Source: a virus
Taxonomy: Duplodnaviria; Heunggongvirae; Uroviricota; Caudoviricetes
IMG/VR virus record: IMGVR_UViG_3300012347_000377
Coordinates: 128,001 to 192,000 of that record
DNA length: 64,000 bases
Direction: 5' to 3' (one strand)
Positions 1-64,000 of this stretch are shown here, piece after piece. Within the stretch, counting starts at the first letter, position 1. Each line of letters opens with the position of its first letter. The notes under the pieces were generated by a model. That model was not told the origin of the DNA, ran no database searches, and saw nothing but the letters and a program-made list of their open reading frames with translations. Position numbers and translations under genes: made by a program.

Positions 1-1
1 A

Positions 2-151
2 TTAAAATTAGAGTTGAGAAGATTATCTGCAGTGGGTGGAGTTGATAAAATTGTTCCAATCGAAGGTATTGTGTTTGTATATAATGGTAAAACTTTTAAA
101 TTAACTGGAAGTTTCGCATCATTGAACCAATTATTGGGAATATTTTACTAA
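2..151 (+). CDS. 3' end of a conserved phage protein (partial), possibly ligase/nucleotidyltransferase-like
   Basis: Open frame ...IVPIEGIVFVYNGKTFKLTGSFASLNQLLGIFY* read by hand; EGxV...K resembles ligase motifs IV/V. Confidence 0.55.
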   Translation, partial: LKLELRRLSAVGGVDKIVPIEGIVFVYNGKTFKLTGSFASLNQLLGIFY

Positions 152-228
152 TTTTTAAAAAAAATATTAATTTTTTAGTTTTAATATATGTATATATATT
201 AGAATAAAGAACCTAATATATAAAAATT

Positions 229-888
229 ATGGCAAAAGAGTTCCAAAAGAAATTTATGCACCCAACACGTAGAAAGTTGGTTGATATGGTTATGAGTGGT
301 GGTGATTATGAAAAAACTACTCAAATTGGTTATACTCCTGAAACGATAGAACGTAAGGTTGGTGATGTTTGGGAAGATGAATATAATCGATACGAAAAGA
401 AAGAAGGTTATACTTTAAAAACTGGTAAAAATTCTGAAGCATTTAACGATATTAGAAAATGGTTAACTGAACAAAAAGAATGTAAGAACATTGAATGTAA
501 AAGAGTTAAAAAATCTAAAACAGATTTTAAACTAATACAGAAAACTGGTTATTGTATTGATTGTTTAGCAAAAATCGAAACTGATATTAAGTTAAAAGGA
601 ATTTGGCAAGAATATCAGGACTATAAAGTTTACACTCGTATGATTATTGAGGGTAAAATCAAATTAGAACAAATCAGACAATCTTTGGATGAAGTTAAAC
701 CATTTTATGAATACATCAATGAAGATGGTTCAGTTGAGAAATGGGAATTACCACAATCGGTGGATGAAATCAAAAAAGAAATCAAAGAATTCATCGAAAA
801 TGGTGAAATCGAATTAAAGGAAATAGAAGATAAACGTAACGAAGCGTTTGAGGTTATAAGAAAAAACAATTATGAACATTATTTGTAA
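229..888 (+). CDS. Hypothetical protein with Cys cluster (possible Zn-binding) and coiled coil
   Basis: 219 aa ORF with CxxxxC and CxxC. Confidence 0.6.
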   Translation: MAKEFQKKFMHPTRRKLVDMVMSGGDYEKTTQIGYTPETIERKVGDVWEDEYNRYEKKEGYTLKTGKNSEAFNDIRKWLTEQKECKNIECKRVKKSKTDFKLIQKTGYCIDCLAKIETDIKLKGIWQEYQDYKVYTRMIIEGKIKLEQIRQSLDEVKPFYEYINEDGSVEKWELPQSVDEIKKEIKEFIENGEIELKEIEDKRNEAFEVIRKNNYEHYL

Positions 889-903
889 AAAAAGGATTAA
901 TTT

Positions 904-1287
904 ATGAGAGACATTAAATCAACCATTTTACTATTAGTCATTATTGGGTTAGCCGGATATAATATCTTTTTCACTAAACAGTTGAGAACGGATATTGATG
1001 GTTATAATTCGAAGATTGATAGTATTCAAACCGAAGTTGACTCGGTAGTGTTAGTCAACAAAGAATTGGATAGACATATCAATAAACTACATCAAGAAGT
1101 TGTAGTAATTGATAAGAATATCGCAGTAGTAACCAAAAAAATAACAACAATAAAGGAAGAAACAAATGAGAAAGTTAATAACGTTGACAATTATGCTATC
1201 CATGACCTTTACCAGTTTTTCTCAAACCGTTACGAAAACGGACTCGATAGTTCCGCTAAAAGTTCCGGTGGCAAAGCTAGTAATTAA
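904..1287 (+). CDS. i-spanin-like membrane protein
   Basis: N-terminal TM helix followed by coiled coil; overlaps the next ORF by 122 nt. Confidence 0.5.
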   Translation: MRDIKSTILLLVIIGLAGYNIFFTKQLRTDIDGYNSKIDSIQTEVDSVVLVNKELDRHINKLHQEVVVIDKNIAVVTKKITTIKEETNEKVNNVDNYAIHDLYQFFSNRYENGLDSSAKSSGGKASN

Positions 1288-1576
1288 GGATATACTTAGA
1301 GGTGATGGAGCAATCCAACAATTAGAAGAAACTGAAAAGGTACTTGAATTAACCAATCAAAAATTGGTGTTAAAAGAAAATGTAATTTCAGTTCTAAACT
1401 CTAAAGTTACAAATTTAGATTATATCATCAAACAAAAAGATGAACAATTTAAATTAGAACGAAACAAGTCTGAAGATTTAATAAAAGAAATAAAGCAAGT
1501 TAGACGAACTACTTTTTTATACAAAGTTGGAACGTTTATCGGTGTTATAACTACTACTTTATTTTTATTAAAATAA
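1166..1576 (+). CDS. Spanin-like partner: signal peptide, coiled coil, C-terminal TM
   Basis: MRKLITLTIMLSMTFTSFS-Q signal peptide; hydrophobic C-terminus; AAGGA upstream. Confidence 0.45.
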   Translation: MRKLITLTIMLSMTFTSFSQTVTKTDSIVPLKVPVAKLVIKDILRGDGAIQQLEETEKVLELTNQKLVLKENVISVLNSKVTNLDYIIKQKDEQFKLERNKSEDLIKEIKQVRRTTFLYKVGTFIGVITTTLFLLK

Positions 1577-1581
1577 ACTAA

Positions 1582-3162
1582 ATGGCATCTTTAAAAGATA
1601 TAATTAAATTAGAGTATTCTAAATGTGCTGCTGACCCAATATACTTTATGAAGAAGTATTGTATGATTCAGCATCCGGTTAGAGGAAAAATTCCATTTCA
1701 TTTATTTCCTTTTCAGGACAGAACTTTAGTAGAATTCAAAGACCATCGATATAACATCGTATTAAAATCCCGTCAAACAGGTATTTCTACTTTGGTTGCG
1801 GGATTTTCCCTTTGGAAGATGTTATTTAATCAAGATTACAACGTATTGGTAATTGCAACAAAACAGGAAGTTGCAAAAAACTTAATTACCAAAATCAGAG
1901 TAATGAATCAATACCTACCAAGTTGGTTGAAACAAGATACGGTAGAAGATAATAAACTTTCCCTTCGATATGCAAATGGTTCTCAAGCAAAGGCAACTTC
2001 ATCTTCTGGAGATGCTGGTCGTTCTGAAGCCTTATCCTTATTAGTATTTGATGAGGCAGCCTTCATCGATAATATTGAAGAAATTTGGATTTCTGCACAA
2101 TCTACTCTATCAACGGGTGGTAGTGCGATTATTCTATCTACTCCTAATGGTGTGGGTAATTTCTTTCATAGAACTTGGGTAGGTGCAGAAGAAGGAACAA
2201 ACGATTTTAATACCGTTCGATTACACTGGTCAGTTCACCCAGAAAGAGACCAAAGTTGGAGAGATGAACAAGCTAGATTATTAGGACCAAAGGGTGCCGC
2301 ACAGGAATGTGATTGTGACTTCGTAAGTTCCGGTGATACGGTTATCGATCCGGAGTTACTTATGTTTTATAAGGAAACTTATGTTCAAGAACCAATTGAG
2401 AAGACTGGGTGGGATTCTAACCTATGGAAATGGGAATATCCAAACTACAACAAAGGATATATGGTTGTAGCGGACGTTGCTCGTGGAGATGGTGGTGACT
2501 ACTCTGCGTGTCATGTGTTTGATATTGAAACTGCAACACAAGTAGCAGAATATAAAGGAAAAATGGATACTAAGGATTTTGGTAATTTCTTAGTAGCACT
2601 TGCAACTGAATATAATGAGGCACTTTTAGTAATAGAGAATGCTAATATTGGTTGGGCAGTAATTCAACAAGTAATTGATAGAGGATACCGCAATCTTTTT
2701 TATATGAGTAAGGATTTAAAGTATGTAGATGTTCAACATCAATTACACAATAAATTCAGAGCAGAAGAAAGAGGTATGGTAGCAGGATTTTCTACTACAT
2801 CTAAAACTCGTCCATTGATTATTTCTAAATTGGAAGATTATATCAGAGAAAAATCAGTAACAATTCGTTCATCGAGGTTGATAGAGGAACTATTTACATT
2901 TATATGGGTTGGTAATCGTGCAGAAGCAATGAGAGGTTATAATGATGACTTAGTGATGTCGTTGGGTATTGGTTTGTGGGTTAGAGATACTGCTCTTCGT
3001 TTAAGACAAGAAGGTGTTGATTTAACTAAAATGGCAATCGGTGGAATCCAACAACATTCATTCACATTAGATGGTTTCGGTGGTAATTCATCATTAGATG
3101 AAAATCCTTGGCAAATGAGAGTGGGTGATAGAAACGAAGATTTGACTTGGTTGATTAAATAG
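1582..3162 (+). CDS. terL: Terminase large subunit (T4 gp17-like)
   Basis: LFPFQ Q-motif, KSRQTGIS Walker A, LLVFDEAAF Walker B, STPNG, RNase H-like ADVARG...DYS and DDLVMS. Confidence 0.96.
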   Translation: MASLKDIIKLEYSKCAADPIYFMKKYCMIQHPVRGKIPFHLFPFQDRTLVEFKDHRYNIVLKSRQTGISTLVAGFSLWKMLFNQDYNVLVIATKQEVAKNLITKIRVMNQYLPSWLKQDTVEDNKLSLRYANGSQAKATSSSGDAGRSEALSLLVFDEAAFIDNIEEIWISAQSTLSTGGSAIILSTPNGVGNFFHRTWVGAEEGTNDFNTVRLHWSVHPERDQSWRDEQARLLGPKGAAQECDCDFVSSGDTVIDPELLMFYKETYVQEPIEKTGWDSNLWKWEYPNYNKGYMVVADVARGDGGDYSACHVFDIETATQVAEYKGKMDTKDFGNFLVALATEYNEALLVIENANIGWAVIQQVIDRGYRNLFYMSKDLKYVDVQHQLHNKFRAEERGMVAGFSTTSKTRPLIISKLEDYIREKSVTIRSSRLIEELFTFIWVGNRAEAMRGYNDDLVMSLGIGLWVRDTALRLRQEGVDLTKMAIGGIQQHSFTLDGFGGNSSLDENPWQMRVGDRNEDLTWLIK

Positions 3163-3180
3163 GTAATAAATTAGTTTTAT

Positions 3181-3189
3181 ATATTTATA
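3181..3189 (+). promoter_or_regulatory. Putative late promoter ATA(T/C)TTATA
   Basis: Motif recurs ahead of about 20 late genes. Confidence 0.7.
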
Positions 3190-3206
3190 GTGTATAGGAG
3201 AAAATT

Positions 3207-3683
3207 ATGATAAAATTACAAACACTATTGAACGAAGAATCACCTTGTTGGAAAGGATATACTCAATATGGTATGAAAATGCAAAATGGAAAAGAAGTTC
3301 CAAATTGCGTTCCAACAAAAAACGAAGCAATCGATGATGAATACGATGAGTATGATGTGGAAGATGAAGATGAAGAAGATTTCTTAGATTTTTTAAAAAA
3401 CTATACAACAGAACTAAAAGAATCTAATTGTAATTGTGTTAATGAAGCAGAATATCAAGGTAGAGAAGTAAAATTGGGTAAACCAATGCAAGGTGATGTT
3501 AAGAAATTTAAAGTGTATGTAAAAAATCCTGCAGGAAATGTAGTTAAAGTGAATTTCGGACAAAAAGGAATGAAAATCAGAAAATCAAATCCTGCTGCTA
3601 GAAAATCATTTAGAGCAAGAATGAATTGTGATAATCCTGGACCAAGACATAAAGCAAATTATTGGTCTTGTAGAAAATGGTAA
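3207..3683 (+). CDS. Probable internal head protein, modular (PCWKGY module plus basic C-terminal domain)
   Basis: MIKLQTLLNE leader, late promoter and AGGAG upstream, between terminase and portal. Confidence 0.6.
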   Translation: MIKLQTLLNEESPCWKGYTQYGMKMQNGKEVPNCVPTKNEAIDDEYDEYDVEDEDEEDFLDFLKNYTTELKESNCNCVNEAEYQGREVKLGKPMQGDVKKFKVYVKNPAGNVVKVNFGQKGMKIRKSNPAARKSFRARMNCDNPGPRHKANYWSCRKW

Positions 3684-3719
3684 AAAAAAATAAAAGGTTA
3701 TAAATTAAAATAAAAAAAT

Positions 3720-5453
3720 ATGGCGGATACTTCGTTTTTTGGCAGATTAAGTAAACTCTTTCAATCTAAGGCAGTTGTGACTGTTGATAAAGATGGTAAG
3801 AGAACGGTCTTTGATGCCGATGAAAGACAACAGACCAATCTATCATCATTAAGGGATAGATACACTAAAATTCAAAAATCTTTCTTTGAACAAGCAGGTG
3901 GTGCACAATCAATGGCATACCAACAAGTTCGTAGGGAAGTATTTAGAGATTATGATGCAATGGATTGTGACCCAATTCTAGCATCTGCTTTAGATATATA
4001 CGCAGATGAATCTACACTTAAAAACGAATTTGGTGATATTTTAACCATTCGTTCTGATAATCAAAAAGTACAAGAAGTATTAGACAACCTTTTCTACGAT
4101 ATTCTTAACGTAGAGTTTAACTTATGGCCATGGGTTCGTAATATGGTTAAGTATGGTGATTTTTTCTTAGGATTAGAAATTGCCGAAGGTAAAGGTATTG
4201 TAAACGTAACACCCCATTCAGTATATAACACAGAAAGATTAGAAGGACAAGACCCTCATAATCCAAATGTAGTTAAATTTAAAGTTACTGAAGACCCAAA
4301 TGGTAAAGTTGAGTATGATAATTTCGAAATAGCACATTTCCGTTTATTAGCAGATACAAACTGGTTACCATATGGTAAATCAATGATTGAAAATGGTAGA
4401 AGATTGTGGAAACAATTGAGTTTAATGGAAGATGCAATGTTAATCCATCGTATTATGAGAGCACCTGAAAAACGGGTGTTTAAAATCGATATAGGAAACA
4501 TTCCACCAACTGAAGTAGATAATTACATGCAAAGAATTATCAACAAAATGAAGAAAGTTCCTTTCGTTGATAAAAATAGTGGTGATTATAACTTAAAGTA
4601 TAATATGCAAAACCTTACCGAAGATTTCTTCTTACCGGTTAGAGGTGGTGATAGTGGAACATCAATTGAAAACCTTGCAGGATTAGATTATGCTGCAATC
4701 GATGATATTGAATACTTAAAATCTAAATTATTTGCAGCACTTAAAATTCCAAAAGCATATTTGGGATATGATGAGAATGTAAATGGTAAAGCAACTCTTG
4801 CAGCCGAAGATGTTCGTTTCGCAAGAACAATTGAAAGAATCCAAAGAACGGTAGTTTCTGAATTATCTAAAATAGCAATCGTGCATTTATACGCACAAGG
4901 TATTACGGATTCTGAAATGACCAACTTTGAATTGCAATTAGTTAATCCTTCAACAATTTATGAACAAGAGAAAGTAAATCTTTGGTCAGAAAAAGTTAGA
5001 TTAGCACAAGATATGCAAGGATTGAATATGTTAAGTAAAGATTGGATTTATGAAAACATCTTTAAAATGGCGGAAGGTGATCAAACTCGTGAAAGAGGTA
5101 AAATCATCGAAGATATTAAAGATAGATTCCGTTATAATTCTATTGAGAATCAGGGTAATGACCCGGCAGTGGAATCCGAACCAACTGATGTTGAGGAAAG
5201 TTTAGAACAAATCAAAACAGAACTTGCAGATAAAGGTGGAAGACCACGTGAGGGAAATACCTATGGTAAAGATAAATCTCCGTTTGGTAGAGACCCATTA
5301 GGTGATAAAGAAAATAAAAATGCATTAAAACACAGAACATCTGAAGAACGTGCATTACAATACATCAATGGGATTGCATCAAAACGTAAATTTTTAGCAG
5401 AACAAAAAGGTATGTTAGATGAGACTAATATCATCGATGACACGCAAAATTAA
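3720..5453 (+). CDS. gp20: Portal protein (T4 gp20-like)
   Basis: LMEDAMLIHRIMRAPEKRVFKIDIGN, EDFFLPVRGG, LFAALKIPK motifs. Confidence 0.96.
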   Translation: MADTSFFGRLSKLFQSKAVVTVDKDGKRTVFDADERQQTNLSSLRDRYTKIQKSFFEQAGGAQSMAYQQVRREVFRDYDAMDCDPILASALDIYADESTLKNEFGDILTIRSDNQKVQEVLDNLFYDILNVEFNLWPWVRNMVKYGDFFLGLEIAEGKGIVNVTPHSVYNTERLEGQDPHNPNVVKFKVTEDPNGKVEYDNFEIAHFRLLADTNWLPYGKSMIENGRRLWKQLSLMEDAMLIHRIMRAPEKRVFKIDIGNIPPTEVDNYMQRIINKMKKVPFVDKNSGDYNLKYNMQNLTEDFFLPVRGGDSGTSIENLAGLDYAAIDDIEYLKSKLFAALKIPKAYLGYDENVNGKATLAAEDVRFARTIERIQRTVVSELSKIAIVHLYAQGITDSEMTNFELQLVNPSTIYEQEKVNLWSEKVRLAQDMQGLNMLSKDWIYENIFKMAEGDQTRERGKIIEDIKDRFRYNSIENQGNDPAVESEPTDVEESLEQIKTELADKGGRPREGNTYGKDKSPFGRDPLGDKENKNALKHRTSEERALQYINGIASKRKFLAEQKGMLDETNIIDDTQN

Positions 5454-5471
5454 TCAATCATAAAAAATTTT

Positions 5472-5480
5472 ATATTTATA
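5472..5480 (+). promoter_or_regulatory. Putative late promoter
   Basis: ATATTTATA. Confidence 0.7.
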
Positions 5481-5520
5481 ATAGAGTTTTTGAGTATATC
5501 AAAATAAGGATTTGAGTAAA

Positions 5521-6390
5521 ATGAAAAAAATAAAACATTCAAAATTTAAGAATACGGGTTTTCTATTCGAACTATTAACTCGTCAAATAACTTTGGAAAT
5601 TTTAAATAATTCCCCGGAGAAGGCAAAAAACATCGTATCTGAATTTTTTGGCAATGGAACAGAATTGGCTAAAGAACTTCGTTTATTTAATTTATTAATA
5701 AATGAAAAATATAATTCTGAAACTAAAGCAGAAAAATTTATTGATGCTATCTTAGATGCTAGAACAAAGTTAGATGAACAAAAATTGGCTAAACAAAAAT
5801 ATAGTTTAGTTAAATCGATAAAAGAAAATTTTGAAATCGATTCATTCTTATCATCGCCAGTAACGAACTATAAAGTTCTTGCATCAATTCATAAATTATT
5901 TGAAGCAAAAGCAACAAATGTATTAGATGTAAAAGATGTATTCGATTCTAAACTTACATTAGTAGAACACGTATCTACATCAAGTCCGTCTTTAAAACAA
6001 AAAGAAGATAAATTAGTTGAAGATTACAAGAAACAAGAAAAGGATTTAAGATTACTTACTTATAAGATTCTGGTTGAAACTTTCAATAAAAAATATTCAA
6101 ATCTAAATGATTCTCAAAAATTATTATTAAGAGAATACATTAATAATGTAACCAATACTTCTAAATTTGGTGAATACTATTCCAACGAATTAAAAAATGT
6201 TGTAACTGAATTACATTCCATTTATACAACAATGGATGATAAAATTACAAAAATAAAATTAAAAGAAACTATTAACGTTTTGAAAAACCAAAAGTTTGGT
6301 AAAAAAATTACGGATGAACAAGTTTCTGCGTTGATGATGGGATTTGAACTTATAAAGGAAATACAAAATGTTAAAAACCGAATCTCTTAA
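5521..6390 (+). CDS. Putative prohead core/head assembly protein (helical)
   Basis: ATG at 5521 behind TAAGGA preferred over TTG 5512; position after portal. Confidence 0.55.
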   Translation: MKKIKHSKFKNTGFLFELLTRQITLEILNNSPEKAKNIVSEFFGNGTELAKELRLFNLLINEKYNSETKAEKFIDAILDARTKLDEQKLAKQKYSLVKSIKENFEIDSFLSSPVTNYKVLASIHKLFEAKATNVLDVKDVFDSKLTLVEHVSTSSPSLKQKEDKLVEDYKKQEKDLRLLTYKILVETFNKKYSNLNDSQKLLLREYINNVTNTSKFGEYYSNELKNVVTELHSIYTTMDDKITKIKLKETINVLKNQKFGKKITDEQVSALMMGFELIKEIQNVKNRIS

Positions 6391-7651
6391 AAAATATATT
6401 GATGAAGTAATTGCAGAAATCGAAAACGAATTAGATGAAGCAACTGCTACTGGTGATATTGCAGGATACGAAACTCCAAATGCGTTTTCTGATGGAAGTG
6501 ATGCAACAAAAAGACGTAAAAAGAAAATTGCAACTCAATTGGGTATGCAGTTAGTTGGTAAAGTTGAATCGGTTAATGAATCCCTAATTACAGAAAAGCA
6601 ATTCAAAGGTTTAGAAGGAATTTCAGCAACTACTCCTTTAACAAAAATAACTAAAGACCAAAAATTAAAAATAGTTAAAGGTGTTGGTAATATAATTGAT
6701 TTTATTGTTCCCAAAGGAGTAAGTAGAAACTTTTGGCAAGTAATTGGAACTGGTAAAGTAAAGAAAAACTTATCCGGTGAATATTATTTAGAAGGTAAAA
6801 TGATTAATTCACCTACGTTCAAATCTATTGATGATTTAATAAATGGTGTAAAGTGGGATTCGATGGAAGAGAGAAGAAAATTTAACGAATCAGTAAGTGA
6901 AGTAACTACATCATTTGTATCGGGTAATTCTGGTAGAACTATTACTAATTTAGATAATAAGAAATATGAATTAACAAAAGATGTAAAGGGTGCACAAATT
7001 GGAAATTACACAAATGTAGTTTTACCAAAAGGAAGTATCATACATAATCTACCAGGTGGTGTATTTGTATCACATCCGTCTTTAACAGATAAATTCTCAG
7101 GTATTAAAGAAACTCCAAAATTTGGTTTTAGAGTAACAACCCACCCTAATACCATAGTAACAATCGAAAAATCTTCAAAGATATTAGAATCAGTTAATGA
7201 ATATAATTTAAGTGATATAATTAATCAAGTTAAAACTTATGAAAAACCAAAAGATGCAAAACTTTTGACAATCAAAGTAATAAATAAACTTAAAGATACT
7301 AGAAATAAATCAAATTCATCTAAAAAATCTGAAATTCAAAAAATAATTGATACTATTGAGGGTGATTACAACAAAGGTAAGTATCTTAAATTGGAATCAA
7401 TTAATGAAAATCGTTGGTTAGAATTAAAAAACGATGATTCTATGCATGCTAATAAAAAACTAGCAGTTGGTTTAAAAGAATTAAAAAATCAATTAAGTGA
7501 AGTTGAAAAGTTTTTCCGTTGGTATAACCAAATCAAAACAATGAATGAGTTGGATTCAAATCAATATTGGAAAAGAACAAATTCACATATTTATAAGATA
7601 AAAGAACGTATAATCAACATAGCAAGAACATTGCAGGAGATAGAAAAATAA
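6368..7651 (+). CDS. Putative internal head polyprotein with four ES(V/I)(N/S)E linkers
   Basis: ESVNE, ESVSE, ESVNE, ESINE delimit distinct segments; head-module position. Confidence 0.55.
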   Translation: MLKTESLKKYIDEVIAEIENELDEATATGDIAGYETPNAFSDGSDATKRRKKKIATQLGMQLVGKVESVNESLITEKQFKGLEGISATTPLTKITKDQKLKIVKGVGNIIDFIVPKGVSRNFWQVIGTGKVKKNLSGEYYLEGKMINSPTFKSIDDLINGVKWDSMEERRKFNESVSEVTTSFVSGNSGRTITNLDNKKYELTKDVKGAQIGNYTNVVLPKGSIIHNLPGGVFVSHPSLTDKFSGIKETPKFGFRVTTHPNTIVTIEKSSKILESVNEYNLSDIINQVKTYEKPKDAKLLTIKVINKLKDTRNKSNSSKKSEIQKIIDTIEGDYNKGKYLKLESINENRWLELKNDDSMHANKKLAVGLKELKNQLSEVEKFFRWYNQIKTMNELDSNQYWKRTNSHIYKIKERIINIARTLQEIEK

Positions 7652-8364
7652 TGAAAATCACAAAAGAACAATTTAAGAAAATCGTTAGAGAGGTTTTAAC
7701 CGAAGAAAACGAATACCAAGCATTCTTTCAGAAAGCATTAGATAAAGCTGGAAAATCAATTCCATCTATGTCTGATGAGGAAAAGAAAGCGTTTTTTGAT
7801 AAAATCGATGCCGCATGGAATGGTAAAGGTGAAAAAAACGAAGAATTAGTTGGCGGTCAGAAAGAATTAGATGTTGATGGTGATGGTGATATTAGTAGTG
7901 ATGATTTAGCAGATTTAAGAGCTGGTAAAAAAGCAGATGAATCGGTAAACGAAATACAATACAAAGATGCAATTCAAAAATTCAATGATGAGTTGATTAA
8001 ACATCCAATGGTTAAAAAGGTAGCTCAACACTACAAAAAAACTCCTGCTGAAATTGTAAAAGTATTACAACAAAGATTATCTACAAAAGGAAATCGTGGT
8101 GGTGATACAAAAGAAGTATCTATTGATTTCAAAGATACTGATAGTGGTATTACTATTAAACATAAAAAAATGTTTAACGAATCTATAAATGAAGAAGATA
8201 TTAATTGGGGTGCAACCGAAAACGCAATCATTAACTTTCTAAAAGCAAATACAAAAATTTTAGATAAAAGAGTTAAAGATAGAGATACTGATGGTGTTAA
8301 AAAAGGATTACAATCAATTATTGATGGTTTAACTAATGCACAACGCAGTTTAAAATTAAAATAA
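7651..8364 (+). CDS. Putative internal head protein with EF-hand-like DVDGDGDI loop and ESVNE/ESINE linkers
   Basis: DxDGDGxI motif; AGGAG upstream. Confidence 0.55.
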   Translation: MKITKEQFKKIVREVLTEENEYQAFFQKALDKAGKSIPSMSDEEKKAFFDKIDAAWNGKGEKNEELVGGQKELDVDGDGDISSDDLADLRAGKKADESVNEIQYKDAIQKFNDELIKHPMVKKVAQHYKKTPAEIVKVLQQRLSTKGNRGGDTKEVSIDFKDTDSGITIKHKKMFNESINEEDINWGATENAIINFLKANTKILDKRVKDRDTDGVKKGLQSIIDGLTNAQRSLKLK

Positions 8365-8379
8365 TTATAAAGGATAGAT

Positions 8380-8973
8380 ATGAAATCATTATTAATAGAA
8401 ACTAACCTATTTGAAGGTAAGGTAAATGAGGATGAAGGTGGAAGAACTCTTGTAAAAGGTATTCTACAACGTGCTGGTGCCGAAAATCAAAATGGTAGAG
8501 TATATCCGATGGAAATTTTAAGAAGAGAAGCACAGAAATATGAAACTCTTATTAAGGAAAGAAGAGCGTTAGGAGAATTAGACCATCCAGATTCATCTGT
8601 AATCAATTTAAAGAACGTTTCTCATAACATTAAGGAAATCCATTGGGAAGGTAATGATTTATGTGGGACAGTTGAAATCTTACCAACTCCATCGGGTAAT
8701 ATCTTAAAAGAATTATTAAGAGCAGGAATCCTTTTAGGAATTTCATCTCGTGGTATGGGTTCAGTATCACCAATGGGTGAGGGTAAAGTAAAAGTAGGTG
8801 AAGATTTTGAATTAATCGGTTGGGATTTTGTATCCAATCCATCTACACATGGTGCATTTATGACACCATTACAAGAATCCGTAAATAAACAATTACAAGA
8901 ACAAGCAGTAGTATGTGGTGATTTCTGTAAGGCACAAGACCTTATGAGAGAAATCATTACTGAATTAGCATAA
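8380..8973 (+). CDS. gp21: Prohead core protease (T4 gp21-like)
   Basis: NQNGRVYP, ALGELDHP, GISSRGMGS, DFVSNPS motifs. Confidence 0.96.
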   Translation: MKSLLIETNLFEGKVNEDEGGRTLVKGILQRAGAENQNGRVYPMEILRREAQKYETLIKERRALGELDHPDSSVINLKNVSHNIKEIHWEGNDLCGTVEILPTPSGNILKELLRAGILLGISSRGMGSVSPMGEGKVKVGEDFELIGWDFVSNPSTHGAFMTPLQESVNKQLQEQAVVCGDFCKAQDLMREIITELA

Positions 8974-8984
8974 GGAATACAAAT

Positions 8985-9425
8985 ATGGCATTCTCAATAC
9001 AAGATTATTTAGAACATAATAAAATAGAATTAGGTAAAATCGCCAAAGAAGTTGGTGATACTCCATATAAAGGTGGTCATAACGATATTCGTAAAACAAA
9101 TTACGATGTTAAGATTAAAGAAGATGGTAAGTTAGATTTATATACTCATAAGACAGTATTAACTGAATCTACATTAAACGAAGCATCAGAAATTAGTTTT
9201 GATCAATTGAAACCGGCAGACCAAGCAATAGTTAAACAAATAGAAAAATACTTCAACGGAAGTGTTGGTATAATTTGGGATGGTATTCACGGGAAAATAG
9301 TAGAAATGACTGTTAGAAATTCACAAGGGGCATATAGATTTGATAAAAATGATTTTAAATTTTTAGCAAAAATGCCGATTCGTTGGATGGAAAACGATGG
9401 AAATGTAATTACAATTGGATTTTAA
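8985..9425 (+). CDS. Hypothetical head-region protein (two modules split by LTESTLNE)
   Basis: 146 aa ORF, TAAGGA upstream. Confidence 0.55.
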   Translation: MAFSIQDYLEHNKIELGKIAKEVGDTPYKGGHNDIRKTNYDVKIKEDGKLDLYTHKTVLTESTLNEASEISFDQLKPADQAIVKQIEKYFNGSVGIIWDGIHGKIVEMTVRNSQGAYRFDKNDFKFLAKMPIRWMENDGNVITIGF

Positions 9426-9442
9426 AAATAGGATTAATAAAA

Positions 9443-10666
9443 ATGATTAAATTAAGACAATTAATTAACGAAGAAACATTTACTGCTACAAATAAAGCAA
9501 GTGGTAAAACATCGGTATTTAAATCAAAAGATAGTAGAGATGCCGCTATTAAAGCAGGAACTCATAATCCTGTAAAAGATTCATCATCTGATAAAGGAAG
9601 TAAAACTTCAAAAGTAAATATTTTTAATAAACCATCAGAAACTCCAAAAACATCAACTTCTTCTCCTGCTAGTTTAGGTGTTGATAAAGTTGTTTATAAT
9701 ACAAGAACAAAGACAGTTGGTATTGTAAGAATGGCGGATGAAAGAGGTGAAACTAAAACTGATGCGGATGGTAATGTAAATACATCTGAATTAGAACCAT
9801 ATAACCCAACAAAGTATCCACATCAAAAGGATGCTAAAGTTGCTCCATCTACTCAAAAAGAAGTTGATGCAAGAGGGTTATGGAATCCATTTTCAACTGA
9901 TAATGATGAACCAAAATCAGAACCAACACAATCAGAACCTAAGAAACAAAGAAAAGGCAATCCATCAGTAAATAAAGATGCTAAGAAAAAAGCAGAACAA
10001 TATGGTATTACTCCTGAAAAATTAGGTAAAGAAGAATATATTACACAGATGTATCAAGCAGCAGTTTCTGCATTAACTGATTCAAATTATCATAGTGAAG
10101 CAAGAGAATTAGTTGCTAAATTGGAAGGAAGACCTGAATTTGCTAAAAGACCGGAATATCCATCAATTAAAGACCCTAAGTATAAAGAAAAAATGGCAGA
10201 TATTAGAAAAAATTCTGCTGATGGTTCAATTTATATGAATGGTAAAGGTGATGTTGATGATTTTGGAACTGATGTATCACAAGCATCCGGTTGGGATGGA
10301 GTTGATGCAATCGATGGTATCGCATTCACATTAAGAATGAACGGATTCCACAAACAGGCAGATATGATTCAATCTATATTTGATGATAAACCTTATATGA
10401 AAGGAATGACTAAAGAAGGTAGAATTTCATTATCTAAATTAGTTAATGAATCAGAAGCAGAAGAAATTGCTAACTTAACTGGTTTAAGAACTCAAGCTGT
10501 TAAAAAATTCATTGATGATAATAACATAGATGATAGAAAATTATTAGCATATCTTAAAATTAAAGGTCCAAAGACATTAAGTAATAGAATGGATATGTCA
10601 ACTGCAATTGTAGGTAAACCGGGAAACAAATATAGTCAAGGAATTATCAAAGCATTTAGTAAATAG
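9443..10666 (+). CDS. Putative internal head protein, modular
   Basis: Start re-called at MIKLRQLINEE (9443) behind AGGA; internal ISLSKLVNE. Confidence 0.6.
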   Translation: MIKLRQLINEETFTATNKASGKTSVFKSKDSRDAAIKAGTHNPVKDSSSDKGSKTSKVNIFNKPSETPKTSTSSPASLGVDKVVYNTRTKTVGIVRMADERGETKTDADGNVNTSELEPYNPTKYPHQKDAKVAPSTQKEVDARGLWNPFSTDNDEPKSEPTQSEPKKQRKGNPSVNKDAKKKAEQYGITPEKLGKEEYITQMYQAAVSALTDSNYHSEARELVAKLEGRPEFAKRPEYPSIKDPKYKEKMADIRKNSADGSIYMNGKGDVDDFGTDVSQASGWDGVDAIDGIAFTLRMNGFHKQADMIQSIFDDKPYMKGMTKEGRISLSKLVNESEAEEIANLTGLRTQAVKKFIDDNNIDDRKLLAYLKIKGPKTLSNRMDMSTAIVGKPGNKYSQGIIKAFSK

Positions 10667-10674
10667 GAGAATAG

Positions 10675-11139
10675 ATGATTAAATTATCACAAATATTAAA
10701 AGAAGGTGAAGAAAGACAACAAACTCAAATGTCACCTGAATTAAAGAAACATTTTTTAGAAATCGTATCTACATACAACAAGTATCAAGAACAGATGGAT
10801 AGAAAATCGGATTTAGCAACTATCGCCGAAACTTTAGGTGGAATTACCGAAGCAGCAAGAGCACTTGCTTTGAATGAAGGTGATGATTGGTTTGATAAAG
10901 TAACCATCAAACGTAATATGAATGAGTTAGAAAAATTGGGTAAAGAATTTGATAAATGTGCAATGGAAGCAAATTCATTAGACCAAAGAATGGGTGGATT
11001 ATATGAAGATATGGGACACATTCTTTCTCGTTATTACAAGTTAGGTGAAATATCCGAAGAACAAATGAAAAATAGATTAGGTATTACAAATGAATCAGTA
11101 AAAACATCCAAAGGGTGTGATATTTGTGATAAAAAATAA
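10675..11139 (+). CDS. Putative head core/internal protein
   Basis: MIKLSQILKE leader, AGGAG upstream. Confidence 0.55.
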   Translation: MIKLSQILKEGEERQQTQMSPELKKHFLEIVSTYNKYQEQMDRKSDLATIAETLGGITEAARALALNEGDDWFDKVTIKRNMNELEKLGKEFDKCAMEANSLDQRMGGLYEDMGHILSRYYKLGEISEEQMKNRLGITNESVKTSKGCDICDKK

Positions 11140-11146
11140 TTTATAT

Positions 11147-11155
11147 ATATTTATA
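11147..11155 (+). promoter_or_regulatory. Putative late promoter of bS21
   Basis: ATATTTATA. Confidence 0.7.
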
Positions 11156-11185
11156 CAAAAGTTACAAACAATTTAAATTAAATTA

Positions 11186-11449
11186 ATGAGCGGAATATCA
11201 AGATGCACAGTAGAAGTTCGTAATGGAGACATTACAAAGGCTTTGAAAATCTTTAAAAAGAAAGTTATGGAAAGTGGTCATCTCTTAGAATTAAGAGAAC
11301 GTAAAGAATACGTTAAACCAACTACTAAACGAAGATTGGTTAAACAAAAGGCAGTTAGAGAAGAACAAAAGAGAGTTATTCTTGAAAAAATAGCCGATGG
11401 TGACCGAAAATTACGTTTTTATACAAAAAAACGTAAGAAAAAAGAATAA
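11186..11449 (+). CDS. rpsU: Ribosomal protein bS21 (phage-encoded)
   Basis: VEVRNGDITKALKIFKKKV...LRERKEYVKPTTKRR matches the bS21 signature. Confidence 0.92.
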   Translation: MSGISRCTVEVRNGDITKALKIFKKKVMESGHLLELRERKEYVKPTTKRRLVKQKAVREEQKRVILEKIADGDRKLRFYTKKRKKKE

Positions 11450-11495
11450 AAAATGTAAAATTTATAGAAAAATATAGTTTTTTTATAAATTGTAT

Positions 11496-11504
11496 ATATT
11501 TATT
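11496..11504 (+). promoter_or_regulatory. Putative late promoter of scaffold/MCP
   Basis: ATATTTATT. Confidence 0.6.
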
Positions 11505-11654
11505 ATCAATTAACTCACTCTCAATGTGAGTTTTTATATTAAGTTGGTTAATGAATACCCTTCTATATAAGGTGTGACCGAACAACCGACCTAACTTTAA
11601 TCTATATTGGAATTCTCCTAATAATTTCACAGAACAACACAAGGAAGGTAAAAA

Positions 11655-12710
11655 ATGGCAAATTCAAAATTGTTAAAAGAAGCAATTGCTGATGCTAAGG
11701 CCGTTAGAGAAACTGCAATCGCTAATGCAAAAATCGCATTAGAAGAAGCATTCACTCCAAGATTACAATCTATCTTATCTAAAAAACTTCAATCAGAGAT
11801 GGAAGGTGAAGAAGAAGAAGCAGATGTAAACGAAGAGTATGGTGCTGAAGACACATCAGATGCTGATTCATCAGCAATCGGTGATGGCGAAAACAAACAA
11901 CCTGCAGATGACGCTAATGACTCATCAGACATTGCACAAGGAAATCCTGATACTGACGTTGAAACTGCTCAAACAGGCGAAGAAGATGAAAACATCGAAG
12001 TAGTTGCTGAAGCAGAAGAAGACGAAATACCAGGTGAAACTCAATCTCGTATCGAAGAAGAAGACGAAGACGAATTGGATTTAGAATCAATCATCAGAGA
12101 ATTGGAAGACGAATTAGGTGGTGAAGAACTATCTGAAGAAGAACCATCTGAAGAAGAACCAGTTTACGAAGAAGAAGCTGAAGAAGAAGAAGCATCTGAA
12201 GAACCAGCAGTTGAAGAAGCTGAAGGTGAAGATGAAGAAATCGATTTAGATGAAATTTTACGTGAAATGGGATACGGAGATGATGAAGAAGCAGTTGAAG
12301 AAGGTGAAGAAGAAGCAGATGCAGCTATGGCAGCTAAAGATGCTGAATTGGAAGAAGCTTACAACGTAATCAAATCTCTAAAATCAACAATCAACGAAGT
12401 TAATTTGTTAAATGCAAAATTATTGTACACAAACAAATTATTCCGTTCTTACGATTTAACTAATGAGCAAAAACATAAAGTTGTTGAAACTTTAGATAGA
12501 ACTCAAAACGTTAGAGAAGTAAAATTAGTGTTCTCTACTTTGGCAGAATCAATGAAAATTGGTGGAACTGCTAAAAAAGTAAAAGCACAAACAAAATTAA
12601 CTGAATCATTTGCTTCTAAGCAAGTTGCTTCAACTGCACCGAAAAAAGAAATCATCGCAGAAAGTAACGGATTAGCAGATAGATTCAAGCAATTAGCAAA
12701 TATCAAATAA
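11655..12710 (+). CDS. Prohead scaffold/core protein (gp22-like)
   Basis: Extremely acidic, coiled coil, directly upstream of the major capsid gene. Confidence 0.85.
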   Translation: MANSKLLKEAIADAKAVRETAIANAKIALEEAFTPRLQSILSKKLQSEMEGEEEEADVNEEYGAEDTSDADSSAIGDGENKQPADDANDSSDIAQGNPDTDVETAQTGEEDENIEVVAEAEEDEIPGETQSRIEEEDEDELDLESIIRELEDELGGEELSEEEPSEEEPVYEEEAEEEEASEEPAVEEAEGEDEEIDLDEILREMGYGDDEEAVEEGEEEADAAMAAKDAELEEAYNVIKSLKSTINEVNLLNAKLLYTNKLFRSYDLTNEQKHKVVETLDRTQNVREVKLVFSTLAESMKIGGTAKKVKAQTKLTESFASKQVASTAPKKEIIAESNGLADRFKQLANIK

Positions 12711-12737
12711 CAAAAACAAACATTAGGAGAAAATAAA

Positions 12738-14366
12738 ATGGCAAATTTCGATTTATCAAAACTAATGGAAGGAAAGAACCCACAACAAGTAATGTTGGCT
12801 GAAACACGTCAATTACAATCTAAGTGGGAAAAAACTGGACTTCTTGAAGGTTTAAAAAGCAGAGAGCAATCTCAAATTGCAGTTCTTTTAGAGAACCAAG
12901 CAAAACAATTATTAGATGAAGCAACAGCAACAGGTACTTCTGCAGGTTCAGAAGAGTGGTCTGGTGTAGCTTTACCATTGGTAAGAAGAATCTTTGGTGA
13001 AATCGCAGCGAAAGAATTCGTTTCGGTTCAACCTATGAACTTACCTTCAGGTCTAATCTTTTTCTTAGATTTCAAATATGGTACTGCACAACCGGGTAAT
13101 CCTGCATTCGCTGGAAAATCTTTATTCGGTGGTAATGGTACTTCTGCAGCTAATTCTGACTTCGGTAGAACTAAAGCAGCAGTAAACGGTCTTTATGGTG
13201 AAGGACGTTATGGATATTCAGTAAATGATTCATCAGTAGCAGTAGCTTCAGGTAACCAATCATTTGCAACAGCATCTTGGTCTGATGTAGGATTCGATTC
13301 AGCATTATCTGCTTCGGTTGCAGCATCTCAAATTGCTAAAATATCTGTATCAAAAGCAAACGTATCTGCAGTTTCTGACGTAGATGCAGTTCGTTCATTC
13401 TATGTATCATCTTCAGTATTCGCAGCAGCAGATTCATTCTACCCTGCATACTCAGCATTTGATGGTACAAACTACACATTCTTTGCTAAAGTAGCTAACA
13501 TTTCATCTGGTTCAGGTGCAACTACTTTAACAGTTAAATATTCTGAGCAACCTGCTGCTTACGACAGAGGTGATTTCGAAGATGGAAATCCAACAGAACC
13601 GGCTACTGATTTAGGTATTCCAGAAGTTGATTTAGAATTGAAATCAGAGGCTATCGTTGCTAAGACTCGTAAGTTAAAAGCAGTGTGGACTCCAGAGTTG
13701 GCACAAGACTTAAATGCTTACCACTCAATTGATGCTGAAGCAGAATTAACATCTATGTTGTCTGAATATATCTCATTAGAGATTGACTTAGAAATCTTAG
13801 ATATGTTAAAAGCTAACGCTTTAACAACTGAGTATTGGTCAGTAACTTTAGGTGAAGAGTACAACTCAGCAACAGGTGCATGGTTAGCAGGAACAAACTC
13901 TGCAGCATACACTAAAAACACATGGTTCCAGACTTTAGGTGCTAAAATCAATAAAGTATCTAACAAGATTCACCAATTAACATTACGTGGTGGTGCTAAC
14001 TTCATCGTAGCTTCTCCAGACGTATGTACGGTATTAGAATCTATTCCTGGATTCGTAGTAAACGCAGATAAAGATGCAATGTCATTCGCAGCTGGTGTAA
14101 CAGCAGTTGGTTCTATGGCAAATCGTTATACGGTTTACAAAAACCCTTATATGACATCTAACGAAATCTTATTAGGTTTCAAAGGTTCTAACTTCTTGGA
14201 GACTGGAGCAGTTTATGCACCATACGTTCCATTGATTATGACACCTTTAGTGTACGATCCAACTAACTTCACGCCAAGACGTGGTGTTATGACTCGTTAC
14301 GCTAAGAAGATGGTGCGTCCAGAATTTTACGGGAAAATTTATGTTAAAGATTTAGCTAATATCTAA
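12738..14366 (+). CDS. gp23: Major capsid protein (T4 gp23-like)
   Basis: VSVQPMNLPSGLIF, AKTRKLKAVWTPELAQDL, YAPYVPL, RGVMTRYA. Confidence 0.97.
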   Translation: MANFDLSKLMEGKNPQQVMLAETRQLQSKWEKTGLLEGLKSREQSQIAVLLENQAKQLLDEATATGTSAGSEEWSGVALPLVRRIFGEIAAKEFVSVQPMNLPSGLIFFLDFKYGTAQPGNPAFAGKSLFGGNGTSAANSDFGRTKAAVNGLYGEGRYGYSVNDSSVAVASGNQSFATASWSDVGFDSALSASVAASQIAKISVSKANVSAVSDVDAVRSFYVSSSVFAAADSFYPAYSAFDGTNYTFFAKVANISSGSGATTLTVKYSEQPAAYDRGDFEDGNPTEPATDLGIPEVDLELKSEAIVAKTRKLKAVWTPELAQDLNAYHSIDAEAELTSMLSEYISLEIDLEILDMLKANALTTEYWSVTLGEEYNSATGAWLAGTNSAAYTKNTWFQTLGAKINKVSNKIHQLTLRGGANFIVASPDVCTVLESIPGFVVNADKDAMSFAAGVTAVGSMANRYTVYKNPYMTSNEILLGFKGSNFLETGAVYAPYVPLIMTPLVYDPTNFTPRRGVMTRYAKKMVRPEFYGKIYVKDLANI

Positions 14367-14400
14367 TCTTAACAGAATTGACTTAACGATTCAATATTAG

Positions 14401-14430
14401 AAAAGGGGAAACGAAAGTTTCCCTTTTTTT
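14401..14430 (+). terminator. Rho-independent terminator after MCP
   Basis: GGGAAAC-GAAA-GTTTCCC plus T run. Confidence 0.9.
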
Positions 14431-14547
14431 ATGTCCTAGTATATATTATGGAAACCTTGTGGTTAAACATTCAGTGTCTTATATGACATTTGAGTTGGAG
14501 AAATACCAACAAATGAATTTTTAAATACAAACAAAAATAAGGAAATT

Positions 14548-15357
14548 ATGAAACAATCAGTTTGGACAAGTGGAAGTCCGTCAAATCCACAAGCGTTTAT
14601 CACTAAAGGTAAACAAAGAATCAAACAATTCGAAGGTCAGGTCTATCTTAACGATGGTGATGTATATCAAATCGAATTATTCAACCCAACTCCAAAACAC
14701 GTCTTAGCAAAAATCAAAATCGATAAGGATTACTTATCTGGCGGTGGCATTGTGTTAAGACCAGGTGAGAGAGTATTTTTAGAACGTTTCTTGGATTCAA
14801 ATAACAAATTTGTATTCAGAACCTATGAAGTAGGTAAAGAGGCAGTTAATGTAGGTGCTATTGATAATAATGGATATGTAGAAATACAATTCTTTGCTGA
14901 ATATACATCTTCTACATTACAACATACTGGTTTTACTACATGGGGTGGTAATACTATTTACAATACTAATTCAGTTCCTACTACATTTACTACTAATACA
15001 TTAGGAATTAGTGGAATTACAAATACTGCATATTATAGTAATACGGGAACTTTAACATCAGGTATTAGTTCAATCGTATCATCTACATCTAATACATTAG
15101 CAGGACCAAATATTCGAAGTGCAAATAAAGTTGAAACAGGTACAACTGAAAAGGGTGATACTTCTAATCAACAATTTACATCATCGGATAGAAGTTTTAA
15201 TTCATATTCATTTCACAATGTAGCATGGAGAATTCTACCAACATCACAAAAGAAATACCACAAAGAAGATTTAGGTGTATTATATTGTGGTGAGTGTGGT
15301 GCAAAAAGAAAAAAAGATACACATAAGTTCTGTCCACATTGCGGAACTAAATTTTAA
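14548..15357 (+). CDS. Hypothetical protein: beta-rich domain, S/T-rich linker, C-terminal zinc ribbon
   Basis: CGECG...CPHCG at the C-terminus; TAAGGA upstream. Confidence 0.7.
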   Translation: MKQSVWTSGSPSNPQAFITKGKQRIKQFEGQVYLNDGDVYQIELFNPTPKHVLAKIKIDKDYLSGGGIVLRPGERVFLERFLDSNNKFVFRTYEVGKEAVNVGAIDNNGYVEIQFFAEYTSSTLQHTGFTTWGGNTIYNTNSVPTTFTTNTLGISGITNTAYYSNTGTLTSGISSIVSSTSNTLAGPNIRSANKVETGTTEKGDTSNQQFTSSDRSFNSYSFHNVAWRILPTSQKKYHKEDLGVLYCGECGAKRKKDTHKFCPHCGTKF

Positions 15358-15382
15358 TTAACAAAATCACAAGGTATTCACT

Positions 15383-15410
15383 AAGGAGAGCAGAAATGTT
15401 CTCCTTTTTT
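15383..15410 (+). terminator. Rho-independent terminator
   Basis: AAGGAGAGCA-GAAA-TGTTCTCCTT plus T run. Confidence 0.85.
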
Positions 15411-15474
15411 ATGTCTTAACAATTTCATAATATTCAAAATTTTTCATTTAATTTATAATAAGTTATTTATATAG

Positions 15475-16170
15475 ATGAGAGATAAACTTACAATTGTAAT
15501 ACCTTGCAAAAACGAAAGTATTACTATCTATGATTGTATCAACACACTTAGTAATCAGTTTAATATCACATCTACCCAAATTATAATAGCAGATAATTCG
15601 GATGAAACTGAATCTTTACAATGGTTGGATAAATTACAAGATGATTTTGGTAAAAAACTGAAAATAAAAATAATAAAGGGTGGGTTTCCTGCAAAAGCAA
15701 GATTAGAAGGAAGTAAATTAGTAAAAACTCCATATTTGTTATTCTTAGATGCAGATGTTATGTTATATGATTACACTTTATTATACGAATGTCTGAATTA
15801 CGAAGAAGAATTAGTTTCAGTTCCATTTAAAACTGAAAAAAATTGGAATTGGGTGTATAATATGTTTGATTTTTTCCAATGGATGAGTATTAAATTAGGA
15901 ACTCCATTTGCAGTAGGTGGATTTCAACTATGGAAAACGGAATCATATTGGAAATGTGGTGGATATGATGAAACGGAGTTATTTGCAGAAGATTATTCAT
16001 TATCATCAAAAGTATCTAAATTAAAAATACATAAAACGAGTGGAGTATGGACATCTGCACGAAGATTTAAAAATAAAGGAGTAATATGGATGTTCAGAAT
16101 AATGATACTAAGCTATCTAAACCGAAACAATTCAGAATTTTTCAAACAACACCACAATTATTGGACATGA
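15475..16170 (+). CDS. Glycosyltransferase family 2
   Basis: IVIPCKNE, LLFLDAD (DxD), GGYDE...AEDY, TSARRF. Confidence 0.9.
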   Translation: MRDKLTIVIPCKNESITIYDCINTLSNQFNITSTQIIIADNSDETESLQWLDKLQDDFGKKLKIKIIKGGFPAKARLEGSKLVKTPYLLFLDADVMLYDYTLLYECLNYEEELVSVPFKTEKNWNWVYNMFDFFQWMSIKLGTPFAVGGFQLWKTESYWKCGGYDETELFAEDYSLSSKVSKLKIHKTSGVWTSARRFKNKGVIWMFRIMILSYLNRNNSEFFKQHHNYWT

Positions 16171-16886
16171 AATACGAAGCAATTATAGTATCTGATTTAC
16201 ACTTAGGGACAAAGGATTCTAAAACCGAAGAATTTTTAAATTTCGTAGAATCCCATCCAACTGATTTATTAATTCTTAATGGAGATATTGTAGATGGTTG
16301 GGCGTTGGAAAGAGGTGCAAAATGGAAAAAGAAATATACCAAAGTTATAAATAAATTATTAAAATTATCTAATAAAACTAAAATCATTTGGATTAGAGGA
16401 AACCACGATGAATTTATAGGTGAATTTATTGGAACTACATTTGGTAATGTTGAAATTAGAGAAGATTATGTTCTTCAATTAAAAAATGGTAAAAAATATT
16501 ATATTTTCCACGGAGATGTTATTGATGTATTCATTACCAAATATAAATGGTTGTCAAAAATTGGTTCGGTGGGGTATGATTTTGCACTTTGGTTAAATAG
16601 AGTATATAACACCTATCGTAAATGGAGAAAATTACCTTATATATCCATATCTCAAAAAATCAAAGGTAAAGTAAAGGCTGCAACTAACTATATTAATGAT
16701 TTTGAAACATCTGCATTATCAATGGCAACAAAGAAAGGATGTGATGGTGTGATTTGTGGACATATTCACCATCCAGAAGATATTATGATAAATGGTAAGA
16801 GATATTTAAATAGTGGGGATTGGGTTGAGAATATGAGTGCAATTGTTATAAAGGGTAGTAAGATAATACTTAAAAAGGAAATTTAA
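16167..16886 (+). CDS. Calcineurin-like metallophosphoesterase (LpxH-like)
   Basis: SDLHLG, GDIVD, GNHD, HGD, CGHIH; start re-called at ATGA overlap 16167. Confidence 0.88.
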   Translation: MKYEAIIVSDLHLGTKDSKTEEFLNFVESHPTDLLILNGDIVDGWALERGAKWKKKYTKVINKLLKLSNKTKIIWIRGNHDEFIGEFIGTTFGNVEIREDYVLQLKNGKKYYIFHGDVIDVFITKYKWLSKIGSVGYDFALWLNRVYNTYRKWRKLPYISISQKIKGKVKAATNYINDFETSALSMATKKGCDGVICGHIHHPEDIMINGKRYLNSGDWVENMSAIVIKGSKIILKKEI

Positions 16887-16898
16887 TTTCCTTTTTTT
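16872..16898 (+). terminator. Probable terminator
   Basis: AAAAAGGAAA-TTTAA-TTTCCTTTTT. Confidence 0.6.
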
Positions 16899-16908
16899 AT
16901 GCAAAATA

Positions 16909-16946
16909 TTTGGAAATGTGGAATTTTATTCGTATGTTAGCTTTGT
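16909..16946 (+). promoter_or_regulatory. Bacteroidota-type (-33/-7) early promoter
   Basis: TTTG-N20-TAtgTTAG; 26-mer identical to the 50258 region. Confidence 0.8.
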
Positions 16947-16976
16947 AATAAGAGTTAAACATAAAACAATAAAAAT

Positions 16977-17204
16977 ATGAATGGTATTGGTATTGAAATA
17001 TTAAAAGAAATCGAAGTTGAGTTTGGTGATTTTGAAATCAAACAGGTGTTTGGTGGTTCTTATGACATTTACTTACGATTTGGTTATTGGCGTAGAGTTG
17101 ATGTAAACAAATTACAACAAATTATCGGTAATTTAGCCAACGTAGTTGAAGATGATGATTATGATGATGACTGTGGTTGGTTATTTAGTTATAAATTAAA
17201 ATAA
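16977..17204 (+). CDS. Small early hypothetical protein
   Basis: 75 aa, own host-type promoter, A-rich leader. Confidence 0.65.
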   Translation: MNGIGIEILKEIEVEFGDFEIKQVFGGSYDIYLRFGYWRRVDVNKLQQIIGNLANVVEDDDYDDDCGWLFSYKLK

Positions 17205-17251
17205 CTTTTTTTGGAATTTTTCCATATTTATTATTAAATACAAAGTAAATA

Positions 17252-17623
17252 ATGGAACAATTAGCATCAATTTTTTTTCATAGTAGAACTCAAGCACACG
17301 TTTTTCATTTGGAAACTCGTGGACCTGGTTCATTAGCGATTCACTCAGCATTAAATACATACTACGATTCAATTGTAGGTATTATGGATGAATTAATCGA
17401 AGCATATCAAGGTAAATACGGAATTATAACTTTTAAACCAGTAAACGGAATTGATAATGATGCATCAAAAGAAAATATAATCGCATATTTCGATAAACTC
17501 ATAAAATTCTTAGAAGCCGAAAGAGAATCGGAAAAATTAAAAGATAGTTGGATTCAAAACGAATTAGATAATATTGCTAAACTATTATATTCTACAAAAT
17601 ATAAATTAATTAACTTAGGATAA
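17252..17623 (+). CDS. Ferritin/Dps-like four-helix protein
   Basis: QAHVFHL...HSALNTYYD...DELIEAYQGKYG pattern. Confidence 0.7.
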   Translation: MEQLASIFFHSRTQAHVFHLETRGPGSLAIHSALNTYYDSIVGIMDELIEAYQGKYGIITFKPVNGIDNDASKENIIAYFDKLIKFLEAERESEKLKDSWIQNELDNIAKLLYSTKYKLINLG

Positions 17624-17646
17624 TTAAATTTAATACTTATTGAGTT

Positions 17647-17675
17647 AAGGGAGCGATTTTTCGCTCCCTTTTTTT
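17647..17675 (+). terminator. Rho-independent terminator
   Basis: AAGGGAGCGA-TTTT-TCGCTCCCTT plus T run. Confidence 0.9.
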
Positions 17676-17682
17676 ATACGTT

Positions 17683-17691
17683 ATATTTATA
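17683..17691 (+). promoter_or_regulatory. Putative late promoter of neck operon
   Basis: ATATTTATA right after a terminator. Confidence 0.7.
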
Positions 17692-17723
17692 GGTGTATAA
17701 TTGTATAAAAGAGGAAAGTATTT

Positions 17724-18875
17724 ATGTCTCAAGCGTTAATTTGGACGGGTTCGGCAACATTCATTACGGGTGCATCAACTCCATTTGGTATTTATGATAA
17801 TGATTCACAATTTCAATCTGATGCTCCAAAGGTTGCTAGTTGGTGTGCAAAACGTTTAGGCTATCCCATAATTGATATTGAATTACAAGGTGAAAACTTT
17901 TTTGCTGTTTTTGAAGAGGCAGTTAGTGAATATTCTGCACAAGTAAATCAATTTAACATCCGAAATAACTTAGGTTCTTTGCAAGGACAACCTATTGGAA
18001 CAAATTATACAGGTAAATCAGTAAATGGTTCTGAATTAAACAATACTATACAAATATCACAAGCATATGGAACACAAGCAAATGTTGGTGGCAAAACTGA
18101 TATTAAAAAAGGTTCAATCAACTTAGTTGCAGACCAACAAGAATATGATTTACAAACACTTTGGTCTGATGTTAATGAATCAAGTCAATCTATATCAGTA
18201 ACGAGAGTATTTTATGAAGCAACTCCTGCAATTCAACGTTTCTTTGACCCGTATTCTGTAAGTGGACAGGGAACATTAAACTTAATTGATGAATTTGGGT
18301 TTGGTTCATTCTCTCCAGCAGCACAATTTATATTAATGCCAATTTATGAGGATATGTTAAGAATTCAAGCAATTGAATTTAATGATCAATTCCGTAAATC
18401 TGCATTTACATTCAATATAGTAAATAATAAATTACAAATTTTTCCAAAACCAACTCATAGTGATAAATTGTGGTTTGAATATATTGTTGATAGTGAGTTT
18501 ACTTCGGCATCTGCAATAATTACTCCAAACGTTGTATCAGATTATTCAAATATTGGATATGATTTTACACAATATTCAAATATTAACGATGTTGGTAAAC
18601 AATGGATTAGAAAATACACTTTAGCACTTGCAAAAGAAATGTTAGGTGCAATTAGAGAGAAATATTCACAAGTTCCAATCCCTGGCTCGGAAGTTTCATT
18701 GGATGGTGCCGCATTGAGAGCAGAAGCAATAACAGAAAAAGATTTGTTGATGACTCAATTGAGAGAAAATTTAGAAGAAGTAAGTAGAAAGACTAGAATT
18801 GAAAACGAAGCAAATATAGTTGATCAACAACAAAAGATAATTGGTAAAGTGCCATTGGCTATTTACATCGGTTAA
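17724..18875 (+). CDS. Neck protein (T4 gp13-like head-tail adaptor)
   Basis: LGYPIIDIEL, WIRKYTLALAKEMLG...KY...IPG...LDG motifs. Confidence 0.85.
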   Translation: MSQALIWTGSATFITGASTPFGIYDNDSQFQSDAPKVASWCAKRLGYPIIDIELQGENFFAVFEEAVSEYSAQVNQFNIRNNLGSLQGQPIGTNYTGKSVNGSELNNTIQISQAYGTQANVGGKTDIKKGSINLVADQQEYDLQTLWSDVNESSQSISVTRVFYEATPAIQRFFDPYSVSGQGTLNLIDEFGFGSFSPAAQFILMPIYEDMLRIQAIEFNDQFRKSAFTFNIVNNKLQIFPKPTHSDKLWFEYIVDSEFTSASAIITPNVVSDYSNIGYDFTQYSNINDVGKQWIRKYTLALAKEMLGAIREKYSQVPIPGSEVSLDGAALRAEAITEKDLLMTQLRENLEEVSRKTRIENEANIVDQQQKIIGKVPLAIYIG

Positions 18876-18888
18876 GGAGAAATAATAT

Positions 18889-19443
18889 ATGCCAAAGTTT
18901 TTTAACGCAAGAGATTTGAATTTTATCAAAACAATCGCTGAAGAAGTGGTTGATTATGTGGTTGAACAAACTGTCACCCTATTCAAAGTATCGGTTGGTG
19001 AAACAAAAACCAATTTGTATGGTGAATCGTTGGGTAAAGTTTGGCATGCACCTGCTAATTTACGAGCAATTGTAGATAGAGAACCTATGGGAGCTAACTA
19101 TGAAGGATTTGGACCGGATGCATCACAAGTAGCAGAGTTTCGTTTTATGAGACATCGTTTGAGAACCGAAACTTTACCATTGGTAAGAGATGTAAATGGA
19201 ACTTTTGTTCCGGTTGATGCTATCCAAAATTCATTATATGGATATCCTGAAATTGGGGATGTTATTTTGTTCGATGAAACTTATTTTGAAATTGATAATA
19301 TCAGACAAACAAATATAGTAGGGGGTTCACCTAGCATATATAACAAAGAAACTGATGAATTTGAAGATACAAGAATGCAAGTAACTGCAATCTGTCATAT
19401 AGTAAGACGTTCACAAGTTCAAATAGAGGATAGAGTAAGATAA
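18889..19443 (+). CDS. Neck/head-closure protein (gp14-like)
   Basis: NLYGE, PEIGDVI...YFEI; follows gp13-like gene. Confidence 0.75.
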   Translation: MPKFFNARDLNFIKTIAEEVVDYVVEQTVTLFKVSVGETKTNLYGESLGKVWHAPANLRAIVDREPMGANYEGFGPDASQVAEFRFMRHRLRTETLPLVRDVNGTFVPVDAIQNSLYGYPEIGDVILFDETYFEIDNIRQTNIVGGSPSIYNKETDEFEDTRMQVTAICHIVRRSQVQIEDRVR

Positions 19444-20525
19444 TGAGCACAGACCCATTTAAAAAACCTTTAAACAGAGGAACACAACTAAAAACCGAAC
19501 CCAAAAATCAAAGAGGGGTTAAGTTGTATGATATTGATATGGCCATCGCGGAACATATGATAGATACTGTCGTACCAACGGTTGAGGCGATGGGTGAGAA
19601 AATTAAAGTACCGGTAATGTATGGAAATCCAGAACGTTGGAAAGCAGTTCAACAAGATGGATATTTGAGAGATAAACAGGGGGTAATTCAAATTCCTCTT
19701 ATTATGTTTAAACGAAATTCCATTTCAAGAGATGATTCAATGACATCTACGATGAATCGTAATGTTTTTTATCCAACGGTTACTAAATATTCTAAAAAAC
19801 ATAGATACGATTTGTTTTCTCAAATGACAGGAACACAAAGACCCATCGAACAATATAACGTAACGATGCCGGATTATGTGACAATTAGTTATGAGTGTAT
19901 TATTTGGACAGATTTCACAGAACATATGAATAAAATTGTGGAAGCTTTCCAATATGCAACAGATGAATATTGGGGTGATAAAAATGGTTTTAAATTTAGA
20001 GTAAGAATTGATTCATTTGATACAACTGCAGAAGTTGGTGAAGGTTCTCAAAGAATGGTTCGAACAAATTTTACAATGGCAGTAAATGCGTATTTATTAC
20101 CTGAAAAGTTTGATAATCAACCAACTACAATTAAAACACTTTCACCTAAGAAAGTAGTATGGGGTGTAGAAACTGATTTAACTGGCAATTCACAATCTAC
20201 TACAAAATTATACAACGAATATTCGGATGTAATTGATTTTATGACAATCAGAGGTTCAGTTCAGGCTGTATTCGTTGATTCTAATACATTTAAATTAGAG
20301 AACGTAGAATTACCAAAATTACCACCCGAATTACGTGGAAGTTTTAATGAAGAAGATTGGTTTAGAGTTTATGTGAATGGGGTATATGTTAACGCATCTA
20401 AATACACTTATTCATTTGATTATAGTTTAAGTGAAATTACATTTGAAATTGATACAACTTCATTGGGTTATATTTTAGAAATTACAGATGAAATTGGAGT
20501 AACTGGTAAATTTATTGAATTATGA
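19443..20525 (+). CDS. Tail completion/sheath-stabiliser (gp15-like) with C-terminal Ig-like extension
   Basis: VPVMYGNPERW, MPDYVTISY; synteny. Confidence 0.7.
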   Translation: MSTDPFKKPLNRGTQLKTEPKNQRGVKLYDIDMAIAEHMIDTVVPTVEAMGEKIKVPVMYGNPERWKAVQQDGYLRDKQGVIQIPLIMFKRNSISRDDSMTSTMNRNVFYPTVTKYSKKHRYDLFSQMTGTQRPIEQYNVTMPDYVTISYECIIWTDFTEHMNKIVEAFQYATDEYWGDKNGFKFRVRIDSFDTTAEVGEGSQRMVRTNFTMAVNAYLLPEKFDNQPTTIKTLSPKKVVWGVETDLTGNSQSTTKLYNEYSDVIDFMTIRGSVQAVFVDSNTFKLENVELPKLPPELRGSFNEEDWFRVYVNGVYVNASKYTYSFDYSLSEITFEIDTTSLGYILEITDEIGVTGKFIEL

Positions 20526-20854
20526 TTAAGGAATTAAATAAAATATTGAAACAGGTACATGAACCAAATGAGTTTAAATTGGTTGCACACAATATGACAC
20601 ATCCACTATATTGGATATGGAAAGTTGAAAACGCAAGAATGAAAAATTTAAATGCATTTTTACGTCCATTACGAGTTGAACACGCACGTTTCGATATATT
20701 TATAAACGGGCAGTATATTTTAGAAAAAGATTATTTGTTTGAACAATCTGGTAAAGATTTTCTTATAAAATTTAGAAAAGCTAATTTTGCTCAAGCATAT
20801 GATTTATCAATAACCGATGACATTAAATTAGAGGGAGATTTGGAGAAAGTATAA
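20522..20854 (+). CDS. Small structural protein, paralogous to the C-terminal domain of 19443
   Basis: FDIFINGQY...DDIKLEG resembles FRVYVNGVY...DEIGVTG. Confidence 0.55.
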   Translation: MIKELNKILKQVHEPNEFKLVAHNMTHPLYWIWKVENARMKNLNAFLRPLRVEHARFDIFINGQYILEKDYLFEQSGKDFLIKFRKANFAQAYDLSITDDIKLEGDLEKV

Positions 20855-21216
20855 TGAAAAATAAACCAAATATCGTAACTTCTTTTAATGATAAACAACG
20901 ATTTAAAAATTTAGTATTAGAAGTAATAGGTGATTCTCAAATTTATTCGTTAATACCCGATTCAATTTCGTTGAATGGGAATTTGTTTACATTAACGTTG
21001 GTAAATAAAAAATTCGTTTTCGAAGATATAAAGGTAGATAGTTTAAAGGATTATACTGATGTATATTTACAAGGTATTAAAAAACCTTCAAATTTATATT
21101 CCGTTATATTAGATGAAACAAACATTGTAATCATTTTTAATGATACAATTACTTTAGCACCAAGTGAAATTATTCCAAATGATTTCATAATAAAAGGAAA
21201 GATAGTGGGTAGATAA
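20854..21216 (+). CDS. Small structural protein, same beta-domain family
   Basis: DVYLQGIK...DFIIKGKI. Confidence 0.5.
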   Translation: MKNKPNIVTSFNDKQRFKNLVLEVIGDSQIYSLIPDSISLNGNLFTLTLVNKKFVFEDIKVDSLKDYTDVYLQGIKKPSNLYSVILDETNIVIIFNDTITLAPSEIIPNDFIIKGKIVGR

Positions 21217-21218
21217 TT

Positions 21219-21869
21219 ATGGCTACACTTATTCAAAGTAAACAGATTCAGGGTATTGTAACTGCATCAGTAATCTCAGGTGATTTTGCTGTATCCGGTT
21301 CACAAACAACTACTGGTGATCATATAGTATCCGGTTCATCCTATGTAACGGGTGAAATGTATGCTACTGCCTTTATAGGTGATGGTAGTAGATTAAGAGG
21401 TGTAGTTGCCGAAAGTAGTGGTATTAATTTACTAAGTGGTTCGGTTGATGCAATTGCAGCTAAAATACAATTATCGGGTTCAACTCTTGCCTTAGATATT
21501 ACTAATGCAACTGCATCTATATATGTTAAATCACCATATGAGGTTGGTGGTTTATTTAGAACATATGAAACATTTACAGATTTAGAATCATCATCAGTAT
21601 CATCTTTCTCACAAGGACAGATTGTATTGGTAGTTGATACTAATCGATTATATCAAGCAGATATTATATACGCAGATTTTGTAACTTCATTTACCGATAC
21701 AATTATTTGGAATGATTACACCTTTACCGATAATCCTTTATCAATATCGGCATCGGATGGTTTAGTAAGTTCATTCTCAAATGGGGTAACAACTATGATG
21801 TTGGATACTGGCTCACTTCATTTTATAGAAGGTGTTCAGAAAATTACAATTGATGGCGGAAATATTTAA
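21219..21869 (+). CDS. Fibre adaptor/structural protein ending IDGGNI
   Basis: SGS repeats, FIGDGS motif, position at head of the fibre cluster. Confidence 0.6.
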   Translation: MATLIQSKQIQGIVTASVISGDFAVSGSQTTTGDHIVSGSSYVTGEMYATAFIGDGSRLRGVVAESSGINLLSGSVDAIAAKIQLSGSTLALDITNATASIYVKSPYEVGGLFRTYETFTDLESSSVSSFSQGQIVLVVDTNRLYQADIIYADFVTSFTDTIIWNDYTFTDNPLSISASDGLVSSFSNGVTTMMLDTGSLHFIEGVQKITIDGGNI

Positions 21870-21876
21870 GTTTTTT

Positions 21877-21885
21877 ATACTTATA
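21877..21885 (+). promoter_or_regulatory. Putative late promoter
   Basis: ATACTTATA. Confidence 0.7.
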
Positions 21886-22005
21886 TACGAAAACAACGCT
21901 ATATAGCGTTTATTATTAGGCAAATGTCCTGTTTTAACACTCACAAAAAATAAAGGTTTTCATTCTAACAAACAATTTTTAACAACAAAAGGAAAAAACA
22001 AAACA

Positions 22006-25000
22006 ATGGCACAAATAATTAAACACAGACGTGGTTCGCTAGAATCGATTTCAGGTGCAACCAAAAGAGCTGGTGAATTGTTAGTTGTTACGGGTTCAAC
22101 AGGTATTTCAGCAACTAACGGAGATTCAATTCTTTTCGTTGGTGTTGATGGTTCAACCGCAACCCCAGCTAACAAAGTCCTACAAGGTGCAACAAACCCA
22201 GATTTATCTGGTGCATCATATGATACCTCAATTGATGGTATTCCATTCTATAATACTGAAACTGAAAAGTTATACATCTTGAACAAAGGTGGAAACGTAG
22301 AAATTAAAGCAACTGCAAACACAGGTGGAACGGGAATCGTTTCTGGTTCATCTCAAGTTAAGGAATTATTACCTGCAGGAACTATTTCTGGTTCATCTCA
22401 AGTTGATATTACATCAGTACAAGGATATAATTCATTAGAAAGTAGAGTTTCTACTAACGAAGATAATATCTCAACTAATACATCTGATATTTCAACAATC
22501 AATTCTACATTGAGTGATGTTGCAACTGAGCAATCTACTCAAAATGGTAGATTAGAATCATTAGAAAGTTTTGAAACTGCTCAAGGAATCACAAATTCTT
22601 CAGTTTCAGATGATTTATCTGATTTATTCGCTGGTCAAAATACTCAAGATGGTAGATTAACTTCTTTAGAATCATTCTCATCTTCATTAGATGCATCTTT
22701 TGTAAATGAAACACAATTATCTAACTTATCTTCTTCAGTAAACGGAAACGTAGTAGAATTATTCGCTTCTGCATCAGATCATGAAGGAAGAATTGATACT
22801 ATTGAGGCTTCAATTGGTGGTGCTTCCGGTATCGGTCAAAGAGTTTCTTCATTAGAAGCATTCTCAGGATCACAAGAAACAAAAGATTCAACTTTAGCTT
22901 CTTACACTGGTTCAGTTAATGAGCACATTGATGCTATTAACTCATTCTCATCATCTCAACTTTCTAAAGATGCTACATTAGCAACTTACACTGGTTCAGT
23001 TGATGCTCACATTTCAGCTGTAAATTCATTCTCTGCATCACAATTAGATAAAGATTCAACTTTAGCTTCTTACACTGGTTCAGTTGATGCTCACATTTCA
23101 GCAGTTAACGCGTTCTCTGCATCTCAATTATCAAAAGATTCTGCTTTAGCATCTTATACGGGTTCAGTTGATACTTCTATTCAGAATATCAATACTAAGA
23201 ATGATGATCAAGATAATAGATTAGATTCATTAGAAGGAAGAGCAGATGGAATTGATACTGAGCAAACTAATCAAAATAACAGATTAGATGCAGTAGAAGG
23301 AAGAGCTACTGATTTAGAAACATTCCAATCTGATATTGAAACTGCAATTGCAGTTGATGGGGCAAACGTAACAATTAATGGTAACTTTACCGTTACTGGT
23401 ACTCAAACTATCGTTGATTCTACGACAGTTCAAATTGGTGATAATATCATCGAATTGAATGGTAGTGGAGCAGCAAATGGTGGTTTATACGTTAAAGACG
23501 TTGATGCACCTAACACAAACACAGGTTCAATCGTTTGGGATTCTACAAATGACTTCTGGAAAGCTGGTGCTAAGGGTGAAGAATCTAAAGTATTACTTGC
23601 AGGTGGTGATAATGTAGTTTCTAGTTCAGTACAAATCAACTTAGCAGATGTAAATGGTAATTCTACTGACAACGTAACTGAAGGTGAAGGAAATCTTTAC
23701 TATACTGATGCAAGAGTTAAGACTAAATTAAACGCTGAGAATGTAATCTCTGGTTCATCTCAAGTAACAATTTCTTCTACAACAGGATATACTGCATTTA
23801 GTTCTTCATTAGCAGCATCTGATGCAGAATTATTCTCATCTGCTTCTAATCACGAAGGTAGAATCGATACAATCGAAGCTTCTATCGGTGGTGCTTCTGG
23901 CATTGGCCAAAGAGTAACTTCTTTAGAAGCATTTAGTGGTTCTCAAGAATCAAAAGATGCTACTTTAGCAACTTACACTGGATCAGTTGATGCTCATATC
24001 GATGCAATCAATTCATTCTCTGCATCTCAATTAACAAGAAATTCAACTTTAGCTTCTTATACTTCTTCAGTTGATGCTCATATCTCAGCTGTGAATGCAT
24101 TCTCTGCATCACAATTAGAAAAAGATTCTGCTTTAGCATCTTATACTGCTTCAGTTGATTCTCAATTATCTGATATTGCATCTGCACAAGGTGTTCAAGA
24201 TGGTAGATTATCTGATTTAGAAGCGTTCTCATCTTCATTAGATGCAGGATTCGTAACTGAAACAGAATTGAATAACGCAATCAATGGTGTTAATGATACT
24301 ATTGATGCATTATCTACTGATAATATTGCTGAAGGTGATAATCTTTACTTCACAGACGCAAGAGTAAAAACTAAGTTAAACGCTGAGAACGTAATCTCTG
24401 GTTCATCTCAAGTTAACGCAGATTCAATCACAAACTTTGACGCTAACGTTAAAGATAAGATGAATGCTGATAACGTAGTTTCAGGTTCTGCACAAATCAA
24501 AGCTTTATTACCAACTGGTACGATTTCTGGATCATCTCAATTAGATAATACAACTATCGCTAATGCAACTTTAACAGGTGTAACTGCAGATGGAACATTT
24601 AATGGAACATTCGTAGGTGATGGTTCAGGTTTAACTGGATTAGTAACTGAATTAGGTTTAGCAGGTGATACTGGAACAGGTAATGTTGATTTATTAACTC
24701 AAACATTATCAGTTGAAGGTGGTGAAGGTATTGATGTATCAGTTTCTGGTACTACTATCACAATCGCAGCTGAAGATGCTTCTTCATCTAACAAAGGTGT
24801 TGCATCATTCGTAGCAGATGATTTCTCTGTAACAAGTGGTGTAGTTTCTATTAAAGATGGTGGTGTTAGAGCTATGAACTTAAACGCTGATGTTGTTGGT
24901 GAAGGTCTTTCATTAGACGGAACTGATAATTCAATCAACGTTGATTATGGTTCTTCAGCAGGAACTGCAGTTGAAGGTAATACTTCATTAGAAGTTCAAG

Positions 25001-25644
25001 GAACAGCAGGTGAAATCGAAATCTCAGGTGGTTCAATCACTTTAGGTGCAGGTGGAACTATTACTATCGGATTACCGGATGATGTAACAATTTCAAACTC
25101 ATTGACAGTTAATGGTGATGTTACTTTAGGTGGTTCTTCAACTGATTCAGTAACTATCGCTGGTAACTTATTCGTACAAGGAACAACTACTACGGTAGAT
25201 TCTACAACTATTCAATTAGGTGACAACATCATCGAATTAAATGGTAGTGGCGCTGCTAATGGTGGTTTATTAGTTAAAGATGCTACAAACCCTAACACTG
25301 CTTCCGGTTCATTATTGTGGGATTCTACAAATGACTACTGGAAAGCTGGAGCATTAGGATTAGAGAAAGAAGTTGCTAGAATTGATTCATCAATCTCTAC
25401 TAACACAGTTCTTAAATCAGATGCAAATGGTTTATTAGTAAATACAACAATTACCGATGATGGAACTGATGTTTCGATTACAGGTGATTTCACAATTGGT
25501 GGTTTATCTGCTGCTAATGCATTCTTATATGCAGATGGAAGTAAGACTTTACAATCAGTTGCTCCAACACAAGCTGGTGATATGATTCAATGGAATGGTT
25601 CTTCATTCGTTGCTTCTAACACAGTCGATGGTGGAACATTCTAA
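22006..25644 (+). CDS. Long fibre protein (1212 aa) with coiled-coil repeats and internal duplications
   Basis: MAQIIKHRRG N-terminus, 21-aa repeats, two DNIIELNG...WDSTND.WKAG domains, ends VDGGTF. Confidence 0.8.
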   Translation: MAQIIKHRRGSLESISGATKRAGELLVVTGSTGISATNGDSILFVGVDGSTATPANKVLQGATNPDLSGASYDTSIDGIPFYNTETEKLYILNKGGNVEIKATANTGGTGIVSGSSQVKELLPAGTISGSSQVDITSVQGYNSLESRVSTNEDNISTNTSDISTINSTLSDVATEQSTQNGRLESLESFETAQGITNSSVSDDLSDLFAGQNTQDGRLTSLESFSSSLDASFVNETQLSNLSSSVNGNVVELFASASDHEGRIDTIEASIGGASGIGQRVSSLEAFSGSQETKDSTLASYTGSVNEHIDAINSFSSSQLSKDATLATYTGSVDAHISAVNSFSASQLDKDSTLASYTGSVDAHISAVNAFSASQLSKDSALASYTGSVDTSIQNINTKNDDQDNRLDSLEGRADGIDTEQTNQNNRLDAVEGRATDLETFQSDIETAIAVDGANVTINGNFTVTGTQTIVDSTTVQIGDNIIELNGSGAANGGLYVKDVDAPNTNTGSIVWDSTNDFWKAGAKGEESKVLLAGGDNVVSSSVQINLADVNGNSTDNVTEGEGNLYYTDARVKTKLNAENVISGSSQVTISSTTGYTAFSSSLAASDAELFSSASNHEGRIDTIEASIGGASGIGQRVTSLEAFSGSQESKDATLATYTGSVDAHIDAINSFSASQLTRNSTLASYTSSVDAHISAVNAFSASQLEKDSALASYTASVDSQLSDIASAQGVQDGRLSDLEAFSSSLDAGFVTETELNNAINGVNDTIDALSTDNIAEGDNLYFTDARVKTKLNAENVISGSSQVNADSITNFDANVKDKMNADNVVSGSAQIKALLPTGTISGSSQLDNTTIANATLTGVTADGTFNGTFVGDGSGLTGLVTELGLAGDTGTGNVDLLTQTLSVEGGEGIDVSVSGTTITIAAEDASSSNKGVASFVADDFSVTSGVVSIKDGGVRAMNLNADVVGEGLSLDGTDNSINVDYGSSAGTAVEGNTSLEVQGTAGEIEISGGSITLGAGGTITIGLPDDVTISNSLTVNGDVTLGGSSTDSVTIAGNLFVQGTTTTVDSTTIQLGDNIIELNGSGAANGGLLVKDATNPNTASGSLLWDSTNDYWKAGALGLEKEVARIDSSISTNTVLKSDANGLLVNTTITDDGTDVSITGDFTIGGLSAANAFLYADGSKTLQSVAPTQAGDMIQWNGSSFVASNTVDGGTF

Positions 25645-25666
25645 TACAAAAATTGATTTAATTTTT

Positions 25667-25700
25667 AATCCCTCACCCAAAAGGTGGGGGATTTTTTTTT
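25667..25700 (+). terminator. Rho-independent terminator
   Basis: AATCCCTCACC...GGTGGGGGATT plus T run. Confidence 0.85.
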
Positions 25701-25716
25701 AACTTTTAATTTTCCA

Positions 25717-25780
25717 ATACTTATATAGGTGAAGTTATATACTTTAATCCCAATAAATTATTACATACGATATATTTATA
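25717..25780 (+). promoter_or_regulatory. Two putative late promoters
   Basis: ATACTTATA at 25717, ATATTTATA at 25772. Confidence 0.65.
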
Positions 25781-25803
25781 TAAAATAAATGGAAATCTAT
25801 TAG

Positions 25804-28800
25804 ATGGCTGCAATATTACAATTACGAAGAGGAGATAATTCTCAAACCGGAAGTATTCATTTCGAAGAATCTGAACTTTTTTATAATCAAAGTAAAGAAA
25901 CCCTACAAATTGGTTATTCTTCTTCTGCGGAAGAGAATGGTAATTTGAAAACTCTTGTAGTATTAGATGAAACTAATACCGGTTCATTGATTATTTCGAA
26001 TGATATTACTGCTAGTAATTTATCATTAAGTGGTAACGCAACTATTGGTGGAAACATCAATTTAGGTGGAACTATTGTATTAGGTGATGGAAGTGGTTCA
26101 GATCAAATTATTATTAATGCAGGTTTAACTGGTTCATTGATTCCAAATGTAGATAATAGAGATACATTAGGAACATCTGATTATAGATTCAAAGAATTAC
26201 ACGTTGTTTCGGCATCAATTGATAATATTTCTTTACCGGGAAGTGGTATTTTATCATCATCAAACGAAAACTTTACTGGATTTAGTAGTTCGGTAGATAC
26301 TCGTTTAATTGAAGTATATTCATCTGCATCAAATCACGAAAGTAGATTGGATACAATTGAAACTACATTCTCAACATCAGTAGATGCACGTTTAGATTAT
26401 TTAGAAGGTGATTTTTCAACATCGGTAGATTTTAGATTAGATTCTGCAGAATTATTCACATCTTCACAAGAAACTAAGAATTCAACTCTTGCAACATATA
26501 CAGCATCAGTTGATAGTTCATTATCTCAAATAAATTCATTTACATCTTCACAAGAAACTAAGAATTCAACTCTTGCTTCATATACTGGTTCAAATGATTC
26601 AAATATTACGGAATTATTTGCTACTGCATCAAATCATGAGGAAAGAATTACATATTTAAGTGGAAGTTTTTCTCAATCAGTAGATTTTAGATTAGATGAA
26701 TTAGAATCATTAGGTAGTGGTAGTAATCAACGTTTAGATTCATTAGAAGCATTTACATCTTCACAAGAAACTAAAAATTCTACATTAGGAACATATACCG
26801 GTTCAAATGATACTAAATGGAGCACATTAGGAACATATACAGGTTCGAACGATACTAAAAATAATGATCAAGATAGTAGATTATCATCATTAGAAGTAGC
26901 AAGTGGTTCTGCAATAACTCATTTGAGTAATTTAGAAACTGCTAGTTTACACTTAATGAATCGTGCTCATAATTTAGAGTTATATAGTGCATCAAATGAT
27001 ACTAAATTTAATACATTACAATTATACACTGCATCAATTGATTTAGATTTATCACAGATACATTCATACACTGCATCACTTAAAACTGCATTAGAAACAA
27101 CGGGTTCAAATGTGGTTATATTAGGTGATTTAACGGTTAGGGGAACATCAACATCAATTGATTCAACTCAACTTAATATTGGTGATAATATTATCCACTT
27201 AAATGGTATGGAAGTATCAAATGGTGGTTTATTAATAACAGACCCCGTAGATCCAAGTAAAGCATCTGGTTCATTATTATGGAATACTGCGAATGATTAT
27301 TGGATGGCAGGACAATGGAGTTCTGAATCACGAATATTATTAGCAGATGGTGATAATGTAGTAACCGGTTCTGCACAAGTTAGAGATTTATTACCAAATG
27401 GAGTTGTATCAGGTTCTCAACAAATTCCTGCGTTATTACCAAATGGAGTAGTAAGTGGTTCTGATCAAGTAACTTCTTCATTGGATGGTAGATATTTAGA
27501 AATAAATGGTGATTCAGTTGTTAGTGGTTCATCTCAAATTGATTTAACACAAACTACGAATTACACAAGTGGTATTAAAGATAGATTAAACGCAGAAAAT
27601 GTTGTTAGTGGTTCAACTCAAATTACAGATGGTAGTGGATTATTATCATCATCAGTTGATACTTACAATGGATTTAGTTCATCGGTTGATTTAAGAATTC
27701 TTTCATTGAATTCTTTCACATCTTCACAAGAAACTAAGAATTCTACATTAGGAACATATACTGGTTCAGTTGATACTAGATTTGATACAATTGGATTAGT
27801 ATCTGCATCGTTAAATTCATTTACATCTTCACAAGAAACTAAGAATTCAACTCTTGCTTCATATACTGGTTCGGTTGATATTGCAATAAGTAATTTGAAT
27901 GATACAACATCATCTCTAAACTCATTTAGTTCATCAATCAATACTACGATTAAAACTAAATTAGATGCAGAAGGTGTAGTTTCAGGTTCATCTCAAGTAA
28001 CTCAATCATTAGATACACGATACGAAGAAATTGCAAGTTCAACTCATACTTTAATTAGTAGTTCAAATCAAGTAACTCAATCACTTAATTCATTATATGA
28101 AGTTAGTGGTTCGGTTTCGAATTTGGTAGGTATTAGAACAACATCTGGTTCATTGGGTTCTGCAGCATGGTATCACGTTTCAAACTCAATTGAAGATGGT
28201 AATCCTCAAGTAGTAGGTAATGCAGGTGCAGTAAAATCATATATCGATGCTGCAATGACACTTGCGGGTGTGGGTGATATTACTGAAGTTCTTGCGGGTA
28301 ATGGTATTAGTGGTGGTGCATTAAGTGGTTCTGCAACTATAACATTAGATACCGGTTCTATACACTTCAATGAAGGTATTAAAATTAAATTAAATACCGA
28401 AGGTGTAATATCAGGTTCTGCTCAAATTTTAGGTGGAAGTGGTATTTTATCATCATCTAATGAAACATTTACAACATTCTCGCAATCAATTGATAGTAGA
28501 GTTGATGTATTGGAATTATTCTCATCATCATTAGATGCTACATTCGTAACACAGAATGAATTGGCATCAGCAACGGGTGCATTACAAATTTCAATTGCAA
28601 CTAAATTAAATACTGCATCATTTGAAACATATACTGCTTCGGTTGATAATTCAATTATATTATTAAATGGATTTACATCATCTGAAGAAACTAAAAATTC
28701 AACTCTTGCAAGTTGGAGTGGTTCAATTGATTCTAAATTTACTACATTAGGAACTTACACTGCATCGGTTGATAATTCATTGAGTGGATTAAACGCAGTT

Positions 28801-30018
28801 TCACATTCACATTCGAATAAAGCTAATTTAGATACTATTAATCAAAATTTATCAACCACTTCGGATGTTGTATTTAAAGATATTTCAACTAGTGGAAGTG
28901 GTTCGATTGGAACTAATTTAACTATTTATGGTAATTTAACGGTATTTGGAACTGAATCCATTATTAATTCTGAAAACCTTGCGGTTTCGGATACAATGAT
29001 TTATTTAAACAATGGTTCGACCGTAACTAATCCAGATTTGGGGGTAGTTGGTAATTATAATGATGGAACTTATGCTCATACTGGTATATTCTCCGATGCA
29101 TCCGATTCACAAACCTGGAAAGTATTCAAAGGATATACATTAGAACCATCGGGTGCAATTGATACATCTCACGCTTCATTTGCCTTAGCAGATTTCAAAG
29201 CAGCTAATATAACTGCTACATCATTCAATGGTGTAATAAATGCTACAAATGGTGTATTAAGTGGTTCAATTGAAACACAATTACCAAATGGTGTAGTATC
29301 CGGTTCATCACAAATTATTTATAATTCAATTTCATCTATACCGAATGGAATTGTAAGTGGTTCATCACAAGTAATTTACACCTCATTATCATCAATCCCT
29401 GCGGGCATAGTGAGTGGTTCATCTCAAATAGATGGTTCTCAATTAGGTTCTAATAAAACTATCACAATTGCAGGAACATCTGTAACATTGGGTGGTTCTA
29501 TAACCTTATCAACTATTACAAATGGTAGTGGAATTGTTAGTGGTTCATCTCAAATTACAAAAACATTACAAAACGTAACTACTGCAGGTGCAACTACATC
29601 TGATGCGATAACAATAACAAACTCAACTGCATCAACTGATAAAACTACCGGTGCATTAATCGTAACAGGTGGTGTAGGGGTAAGTGGTGATATAAATGCA
29701 GGAGGTGATATTATTGCATTTGCATCATCTGATAGAAGATTAAAAGACAATATTCAGCCAATTCAAAACCCTTTACAAAAAATTAATCAAATTGGTGGGT
29801 ATAGTTTTGACTGGAATTGCGAGAAACAACATATTTATAAAGGTAAAGATTACGGGGTAATTGCTCAAGAAATTGAGGAAATCCTTCCAGAATTGGTTGA
29901 TACTCGTGATAATGGATACAAAGCAGTTAAATATGATAAGTTGGTTTCTCTTCTTATCGAAGGTATTAAAGATTTATCAAAAGAAATTGACAACTTAAAA
30001 TCACAATTAAATAAATAG
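25804..30018 (+). CDS. Long fibre protein (1404 aa) with C-terminal peptidase S74 intramolecular chaperone
   Basis: SSDRRLKDNI...GVIAQEIEEILPELV...VKYDKLVSLLIEGIK; SQETKNSTL repeats. Confidence 0.88.
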   Translation: MAAILQLRRGDNSQTGSIHFEESELFYNQSKETLQIGYSSSAEENGNLKTLVVLDETNTGSLIISNDITASNLSLSGNATIGGNINLGGTIVLGDGSGSDQIIINAGLTGSLIPNVDNRDTLGTSDYRFKELHVVSASIDNISLPGSGILSSSNENFTGFSSSVDTRLIEVYSSASNHESRLDTIETTFSTSVDARLDYLEGDFSTSVDFRLDSAELFTSSQETKNSTLATYTASVDSSLSQINSFTSSQETKNSTLASYTGSNDSNITELFATASNHEERITYLSGSFSQSVDFRLDELESLGSGSNQRLDSLEAFTSSQETKNSTLGTYTGSNDTKWSTLGTYTGSNDTKNNDQDSRLSSLEVASGSAITHLSNLETASLHLMNRAHNLELYSASNDTKFNTLQLYTASIDLDLSQIHSYTASLKTALETTGSNVVILGDLTVRGTSTSIDSTQLNIGDNIIHLNGMEVSNGGLLITDPVDPSKASGSLLWNTANDYWMAGQWSSESRILLADGDNVVTGSAQVRDLLPNGVVSGSQQIPALLPNGVVSGSDQVTSSLDGRYLEINGDSVVSGSSQIDLTQTTNYTSGIKDRLNAENVVSGSTQITDGSGLLSSSVDTYNGFSSSVDLRILSLNSFTSSQETKNSTLGTYTGSVDTRFDTIGLVSASLNSFTSSQETKNSTLASYTGSVDIAISNLNDTTSSLNSFSSSINTTIKTKLDAEGVVSGSSQVTQSLDTRYEEIASSTHTLISSSNQVTQSLNSLYEVSGSVSNLVGIRTTSGSLGSAAWYHVSNSIEDGNPQVVGNAGAVKSYIDAAMTLAGVGDITEVLAGNGISGGALSGSATITLDTGSIHFNEGIKIKLNTEGVISGSAQILGGSGILSSSNETFTTFSQSIDSRVDVLELFSSSLDATFVTQNELASATGALQISIATKLNTASFETYTASVDNSIILLNGFTSSEETKNSTLASWSGSIDSKFTTLGTYTASVDNSLSGLNAVSHSHSNKANLDTINQNLSTTSDVVFKDISTSGSGSIGTNLTIYGNLTVFGTESIINSENLAVSDTMIYLNNGSTVTNPDLGVVGNYNDGTYAHTGIFSDASDSQTWKVFKGYTLEPSGAIDTSHASFALADFKAANITATSFNGVINATNGVLSGSIETQLPNGVVSGSSQIIYNSISSIPNGIVSGSSQVIYTSLSSIPAGIVSGSSQIDGSQLGSNKTITIAGTSVTLGGSITLSTITNGSGIVSGSSQITKTLQNVTTAGATTSDAITITNSTASTDKTTGALIVTGGVGVSGDINAGGDIIAFASSDRRLKDNIQPIQNPLQKINQIGGYSFDWNCEKQHIYKGKDYGVIAQEIEEILPELVDTRDNGYKAVKYDKLVSLLIEGIKDLSKEIDNLKSQLNK

Positions 30019-30028
30019 GGTATAACAA

Positions 30029-30673
30029 ATGGCACAAATAATCCGTTTAAAGAGGTCAACCACCTCTGGTTCGAAACCAACAATCAGTTCATTAGAGACT
30101 GGAGAAATCGCAGTAAACGTATATGATGGTAAAGCTTTTATTCGTAAAAGTGGTAGTGTTGATGAAGTCAACGAGTTAGTATCAACTAACACCGAAACTG
30201 CAATTGCAGGTGACATCAACTTAAATGGAAGCATTACAGCATCATATTTTTCAGGTGATGGTTCTCAGCTAACAAACATTACCGTTGATCAAGCAGCAAC
30301 CGTTCAACGTTCATTCTCAAACTCATCAACATGGGTAGTAAATCACAACTTCAATACTCCAAATGCAATCGCACAAGTATTCGATGAAGATGGTTATCAA
30401 GTAATTCCACAAACTTTAAGACATAGTGATACCAATACGGTTACAATCACTTTCGAATCTCCAAGAAGTGGTTATGCAGTTGTTGCACGAGGTGGTCACA
30501 TTGTTAGTGGTTCTATAACTTCAGATAGAGTTGAAGGTTTAGGAACTGCAATCACAAATCAAGCTAATTTGTTGGGACTATTTAGTGGTTCTGCACAAAT
30601 AACAATGAGTGGTGATGTAACTGGTACTGCAAATGCAACAATAATTTCACAAATCGATGGGGGTTCAATTTAA
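30029..30673 (+). CDS. Short fibre/adaptor protein ending IDGGSI
   Basis: MAQIIRLKRS...GEIAVN N-domain; VNHNFN beta-domain. Confidence 0.7.
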   Translation: MAQIIRLKRSTTSGSKPTISSLETGEIAVNVYDGKAFIRKSGSVDEVNELVSTNTETAIAGDINLNGSITASYFSGDGSQLTNITVDQAATVQRSFSNSSTWVVNHNFNTPNAIAQVFDEDGYQVIPQTLRHSDTNTVTITFESPRSGYAVVARGGHIVSGSITSDRVEGLGTAITNQANLLGLFSGSAQITMSGDVTGTANATIISQIDGGSI

Positions 30674-30684
30674 TAAATAATTAT

Positions 30685-30693
30685 ATACTTATA
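30685..30693 (+). promoter_or_regulatory. Putative late promoter
   Basis: ATACTTATA. Confidence 0.7.
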
Positions 30694-30717
30694 ATATAAT
30701 AAAAAGGATAAAAAAAG

Positions 30718-32901
30718 ATGATATTACACAGTCCAATAATTTCAGGTTCACTAACCTTTGCCGATGGTTCAACGTTTACGTTACCTGATAATGGTATATA
30801 TAGTGGTTCGTATAGTGGTTCATTTCAAGGAACAACTTATACAGGGGGAACGTTCATAGGTAATGGTTCTCAATTAACTTTTGGTGGAACTGGAATTGTT
30901 TCTGGTTCATCTCAACTTACTAACGATTTAGATTCTCGTTACTTAAATACAAACGGAGAAGGTGTAGTTAGTGGATCATCTCAAGTAACAATATCAGGAA
31001 CTACTGGTTATTCTACCTTCAGTTCTTCATTGGATAGTAGAATTTCTACTGAAAAAGATAGAGTTGATGCTATTTTAGCAGCATCTACTGCTGATTCAGA
31101 TACTTTTGCTGAAATCGTTTCATTGATTAATTCAGTTGATACATCTAATGATAGTGCATTTGCATCTTTTTATACTGCAAGTAACGCAACAAACGATGCT
31201 CAATCTGCTAGATTATCTTCAATCGAATCTGTAACTGGTTCATATGAAACTAAAGGTAGAGGAATCGTTTCAGGTTCATCTCAAGTAGTATATACATCTT
31301 TATCATCTATCCCTGCAGGAATCGTTTCTGGTTCATCTCAAATTAATTTAGCAGATGTAAGTGGAAACACAACTTCAAACGTTAATGAAGGAACTAATTT
31401 ATATTATACAGATGCAAGAGTTAAAACTAAATTAAATGCTGAAGGAGTAATTTCAGGTTCAATTCAAGTTTTAGGTGGAACGGGAATCGTTTCTGGTTCA
31501 TCTCAAGTTAATTTAGCAGATGCAAGTGGAAACACAACTTCAAACATTTCCGAAGGTTCAAATTTATATTATACAGATGCAAGAGTTAAAACTAAATTAA
31601 CTGCAGAAGGTGTAATTAGTGGTTCATCTCAAGTAACTTATGCTTCAATCTCTTCAATTCCAGCTGGCATTGTTAGTGGTTCTGCACAAGTAACACCATT
31701 ATTACCTGCAGGTTCAGTATCTGGCTCATCTCAAGTAACAATTTCTTCTACAACAGGATATACTGATTTCAGTTCTTCAGTAGATAGTAGAATTATTACA
31801 GAGAAACAAAGAGTTGATGCTATTTTAGCTTCAGCAGATGCAAATGCAGATACTTTTGCTGAAATTGTAACATTAATCAATTCAGTTGATACGGATAATG
31901 ATAGTGCTTTTGCTTCTTTCTATACTTCATCAAATGCAACTGATGCAGCACAAAACGCTAGATTAACTTCTATTGAATCTGTAACTGGTTCATACGAAAC
32001 TAAGGGTAGAGGAATTGTTTCGGGTTCATCTCAAATTACTTACGCTTCAATCTCTTCAATTCCAGCAGGTATTGTTTCGGGTTCTGCACAAGTAACTCCT
32101 TTATTACCATCGGGTGTTGTTAGTGGTTCATCGCAAGTAACTTACGCTTCAATCTCATCAATTCCTTCAGGTATTGTTTCAGGTTCAACTCAAGTAACTT
32201 CGTTATTACCAGTAGGTGTTGTTAGTGGTTCATCTCAAATTAATTTAGCAAGTGTGAATGGTAATTCTACTTCAAACGTTACTGAAGGTTCAAACTTATA
32301 TTACACAGATGCTAGAGTTAAAACTAAATTAAATGCTGATGCAGTAGTTAGTGGTTCATCTCAAATTTCACATGATTCAACAACTGGCTTTGTTGCAAAC
32401 AAACATATTGACCACACCGCAGTTTCAATCACTGCAGGAAATGGTTTAACTGGTGGTGGTGATATATCATCAACAAGAACACTTAATGTGGTTGGTGGAA
32501 ATGGTATTAGTGTAAATGCAGATAATATTGAATTAGCTGGAACATACACTGGAACATGGGCAGTAACAGGTGGAATTACCGCAACTGCTGACGTTGTTGC
32601 TTACGCATCTTCAGATAGAAGATTAAAGGATAATATTAAGAATATCGAAAATCCAATCGAAAAAGTTCAACAATTAAATGGTGTAACTTGGGAATGGAAT
32701 TCTAACGCTGATGAATTACAACAATCTTTACCAACGGTAGGGGTTATTGCACAAGAAGTTGAAGAAGTTCTACCACAATTGGTTCACGATAGAGAAAATG
32801 GTTATAAAGGTGTTGATTACGCTAAATTAACTGGTCTTTTAATTGAAGCAATCAAAGAACAACAAAAACAAATTGACGAATTAAAGTCAAAATTGCAATA
32901 A
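30718..32901 (+). CDS. Fibre protein (727 aa) with VSGSSQ repeats and S74 chaperone
   Basis: SSDRRLKDNI...GVIAQEVEEVLP; large internal duplication. Confidence 0.88.
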   Translation: MILHSPIISGSLTFADGSTFTLPDNGIYSGSYSGSFQGTTYTGGTFIGNGSQLTFGGTGIVSGSSQLTNDLDSRYLNTNGEGVVSGSSQVTISGTTGYSTFSSSLDSRISTEKDRVDAILAASTADSDTFAEIVSLINSVDTSNDSAFASFYTASNATNDAQSARLSSIESVTGSYETKGRGIVSGSSQVVYTSLSSIPAGIVSGSSQINLADVSGNTTSNVNEGTNLYYTDARVKTKLNAEGVISGSIQVLGGTGIVSGSSQVNLADASGNTTSNISEGSNLYYTDARVKTKLTAEGVISGSSQVTYASISSIPAGIVSGSAQVTPLLPAGSVSGSSQVTISSTTGYTDFSSSVDSRIITEKQRVDAILASADANADTFAEIVTLINSVDTDNDSAFASFYTSSNATDAAQNARLTSIESVTGSYETKGRGIVSGSSQITYASISSIPAGIVSGSAQVTPLLPSGVVSGSSQVTYASISSIPSGIVSGSTQVTSLLPVGVVSGSSQINLASVNGNSTSNVTEGSNLYYTDARVKTKLNADAVVSGSSQISHDSTTGFVANKHIDHTAVSITAGNGLTGGGDISSTRTLNVVGGNGISVNADNIELAGTYTGTWAVTGGITATADVVAYASSDRRLKDNIKNIENPIEKVQQLNGVTWEWNSNADELQQSLPTVGVIAQEVEEVLPQLVHDRENGYKGVDYAKLTGLLIEAIKEQQKQIDELKSKLQ

Positions 32902-32924
32902 AATAATAGAAAAATAAAGGTTAA

Positions 32925-32950
32925 AGCCCCTTCTTATATAAGAAGGGGCT
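32925..32950. repeat. Perfect 26-bp palindrome
   Basis: AGCCCCTTCTTATATAAGAAGGGGCT equals its own reverse complement; no T-tail. Confidence 0.9.
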
Positions 32951-32996
32951 ATTACATAACCGAGTAGTTAAATAATGAAAACGGTAAGTCATAAAT

Positions 32997-33839
32997 ATGG
33001 CACAAGTAGTAAAGCTAAAAAGAACAGCAGTAGAGGGTAAAATCCCAACAACCGCAACTCTAGAATTAGGGGAGTTGGCTATAAATACCTACGATGGTAG
33101 GATATATTTTGAAAAAGACAACGGAATTCCAACCGTTCAACAAATAGTAACAACCGATTCAGTTTCATCTGGTTCTATACAACTTACCGGAATCATATCC
33201 GCATCATACTTCTTAGGTAATGGTTCGGAATTATCATTTGGGGGAACAAACTTAGTTTCATCCTCAGCACAATTAACATCATCATTAGACGAGAGATACT
33301 TAAACACCATAGGTGAACTATTTTCAGGTTCATTTACAGGTGAATACTCTGGTTCATTCATAGGAGATGGGTCTCAATTAACAAATTTACCTGCAGTTGA
33401 AATATCACAAGTTACAACCGTAACTTCTTCGTTTGATAATTTAGAAACAATTGCAGTAAATCATAATTTCAATTCAAAAAATATCATAGTTTCAGTATAT
33501 GGAACGGATGATTCACAGATTATACCAAAATCGGTAAAACTTACCGATAATAATACAACAACAATAAAATTATCATCTCCACATAGTGGGTATATTGTAG
33601 TTGCAAAAGGTGGTCATATAATTTCAAATGAAGATTTAACAACTCACAAAGAAATTGTAAGTGGTAATTCAACTTATACAATTACACATAATTTAAATGA
33701 AGAATATCCATTAGTTCAAGCGTGGAATACTTCAACTAAAAGACAAGAACAACCTTCAATAGTAGAATCTTTAACCGAAAATTCATTATCGATTTCATTT
33801 GCAGGTAATTTTAGTGGTAAAATTATTATTAAAAAATAA
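32997..33839 (+). CDS. Short fibre/adaptor protein, paralogue of 30029 with two HNxN beta-domains
   Basis: MAQVVKLKRT...GELAINTYDG; VNHNFN and ITHNLN domains. Confidence 0.7.
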   Translation: MAQVVKLKRTAVEGKIPTTATLELGELAINTYDGRIYFEKDNGIPTVQQIVTTDSVSSGSIQLTGIISASYFLGNGSELSFGGTNLVSSSAQLTSSLDERYLNTIGELFSGSFTGEYSGSFIGDGSQLTNLPAVEISQVTTVTSSFDNLETIAVNHNFNSKNIIVSVYGTDDSQIIPKSVKLTDNNTTTIKLSSPHSGYIVVAKGGHIISNEDLTTHKEIVSGNSTYTITHNLNEEYPLVQAWNTSTKRQEQPSIVESLTENSLSISFAGNFSGKIIIKK

Positions 33840-33841
33840 TT

Positions 33842-34852
33842 ATGGAATACGATGTATATTACACTACTGGCGGAGGACCGTGGGTAAATGCAGGTTCTGA
33901 TACTTGGGTAAATTTATGGATGGAATTGATTGCACCTAAATTGGATGTAAAACCAATACTTTTAATTCATAGAAACAAACCTAAAGGTAATGAAGATTAT
34001 CAATTTCCCATCGAAACTTATTGGCATGGTGATGATATTGAAAAATTTGAAGAATTATGTAAAGGTGCACGAAGAATAAACATCTTACATGGTCATTATA
34101 CTCCAATGAAATGTATAGTTGATAATAAAGATAAAATTCATTCAAACGTTTTACATAATTCAGTAGACCATATATTAAAATCACAAATCGGAACTGATGC
34201 ATCACTTGCATGGCATCCATATTTAAGTTCTGAATGGGAAAGAGAAGTAAACGAATGGTCATCTAATACAATTTGGGTAGGATTATTTGATATTTTATTT
34301 CCAAATACAAATATTACAAATTTTTACGAATTCAAAAATAATTTAACATTATCTAAATCCAATACGTTGGGTTTTGCTGCAAGATGTGAAGGTAGAAAAA
34401 ATCCACATTATTTAGATGGATTGAAATCTTACATTTTTACAAATTCAGTAGAGTTTAATACAATTTGGAGAGATGGTGTGAAGATTGATACTTCTAAATC
34501 AAAAGTATATCATTACAAGCCAGAATTCAAAAATATCTTTTATACTATGGATTGGGGAATATCACATTCATGTTTTACATCCGAACCATTTGGTTATAGT
34601 ATATTTGAAGCAGTTGATAATGGAAAATTACCAATAATTCATAAGGATTGGTGTAAAGATTTAGAATATCCATATCGAGCTTCGTCTAAAAAGGAATTTA
34701 ATGATATTTATAGTAAGTTAATAAATACCGAATATGATGAACGAAATCGTTGGTTCAATGAAATTAAATCATATATGGTAAATAAATTCACCAATAAAGA
34801 TAAATGGGTAGACCAATTACTTTATATTTATAATAATATAGGAAACAAATAA
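33842..34852 (+). CDS. Glycosyltransferase, GT-B fold (GT4-like)
   Basis: AARCEGRKN and EPFGYSIFEA (E-x7-E) motifs. Confidence 0.8.
   Translation: MEYDVYYTTGGGPWVNAGSDTWVNLWMELIAPKLDVKPILLIHRNKPKGNEDYQFPIETYWHGDDIEKFEELCKGARRINILHGHYTPMKCIVDNKDKIHSNVLHNSVDHILKSQIGTDASLAWHPYLSSEWEREVNEWSSNTIWVGLFDILFPNTNITNFYEFKNNLTLSKSNTLGFAARCEGRKNPHYLDGLKSYIFTNSVEFNTIWRDGVKIDTSKSKVYHYKPEFKNIFYTMDWGISHSCFTSEPFGYSIFEAVDNGKLPIIHKDWCKDLEYPYRASSKKEFNDIYSKLINTEYDERNRWFNEIKSYMVNKFTNKDKWVDQLLYIYNNIGNK
34824..34832 (+). promoter_or_regulatory. Putative late promoter of the Hint protein gene
   Basis: ATATTTATA inside the 3' end of the GT gene. Confidence 0.6.
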
Positions 34853-36112
34853 ATGGCAACATTAACATCAGGCAACACATTAAGTTTACTCGCATTGGCT
34901 TCTGCTACGGCACAAACTACTAAATCTTTATCAGCAGCAAAAGGAAATACAACTGGTCCAATTGCAATGTCATCATTCGCAATCGATTCGGTTGGTTCGA
35001 TAAGTGGATACACTTATGCAGTAGAAGGAACATCTGAAGTATATACATTAGGATTTAATGGAGCTGGTTCTAATTTTAGTAGAATTAGTAGTTTAGGTAA
35101 AAACTTTACTTGGAGTGTTCCCGTAGGTAGTTATATTTCATTAACTACTAATAGTGGTGCATCTGCAACATTCACAGTTTCAAATATGAATCCTCAAGGT
35201 GGTGGTAGTCAAACTTCATTGATGGGAATTCAAACCCATACAATTCGTGCAAAGTTTGCTGACCAATATAATGACCATGCAACTGGGTATGATTCTCTTA
35301 AAGATAAGACAGTTTATTCAGTAGATTCATACGATGGTAATTCAACAGCATTGTGTTTAACCATCGATTCTCCAGTTTTATTAGCAGATGGAACAATTGT
35401 AGAAGCAGGAGATTTGAACGAAGGAGATGTATTAAAAGGATTCTCTATCGGTGGTTTAGGAACTGATTCAGATGGAACATTCTTAGATTGGTCTGCATCT
35501 GAATTATCAAAAACTGAAAAAGATGTAACCATTGTTGGTTTAACATATTCATTTGCATCTCGTTACTACAATATTAATAATGGTGAAGTTACTGCAACTG
35601 CGGAACACCCTATGTTAGTAAAAGATTCAATTACAGGTGATTACTTATTCAAAGAAATGTTCAACTTAGTAGTTGGTGATAAATTAATCAAAGGTGATGG
35701 AACTGAAGTTAGTATCACATCAATTGATACTATTGAGAAAACAACTGAAATTGTTTCTATTGACGTTGAAACTGAAGATACATATATGGTAAATGGATAC
35801 ATTACTCACAATAAAGGTGGTAATACATTCACAGATTTAGCATCACCAGGTGCACCAACATCATTAGCATATGCATCTCCATTTGTAAGTTGGACAGCAC
35901 CAGCATCAGTAGGAACAACTGGTATTACTGCTTACGATATTGATATTGATAATAATTCTGATTTTAGTTCACCTGCACACTCATATACAGAGTGGAGTTC
36001 AACTTCAATTGAGGTAAATACTTTATTGAGTGCAGGAACGTGGTATATCAGAGTTAGAGCTATCGATCAAGGATTAAAAGGAACATACGCAACCTTAACG
36101 TTTACTAGATAA
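34853..36112 (+). CDS. Virion-associated protein with internal Hint (intein-like) domain and C-terminal FnIII-like domain
   Basis: CLTIDSPVLLADG...TAEHP...NGYITHN; PGAPTSL...SWTAP...YIRVRAID. Confidence 0.85.
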   Translation: MATLTSGNTLSLLALASATAQTTKSLSAAKGNTTGPIAMSSFAIDSVGSISGYTYAVEGTSEVYTLGFNGAGSNFSRISSLGKNFTWSVPVGSYISLTTNSGASATFTVSNMNPQGGGSQTSLMGIQTHTIRAKFADQYNDHATGYDSLKDKTVYSVDSYDGNSTALCLTIDSPVLLADGTIVEAGDLNEGDVLKGFSIGGLGTDSDGTFLDWSASELSKTEKDVTIVGLTYSFASRYYNINNGEVTATAEHPMLVKDSITGDYLFKEMFNLVVGDKLIKGDGTEVSITSIDTIEKTTEIVSIDVETEDTYMVNGYITHNKGGNTFTDLASPGAPTSLAYASPFVSWTAPASVGTTGITAYDIDIDNNSDFSSPAHSYTEWSSTSIEVNTLLSAGTWYIRVRAIDQGLKGTYATLTFTR

Positions 36113-36135
36113 TTTTACGTTTGGGAGAAATCCAT

Positions 36136-36144
36136 ATATTTATA
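36136..36144 (+). promoter_or_regulatory. Putative late promoter
   Basis: ATATTTATA. Confidence 0.7.
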
Positions 36145-36175
36145 TATATAGAATACAAACTAACAAATATATAAA

Positions 36176-36454
36176 ATGGCAGAACAAATTAAGTTTACGG
36201 ATGGGGAAATCTCACAAATTAACAAATTAAGAGATGATGTTTCACAAGTTTTTTTAGAATTAGGACAACTACAAGTAGAAAGAAAGAAAAAATTAGATGA
36301 GATTGATGCAATCGAATCTGGATTACTTACTACACATTCCGAATTGGTAGAATTTGAAACAAATCTTTTTAAAACTCTGAATGAGAAGTATGGTGATGGC
36401 AATTACGACCCAAATACTGGTATCTTTACACCCATCTCATTAGAAACGGAATAA
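36176..36454 (+). CDS. Small coiled-coil protein (possible fibre assembly chaperone)
   Basis: 92 aa heptads ending KYGDGNYDPNTGIF; late promoter. Confidence 0.55.
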   Translation: MAEQIKFTDGEISQINKLRDDVSQVFLELGQLQVERKKKLDEIDAIESGLLTTHSELVEFETNLFKTLNEKYGDGNYDPNTGIFTPISLETE

Positions 36455-36483
36455 TAAAAAATAATCTTTACAAAAAGTAGCTA

Positions 36484-36492
36484 ATACTTATA
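36484..36492 (+). promoter_or_regulatory. Putative late promoter of sheath
   Basis: ATACTTATA. Confidence 0.7.
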
Positions 36493-36536
36493 TGTGTATC
36501 ATTACACAACAAAAAATTTAACAGGAGTAATATAAA

Positions 36537-38849
36537 ATGGCAGAAAAAATTGTATCACCTGGTGTATTTACGAGAGAAAATGATCTTTCTTACTTATCAC
36601 AAGGAATCGGAGAAATAGGAGCAGCAATCATCGGACCTTTCGCTAAAGGACCTGCATTCGTTCCAACGATTGTTAATACACAATCTCAATTTGAATCAAT
36701 TTTCGGTGTACCCAATGGTGATTACTATACAGGATATGCCGTTCAAAACTATTTACGTGAAGCAGGGACAGTAACAATTGTTCGTGTTGGTCACGTTGGT
36801 GGTTATACACAAGTAGAACCAAAAGGTATCGCTATTAGTGGTTCTGAAGGAACTACATTAGTAGGTGTGTTAAAATCTACTCATAACTGGACTACATCTG
36901 GTAATGGTGATGCAGTAACAGCATCAATTCAATCTTTACCATCTTCATCTGAATTTAATATTTCAGTAAGTGGTTCAGATTCAGCATATAACTTAACAAT
37001 TTCATCTTCAGTTTTACCTTCAGCAGGTAATGATTTATCTGATGTATTTGGTGAATCTGCAAGAGGAACTAAAGGTGTATATGTATCACAATATTTTGAA
37101 AACGCTGCAACATTACTATCTTCTTCAATTGACGAAGGTGCTAAAGTTGTATTGATTGATTTAGATGATCAAGATTTTACAGATCAAGATGTTTCTTATG
37201 CATCTACTCCTTGGATTCAATCACAAATCATTTCAGGTGAAAGAAGTAACTTATTCCGTTTACATACGTTGGGTGATGGTTCAAACTATAACAAAGAATA
37301 TAAAGTATCAGTATATAACGTAAAAGCAGCAGGTGAATCTAATGCAACTGATTACGCTACATTCTCATTATCAATTAGAGCATACTCTGATACAGATAAA
37401 AGAAAATCAGTATTAGAAACTTATAATAACGTTAATTTAGACCCTGCATCTCCAAACTATATCTTAAAGGTAATTGGTGATAGAAACGTAACTATTGATG
37501 CAAATGGTAAACAAACTGAAAATGGTGATTATGCAAATCGTTCTAAGATAGTTAGAGTAGAAGTTGCAGCAGAAGGTTCATTCCCAATCATCGCAGGACC
37601 ATTTGGACATGAAGCATACCAATCTCCAATCGCAGGTAATGATGCAGAAACTCCGGCAGTAGTATTTACAACTGGTTCTGATTCTAACACAGCATCATCA
37701 TCTACTAAATATAGTGGTATTGATTTAGAATCAACATTGGTTAAAATTGACAACTCTCATTTCTTAGCACCAATTCCAAACGGAGCAGGAAACGGAACAA
37801 ACACTGCATTCGCATTCGATACTGAATTATCTTATGAATTAACTGGTTCTGCAACAGCAGATGTTAATAAAAGACAATTCGTAGTTGGTTTTCAAGGTGG
37901 ATTTGATGGAGTAACTCCAACAATCTCTAATGATAAAGGAACTGATATTTCAGCAGGTAATTCTCAAGGATTCGATTTATCAACATCTACATCAAGTGGT
38001 TCAGTTGCATATTTGAAAGCAATCAATTCGGTTTCCAACCCAGATGATTTCGATATTAACTTAGTAGTTGCACCGGGTATCGTGCGTTACCACCACTCTT
38101 ATGTATTTGATAAGATTATTGATATGGTTGAATCTCGTGAAGATGCATTCTTCATCGGTGATGTAACTGGTCCTGCAGAAGGTCAAGATTTAGCAGTAGA
38201 GCAGGCACAGTCAATCGATTCTAACTACGTTGGAACATATTACCCGTGGATGAAAACAATCGATAGAAACACCAACAAATTAACTGCAGTTCCACCATCA
38301 GTATTGATGCCAGGAATCTATGCAGCGAACGATGCAGTTGCAGCAGAATGGTTTGCACCAGCAGGTTTGAATAGAGGTGGAATCATCGGAGCAGTTTCAG
38401 TATTAGATAGATTAACACATTCAGAAAGAGATTTCTTATATGAGAATAAAGTTAATCCAATCGCTTCTTTCCCTGGTGAGGGTATTGTGGCATTTGGACA
38501 GAAAACTTTACAAGATAAAGCATCTGCATTAGATAGAATCAACGTAAGAAGATTATTAATCAAAGTTAAGAAATATATCGCTTCTACATCTCGTTACTTA
38601 GTATTCGAACAAAATACTGCAACGACTAGAAACAAATTCTTAAATACGGTTAATCCTTATTTAGATGCAATTCAACAAAGACAAGGTTTATATGCGTTCA
38701 GAGTAGTTATGGATGAATCCAACAACACACCTGATGTAATTGATAGAAACATTTTAGCAGGACAAATTTATTTACAACCTACTAAAACTGCTGAATTCAT
38801 TGTGTTAGATTTCAACATCTTACCAACCGGAGCATCATTTACAGCATAA
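36537..38849 (+). CDS. gp18: Tail sheath protein (gp18-like)
   Basis: SPGVFTREND, WFAPAGLNRG, GQKTLQ...RINVRRLL, PTKTAEFI. Confidence 0.96.
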   Translation: MAEKIVSPGVFTRENDLSYLSQGIGEIGAAIIGPFAKGPAFVPTIVNTQSQFESIFGVPNGDYYTGYAVQNYLREAGTVTIVRVGHVGGYTQVEPKGIAISGSEGTTLVGVLKSTHNWTTSGNGDAVTASIQSLPSSSEFNISVSGSDSAYNLTISSSVLPSAGNDLSDVFGESARGTKGVYVSQYFENAATLLSSSIDEGAKVVLIDLDDQDFTDQDVSYASTPWIQSQIISGERSNLFRLHTLGDGSNYNKEYKVSVYNVKAAGESNATDYATFSLSIRAYSDTDKRKSVLETYNNVNLDPASPNYILKVIGDRNVTIDANGKQTENGDYANRSKIVRVEVAAEGSFPIIAGPFGHEAYQSPIAGNDAETPAVVFTTGSDSNTASSSTKYSGIDLESTLVKIDNSHFLAPIPNGAGNGTNTAFAFDTELSYELTGSATADVNKRQFVVGFQGGFDGVTPTISNDKGTDISAGNSQGFDLSTSTSSGSVAYLKAINSVSNPDDFDINLVVAPGIVRYHHSYVFDKIIDMVESREDAFFIGDVTGPAEGQDLAVEQAQSIDSNYVGTYYPWMKTIDRNTNKLTAVPPSVLMPGIYAANDAVAAEWFAPAGLNRGGIIGAVSVLDRLTHSERDFLYENKVNPIASFPGEGIVAFGQKTLQDKASALDRINVRRLLIKVKKYIASTSRYLVFEQNTATTRNKFLNTVNPYLDAIQQRQGLYAFRVVMDESNNTPDVIDRNILAGQIYLQPTKTAEFIVLDFNILPTGASFTA

Positions 38850-38872
38850 GAAATTAAAAAAAAAGAAATTAT

Positions 38873-38881
38873 ATATTTATT
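38873..38881 (+). promoter_or_regulatory. Putative late promoter of tube
   Basis: ATATTTATT. Confidence 0.6.
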
Positions 38882-38904
38882 AGTATAATAGGAGAAAAAA
38901 TAAA

Positions 38905-39393
38905 ATGGCAGAAGTATTAGAATTCAATGATATGTTCTATACCAATTTCGAACCAAAAACGAAAAATCGTTTTATCATGGAAATCGATGGTATTCCTTCA
39001 TATCTTATCAAAACAGCTAACAGACCATCGATTCAGTTTGAAACGATTACGTTAGATCATATCAACGTTAATAGAAAGTTGAAAGGTAAAGGAACTTGGC
39101 AACCAATAGAGATTACTCTTTTTGATCCAATCGTTCCAAGTGGTGCACAGGCAGTAATGGAGTGGGTTCGTTTATCACATGAATCTTTAACAGGTAGAGA
39201 TGGATATGCAGATTTTTACAAAAAAGATATTCAGTGCTATCTATTAGGACCAGTGGGTGATAAAATTGAACAATGGACATTAAAAGGTGCATTCATTGCA
39301 TCGGCTACATTCAATGATTTGGATTGGGCATCAAATGATGTTGTTGAAATCTCACTTACATTAGAATACGATTACGCTATTCTAGAATTCTAA
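38905..39393 (+). CDS. gp19: Tail tube protein (gp19-like)
   Basis: Follows sheath; EPKTKNRF...WTLKGAFI...LEYDYA. Confidence 0.92.
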   Translation: MAEVLEFNDMFYTNFEPKTKNRFIMEIDGIPSYLIKTANRPSIQFETITLDHINVNRKLKGKGTWQPIEITLFDPIVPSGAQAVMEWVRLSHESLTGRDGYADFYKKDIQCYLLGPVGDKIEQWTLKGAFIASATFNDLDWASNDVVEISLTLEYDYAILEF

Positions 39394-39415
39394 TCTCACT
39401 ATATACAAAAAAACT

Positions 39416-39446
39416 AAGGTTCTCTTAACGGAGAACCTTTTTTTTT
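39416..39446 (+). terminator. Rho-independent terminator
   Basis: AAGGTTCTC...GAGAACCTT plus T run. Confidence 0.88.
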
Positions 39447-39464
39447 CAACTTTTTTATAAAAGT

Positions 39465-39473
39465 ATATTTATA
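39465..39473 (+). promoter_or_regulatory. Putative late promoter
   Basis: ATATTTATA after a terminator. Confidence 0.7.
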
Positions 39474-39495
39474 TATAAACAAATAAAGGTTAATT

Positions 39496-40263
39496 ATGGC
39501 AAATTTTGAATTTCCAACGGAGGTAATCACACTCCCATCAAAAGGATTAATATATTCCGAAAATAATCCACTATCAAAAGGTTCAGTTGAAATAAAATAC
39601 ATGACCGCAAGAGAAGAAGATATTTTAGCATCACAAAATCTTATTAAAAAAGGCGTGGTGTTAGATAAATTGTTCGAATCAGTTGTAGTATCTGAAGGAG
39701 TTAGTGTAGGTGATATATCAGTAGGTGATAAAAACGCAATCCTTTTAGCAACTCGTATATTAGGATATGGTGCAGATTATAATGTAGAAGTGACTGACCC
39801 ATTTACAGGTGAATCACAAAAAGTAACGATTGATTTAGCAAAAATTCAAACTAAGGAAGTTGATGATTCTTTATTAAATAGAGAAAATCGTTATGAGTTC
39901 GAATTACCAATTTCTAAAAAGAAAATTAAGTTCAAATTACTTACTCACAAAGATGAAATTGATATTAACGCCGAAATCCAAGCATTAAATCGTTTGGTAA
40001 AAGGTGATAGTGTAGTTTCTCAAGATGTATCTACAAGATTGAGATATATGATTCAAGAGGTTGAAGGTAATACTGATAGAGGGTTTATTAACAACTTTGT
40101 TAAAAATAGTTTATTGGCAAGAGAAAGTAAAGCATTAAGAGAATATGTTAGAACCATATCTCCTGATTTGGATTTGAAATACCAATTCACATCAGATTTA
40201 ACAGGTGAATCGGAGGCACTTGATATACCCTTTGGGGTTGGGTTTTTTTACCCTACCGAGTGA
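39496..40263 (+). CDS. Baseplate hub assembly/tail assembly chaperone (T4 gp26/gp51-like)
   Basis: LPSKG, MTAREEDIL; ends GFFYP; between tube and tape measure. Confidence 0.75.
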   Translation: MANFEFPTEVITLPSKGLIYSENNPLSKGSVEIKYMTAREEDILASQNLIKKGVVLDKLFESVVVSEGVSVGDISVGDKNAILLATRILGYGADYNVEVTDPFTGESQKVTIDLAKIQTKEVDDSLLNRENRYEFELPISKKKIKFKLLTHKDEIDINAEIQALNRLVKGDSVVSQDVSTRLRYMIQEVEGNTDRGFINNFVKNSLLARESKALREYVRTISPDLDLKYQFTSDLTGESEALDIPFGVGFFYPTE

Positions 40264-40468
40264 TTATAGTGTTCAATTACATAATCAACTATGGGAAATG
40301 GTTAATTATGGAAATGGGTTTACTTGGTCAGAGGTTTATACCATGCCAATACACATTCGAAGATTCTATTTCAAAAAATTAGTGGATACTAAGAAAAAGG
40401 AAAAAGAGGAAATCGATAAAGTAAATAAAAAAGGTGGAACAGGACCTGGAGTGAGAGTGAGGAAATAA
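40244..40468 (+). CDS. Tail chaperone second frame (GT-like), probably reached by frameshift
   Basis: GFTWSEVYTMPIHIRRFY; overlaps the upstream gene at GGGTTTTTTT; no convincing own start. Confidence 0.6.
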   Translation, partial: FFTLPSDYSVQLHNQLWEMVNYGNGFTWSEVYTMPIHIRRFYFKKLVDTKKKEKEEIDKVNKKGGTGPGVRVRK

Positions 40469-40484
40469 TCCTCACTCTTTTTTT
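40454..40484 (+). terminator. Terminator hairpin, first copy of a 23-bp direct repeat
   Basis: AGAGTGAGGA-AATAA-TCCTCACTCT plus T run. Confidence 0.85.
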
Positions 40485-40513
40485 GTTAAATACTTATGTT
40501 AAAATAATATAGT

Positions 40514-41251
40514 ATGTTAAAGATATTTGGAGATTCTTTTTCCGCGTTTAGAACCTATCTAACCGATGATAATGTATTAAGTGAGAGTTTACATTGGACA
40601 ACTATTGTGTGTGATAAAATCAATACTAATGGAGTTATTAACTATGCAAGACCGGGTGCAACTAATCAATATATTCTGAATACATTAATCGAACAATTAC
40701 CTAATATTAAAAATGATGATATTGTAATAATAAACACATCGGGTCAGGGTAGAATGCCAGTTGGTGCAAATTATACAAAATCGTTTTTTAATAACAATCC
40801 TAATCTATTTTGTTTATTAACTAATACGGATGTTGGTATAAGTGAGTTTGAACACACCCAAATAAATTGGTATTATAATAATATTTTTTTACCCGATATT
40901 GTAGAATACGATGCAACTATTAACAATATTATCAACATTGCGAATTACATTAATTCAAACGGAAATATTGTAATATTATGGAATTTAACCGCGTTGGGAT
41001 TTGATTCGTTCTTAAATTCTACATTAAATGATAATATTGAAACTTCACCATCTATACAATTTTCAAATTTATGGACACCATCTTCAAATGAAGGTAAGAG
41101 AGGTTGGGTAGATATTATAAATGAAAACAATCTCCAAATGTCATCAGATGATTGTCACCCAAATATTGAAGGAAATCGATATATTGCAAATGAATTCATT
41201 GATGTAATTAAGAAAAATCAACTATCTTATATAAAACCAAATATCATCTAA
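40514..41251 (+). CDS. SGNH/GDSL-like hydrolase (inserted cassette)
   Basis: IFGDSF, NYARPGATN, DCHPN; very AT-rich; flanked by direct repeats. Confidence 0.7.
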   Translation: MLKIFGDSFSAFRTYLTDDNVLSESLHWTTIVCDKINTNGVINYARPGATNQYILNTLIEQLPNIKNDDIVIINTSGQGRMPVGANYTKSFFNNNPNLFCLLTNTDVGISEFEHTQINWYYNNIFLPDIVEYDATINNIINIANYINSNGNIVILWNLTALGFDSFLNSTLNDNIETSPSIQFSNLWTPSSNEGKRGWVDIINENNLQMSSDDCHPNIEGNRYIANEFIDVIKKNQLSYIKPNII

Positions 41252-41262
41252 TATAAATTGTA

Positions 41263-41293
41263 AGAGTGAGGAAATAATCCTCACTTTTTTTTT
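41263..41293 (+). terminator. Terminator hairpin, second copy of the 23-bp direct repeat
   Basis: AGAGTGAGGAAATAATCCTCACT identical to 40454-40476. Confidence 0.85.
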
Positions 41294-41298
41294 ACCTT

Positions 41299-41307
41299 AT
41301 ATTTATA
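41299..41307 (+). promoter_or_regulatory. Putative late promoter of the tape measure operon
   Basis: ATATTTATA after a terminator. Confidence 0.7.
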
Positions 41308-41334
41308 TAAGACTTAAAATATATAGGAGAAACA

Positions 41335-41541
41335 ATGTCCAAATCTAAAGAAGTTAATGAAGGTATTATAATGGCAGCTAAGAAGTTTAGTGATGCATTT
41401 TTTGATGGGTTAAAACAAAACGCAGTAGATAGAATGCTTAAAAAAGCAGAAGATGCTAACGTTGATCCCGAAGTATTAAAAACAATGCAAAGAATCAAAA
41501 AAGATTCCGAAGAACTTAAAAAACTACTTAGTATCCGATAA
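41335..41541 (+). CDS. Small late hypothetical protein
   Basis: 68 aa, late promoter and AGGAG. Confidence 0.7.
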   Translation: MSKSKEVNEGIIMAAKKFSDAFFDGLKQNAVDRMLKKAEDANVDPEVLKTMQRIKKDSEELKKLLSIR

Positions 41542-41543
41542 TA

Positions 41544-43949
41544 ATGGCAAACGAAACTAACAAAGAACTCGTTGAGATATTAAAAAAACAGGCAGAGATA
41601 AAAAAACAACTTTTAGCTTATGCCGATAGTATTGATACGCGAACTGCTTCGGAATCCAAACATATAAAAGAATTACAAGCCGAATATAAAAAATTATATT
41701 CAGAAAAAGCAAAATTAACCGCTGAACAATTAAAGGGTTTTCAAGATCAAGTAGAAAGTGCATCATCTTTAACTGGTATTTACGCAAATTTGGGTAAATT
41801 AGATGAAGAAAGAATTAAGAAAAATCAAAGATATGTAAGTCTAAGTGATGAACAAAATGATGCAATTAAAAATATTGCATCTTTAAATAGAGAATTAGCA
41901 AACACAACTAGAGATGATAGTTTAGCAAAACAAGTCATCCTAAATCAAATTGATGCTGAAAAGGGTAAATTGGGTGGAATACATCATACTCAAAAATCAA
42001 TTGTAGATGATTTAGATACTCAAACAAGAGAAGCACAAAAATTAGGAAAACTTACTGAAACTCAAAAAGAATTCTTAAATGATCAATTAGCAGTATATGA
42101 TGGTATAAAGAAAACAATTGGTGGTATATTAGAAACTGCCGATATATTACTTTCTACTACTGGTGGTAAAATCGGTGCACTAATAGTTGGTGCAGGATAT
42201 GCAACTGAAGCATTAGGTAAGAATGTAAGGGAAATGGGTGGTTATTTAGGTGGAGCAACAATTTCATCTACCTTATTAGGAACTGCATTTGATTCCGCAA
42301 CCGATGTGACTAAAGGATTGGCTAAGGAAATGGGTGGATTAAATGACATCACTTTTCAGAATCAATTAAACACTAACTTAATGGCCATGAATATGGGTAT
42401 TAGTGGTGATGAAGCAGCAACTTTAACTGCAACTTTATCTCGATTAAATGGTGGTTCAATTGATACTGCACAAAACTTAGCAGAATCTACCAAAGAATTA
42501 GCAAAACAAAATGGATTAGTTCCTGCTCAAGTAATGGCCGATGTTGCAGCCTCTGCAGAAGATTTTGCATTATATGGTAAAGATGGTGGTAAGAATATGT
42601 TAGAAGCAGCAATTGCCGCTGGAAAGTTGGGGGTTAATTTAGCCTCAATGACTAAGGTCACCGAAGGTTTGTTAGATTTCGAATCATCAATTTCAAAAGA
42701 ATTAGAATTATCTGCGATGTTAGGAAAAAATATTAATCTTAACAAAGCAAGAGCATTAGCATATGATGGAAAAACAGGAGCAGCCGTTAAAGAAACCTTA
42801 TCACAAATGGGTGGTATTGAAGCATTTAACAAAATGGATGTATTCCAAAAGAAAGCAGCAGCAGAAGCAGCAGGATTGACCGTTGAGGAATTCCAAAAAA
42901 TGGCATCTAATCTTGATAAATTAAATGCAGATGGAACACTTCAATTATCTACGTTTGATAGTTGGTCACAATCACTTTCTGCATTTGCTTCCGGTCCATT
43001 GGGTTCATCATTAAAAGGTGTAGGTTCGATGGTAATCGCCGCAGGACAGTTTAACACTGGTTTAAGTGCAATGGGAATAAATTTAGGTGGGGTTATAAAG
43101 GGAACTGGTGATGTATTGAAAAATCTTTACAAAATGACCGCCGGAAAAGTGACTGATAAATTATCATCTGTATTTAGTTCAATTGGGGGTGGTAGTAGAA
43201 CTCCAACTCCAACACCTTCTGCAAATCCTGCAGGTGGGGGTGGAATGATGGATTCAATGAGTAAAGTAAATATGTCTGCAGTTTTGAAAGGTGCAGCCGC
43301 AATGGTTTTAGTAGCAGGAGCGGTTTATATTTTAGGTAAAGCATTACAAGAATATACAAAAGTAGGATTATCAGAAATAGGAATGGCAGCCGCAGGTATG
43401 TTATTATTAGGTGGTGCCGTAATGGGATTAGGATTGATAATGAGTAGTGGGGTAGGTGCAGTTGCAATTCTTGCAGGTGCAGCAGCAATGTTAGTTGTAG
43501 CAGCATCAGTTTATGTATTAGGTAAAGCATTACAAGAAATGGGTGCTGGATTTAGTGCATTAGGACAAATTCAACCCATCGTATCTGGTTTAGTTAGTAT
43601 GGTAGGTGGTATTGGATTACTTGCTGTAGCATTCACAGGTTTAGCAGGTTCTCTTGCTTTATTAGGAACTGCCGGATTACTTGCATTACCAACCTTAATG
43701 GGATTGGGAGTTGCTGGAGCAGGATTGGGAATGTTGGTAAATGCAGTTGGAGGAGAAGGTCAATCATCTGGAGTTGAAACTGAAAGTGTTTCAGAATATC
43801 AATCTACAATGTTGACCAAAATGGATGATTTGATTAATGCAGTAAAAACAAATAAAGATGTTTATTTAGATAAAGAAAAAGTTACGAACATCGTTATGAA
43901 TAAAAGTGAACGTAGAACAACCAATACATTTGGGATAGCAAACGCTTAA
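41544..43949 (+). CDS. Tape measure protein
   Basis: Ala/Gly-rich helical protein with hydrophobic C-terminal segments, downstream of tube and chaperone. Confidence 0.85.
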   Translation: MANETNKELVEILKKQAEIKKQLLAYADSIDTRTASESKHIKELQAEYKKLYSEKAKLTAEQLKGFQDQVESASSLTGIYANLGKLDEERIKKNQRYVSLSDEQNDAIKNIASLNRELANTTRDDSLAKQVILNQIDAEKGKLGGIHHTQKSIVDDLDTQTREAQKLGKLTETQKEFLNDQLAVYDGIKKTIGGILETADILLSTTGGKIGALIVGAGYATEALGKNVREMGGYLGGATISSTLLGTAFDSATDVTKGLAKEMGGLNDITFQNQLNTNLMAMNMGISGDEAATLTATLSRLNGGSIDTAQNLAESTKELAKQNGLVPAQVMADVAASAEDFALYGKDGGKNMLEAAIAAGKLGVNLASMTKVTEGLLDFESSISKELELSAMLGKNINLNKARALAYDGKTGAAVKETLSQMGGIEAFNKMDVFQKKAAAEAAGLTVEEFQKMASNLDKLNADGTLQLSTFDSWSQSLSAFASGPLGSSLKGVGSMVIAAGQFNTGLSAMGINLGGVIKGTGDVLKNLYKMTAGKVTDKLSSVFSSIGGGSRTPTPTPSANPAGGGGMMDSMSKVNMSAVLKGAAAMVLVAGAVYILGKALQEYTKVGLSEIGMAAAGMLLLGGAVMGLGLIMSSGVGAVAILAGAAAMLVVAASVYVLGKALQEMGAGFSALGQIQPIVSGLVSMVGGIGLLAVAFTGLAGSLALLGTAGLLALPTLMGLGVAGAGLGMLVNAVGGEGQSSGVETESVSEYQSTMLTKMDDLINAVKTNKDVYLDKEKVTNIVMNKSERRTTNTFGIANA

Positions 43950-43954
43950 TAAGT

Positions 43955-46315
43955 ATGCCAACAATATTAGAATTATTTCAAGGGTCAACAAATAATATTA
44001 CTCCAACTCCATCGGAGTTTTTTCCCGTGCAAAAAAAATTCAAAGGTTCTACACAAGAGAAAAGTGTTAAATCTGATACTGAAACGTTAGTAGAAACTGA
44101 AACCAAAGGTATAAGAAAAAATACTGCAGTTGAATTAAACAATCCACGTTTATATGGTAATGAAGCAGTTCGTATTATGAATCGAACTACTAAATCAGTT
44201 GAAGATATGAAAGGTTCAACTGGTGGAACATCTGCAACAGGTGGATTAATTGGTAAAGGAATCGGTAAATTAACGGGTGGGAGAATTACATCTATATCAG
44301 GTGTTAGAGATTTTGTAAATTCTAAATTAGGTATTCCATCTAATGCTATTCCAACTTATGTAAATAAGACAGGTGAATTACAACAAGGTAAAGAACAAGA
44401 TACCATGATAACTCTTGCTAAAATTAAAAATGATGCAAAGGGAACATTGGTTGGAAGATTATTAAAACAAAGTGGTGGGGGAACTCCTGCTACGATTGGT
44501 AAACAAATATTAGGTAAAGGTATATCATTAGGTAAAGATAAACTTAGAGGTTTCTTATTTGGTCAACCTGCACAATTGGGAATTAATACATCTAAACCAG
44601 CAAATGGTGGTTGGGATTATAGTTCACAATCATCATATTCAACTCAAATTAGAGAAGCACGAGCACAAAACGAAGCACCTGCAGTTGAGGGAATTGATAA
44701 AGCTAAATCTGATGCTTTGAAAAAAGCAAATGATATAAAACAAAAAGGTAAAGAAAAATTAGGTAATTTTATTGGTTCTGCAAAAGATAAACTAAAAGGA
44801 ACATCTGCCGAAACAAAACCTGAAATCGATAAAGTAGTTGAATCACAGACACAAATTAAAACAACACCATCATCGGAACTCCCATATACTAAAACTTTAG
44901 ATGGGTATAAAACTGAAGGTGGTGATGAGAAATTAACTAGAATTGATTTATCATTAGTATCTCCTGTTTATGGAGTTGATAGAAAAAGTACGAGTGGTAA
45001 GTATGGAAAAGGTGATTACGCATTTCAAGATATAAAAAATAATACAGGAGTATATTCACCATATAATCCAGATAAATCATATTCCACAACTAAACCAAAT
45101 AATTTAGAAACATATCATGGAATAAAAAATGGAAGTGATTTAATAAATGCAAGTAGTAAATCTACAAAAGAAGCTAATGATTATTTAAATGATAGAGATT
45201 TGATTCCATTTTGGATAAGATCAAAATCTACGGGTGATACAATGCATTTTAGATCAATCATAACTGGTTTATCCGAAACGGTTTCACCATCGTGGAGCAC
45301 TAATAAATTTTTTGGTAATCCTTTTAATTTTTATACATTTGATAGTGTCGAACGTAGTGTTTCATTTACATTAACTACTTATTGTTTAAATCCATCTGAA
45401 TTATCTAAAATGTGGACTAAGATTGAATTCTTAACTGATATAGCATATCCATCTATCAGCCAAAATCCAACCTCCAATCCAAAAAATACTCCAAAAAATA
45501 ATTCAAAAGATAGTCCAAAAAATAAACAAAAAACCCAATTGAGTAATAGGTATATAACACCACCTATAATCGATTTTAGATTAGGTGATATGTATGATGG
45601 TAAAATTGGATTTATTGAATCATTGAGTTATAATATACCAGATAATTCTACATGGGAAACTGTAGCTGATGGTGCGTTATTACCAAAAATAGTTGAAATT
45701 AGTATTGGTATTAAATTTATTGAAACTGCGGATTCAGTGGCTGCTAAATATAGTATAGAACGTTCTAAAGATCAAATAAAACTTATAAATGATAGAAGGT
45801 CTAATCAAGGTGGTGCTTTCCAAACAGATTCAATTTCAACCAATGAAAATACTAAACCATTGCCAAAATTAAATGCAAAGGGTATTGAACAAACTGATGC
45901 ACCAAAAGAAGGTGGTATAAATAAACCACAAACTGATTTAAAAACTAATACACCAACCACAACACCTGCCGAACCTAATAGCCCAACGGTAGCACCAACA
46001 CAACCGGTAACTAAAATAGATGAAATTACATCTAAAAATCTTGAAAAAATAAAAGCAAAAGGATTACCTGAAGCACTTTGGTATATGGCTAATAACCCAC
46101 TAATTGATATAGATTCAATTAAGAAAGTAGCGGAAGGTGTTTATTCTTATTTTGTGGAATATGGATATGCGGGTAAGAAACAGCAAATGGCCGCACGAGT
46201 AAATGGTAATTCAACAAGTAGTTGTCAATATGATGTATGGGTATCATATAATAACAAAGGAGTAGATCCACTTAAATCCTCAAGTCCAAATTCAAATAGT
46301 AGTAATCCATTTTAA
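43955..46315 (+). CDS. Baseplate/tail-tube initiator-like protein with long low-complexity flanks
   Basis: FRSIITGLSETVSPSW...ERSVSF...FRLGDMY...GFIESLSY...WE core. Confidence 0.65.
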   Translation: MPTILELFQGSTNNITPTPSEFFPVQKKFKGSTQEKSVKSDTETLVETETKGIRKNTAVELNNPRLYGNEAVRIMNRTTKSVEDMKGSTGGTSATGGLIGKGIGKLTGGRITSISGVRDFVNSKLGIPSNAIPTYVNKTGELQQGKEQDTMITLAKIKNDAKGTLVGRLLKQSGGGTPATIGKQILGKGISLGKDKLRGFLFGQPAQLGINTSKPANGGWDYSSQSSYSTQIREARAQNEAPAVEGIDKAKSDALKKANDIKQKGKEKLGNFIGSAKDKLKGTSAETKPEIDKVVESQTQIKTTPSSELPYTKTLDGYKTEGGDEKLTRIDLSLVSPVYGVDRKSTSGKYGKGDYAFQDIKNNTGVYSPYNPDKSYSTTKPNNLETYHGIKNGSDLINASSKSTKEANDYLNDRDLIPFWIRSKSTGDTMHFRSIITGLSETVSPSWSTNKFFGNPFNFYTFDSVERSVSFTLTTYCLNPSELSKMWTKIEFLTDIAYPSISQNPTSNPKNTPKNNSKDSPKNKQKTQLSNRYITPPIIDFRLGDMYDGKIGFIESLSYNIPDNSTWETVADGALLPKIVEISIGIKFIETADSVAAKYSIERSKDQIKLINDRRSNQGGAFQTDSISTNENTKPLPKLNAKGIEQTDAPKEGGINKPQTDLKTNTPTTTPAEPNSPTVAPTQPVTKIDEITSKNLEKIKAKGLPEALWYMANNPLIDIDSIKKVAEGVYSYFVEYGYAGKKQQMAARVNGNSTSSCQYDVWVSYNNKGVDPLKSSSPNSNSSNPF

Positions 46316-46333
46316 TAAATACAATACATACTA

Positions 46334-46621
46334 ATGGCAAATAGATACGAAAATAATGAAATTCAAAAACTAAAAGATGGTAGAGAGGTATATCGAACAC
46401 GAATATATCCAGATATACCATTATCGGATTCTGATATGTATATTGTCACTCAAACTGGTGATAGATTGGATACTCTTGCTTATCAATACTATGATGATTC
46501 ATCTCTTTGGTGGATTATAGCAACTGCTAATAATCTTCACGATGCACCATTTGCGTTTGAAGATGGAACTATATTAAGAATACCCGAAAACTACATAGAA
46601 ATAATCAATAACTTCAGATAA
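46334..46621 (+). CDS. LysM-domain baseplate protein (gp53/tail X-like)
   Basis: GDRLDTLAYQYYDDSSLWWIIATAN...GTILRIP. Confidence 0.85.
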   Translation: MANRYENNEIQKLKDGREVYRTRIYPDIPLSDSDMYIVTQTGDRLDTLAYQYYDDSSLWWIIATANNLHDAPFAFEDGTILRIPENYIEIINNFR

Positions 46622-46632
46622 AATATAATAAT

Positions 46633-48948
46633 ATGTTATTTCCAATGCTTTCCAATTTAGACCCGGCTTTATCTGCAACGATGAAATCTCGTGCGGGTAA
46701 AAACCAACAAGTATCCAAATTAGCTTGTTGGTTAAGAATTTCCGCATCAACCGGATTAGTATTAGAAAGTTTACCACCGAAAATGTCATTTGAAAATACC
46801 TATGGTAATACTACCAAATCGGGTAGAGTTGGGACTGATTTCGCAGGTAATTCTGTTTTTGCAGAAGGGGAGGATAGAGCATTTAGACCATCACCTGTAA
46901 TTGAATCAGTATCCGTAACCTTTGGTGCAGGAGGATTGACTAGAAAATGTAATTTTTCTATTAAATGTTTTACCCTACCTCAAGCAGAAAAATTAGCTCA
47001 ATATTTCTTAGAACCTGCATACACATGTTTGGTTGAATATGGATATAATACATCGGAATCCCTTGGTCAGAAAATAAAATTAAGTCCATGTGAGATTGCA
47101 AAATTCAATTCATACGAATATGTAAAAAACAAACAAAAAAACTCAAAATATACATATGATGGATTTATGGGTTATATCACTGGAGGTGGGTTAAAATCAG
47201 GTGATAGTGAAACTTTCATTATTGAATGTGAATTAACTACAATTGGTGAAATTCCCGCATATCTACAACAACATAGAGGAGGTGGTAGCACCGCAAATGC
47301 TCAAAATAATGGTGGTAAAACATATGATTTAGATGATATAGAAAATGTAGCAAAAAGAGATACTGGGTCAAGAAATGGTAAAGCGTTATTCATGCAAATG
47401 TATAATCGATTACCTCAAGCAAAACAAACAAATAAAGTAAAAGCATTAGCAGCAGGAGTTGATGATGAGGGTATTTCCTGGAGTGATGTTGGTAATTTCG
47501 TCAATATGGATGATGAAATTAGAAAAAAAATGATAGAAGATTTAACAAATACCAAAGTTGAAACTGAATCAGGTGATGCCCAAATACCAGAAGGTGCTCC
47601 ATTAATATCTACACATTCATATATTCGATTAGCATTAGCATTTGAAATATTAAATAGTTATGAAGTAAATTTAGAATCTAAAGATTCCGATTGCACAGGT
47701 GTATCAACATTCAGTTATGTTATTGATTATAAGAACACAATATGTAGAGCTTTCCCACTTATATTTTCTACCGATGGTAGTAAATTATTTATTCCAAATC
47801 CCAAATTACCGGATTTTGGTTTAAAGGAAGCACTTAAATCTGAAACTAAGGAAGATTTTAATATAATAAGAGCTAGTGGATATGTCAAAACCATAGATGC
47901 TAGTCAAAAATTTGAAGGAAAGGCTCATGAATTTCCACAATCAATCGATTTAAACTCAAGTAATTACAAATGGCCAAATGATTCCGTGCCATACAATATT
48001 GGTGCACGAAAATGGGGTTATTTAAAAGATTTATATATTAATTTTGAATTTTTTATTGAGGTATTAGGAAGAGCTAATTACGTTACAAAAGACGTTTATT
48101 ATGAAATATTAAATGGATTATCTACTGCAGCAAATTCAATTTGGCATTTTGAAATAACCCAATTACCAAATCCCGATAAAAAAGGTGCATATCATTTACA
48201 AATTGTTGATATGAATTTATGTGGAAACGATTCTAGTACATTTGAAAAATGTGTTAAATTTAGAGCATCAGGCGTAGATACTCCATTTTTAACATCAGAA
48301 TTATCGATGGATATACCTGGTGCTATGAAGAATATGATAGTTGGAAAGCGTAATTCTAATAATTTAGATACTGCTTCCGAAGGAAACCAACCTATAAAAT
48401 TTAATACATTATTTGCAAAAAAACAAGATCCTGTAATTAAAATATTAGATAGTTTCAAGGAAAAATCTGTTGAGACCCCATATGTGGATCCCGATGATAT
48501 AAATGGAGATAAGGCTGTTGATGCAGATGAAGCTAGAAAAGCTAATTATGAATTATTTATGTCTAAGGCAGTAGTTGTTACGAATTTAAAGGATAGAGAA
48601 GCAGATATGGATGCAGCCGAAGGTTCGTGGTATAATGTATTCAATAATGCAGATGCAAACATTGAAGATATAGCATTTGTTGCAGCATGGAATGATGTGG
48701 ATTTATTTAGAAAATTAGATTTAAATAGTAAAGGTGCAGGAGATGCTAATAATATTCTATTACCAATTCAATTTTCATTTACCACATTTGGAATTTCTGG
48801 TATAAAAACGGGTGATATGTTTAGAATCATTGATTTACCTAAACAATATACAACTTCGGTATTTCAAGTAGTAGAAGTATCACATGAATTATCAAATGGA
48901 TTATGGCAAACATCGGTAGTTGGTAAAATGAGAAATACAGGAGGATAA
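46633..48948 (+). CDS. Baseplate hub-like protein (gp27-like)
   Basis: LVEYGY; C-terminal GISGIKTGDMF...FQVVEVSHEL...WQTSVVG; synteny. Confidence 0.6.
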   Translation: MLFPMLSNLDPALSATMKSRAGKNQQVSKLACWLRISASTGLVLESLPPKMSFENTYGNTTKSGRVGTDFAGNSVFAEGEDRAFRPSPVIESVSVTFGAGGLTRKCNFSIKCFTLPQAEKLAQYFLEPAYTCLVEYGYNTSESLGQKIKLSPCEIAKFNSYEYVKNKQKNSKYTYDGFMGYITGGGLKSGDSETFIIECELTTIGEIPAYLQQHRGGGSTANAQNNGGKTYDLDDIENVAKRDTGSRNGKALFMQMYNRLPQAKQTNKVKALAAGVDDEGISWSDVGNFVNMDDEIRKKMIEDLTNTKVETESGDAQIPEGAPLISTHSYIRLALAFEILNSYEVNLESKDSDCTGVSTFSYVIDYKNTICRAFPLIFSTDGSKLFIPNPKLPDFGLKEALKSETKEDFNIIRASGYVKTIDASQKFEGKAHEFPQSIDLNSSNYKWPNDSVPYNIGARKWGYLKDLYINFEFFIEVLGRANYVTKDVYYEILNGLSTAANSIWHFEITQLPNPDKKGAYHLQIVDMNLCGNDSSTFEKCVKFRASGVDTPFLTSELSMDIPGAMKNMIVGKRNSNNLDTASEGNQPIKFNTLFAKKQDPVIKILDSFKEKSVETPYVDPDDINGDKAVDADEARKANYELFMSKAVVVTNLKDREADMDAAEGSWYNVFNNADANIEDIAFVAAWNDVDLFRKLDLNSKGAGDANNILLPIQFSFTTFGISGIKTGDMFRIIDLPKQYTTSVFQVVEVSHELSNGLWQTSVVGKMRNTGG

Positions 48949-49337
48949 TGAGTATATTAGATTCATATAAACAATTAACTCAAAATAAATTATTTAGATT
49001 GAGAACGAATATCGAAACACATATTCCAAACCCTTCTGCAGAAGAATATAAACGTGGTTGGATAACTAGATATTTTATACAAAAAACTAATGATAAAACT
49101 TCACCTATATTTGAAGTAAATTCCCATCAGTTTTCAAAATCATTATCAAATGATTTATACACAACGGTTTCAATTCGTTGGAGAATCAGTGGTCCTAAAG
49201 AAACCATCTATGATTCGGTTGGTAATGTAAAAGAAAAGAGTGTTTCTGATTCAAATAGAATTGCAATTCAATTAGTATATGATAGAATTCCAAATTTAAA
49301 ATTATATTTACCAAATCTTTTACAATTTTACAAATAA
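48948..49337 (+). CDS. Conserved hypothetical baseplate-region protein
   Basis: 129 aa, AGGAGG upstream. Confidence 0.6.
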   Translation: MSILDSYKQLTQNKLFRLRTNIETHIPNPSAEEYKRGWITRYFIQKTNDKTSPIFEVNSHQFSKSLSNDLYTTVSIRWRISGPKETIYDSVGNVKEKSVSDSNRIAIQLVYDRIPNLKLYLPNLLQFYK

Positions 49338-49340
49338 TAT

Positions 49341-49349
49341 ATATTTATA
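49341..49349 (+). promoter_or_regulatory. Putative late promoter of the dioxygenase
   Basis: ATATTTATA. Confidence 0.65.
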
Positions 49350-49367
49350 TAAAACAAAACAAGTTAT

Positions 49368-50150
49368 ATGAGCAGTTTCAAACATCTTACAAGAGAAGAA
49401 ATTCAACAAATGACGTTCGATTGGCGTTATAGAGGTTGGACAGTATTACAATTACTTACTGAAGAGGAATGTGATGAAATCAACGAAGAATTAGAAAAGT
49501 TGAGAGTAGAACGTTCTAAAACCACCAAAGAAGGTGGTGAAGAATGGGGAGAATGGGACCCATTTGCATATCCACATAAAATTTCACCAAAATTAGAAAA
49601 ATTATTTGCACACCCTAAAGTATTAGAGGCTTGTGAATTCCTTATGGAAGGTGATGTTGTTGGATTACAGACATGGTCTTACTTTAAACCACCGGGACAA
49701 TTGGGTAGAGATATGCATCAAAACGCATTCTACACCGGTTGTGGGCATAACGAAATTATCAACACTGCTCTTGCATTGGATAATCATGACAAACAAAATG
49801 GTGCGGTATGGAACTACGAAGGTTCACATCGTTTACCGGTATTACCTATCGAAGTGGATGAAGAACGAGCTCAAACTAATCCTAAGTTTTGGAGAAACGA
49901 AAGAGGTAAACCTTGTGTAATGCCAGAAGGACATGATTTCCGTAAAGTAGAAGGTTATTTACAAAAAGGACAAGTGGTATTATTACACTCACATTGTGTT
50001 CATGGTTCAGAACCAAATGATTCAAATCGTTTCCGTAGAAATTTCTTAGGTGGATATTTGAAAAAAGGTGCATACTTTAATCAAGGTGGTCATATGAAAA
50101 GAGAACCAATTGATATGTATGAATTAAGAAAACAACATTGGGGAGAATAG
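49368..50150 (+). CDS. PhyH-family 2OG-Fe(II) dioxygenase
   Basis: YFKPPG...HQN...ALD...NGA...GSH...HGSEPN.S.R.R. Confidence 0.85.
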   Translation: MSSFKHLTREEIQQMTFDWRYRGWTVLQLLTEEECDEINEELEKLRVERSKTTKEGGEEWGEWDPFAYPHKISPKLEKLFAHPKVLEACEFLMEGDVVGLQTWSYFKPPGQLGRDMHQNAFYTGCGHNEIINTALALDNHDKQNGAVWNYEGSHRLPVLPIEVDEERAQTNPKFWRNERGKPCVMPEGHDFRKVEGYLQKGQVVLLHSHCVHGSEPNDSNRFRRNFLGGYLKKGAYFNQGGHMKREPIDMYELRKQHWGE

Positions 50151-50203
50151 CCCATTGATATTGAATATATTATAACCCATTGAAAATCAATGGGTTATTT
50201 TTT
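50148..50203. repeat. Tandem 25-bp elements; the second is a hairpin/terminator
   Basis: TAACCCATTGAAAATCAATGGGTTA preceded by a degenerate copy; repeated at 58061-58117. Confidence 0.8.
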
Positions 50204-50237
50204 GCTATAAAAAAAGTAAAAAATAATTCACTTTTTA

Positions 50238-50275
50238 TTTGGATATATCGATTTTTCTTCGTATGTTAGCTTTGT
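50238..50275 (+). promoter_or_regulatory. Bacteroidota-type early promoter
   Basis: TTTG-N20-TAtgTTAG-CTTTG. Confidence 0.8.
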
Positions 50276-50306
50276 AATAAGAGATAAACATTAAAAGATA
50301 AAAGAT

Positions 50307-50534
50307 ATGAAAATCAAAGAATTTTATTTAGAAGCCTTTCCAACTGATGAATTGGGTGTTGAAATTAATAAAGAAGCAAATTTTGGTATGTTGTGGGCTG
50401 CAATTAGAGGTGGGTGTGTTTATGAATACATCGGTGTGTTTGATAGTATAGTAAGAGAACGAGTATTTGAAAAGTTCGCTGAAATCACTGGTCATGATTA
50501 TGATTACATTTATCAAGAATGGTTAAACGCTTAA
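50307..50534 (+). CDS. Small early hypothetical protein
   Basis: 75 aa ORF behind early promoter. Confidence 0.7.
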   Translation: MKIKEFYLEAFPTDELGVEINKEANFGMLWAAIRGGCVYEYIGVFDSIVRERVFEKFAEITGHDYDYIYQEWLNA

Positions 50535-50543
50535 AATTCATAT

Positions 50544-50681
50544 ATGGAACGAATTAAATTAGAAAAAGTGGTATTGAGTATGAGTGAGATTAGAATGGCC
50601 ACTCGTCCAAACATATATAAAAACAAAAAGAAATATAGTAGAAAACCTAAACACACTAAAAATGAGTTATACAAAGTTTGA
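50544..50681 (+). CDS. 45-aa basic micro-protein, ArfA-like (not in the ORF track)
   Basis: MERIKLEKVVLSMSEIRMATRPNIYKNKKKYSRKPKHTKNELYKV translated by hand. Confidence 0.6.
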   Translation: MERIKLEKVVLSMSEIRMATRPNIYKNKKKYSRKPKHTKNELYKV

Positions 50682-50910
50682 TAGACATGCTAATATGAGT
50701 TCCGAAACCCTAAGTGAACTAATGGATATTTTAAAAGATGTTCGTTGGGAAACTAGCTTTCAACTTAATAATATGATTTACGGATTATTCGATGGTTATT
50801 TATATGATGAAATACTTTCAACTGCAAAATTGGAGGCATCATCGGAGAGTTATAAACGAATAAAAAAAGTTGTAAATATTGTAAAAAAATATCCTAAAAT
50901 ATTTGGATAA
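50662..50910 (+). CDS. Early hypothetical protein
   Basis: Start re-called at MSYTKF (50662). Confidence 0.65.
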   Translation: MSYTKFDRHANMSSETLSELMDILKDVRWETSFQLNNMIYGLFDGYLYDEILSTAKLEASSESYKRIKKVVNIVKKYPKIFG

Positions 50911-50940
50911 TACAGATAAAAGTTGTATATTAGCTGTATA
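50902..50940 (+). promoter_or_regulatory. Bacteroidota-type early promoter
   Basis: TTTG-N20-TAtaTTAG-CTGTA. Confidence 0.75.
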
Positions 50941-50976
50941 AGATTGAGAGATAATAAACCTTTAAAATATAAAATT

Positions 50977-51336
50977 ATGAGTTTACCATTTAATGTTAAT
51001 TCAGTTCTTGCTTCCGCTTCGTTAATCGAAGGTTACGATGTTATTAAAAACGCTTTTCCAGTTGAGGGTAAGTATGTAAAACGAGTTATTACATATATGG
51101 ATGCAGTTTACAATGCATTAGATGAGGTTGCTGAAGATTATTCAGATTGGCCAGAAGACCAAGGGTTTGGTTCATCCGATATGACTTACGTTCGTAAATC
51201 ATTTATAGATACTATGATTGATATTGCTAACCTTAGAGGTTATTATGAAACAAAGTTTGACCCTTATTTAAAAGTGGTTGAATATTCAGAGGCTGAGTAT
51301 CACGAAACAATGTTGAGAAGAGAACAAGGATTATAA
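50977..51336 (+). CDS. Early hypothetical protein
   Basis: Start re-called at MSLPFN (50977), downstream of the promoter. Confidence 0.7.
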   Translation: MSLPFNVNSVLASASLIEGYDVIKNAFPVEGKYVKRVITYMDAVYNALDEVAEDYSDWPEDQGFGSSDMTYVRKSFIDTMIDIANLRGYYETKFDPYLKVVEYSEAEYHETMLRREQGL

Positions 51337-51352
51337 TATTAAAACATAAATT

Positions 51353-51718
51353 ATGAAAATTAAAAAGATAAACAAAGAGCAATTAGTTTCATTAAATATT
51401 TCTGATGAAAAATTATTAGATGAATATAAATTTTATCCAGAAAAGATTGTTAAAATACCATTTACCAATATAGTTTTATCACATACTATTGCAGGTTGGT
51501 CTATACCAAATAAATGTGGGTTATACTTCATTAGTTCAGATGAGATGGAAGGATATTCGGTAAAGAATGATACACTATATCGTAAACCATTTATCCACTT
51601 AACGTTTTCAAGTGGATATAGAGATGATATTCGTTTATACTTTGATACATTTCAAGAGGCGAACCAATGGGTTGAAACAACGTTAGGTAATATTAAACTA
51701 ATTGAAATTAAGAAATAA
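51353..51718 (+). CDS. Hypothetical protein
   Basis: 121 aa ORF in operon. Confidence 0.6.
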   Translation: MKIKKINKEQLVSLNISDEKLLDEYKFYPEKIVKIPFTNIVLSHTIAGWSIPNKCGLYFISSDEMEGYSVKNDTLYRKPFIHLTFSSGYRDDIRLYFDTFQEANQWVETTLGNIKLIEIKK

Positions 51719-52047
51719 TGAAAGGATGGTATTGTATTTATGAATGTGCAAAAAACCAATGGTTATATGATGGAATTATGTGGGTAAATGATAGAGATTT
51801 ACAACAGATGTCAATAGGAGCTAAACATGCAATCCAAGTTAGTCAATCGTATAATTACAACCCCAATTTACCACAGATAGAAATTATAGATACTCAAACT
51901 ACATCGGTATTATGTGAAGGTGGTAATACAATAGACCCACATCAAATAATGAAATTTGAAACAATGTTAGAAGCAGAAGAGTTTTTGATGAAAATGTTTA
52001 CATCTACTTATGGAAGTTTCTTTTCAATACGAAAAATATATTTTTAA
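51718..52047 (+). CDS. Hypothetical protein
   Basis: 109 aa, TAATG coupling. Confidence 0.6.
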   Translation: MKGWYCIYECAKNQWLYDGIMWVNDRDLQQMSIGAKHAIQVSQSYNYNPNLPQIEIIDTQTTSVLCEGGNTIDPHQIMKFETMLEAEEFLMKMFTSTYGSFFSIRKIYF

Positions 52048-52053
52048 AATAAA

Positions 52054-52087
52054 TTAGGTAATCTCACAAATAATTCGTATCTTTGTA
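52054..52087 (+). promoter_or_regulatory. Bacteroidota-type promoter, ATG 4 nt downstream (near-leaderless)
   Basis: TTAG-N20-TAtcTTTG. Confidence 0.75.
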
Positions 52088-52089
52088 AA

Positions 52090-53367
52090 ATGATTATAGT
52101 AGAATCTCAAAAAGAGATAGGTGATTTTTTAAACCAATGGGAAACTAAATCCTCATTGGTTATTCCTATTTGGGCCGATTTGGAATGTCATCCTATGAAT
52201 ACTCATTTGGCGTTCTTATATGTGAGATTTACCGAAGGAACTTATATTATTCCATTTGATCACAACGATTGTGAAAAAATCCAAATTGATTTATCTAAAT
52301 CTACCCAACAAAAATGGGTATGGAATAAGAAAGGTATTTTACAAACTCCAATCAATTTACAAAACATCTACGATATACAAAGTCAATCGTTCTTCATTCA
52401 TAATAAACTAATCGATTTAAACACCCAATTAGAACCTATAACGAACTTCTATACTCGTTTGGGATTACGTGATGGATTAGGTAAATCAATCCCTATAATG
52501 AAGTGGATTGAGGTTTTAAATGGTATTACGAATGGATGGTCATTTTTACCATTAAATGAGAAAAGTGGTAAAATTGAGTGGATTGATGATACGATGATTC
52601 CTATCCTTTCAGAGATTGAGAAAATGGGCATCCACGTCGCCACCGAAAAATTTTTTGATAGATGGCCACATAATTCCAAACACTTACACAATGCTATCAT
52701 TTGGAGTGAATATAACCCCTATACCCTTACCTCACGTCCCTCTAACCGACACGGAGGTATAAACTTTGGTGCGTTGAATAAAAAGGATGGATCGAGAGAA
52801 GTATTCATTCCAAGAGAAGGAACAATATTCTTACAATTCGATTATGATGCATACCACGTCCGAATTATTGGTAAGTTGATTGGATACGATTTACCAACAA
52901 CCTCCGTTCACCAATGGTTAGCAGACCAATATGGATGTCCTTATGATGAATCCAAAGGAAGAACATTCCGAATCCTTTATGGGGGTGTAAGTGATGAAGA
53001 TAAACAAATTCCGTTTTTTAAGGAGGTTGATGATTTCATCCAACGGGTCTATTCCGAATCCCAACAAAGAGGATACATCCTAACCCCAAAGGGAAGGAAA
53101 ATACCTCTCCATTGGATTGAAGGAGAAAACCCCCAAAAGGTATTTAACTATTTATTACAAGCAACGGAAACGGAGTTTAATATGGAGGTCTTAAAAAGAT
53201 TAAAGGAAGGTAATCACCCACTACCTATATTATATACCTACGACTCCTTTTTATTTGAGTATGGATTAAGTTGGGACACTGAACCGGCTAAGAGGATTAA
53301 GTCCGTTCTCGAAAGTTTTGGATTTCCCATAAAAGCGAGTTGGGGAACGGATTACTCAAAAGTTTAA
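52090..53367 (+). CDS. Truncated family A DNA polymerase-like protein
   Basis: TSRPSN, FDYDAYHVR (motif A), KGRTFRILYG (B), NYLLQA, YTYDSFLF (C). Confidence 0.8.
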   Translation: MIIVESQKEIGDFLNQWETKSSLVIPIWADLECHPMNTHLAFLYVRFTEGTYIIPFDHNDCEKIQIDLSKSTQQKWVWNKKGILQTPINLQNIYDIQSQSFFIHNKLIDLNTQLEPITNFYTRLGLRDGLGKSIPIMKWIEVLNGITNGWSFLPLNEKSGKIEWIDDTMIPILSEIEKMGIHVATEKFFDRWPHNSKHLHNAIIWSEYNPYTLTSRPSNRHGGINFGALNKKDGSREVFIPREGTIFLQFDYDAYHVRIIGKLIGYDLPTTSVHQWLADQYGCPYDESKGRTFRILYGGVSDEDKQIPFFKEVDDFIQRVYSESQQRGYILTPKGRKIPLHWIEGENPQKVFNYLLQATETEFNMEVLKRLKEGNHPLPILYTYDSFLFEYGLSWDTEPAKRIKSVLESFGFPIKASWGTDYSKV

Positions 53368-53375
53368 TATTTATA
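53367..53375 (+). promoter_or_regulatory. Putative late promoter of the nuclease operon
   Basis: ATATTTATA. Confidence 0.65.
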
Positions 53376-53397
53376 TACTAAGACACTTTAGTATATT

Positions 53398-54027
53398 ATG
53401 AAAAAATTTTTTACATTAAATTTATTATTATTCTTTGCTCTAATTTCATTTGGGCAAGATGTTGTAATTTTAAAACACCAAAATTACACCTCACATTTCA
53501 GTAAATCAAAAAAATATCCGGTAATGGTTCAATGGGAAACAACTACTGCAATGGTAGGATGTCCGACTCCGTTAAAACGAAAAGATAATTTTAAACCCGA
53601 CCCACAATTACCAAACGAAACTAATATTGGAGCGGATTATGTGAAAAGTGGATATGATAGAGGACACGTAATGCCAGCCGCAGATAATTTATGTCAAACT
53701 CCAATCGTACAAGATGAATGTTTTTATTTTTCAAATATGATTCCACAAACCCATAGATTAAATGCAGGAGATTGGAAATCATTGGAAACAGCGACTCGTA
53801 ATTGGGCAATGATAAGTGCAAAGGTAAGAGTGTGGAGTGGTGCAGTAGGAGAACAAAAAAAGATAGGTTCAATATCAGTTCCGACACAATGTTGGAAAGT
53901 AGTAGAAATAGCAGGTAAGAAAACGGCATATCTATTCAATAATGATTTATCAAATCCAGATGGGTTTGCTAACAACGAAGTTCCATTAGCACAAATCGAA
54001 AAACTAACAGGGTTTAAGTTTAAATAA
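53398..54027 (+). CDS. Secreted DNA/RNA non-specific endonuclease (NucA/EndoG family)
   Basis: Signal peptide ...ISFG-Q; SGYDRGHV, SNMIPQ...LN...W..LE. Confidence 0.92.
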   Translation: MKKFFTLNLLLFFALISFGQDVVILKHQNYTSHFSKSKKYPVMVQWETTTAMVGCPTPLKRKDNFKPDPQLPNETNIGADYVKSGYDRGHVMPAADNLCQTPIVQDECFYFSNMIPQTHRLNAGDWKSLETATRNWAMISAKVRVWSGAVGEQKKIGSISVPTQCWKVVEIAGKKTAYLFNNDLSNPDGFANNEVPLAQIEKLTGFKFK

Positions 54028-54031
54028 GATA

Positions 54032-54295
54032 ATGAAAGATTGGGGAGAATTTCTTAAAGATAATTATGATGGTAGAAAACCTCTAAGTGAAGTCACTAGA
54101 GATTATTACCTTTATATGCAACAAGAAGAAGTTCCTCAATTACCTGATTATGGGTTTCTTTTAAGTTTTTACAATTATGTAAAGAGTGGGGGTAGTTTAG
54201 AACAAACTACTCCCATTCAACCATTGGAAGGATTCTTATTGTTAGAAACTGGCGGAATGATATTACAAGAAAATGGGGATAAAATATATTTATAG
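54032..54295 (+). CDS. Small protein with C-terminal LLLETGG.ILQENG motif
   Basis: 87 aa, coupled to the downstream fibre-like gene. Confidence 0.6.
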   Translation: MKDWGEFLKDNYDGRKPLSEVTRDYYLYMQQEEVPQLPDYGFLLSFYNYVKSGGSLEQTTPIQPLEGFLLLETGGMILQENGDKIYL

Positions 54296-54298
54296 ATT

Positions 54299-55327
54299 AT
54301 GGCAGATAAACGAATATCAGATTTAAATTTACATACATCACTTGAACTAAGTGATTCATTACCCATTATCAATAATAATGAAACCAAAAAAACTACATAT
54401 GGTTCGTTGTATTATGGTATTAGAGATGGCGTAGTAAGTGGCTCACAGCAAATATCTGATTTTGGGTTTGCAACCACTGGTTCTAATGTATTTATCGGAA
54501 ATGAAACCATAAGTGGTTCATTCTTAGTAAGTGGTTCAACTACTCAAATTGGAAATAATACATTGGAAGGTAATACTCTTTTAGTTGGAACAATTGGAAT
54601 TACAGGTAACTCTACTTTAACCGGTTCATTCTTAGTAAGTGGTTCAACTACTCAAATTGGAAATAATACCTTATTGGGTAATACTCAATTATATGGTAAT
54701 ATAGATGTAAGTGGTTCAACTAAATTTCATAATCACTTAATTGAAATGACTGGTTCTATGTTTACAAGTGGTTCGCAAGTAATCACCGGTTCATTGGATA
54801 TTAACGGAAACATAAATGTAGCAAGTGGTTCTGCGTTTTATCGTTGGGGGAATAAATTATTCAACTATGGTGCATTTTCCGATACAACAATACAAACTGC
54901 ATCGGTAGCACAAGAAGATACTGAATTACTTATGAGATTTAATACTACCGATATTGGTGGCCATGGTATTTATATTGCAAGTGGTAGTAGAGCATATGTT
55001 GAAAATACAGGAATATATAATATACAATTTTCAGCACAATTTGATAGATTTAGTTCAAGTGGTATAAAAGTATTATCAATCTGGTTGAAAAAAGATGGTA
55101 ATAATGTTCCAAATTCATGTACTGATATTGTAGTATCAGGTGGTGCAAGTGAAGGAGCAGTGGTAGCAGCATGGAATTTTGTATATCCAATTGAAGCAGG
55201 TCATTATGTTGAATTAGCTTGGAGCACACCAGATCATAATATAGGAATATCCTCACTTGGAACAAGAACTACACCAATAAGACCAGCAGTTCCATCTACT
55301 ATATTAACATTGACACAAATAGCATAA
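54299..55327 (+). CDS. Fibre/spike-like protein with C-terminal C1q/TNF-like jelly-roll
   Basis: MADKRISDL N-terminus, SGS repeats, GIYNIQFSAQF...GHYVELAW; 47-nt internal direct repeat. Confidence 0.65.
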   Translation: MADKRISDLNLHTSLELSDSLPIINNNETKKTTYGSLYYGIRDGVVSGSQQISDFGFATTGSNVFIGNETISGSFLVSGSTTQIGNNTLEGNTLLVGTIGITGNSTLTGSFLVSGSTTQIGNNTLLGNTQLYGNIDVSGSTKFHNHLIEMTGSMFTSGSQVITGSLDINGNINVASGSAFYRWGNKLFNYGAFSDTTIQTASVAQEDTELLMRFNTTDIGGHGIYIASGSRAYVENTGIYNIQFSAQFDRFSSSGIKVLSIWLKKDGNNVPNSCTDIVVSGGASEGAVVAAWNFVYPIEAGHYVELAWSTPDHNIGISSLGTRTTPIRPAVPSTILTLTQIA

Positions 55328-55331
55328 TAAA

Positions 55332-55365
55332 TTTGGATATGTCAAATATTATTCGTATATTTGTA
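55332..55365 (+). promoter_or_regulatory. Bacteroidota-type promoter
   Basis: TTTG-N20-TAtaTTTG. Confidence 0.85.
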
Positions 55366-55386
55366 ATATCATAAAAAAGTAAAAAA

Positions 55387-57597
55387 ATGCAACAAGAGAA
55401 TTTTATTTCACAACTATTAAACGAACTTTCATATAGATGTAATGAAGGCTATCCAATTTTGTCTAAATCGGAACACATTCAAATCATTTCAGAAATCTTA
55501 GTTGAATGGGGATTGGGTGATATTAAAGAAGAATTGATTCAAAATTTAACTGAAGGACCAAACGATACTGAAGGACCTGAAAGTAAATTTACTCATACTG
55601 GTGGTGGAACATATGTGAAGAAGGGTGATGAAAAGAAACAAAATGCTCAAAAATATACTAAAGATGATAATGGAACGATGAGACCAATATCTGCTGATGA
55701 ATATGAAAAAATAAAAGCAAAACAAGGTGAAGAAGGTGAAACTGCCGCTCAACCTAAAAACGCTCAAACTTCTGCACAAAGTAATAGTGGTGAAGATGGT
55801 GGTGCACCTCAAGCCCCACCTGTAAATATCTATACTGGTGCTGATAATAAATCTACCGAAGAACGATATAAGAAAGAGGCCGAAGCAGCAAAAGATACTC
55901 CAATTTCATTAAATTCGGATGAACCTAAATACGATAAACAATCTTCGGTTGTTTTGAAACGTGTAAAAGAACAAATCGAAAAAAATAAAACCACATTATC
56001 ATCAGATCAATACGATATTACAAACAAATGTTATGATTTAACTCAAAAGTTATTTGATGAATCAATTTCGGATGATGTAAAAATTGAATTAGCTGATAAA
56101 ATTAGAACTGAATATAAAATTACTACTAACGCAGGTGGTAGTAAATATTATATTAATGTATTGGGTGGGAAACGAAAAGTATTTGGTGATGGAACTAAAT
56201 CAACCGAAGTTTTAGTTAATCAACTATTAAAATATACACAATTAGATCAAGTAGATTTTTCAGGTATTAAGAAAAATTTAACGGCAGCCGCTAAACCCGA
56301 TTTAGGTAAAGAATTTGAAATCAAACCAAAAGATGATGATAGAGTAAAGGCTTTATTCCAATCATCACCAGTGTTGTCAAGAATTAGAGAAGGTCAACAT
56401 GGTATATTTGCACCAAAAGATGAAAATGGTAAAATATTATATCCATCTAAAACTTATACTAAGGAATATCTACAGCAATCATTTGATAATCCAGCGTTAA
56501 ATAAAACTATTGAATTAGCAAAAGAATATCTTTCTAAGGGTAATTTATCTGCAGAATACATTGATGCGTTAGAAAATCATAAAAAACGTTTAAGTGGAAT
56601 GTTGGAAAGTTATAAAGCTCCAAGTGAAGATTTGGCTAATTCAATAGCAGATTCATATAACGATTTAATGGTTGATTTGAACAACGCAGATTCTGAAGCA
56701 GCTTCGGCAGTAATGAAACAACTTGCAGAGAATCGTTTATATGAAGAATCACTTGCAAGAGGTGAAGAAGTTTATTTACCATCAAATGGTTCATTTCCCG
56801 GTGGTGATATTATTAGAGTAGGTGGTGATAATGATATTGAAACTGTCTCATTAGTAAGTTGTAAATTTGGTAAAGAAGGTAGAATCTACGGATGTCCTGC
56901 AAATATGAAAGCTATAACTCAATTACATCCCGATGAATCAAAAAGAGATACATTTGGACAATATGTAGGTGAAAAAGGTTATACCCTAATGGTTAAGGAT
57001 GAGTTGATTAAAGGTGAAACATCTGAAGAAACTCAAAGTAAAATAAAAGATGTTTTATCCAAATCATTAAACACTCAAGCATTATCAGATTTATTTACAG
57101 ATGAAGAAATGGATTCGGTGAGTAAGATATGTAGTGATTACTTTACTAAGTTAGAACAAACTCGTACTAAATTAGAAAGTGAATTGGGTAATGTAAACGC
57201 AGATGCATTCTGGGGAGAGTTCCAAAAAGAATTGGGTAAATTCAAAAAAGAATATCAATTATCAATACAAAAACTCGTAACTACTGATAAGTTGGAGAAA
57301 TTGATTGGAAAAAACAATGTTCCTAATTTTAAAACAAGATTAAGTCCTGATGTATTTTTATCATCAGTTTTATTAACTGAAAATATTCGTAGTTCGATGG
57401 GATATGGATTATCACATAATAAACAATATTATGATGAAAACGGACAACCTCACTCAAAAACCGATGTTGGAACAGATGATCCAGATGACTACTCATTAAC
57501 TATTCGCAACGAAAGAACGGCGGGTAGAAATGGTGGTGGTATTCAAATGTCATTTTCAGCCGATGGCAAACGTTCTACTGGAGAGATTTTACCTTAA
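55387..57597 (+). CDS. Large hypothetical protein, possible PD-(D/E)xK-like nuclease domain
   Basis: 736 aa; FPGGDII...VSLVSCK. Confidence 0.5.
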   Translation: MQQENFISQLLNELSYRCNEGYPILSKSEHIQIISEILVEWGLGDIKEELIQNLTEGPNDTEGPESKFTHTGGGTYVKKGDEKKQNAQKYTKDDNGTMRPISADEYEKIKAKQGEEGETAAQPKNAQTSAQSNSGEDGGAPQAPPVNIYTGADNKSTEERYKKEAEAAKDTPISLNSDEPKYDKQSSVVLKRVKEQIEKNKTTLSSDQYDITNKCYDLTQKLFDESISDDVKIELADKIRTEYKITTNAGGSKYYINVLGGKRKVFGDGTKSTEVLVNQLLKYTQLDQVDFSGIKKNLTAAAKPDLGKEFEIKPKDDDRVKALFQSSPVLSRIREGQHGIFAPKDENGKILYPSKTYTKEYLQQSFDNPALNKTIELAKEYLSKGNLSAEYIDALENHKKRLSGMLESYKAPSEDLANSIADSYNDLMVDLNNADSEAASAVMKQLAENRLYEESLARGEEVYLPSNGSFPGGDIIRVGGDNDIETVSLVSCKFGKEGRIYGCPANMKAITQLHPDESKRDTFGQYVGEKGYTLMVKDELIKGETSEETQSKIKDVLSKSLNTQALSDLFTDEEMDSVSKICSDYFTKLEQTRTKLESELGNVNADAFWGEFQKELGKFKKEYQLSIQKLVTTDKLEKLIGKNNVPNFKTRLSPDVFLSSVLLTENIRSSMGYGLSHNKQYYDENGQPHSKTDVGTDDPDDYSLTIRNERTAGRNGGGIQMSFSADGKRSTGEILP

Positions 57598-57622
57598 AAT
57601 CATACTTTCGTTTCAAAAAAAC

Positions 57623-57631
57623 ATACTTATA
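57623..57631 (+). promoter_or_regulatory. Putative late promoter
   Basis: ATACTTATA. Confidence 0.65.
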
Positions 57632-57661
57632 GTCAAACCAATATAATGGAGGAGAGACTAT

Positions 57662-58063
57662 ATGCAAACACAATTATTGTGTTCCTTTACAACAAAGGAT
57701 GAATTACAAAATGTATTACAGAATATTAAACAAACATATAAAATAGTTTATAACTATATCTACGTCTTACAAAATAAAAGTAATTTAGAAGAATTATTTA
57801 TTACCTATAATATTGATACTCAATTCAAACCATCACATCCACTAAAGGATACGATTTTGGTTCATAGAAAAAAACAATCAAATACTCTATATACAATTAA
57901 TGCACTTAACGAATTAGTTAAAGAATTAAATGGGGGAGTTGCTGATAAGAATTTTACTATTGATTGGGATAATTACAAAAATTGTATCATCGTAACGAAT
58001 ACCGAAGGAACTAAGAAAATCAGTACAAGGATATTTGAAGTTATTGAATTAACTCAAAACTAA
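57662..58063 (+). CDS. Conserved hypothetical late protein
   Basis: Late motif at 57623 and GGAGG upstream. Confidence 0.7.
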   Translation: MQTQLLCSFTTKDELQNVLQNIKQTYKIVYNYIYVLQNKSNLEELFITYNIDTQFKPSHPLKDTILVHRKKQSNTLYTINALNELVKELNGGVADKNFTIDWDNYKNCIIVTNTEGTKKISTRIFEVIELTQN

Positions 58064-58117
58064 TCAATTAAATACCAACATATTATAACCCATTGAATTT
58101 CAATGGGTTATTTTTTT
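58061..58117. repeat. Tandem 25-bp elements; the second is a hairpin/terminator
   Basis: TAACCCATTGAATTTCAATGGGTTA preceded by a degenerate copy. Confidence 0.8.
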
Positions 58118-58140
58118 GTCTAAAAATAATGGATAAAATA

Positions 58141-58180
58141 TTTGGAAAATTGAAAAAAAGGTTGTATATTAGCTGTATAA
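58141..58180 (+). promoter_or_regulatory. Bacteroidota-type early promoter
   Basis: TTTG-N20-TAtaTTAG-CTGTA. Confidence 0.75.
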
Positions 58181-58210
58181 AATAAGAGATAAACTTTAAA
58201 CCCCATAAAA

Positions 58211-58555
58211 ATGATAGATTTTAGTAGAGTTCCCGCTGGTCAAATAATGGATGTGACAGTTTCATTAGGTAAAGCAACTAAAACGAAACGATTAAAGTTG
58301 TGTAAATTAAATACACGTACCATTCTTTTTATTGAAGTAGATAAAACACTTCGAATAAATACCTTTTATAAATTCCCAGTCAAAGAAGCTAGTAGATTTT
58401 TAGATAAGTTAGACCCACCTGTCTTAGAATTCAAAAATGGTGTTATGCCAGAAAAGTGGGAATCTGCGTGGGATTCAATTGGAACACGTCCTTCAGTTGC
58501 TTGGACACCTAAACCAACTTACAATTATGGTGGTTCAGCCCATTTTAGAACTTAA
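58211..58555 (+). CDS. Early hypothetical protein
   Basis: 114 aa. Confidence 0.65.
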   Translation: MIDFSRVPAGQIMDVTVSLGKATKTKRLKLCKLNTRTILFIEVDKTLRINTFYKFPVKEASRFLDKLDPPVLEFKNGVMPEKWESAWDSIGTRPSVAWTPKPTYNYGGSAHFRT

Positions 58556-58572
58556 AAATAAGTGAAAAATAA

Positions 58573-58604
58573 TTTGGAATTGTAAAATATTTTTTGTATA
58601 TTTG
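58573..58604 (+). promoter_or_regulatory. Bacteroidota-type early promoter
   Basis: TTTG-N20-TAtaTTTG. Confidence 0.8.
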
Positions 58605-58622
58605 AATATAAGATTGAGAGAA

Positions 58623-58835
58623 ATGATAAAGACAAAACAAAACAGAGGTATTGAGATTGATTTAACCGGTTCACAAGGAAACGCTTTTTTCTTATTAGGA
58701 ACTGCAGTGAATTTGGCAAGACAATTGGGATTAAACGCTGAACAGATTTGTGAAGAAATGAAAGCCAAAGATTATGAACATTTGGTTAATACATTTGATA
58801 AACATTTTGGAAATATTGTAACCCTTTATAGATAA
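58623..58835 (+). CDS. Small conserved phage protein (IDLTGxxGNAF family)
   Basis: Start re-called at 58623; IDLTGSQGNAFFLLG...DYEHLV..FD..FG. Confidence 0.7.
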   Translation: MIKTKQNRGIEIDLTGSQGNAFFLLGTAVNLARQLGLNAEQICEEMKAKDYEHLVNTFDKHFGNIVTLYR

Positions 58836-58839
58836 GATT

Positions 58840-59034
58840 ATGAGCACATTTGATGGTAAGATTTTTTGGAGAGAAGATTTTGATGGTGAATCCGCACAAG
58901 GTGGTATTTTTACTCGTTCGGTAGATTTGAAAAAGTTTATGGAATTAGTTGAGGCTAATGAAAATCAGAATGGCGGTGAAGTTATTGGTTTACGCTTTGA
59001 TGAAAATAATTTAGAATTAATTGTTAAACGATAA
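58840..59034 (+). CDS. Hypothetical protein
   Basis: 64 aa in operon. Confidence 0.6.
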   Translation: MSTFDGKIFWREDFDGESAQGGIFTRSVDLKKFMELVEANENQNGGEVIGLRFDENNLELIVKR

Positions 59035-59045
59035 AATATAAAAGT

Positions 59046-59303
59046 ATGAATTACGATGAATTGAGAAATCAATACAAACAAAAGGCAATTGAATTTGCTA
59101 AAGATTGGAATGTGGAAGTGTCAAATCACAATGTGGATATTATGATTTCCATTATGCAACAAAGGGATGGTATTATGACCGGTGGTGGATTTGTAGATGC
59201 GGTATGTAAGAACAACTTAGTTGAGGCGGTTTGTAGAGCAGATGGGGATAATCTTAGAGTTATTAAATTATTAGCATTAACTTATTCTAATTGTCACCTT
59301 TAA
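59046..59303 (+). CDS. Hypothetical protein
   Basis: 85 aa; GGFVDAV..NNL..AV.RAD..N. Confidence 0.65.
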   Translation: MNYDELRNQYKQKAIEFAKDWNVEVSNHNVDIMISIMQQRDGIMTGGGFVDAVCKNNLVEAVCRADGDNLRVIKLLALTYSNCHL

Positions 59304-59307
59304 TAGT

Positions 59308-59565
59308 ATGAAAGAATCATTAAAATTATATATTGGAATTGTAGTAATATTTGCTGGAATGATAGGATTGATTCGATATGTTGTCAGTAAAGCAAATGAA
59401 AAATACGATAACGCAACGTTTCGAATTGAGAGTGGTAATGATAAAATTTATTACGCAAATACATTTAGAATGTATGGTAAAGGAATTACGTTTGATTCCG
59501 TTGATGGTAAGAAGGTCATCTTAACGGGTGATATAGATATTGAATATATTAACAAAGAAAAATAA
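59308..59565 (+). CDS. Membrane-anchored hypothetical protein
   Basis: N-terminal TM helix. Confidence 0.6.
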   Translation: MKESLKLYIGIVVIFAGMIGLIRYVVSKANEKYDNATFRIESGNDKIYYANTFRMYGKGITFDSVDGKKVILTGDIDIEYINKEK

Positions 59566-59576
59566 AACATAAAATT

Positions 59577-59813
59577 ATGGCAAGTATTGACATTGATATT
59601 GATGATATTCTATGGGGAATGTCTGATAGGGAAAAACAAGAATTAGTAGATGACCTTTATGAAGATGGGTTTATTGCTAAAAAAGATGATGATGCTAAAA
59701 GCACTGATGATGAATGGAATGAAGAAATTCATAAACTATTCAACAGCAAATGGAGATTATCCAAAGAAGATGAAGAAACAATTTTAAACATAACCAAAAA
59801 AATTATAGCATAA
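59577..59813 (+). CDS. Small acidic hypothetical protein
   Basis: 78 aa. Confidence 0.6.
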   Translation: MASIDIDIDDILWGMSDREKQELVDDLYEDGFIAKKDDDAKSTDDEWNEEIHKLFNSKWRLSKEDEETILNITKKIIA

Positions 59814-60271
59814 TGGGATTAGATAGTTATTTGTACAAGAAAACTTATATTAGAACCGAAGATTTTTACAACGAGGAATTTCGTAATGAGGTAATCGTTA
59901 AAACAGGTGGTGAGATTGATACTAAAATCAAACCAAACCGCATTAGATATATCGTTGAAGAAGTTGGATATTGGCGAAAGGCTAATCAAATCCATCGTTG
60001 GTTTGTGGAGAATGTTCAAAATGGAATCGATGAGTGTCAGAGTTCATATGTAAGTAGAGACAAATTAGAAGAATTGTTAGAACTTTGTAAAAAAGTTAAT
60101 GCAGATAATTCATTAGCAGAAGAATTATTACCAACAACAAGTGGATTCTTCTTTGGTGGAACTCAATATGATGAGTGGTATTATAACGATATTAATCATA
60201 CTATTGAAATCATCGAAGAATGTTTAGAAGATGATAGTGCGGATGAATTCGAATATAATGCAAGTTGGTAA
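59813..60271 (+). CDS. Conserved phage protein (MGLD...YWRKANQIH..F family)
   Basis: MGLDSYL, YWRKANQIHRWF, LPTTSGFFFG, YNASW. Confidence 0.8.
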   Translation: MGLDSYLYKKTYIRTEDFYNEEFRNEVIVKTGGEIDTKIKPNRIRYIVEEVGYWRKANQIHRWFVENVQNGIDECQSSYVSRDKLEELLELCKKVNADNSLAEELLPTTSGFFFGGTQYDEWYYNDINHTIEIIEECLEDDSADEFEYNASW

Positions 60272-60274
60272 TAT

Positions 60275-60415
60275 ATGAAAGTAATTTATCTAGCTCAGAC
60301 AATTGAATTGATTGGAAGTAAAAACCCACAATTTGCATCCCAATTAATTGAATCGGGTACCATCAAATATTTGGGTGAAACTCCCTACTTAGTAATTGAA
60401 GAGGATAGTGAATAA
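60275..60415 (+). CDS. 46-aa hypothetical protein (not in the ORF track)
   Basis: MKVIYLAQTIELIGSKNPQFASQLIESGTIKYLGETPYLVIEEDSE fills the gap. Confidence 0.55.
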   Translation: MKVIYLAQTIELIGSKNPQFASQLIESGTIKYLGETPYLVIEEDSE

Positions 60416-60429
60416 TATTATCCTCTTTA

Positions 60430-60463
60430 TTTGGTAATATCAAAATAATTTCGTATCTTTGTA
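60430..60463 (+). promoter_or_regulatory. Bacteroidota-type promoter
   Basis: TTTG-N20-TAtcTTTG. Confidence 0.85.
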
Positions 60464-60489
60464 AAACAAAATAAATCAACTATAAACCA

Positions 60490-60786
60490 ATGAGTGCAAT
60501 TTTAAAAGAAACCCAAAATTTCAATGTAGTAAATTTCAATGATTTACAATTCAAACCACATCCGATGGGATTTGGTAAACAGGCAGTAGTTCAATTTTCA
60601 AATGGATATGGTGCTAGTGTAGTACAAGGACCTTATACCTATGGAGCTGATGCTGGGTTATACGAATTAGCTGTGTTTGGTAAAGATGGTCATATTACTT
60701 ATGATACTCCGATTACCGATGATGTAGTTGGTAGTATTAGTGAAGATGAAGTATCCGAAATCTTAGAAAAAATTCAAAATTTATAA
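60490..60786 (+). CDS. Conserved phage protein (FSNGYGASV family)
   Basis: FSNGYGASVV...GLYELAV...YDTPITDDVVG. Confidence 0.8.
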   Translation: MSAILKETQNFNVVNFNDLQFKPHPMGFGKQAVVQFSNGYGASVVQGPYTYGADAGLYELAVFGKDGHITYDTPITDDVVGSISEDEVSEILEKIQNL

Positions 60787-60789
60787 TAT

Positions 60790-61227
60790 ATGTCAAACGA
60801 AAGACGAGTAATTAAAGAAACTCCCAAAACAAACTTACAAATGAATATTCTCCCAAAGGAGGATGAAATTCGTGCAATCCAATACGATAATCCAGAAGTG
60901 GTAAAACAAATCGAAGAACAATATCCTGAAACAACGGATGAGTTTAAGAGAATTATGTTTACCCAATATGAGTTATTTTGTATGAAACAATCTAATTATG
61001 GACCGGGTAATATTTCGGTAGGAACTTCATTAGAAACCGAAGATGATGTTAAATTATCCCTAACCGGTCTATGGTTCAGAATTAACGATAAGGTTCAGAG
61101 ATTGAAACAATTGGTGGTTTTGGGTAATAAAGACAACGTAGGAGAACCGATTGATGACACCTTTATGGATTTATCAGTATATGGGATTATCGCCCAAATC
61201 GTAAAAAATGGAAAATGGGCTAAATAA
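60790..61227 (+). CDS. DUF1599/nucleotide-modification-associated (all-alpha NTP pyrophosphatase-like) protein
   Basis: KQSNYG...RINDKVQRL...DTFMDLSVYGII. Confidence 0.75.
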   Translation: MSNERRVIKETPKTNLQMNILPKEDEIRAIQYDNPEVVKQIEEQYPETTDEFKRIMFTQYELFCMKQSNYGPGNISVGTSLETEDDVKLSLTGLWFRINDKVQRLKQLVVLGNKDNVGEPIDDTFMDLSVYGIIAQIVKNGKWAK

Positions 61228-61241
61228 AGTCCATTTTTTTA

Positions 61242-61275
61242 TTTGGTAATGTGGAATATATTTCGTATATTTGTA
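61242..61275 (+). promoter_or_regulatory. Bacteroidota-type promoter
   Basis: TTTG-N20-TAtaTTTG. Confidence 0.85.
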
Positions 61276-61297
61276 TTATAACGCTAACATATAAACT

Positions 61298-62788
61298 ATG
61301 ACTAAATTTGAATTAAAAAATAAAAATGTATTTAAACCAAATTATTTAAATACATTGAGACAAGAATTAAGTGAAAAATATTTAATCAATCCATTTAAGA
61401 ATACATTAAATAATCCAAGCGATATTAAAATTTTAACTGCTCCAACCGGATTTGGTAAAACTTATACAATATGGAATATAATGTCACCTTTATTTTTTGA
61501 AAAATATGGATCATTACATATTCACATTGCACCTCATAAAGAAACATTAGATGAGGCTGAAATTGAGCAATATTTAGCAACTTCGTTTGAAGGTCGGCCA
61601 TATCCATTAATTAAATATAGCAATGATAAAATTGATTGGACCGTTGTTACTAATGCACTGGCCAATGGTAGAAAGGTGATTTTGGTATTGACTGACAAAA
61701 AAATTGCTGAAATGTTTAAAGATTCTTCAAATCCAATAATATTACAAATTACTAAAGATTATGGTAATAAGGTTTTAATTACACGTGACGAGTTTAGTTA
61801 TGGTAGTACCACTACACCTGATAATTATAAAAATACAAAAGGTCATCCATCTGATAAGTATTTGGGTACATATTTTAAAAATTTATACACTTTATTTAAA
61901 GCGGGAGCACATTTATATGGATTTACAGCAACTCCTACACGAGAACAATTAGGTGAATTGCCACTTGAATTTGATGAAGAAATGAAAATCATAAACGAAT
62001 GGCCTTCAAAATCTGAAATGATTTTATTTCAAAAATGGTGGGAATTATTACAAATTACTGATTATACTACACGAGATTATTCTGATATTAATATCTTAAA
62101 AAATGAAATAAAATTTTTAAGTGATGAAGTAACATTGCGAGAACGCGAATTATCACTTCTTTTAGAAGATACACCATATAATGATGCACATCCTAAATTT
62201 ACTGCAATAATGTCAGTCCAAATTGATTCAGGTAATGATAATCGATTTACCTTAAAAAAGGTTATAGATGTTGTTAAATCCGATAATACACTTATAAATA
62301 AAGATTATACATTTATAGCAACAACTGCAGAAGGTTGGATTGAATACGATTATAACGGTAATGAAACTGGCAGTCATGGAACATCCGGTGAATGGTTATC
62401 TAAAATGAACTCTCAATCAGAATCAGCTAGAATATTAGTAGTCATATATAAGGGTAATTATGGTATTAATATCCCATCATTGTGTGCAGGAGTTTCATTG
62501 AGAAATCCACTCCCTAAAACCGATGATACAAAGGAAACTATTAGAGCAGGTGGAATACAATTCATCGGTCGTTTAAATAGAACATCTTTGACTAACCATA
62601 GTTGGAATCTTTTTAAAGAATTAACCAATGAATATGGTGATGAACGAGCATGGAAATATCTTCAAATAAAAAATACTTTTAAATTCAGAGCACCAGATGG
62701 TAAAAATAATTATTGGATTGATAGTATTTCCGATTTTAAAGATAAATATGGCACATCTTTCGCAGAATTAACTACTCATTTATATTAA
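61298..62788 (+). CDS. Divergent superfamily 2 helicase/ATPase
   Basis: APTGFGKT, RDEF, FTATP, GINIP, QFIGRLNR. Confidence 0.8.
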   Translation: MTKFELKNKNVFKPNYLNTLRQELSEKYLINPFKNTLNNPSDIKILTAPTGFGKTYTIWNIMSPLFFEKYGSLHIHIAPHKETLDEAEIEQYLATSFEGRPYPLIKYSNDKIDWTVVTNALANGRKVILVLTDKKIAEMFKDSSNPIILQITKDYGNKVLITRDEFSYGSTTTPDNYKNTKGHPSDKYLGTYFKNLYTLFKAGAHLYGFTATPTREQLGELPLEFDEEMKIINEWPSKSEMILFQKWWELLQITDYTTRDYSDINILKNEIKFLSDEVTLRERELSLLLEDTPYNDAHPKFTAIMSVQIDSGNDNRFTLKKVIDVVKSDNTLINKDYTFIATTAEGWIEYDYNGNETGSHGTSGEWLSKMNSQSESARILVVIYKGNYGINIPSLCAGVSLRNPLPKTDDTKETIRAGGIQFIGRLNRTSLTNHSWNLFKELTNEYGDERAWKYLQIKNTFKFRAPDGKNNYWIDSISDFKDKYGTSFAELTTHLY

Positions 62789-62792
62789 TAAA

Positions 62793-62826
62793 TTAGGTTA
62801 TATCAAAATTTATTCGTATCTTTGTA
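62793..62826 (+). promoter_or_regulatory. Bacteroidota-type promoter for ssb
   Basis: TTAG-N20-TAtcTTTG. Confidence 0.75.
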
Positions 62827-62882
62827 TAGTAAAAAAAGTTGATAATTTATTAAAAAACTTTATACGAAAATCGGTAAATCGT

Positions 62883-62891
62883 ATATTTATA
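62883..62891 (+). promoter_or_regulatory. Putative late promoter of ssb (second promoter)
   Basis: ATATTTATA. Confidence 0.55.
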
Positions 62892-63006
62892 TTTACACAC
62901 CGCGAGTAGGAAAGACTCGTAAATAAAACCATAAAACAAATTAATTAATTAACCCGTAACTATCTGATTATCAATCAGTTAGCTACAACTTAAAACTTTA
63001 AACAAG

Positions 63007-63834
63007 ATGGCATTAGACATTAACGCAATCAGAGGTAGACTGAACAAACTACAAAACACACAGAAAAAATCGGATGCATTATGGAAACCAACTCCTGGCA
63101 AACATCAAGTCCGAATCGTTCCTTACAAGTTCAACAAAGATAATCCATTTATCGAACTTTATTTCCACTACAACGTAAATAACAAAACTTATCTTTCACC
63201 AATTTCATTTGGAAGACCAGACCCTATCGTAGAGTTTGCTGACAAATTGAAACGTATGGGTGATAAGGAAGATTGGAAAGCAGCTAAGGCAATGGAGCCT
63301 AAGTTGAGAACCTTTGTTCCTGTAATCGTAAGAGGTGAAGAAGGTGAAGGTATTCGTTTTTGGGGATTTGGTAAGACAGTTTATCAAGAAATCTTAGGAT
63401 ACATCGCAGATCCTGATTATGGTGATATTACTGACCCAATCGAAGGTAGAGATTTAACGGTTGAATATGTATCCGCAGAAGATGCAGGAACATCTTATCC
63501 AACAACTACATTAAGAGTTAAACCAAACCAAACACCAATTTCTGAAGATTCTACAAGAGCAACTGATTTTATTGAAAATCAAACTGCAATTACTGAATTG
63601 TATCAAGAATTATCTTATGATGAATTGAAAGGTGTATTGGAAAGTTGGTTAAATCCATCTGCAACAGGTGAAACTCAATCTGAATCAAAATCAGTTAGTC
63701 AAGAAGCAATTGCACCAAAACAATCTCAACCATCAGTTGATTTAGGTGGTTCAGTTGAAATTCCATCTGCTCCGGCAGTATCGCAAACTACATCTGATGT
63801 TGAAGCAGCATTTGATGATTTATTTAACTCATAA
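63007..63834 (+). CDS. Single-stranded DNA-binding protein (T4 gp32-like)
   Basis: WKP...VRIVP...FHY...YGDITDP.EGRD; acidic tail AFDDLFNS. Confidence 0.88.
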   Translation: MALDINAIRGRLNKLQNTQKKSDALWKPTPGKHQVRIVPYKFNKDNPFIELYFHYNVNNKTYLSPISFGRPDPIVEFADKLKRMGDKEDWKAAKAMEPKLRTFVPVIVRGEEGEGIRFWGFGKTVYQEILGYIADPDYGDITDPIEGRDLTVEYVSAEDAGTSYPTTTLRVKPNQTPISEDSTRATDFIENQTAITELYQELSYDELKGVLESWLNPSATGETQSESKSVSQEAIAPKQSQPSVDLGGSVEIPSAPAVSQTTSDVEAAFDDLFNS

Positions 63835-63847
63835 TTAAAACCATTTT

Positions 63848-64000
63848 ATGGCAAAGAAAGAAGAATTGGATTTAGCCGATATCCTAGCGGGTGAGCTAAA
63901 TAAACAATCGAAAGACCAAAAGGTAGCATTCTTTTTGGATGATGATTCGACCCCTACAAACGTTGAGGGTTGGGTTTCAACCGGATGTGCAATGTTAGAT
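63848..64000 (+). CDS. RecA/UvsX-like recombinase (5' part)
   Basis: MAKKEELDLADILAGELNKQ...VEGWVSTGCAMLD matches the RecA N-terminal STG..LD motif. Confidence 0.8.
   Translation, partial: MAKKEELDLADILAGELNKQSKDQKVAFFLDDDSTPTNVEGWVSTGCAMLD

Follow-up and report, generated by a model that had tools for sequence, protein, structure and literature searches.

A phage bS21 without the tail-holding tyrosine and a possible retuning of host ribosomes toward Shine-Dalgarno-led late genes

The bS21 gene in the late module

The stretch of DNA analysed here (the window, 64,000 nucleotides) corresponds to bases 128,001–192,000 of a complete viral record of 288,673 bp with direct terminal repeats; its G+C content is 31–32% and nearly all of its genes are carried by one strand. 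The part from 1 to 50,200 (+ strand) is a late module of virion genes: within positions 1–50,000 the PHROG matches, given by gene start, are the large terminase (TerL, 1582), the portal (3720), the prohead protease (8380–8973, head maturation protease, E = 3e-51), the major capsid protein (MCP, 12738–14366, major head protein, E = 6e-74), tail fibres (25804 and 30718), the tail sheath (36537–38849, E = 1e-71), the tail tube (38905–39393, E = 8e-31) and the baseplate hub (39496). Past about 50,300 the genes are small and family matches are mostly absent, and this second part (50,307–64,000, + strand) is an early-type module of small genes placed behind host-type promoters. Near the beginning of the window, ORFs 904–1287 and 1166–1576 lie in different frames and overlap by about 120 nt, with a properly spaced Shine-Dalgarno (SD) site on both (AAGGA, AAAGGA), and a membrane helix is predicted for the former. 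Outside the window, the region of the genome between about 18 and 30 kb shows several strand switches among short ORFs, and the T-loop-like 7-mer GGTTCGA is present in 28 copies in non-coding DNA, which points to a large set of phage tRNA genes.

The gene under study (11186–11449, + strand) codes for a bS21 protein of 87 aa; it is placed inside the block of the TerL, portal, protease and MCP genes and is co-directional with its neighbours. A late-promoter-type motif, ATATTTATA, is found at 11147–11155 (+ strand), 31 nt before the bS21 start, and is followed by an A/T-rich leader of 30 nt (11156–11185, + strand) free of any SD (duplex energy +2.3 kcal/mol), so that an earlier description of the gene as having a late motif and no SD was accurate. 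The orthologues of five relatives (L002, L004, L010, L013 and L017) and the copy in the complete genome G002 are likewise SD-less. Downstream of bS21, a second late-type motif, ATATTTAT (11496–11503), is followed by a short hairpin, seen in the fold, and a T run (11512–11536); any function of this element (11496–11536, + strand) ahead of the next gene is putative. The next gene, 11655–12710, gave no family match, and may, judging by its position, encode a scaffold or core protein of the head; its SD, AAGGAAGGT, lies at 11641–11649 (+ strand), and an SD is found in 46 of its 56 orthologues. The 205-nt leader between the two genes (11450–11654) folds no better than shuffled sequences (z = −0.5), and an Rfam search with it gave no match. 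Part of its sequence is kept in L004 and G019 (…aatacc…attg(g)aattc(t)cctaataatttcaca…), and contains CCCUUC and CUCCU stretches potentially pairing with the downstream SD.

Among ribosomal proteins, bS21 is the one most often found in phage genomes. The product of gene 11186–11449 matched the Pfam family Ribosomal_S21 (PF01165) with an E-value of 2.2e-14 and 53.3 bits (cut-off 27), over profile positions 1–53 of 55, and among PDB chains it matched E. coli bS21 best (6.6e-6), with the F. johnsoniae chain 7jil_z at 5.2e-4. An AF2 model based on a 27-sequence alignment (mean pLDDT 76) predicted helices at residues 16–30, 32–37 and 48–71, followed by a disordered basic tail. The KP(S/T) turn, here K44-P45-T46, stands ahead of the long C-terminal helix, which is itself basic, and the terminal tail reads KKRKKKE. 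In a Foldseek comparison with the PDB, this small extended model had no significant match. More than 140 close homologues were found in metagenomes and none among species-representative bacterial genomes, while in the phage collection the matches came from phages of Pseudomonas, Methylophilales and Pelagibacter and from uncultured huge phages, with no similar bS21 in a cultured Bacteroidota phage. Homologues of bS18 and bS6 were searched for in the phage genome and not found, bS21 being the only protein of the anti-SD pocket that it encodes.

In bS21 of the Bacteroidia type, the two residues contacting the 3' tail of 16S rRNA are Tyr54, which stacks on A1534, and Ile55, which makes a van der Waals contact (Jha et al., PMC7797042). 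The sequence-only reading had proposed that in the phage protein an Arg replaces this Tyr, and that the protein is E. coli-like with a basic C-terminal extension; it had also called for an alignment of phage and Bacteroidota bS21 at that position, which we carried out. Residues 8–59 of F. johnsoniae bS21 were reconstructed from PDB alignments of two Tyr-bearing homologues, and include the stretch K40-P41-S-V-V-K-R-A-Q-I-Q-K-A-A-Y54-I55. Since BLASTP aligned residues 15–57 of the phage protein with residues 11–53 of the F. johnsoniae protein with zero gaps, Arg58 and Glu59 sit at the positions of Tyr54 and Ile55. The Tyr is not retained, and Arg58 is invariant among 27 members of the phage bS21 family. 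The likeness to E. coli is also borne out: the phage protein carries nine K/R in residues 46–68, as does E. coli bS21 in residues 42–64, compared with four in residues 42–60 of F. johnsoniae, and the E-values of the E. coli PDB chains are better than those of F. johnsoniae. The Tyr54 signature of the anti-SD-sequestering Bacteroidia type is absent in the phage protein (Arg58), as are its Ile55 contact and its less basic C-terminus; the extended strong SD of the Bacteroidia-type rpsU gene (below −13 kcal/mol) is also missing, the phage leader being at +2.3 kcal/mol. By these sequence features the phage bS21 is an ordinary one, of the non-Bacteroidia type.

Shine-Dalgarno sites and promoter classes

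Two motifs recur in the intergenic regions, ATA[TC]TTAT(A), found ahead of late genes, and the host-type TTTGG-N19-TTCGTATnTTTG. The former is present in 22 copies in the window, on the + strand only, against 6.5 expected, and 57 of its 78 copies in the whole genome (ATA[TC]TTAT) fall within the 7% of DNA that is non-coding. The latter is the Bacteroidota sigma-A pattern (−33 TTTG, −7 TAnnTTTG). In the window, matches to the Bacteroidota-type promoter number 12 against 4.6 expected, and an example, TTTGG-N19-TCGTATATTTG, lies at 55,332–55,363 (+ strand) ahead of the SD-less gene 55387–57597. In the whole genome, 27 of 43 matches to TTG-N17-21-TAnnTTTG are non-coding, compared with none of nine for the sigma70-type TTGAC-N17-19-TAnnnT, in agreement with the earlier claim that the early genes stand behind Bacteroidota-type promoters; their leaders are A-rich and G-poor. 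From the promoter type we infer a host among the Bacteroidota. By MCP, the nearest cultured relatives are phages of Flavobacterium (52% identity) and of Microcystis (53% identity). Immediately after host-type promoters with the variant box TAGCTTTGTA, the sequence ATAAGAG[AT]TAAAC is found at 16,948–16,960, 50,277–50,289 and 58,182–58,194, with one-mismatch copies at 15,475, 51,814 and 63,511 (six in total against 0.7 expected). It may mark the 5' end of early transcripts or act as a leader signal in them, and in the relative G024 it stands behind a different promoter, TTGAC-N17-TACCTT.

The SD core was defined as AGGA, GGAG or GAGG in strict Watson-Crick pairing, at −17 to −5 from the start codon. 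A duplex-energy measure (E ≤ −4.5 kcal/mol against CACCUCCUUU) was also tried and rejected: 16.6% of internal ATGs passed it, the same as at all real starts, and it was therefore too noisy to be used alone and was replaced by the strict core. In the proposed comparison of anti-SD pairing by promoter class, the division between late and early genes was found with the strict core, the energy threshold itself remaining at background. At the 400 called starts of the whole genome the SD 4-mers peak between −15 and −8, and the core is present at 14.8% of all starts compared with 5.7% of internal ATGs, taken as background. For genes directly behind the late motif the genome-wide figure rises to 21 of 40 (52%, about 9-fold over background, binomial 3e-16), compared with none of the 30 genes directly behind a TAnnTTTG box (Fisher 4.5e-7); the claim that genes with host promoters lack SDs is thereby upheld.

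In the window, 25 of the 47 starts in 1–50,200 carry the core, as does one of the 25 starts in 50,200–64,000; the latter is 57662, which has its own late motif at 57,623. All of the 23 starts to which the sequence-only reading had assigned an SD proved to have the core (904, 1166, 3207, 5521, 6368, 7651, 8380, 8985, 9443, 10675, 11655, 12738, 14548, 17724, 18889, 22006, 30718, 34853, 36537, 38905, 41335, 48948 and 57662), and 16086, 19443 and 20854 have it as well. The carriers include the genes for the MCP (AGGAG, 12725–12729), the prohead protease (AAAGGA, 8369–8374), the tail sheath (AGGAG, 36523–36527) and the tail tube (AGGAG, 38890–38894), all on the + strand, and one fibre gene; TerL and the portal, named beforehand as exceptions, were found without SD. 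The sites are mostly short (AGGAG 12, AAAGGA 10, AAGGA 9, besides AGGA), few reaching AGGAGG, and their extension toward AAAGGAG matches the CUCCUUU end of 16S rRNA. Complementary to the 16S 3' tail, canonically spaced and enriched over background, the late sites are, as far as sequence can tell, SD sites.

bS21 and SD frequency among relatives

A search with the MCP gave 80 viral loci with 51–82% identity. The median SD fraction was 0.50 in the 33 loci with bS21 upstream of the MCP gene and 0.07 in the 19 loci without it, the latter being loci in which 3 kb or more upstream of the MCP gene was available and contained no bS21; the MCP gene had its own SD in 28 of 32 loci with bS21 and in three of 19 without. 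Absence of bS21 from this position is not the same as a phage without bS21, as in G002 the gene lies elsewhere and the other bS21-negative records are 6–30% complete. Moreover, on the MCP tree the loci provide five independent contrasts, of which 3–4 are consistent with the association and 0–0.4 reversed (sign-test p about 0.25), a number too small for significance to be reached. The 80-locus association was rejected as proof, given these five contrasts only and the existence of SD-rich relatives with sigma70-type promoters, namely G021 and G028. In G021, a complete genome with an Arg-type bS21, SDs are found on 42–47% of all genes and on six of seven early genes, the promoters are sigma70-type (aaaggcTTGACt-N17-TATAnT, 10 of 12 non-coding), and the bS21 gene has GAGGT and a TTG start; G028 resembles it, being SD-rich, with TTGAC-N17-TATAnT promoters and an SD on the bS21 gene. 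In the SD-rich relatives bS21 often starts with TTG or GTG after (A)GAGGT (L023, L026, L031, L032, L034–L037, L039, L063 and L067). The co-occurrence of bS21 and SDs across the wide set is thus largely a host effect, and the association, confounded by host, cannot be counted in favour of a switch; comparison among relatives lends far less support than the raw numbers would imply.

The promoter types differ also among other relatives: G019, with 77% MCP identity, has TTGACA-TATAAT promoters, and G024 has four TTGAC-N17-TACCTT promoters. The capsid proteins of G019 (L113–L118), G024 (L119–L121), G021 (L102–L112) and G028 (L144–L147) are 54–77% identical, and early promoters of different types (Bacteroidota-like, TTGACA-TATAAT or TTGAC-N17-TACCTT) are used by such phages, which suggests that a single capsid lineage has switched hosts or sigma factors.

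A narrower comparison is offered by two genomes with known or probable Bacteroidota hosts. The complete 252-kb genome G002 has 20 non-coding Bacteroidota-type promoters and an Arg-type, SD-less bS21 in a late cluster elsewhere in the genome, and its SDs are divided like those of the window's phage, with 11 of 50 late genes and none of 18 host-type genes carrying one. Flavobacterium phage immuto shares the gene order of the head module, and its late genes are preceded by TATTTATA-like motifs; no bS21 was found anywhere in its 160-kb genome, SDs are present at two of 33 structural starts, and the MCP gene has none, nor has it in the ten loci of the immuto clade. Judged on its sequence, immuto is one clean control and fits the retuning of host ribosomes by phage bS21. 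The proposed comparison of SD use in relatives with and without rpsU therefore stands for immuto; in the wider set, the difference of 0.50 versus 0.07 is confounded by host.

Within the sub-clade of the window's phage (77–82% MCP identity), the SDs of the MCP gene, of gene 11655 and of gene 17724 persist while the other bases of the leaders vary, and their form differs from one relative to another (AGGAG, AAGGAG, AAAGGA); the SD of the MCP gene, for instance, is kept in L002–L006, L008 and L010 with different flanking bases. The retention of SDs amid changing leaders favours selection rather than a relic. On the other hand, the SD frequency in the clade of the window's phage is patchy (0.05–0.65), and the Arg-type relatives L010, L013 and L017, which belong to it, have few SDs (0.05–0.12), which argues that an Arg-type bS21 would not be sufficient for SD-rich late genes. 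Conversely, a Tyr is present at exactly position 54 in the phage bS21 of six relatives (L038, L045, L049, L055, L058 and L062), whose late modules are equally SD-rich (0.38–0.64); the promoters of the Tyr-type records G022 and G023 pointed to no one host type. These results speak against the earlier proposal of the missing Tyr as the mechanism: the missing-tyrosine step is plausible for the window's phage and, going by these sequences, clearly not required across the relatives. The bS21 of the six Tyr54-type relatives has an N-terminal extension of about 20–25 aa (…KK.K….LPG…), which neither the Arg-type family nor F. johnsoniae bS21 has.

Possible retuning of the host ribosome

The best single explanation of these observations, to which we give a probability of roughly two in five, is a retuning of host ribosomes by the phage bS21 in favour of late messages led by an SD. 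The protein would be made late in infection, its mRNA having an A/T-rich leader without SD in the style of the host, and would enter the host 30S subunit either in exchange for the host bS21, which is loosely bound, or by occupying subunits devoid of bS21. Once there, it would supply the essential N-terminal function but would not keep the anti-SD in the pocket formed with bS18 and bS6. Initiation would then be aided by the short SD sites, which cluster on the genes of abundant late products (capsid, protease, sheath and tube), and translation would thereby shift toward SD-led messages, the SD-less genes, both early and late, relying on A-rich leaders. A more pointed version, in which the phage bS21 turns SD-blind Bacteroidia ribosomes into SD-reading ones late in infection and the short SD serves as a phage-private, high-output tag on virion genes, is a more tentative proposal. 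The switch is plausible and testable, as the phage supplies a natural bS21 variant lacking both tail-holding residues together with a ready set of SD and SD-less leaders. Were it true, a virus would clearly be seen to alter which mRNAs the host ribosome prefers through the exchange of a single protein; the commonest virus-encoded ribosomal protein would gain a defined job, and there would be consequences for the prediction of translation starts in the genomes of Bacteroidota phages. Were it false, the conserved SDs of late genes in a host that is SD-blind would be left without explanation.

This mechanism has a close parallel in the autoregulation of F. johnsoniae rpsU, in which the state of bS21 decides if the 16S 3' tail is hidden or pairs with an SD (PMC7797042, PMC9976891, PMC13000457). 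In F. johnsoniae, the tail is freed when the bS21 C-terminus or Tyr54 is lost or mutated, and SD reporters are then translated more (PMC9976891, PMC13000457). However, the natural circuit involves one gene, a 13-bp SD and the absence of bS21; the phage case would involve dozens of genes, SDs of 4–7 nt and a variant bS21 that is present. The 13-bp rpsU helix excludes bS21 altogether (Arpin et al., PMC13000457), and according to McNutt et al. a weak AGGA site was unresponsive to bS21 deltaC, Y54A or depletion, the same perturbations increasing AGGAGGU 1.7- to 2-fold and rpsU 3- to 4-fold (PMC9976891). The sites described here being mostly of 4–6 nt, the unresponsiveness of weak AGGA in F. johnsoniae argues by analogy against simple unmasking (PMC9976891). 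Moreover, a switch would have no lead time, because bS21 shares its promoter class with the genes to be switched on.

The replacement of host bS21 by a phage protein has been speculated on by McNutt et al. (PMC9976891), and was proposed also for the bS21-encoding freshwater myoviruses assigned to Bacteroidetes hosts by Chen et al. (2022, ISME Commun, PMC9723584), for which late expression is expected; that late bS21 genes of such phages were already known had been stated correctly beforehand. Like those phages, the one analysed here is large and has a late bS21 gene among TerL, portal, protease and MCP. The bS21 genes of Chen et al. lie on the reverse strand, and all 61 proteins keep Tyr54 or another aromatic residue, from which the authors concluded that phage bS21 acts like the host protein (PMC9723584); the present gene is co-directional and has Arg58, and it is the Tyr-bearing relatives L038, L045, L049, L055, L058 and L062 that match their description. 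SD use of phage genes is not reported in that paper, and a division of SDs between gene classes is seen here. Two other systems bear some likeness: in Francisella a bS21 homologue alters mRNA selection, the difference being that it is a chromosomal paralogue in an SD-using bacterium (PMC9578407), and a bS21 is also encoded by Pelagibacter phage HTVC008M (Mizuno et al., 2019, PMC6375957); incorporation of this protein into E. coli ribosomes is reported, as cited in PMC9976891. For HTVC008M and the other viral ribosomal proteins the hosts are not SD-blind, and no SD division is described (PMC6375957). In a full-text literature search, incomplete in coverage, nothing was found that describes the SD division or an Arg-type phage bS21 in such a role.

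The ribosome-reprogramming switch put forward by the sequence-only reading therefore stands in part: the SD division, the late SD-less bS21, the change from Tyr54 to Arg, the Bacteroidota-type promoters and the immuto control speak for it; the SD-rich Tyr-type relatives, the SD-poor Arg-type relatives and the unresponsiveness of weak AGGA speak against it. The same observations bear on a different account, possible though on the unlikely side, by which the late SDs are real and selected and their reading depends on no particular feature of the phage bS21. Their readers could be naturally bS21-lacking 30S subunits, subunits losing host bS21 after host shut-off or another phage factor, and the phage bS21 would then have a general job, either ribosome completeness or the favouring of phage mRNA through its N-terminal helix. 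It would accommodate both the Tyr54-type bS21 beside SD-rich late genes and the Arg-type L010, L013 and L017 without many SDs. In addition, wild-type F. johnsoniae has a substantial pool of bS21-lacking ribosomes (PMC13000457), so that SD use is possible without the phage protein. However, if bS21-free host subunits were enough, immuto, with its known Flavobacterium host and no bS21, could use SDs too, and it has essentially no late SDs; nor was another candidate factor found. Less probable is that SDs and bS21 were inherited from ancestors living on SD-using hosts and persist with little present function, as could be read from the sigma70-promoter relatives, which are SD-rich genome-wide and carry bS21, from the TTGACA-TATAAT promoters of G019 at 77% MCP identity, from the patchy SD frequency in the clade (0.05–0.65) and from the report that an inserted SD lowers F. 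johnsoniae expression only mildly (PMC9976891). Sites without function, however, would hardly be confined to late genes at about 9-fold over background with the right spacing, or be kept at the MCP gene, 11655 and 17724 across diverged leaders with a changing exact form, and the immuto clade shows that such sites are completely lost when not needed.

We give little credence to the idea that the host is not an SD-blind member of the Bacteroidia, the SDs being ordinary and the gap between early and late genes one of expression level. It is true that the host was assigned from promoters, that close relatives use other promoter types and that no bS21 relative was found among species-representative bacterial genomes. 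Against this stand the 27 non-coding TTG-N17-21-TAnnTTTG sites with no sigma70-type counterpart, the extended consensus TTTGG..TTCGTATnTTTG, the A-rich, G-poor early leaders, the relationship of the MCP to that of Flavobacterium phage immuto, and the zero early SDs, which would be unusual if the host used SDs (G021 has six of seven). We also considered that AGGA/GGAG is not read by 16S rRNA and is instead recognised on late transcripts by an RNA-binding protein or a nuclease of the phage, comparable to T4 RegB, which cuts at GGAG; the reason was that the motif is short and confined to a single class of genes. Nothing direct speaks for it, the extension toward AAAGGAG and the position peak (−15 to −8) fit SD–anti-SD pairing instead, and no such factor was identified; we regard it as very improbable. 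As a minor observation, about 40 kb past the end of the window, at 231,963–234,833 of the genome, six consecutive small genes each carry AGGAG, AAGGAG, AAGGA or AGGA, with no late motif nearby in our scan.
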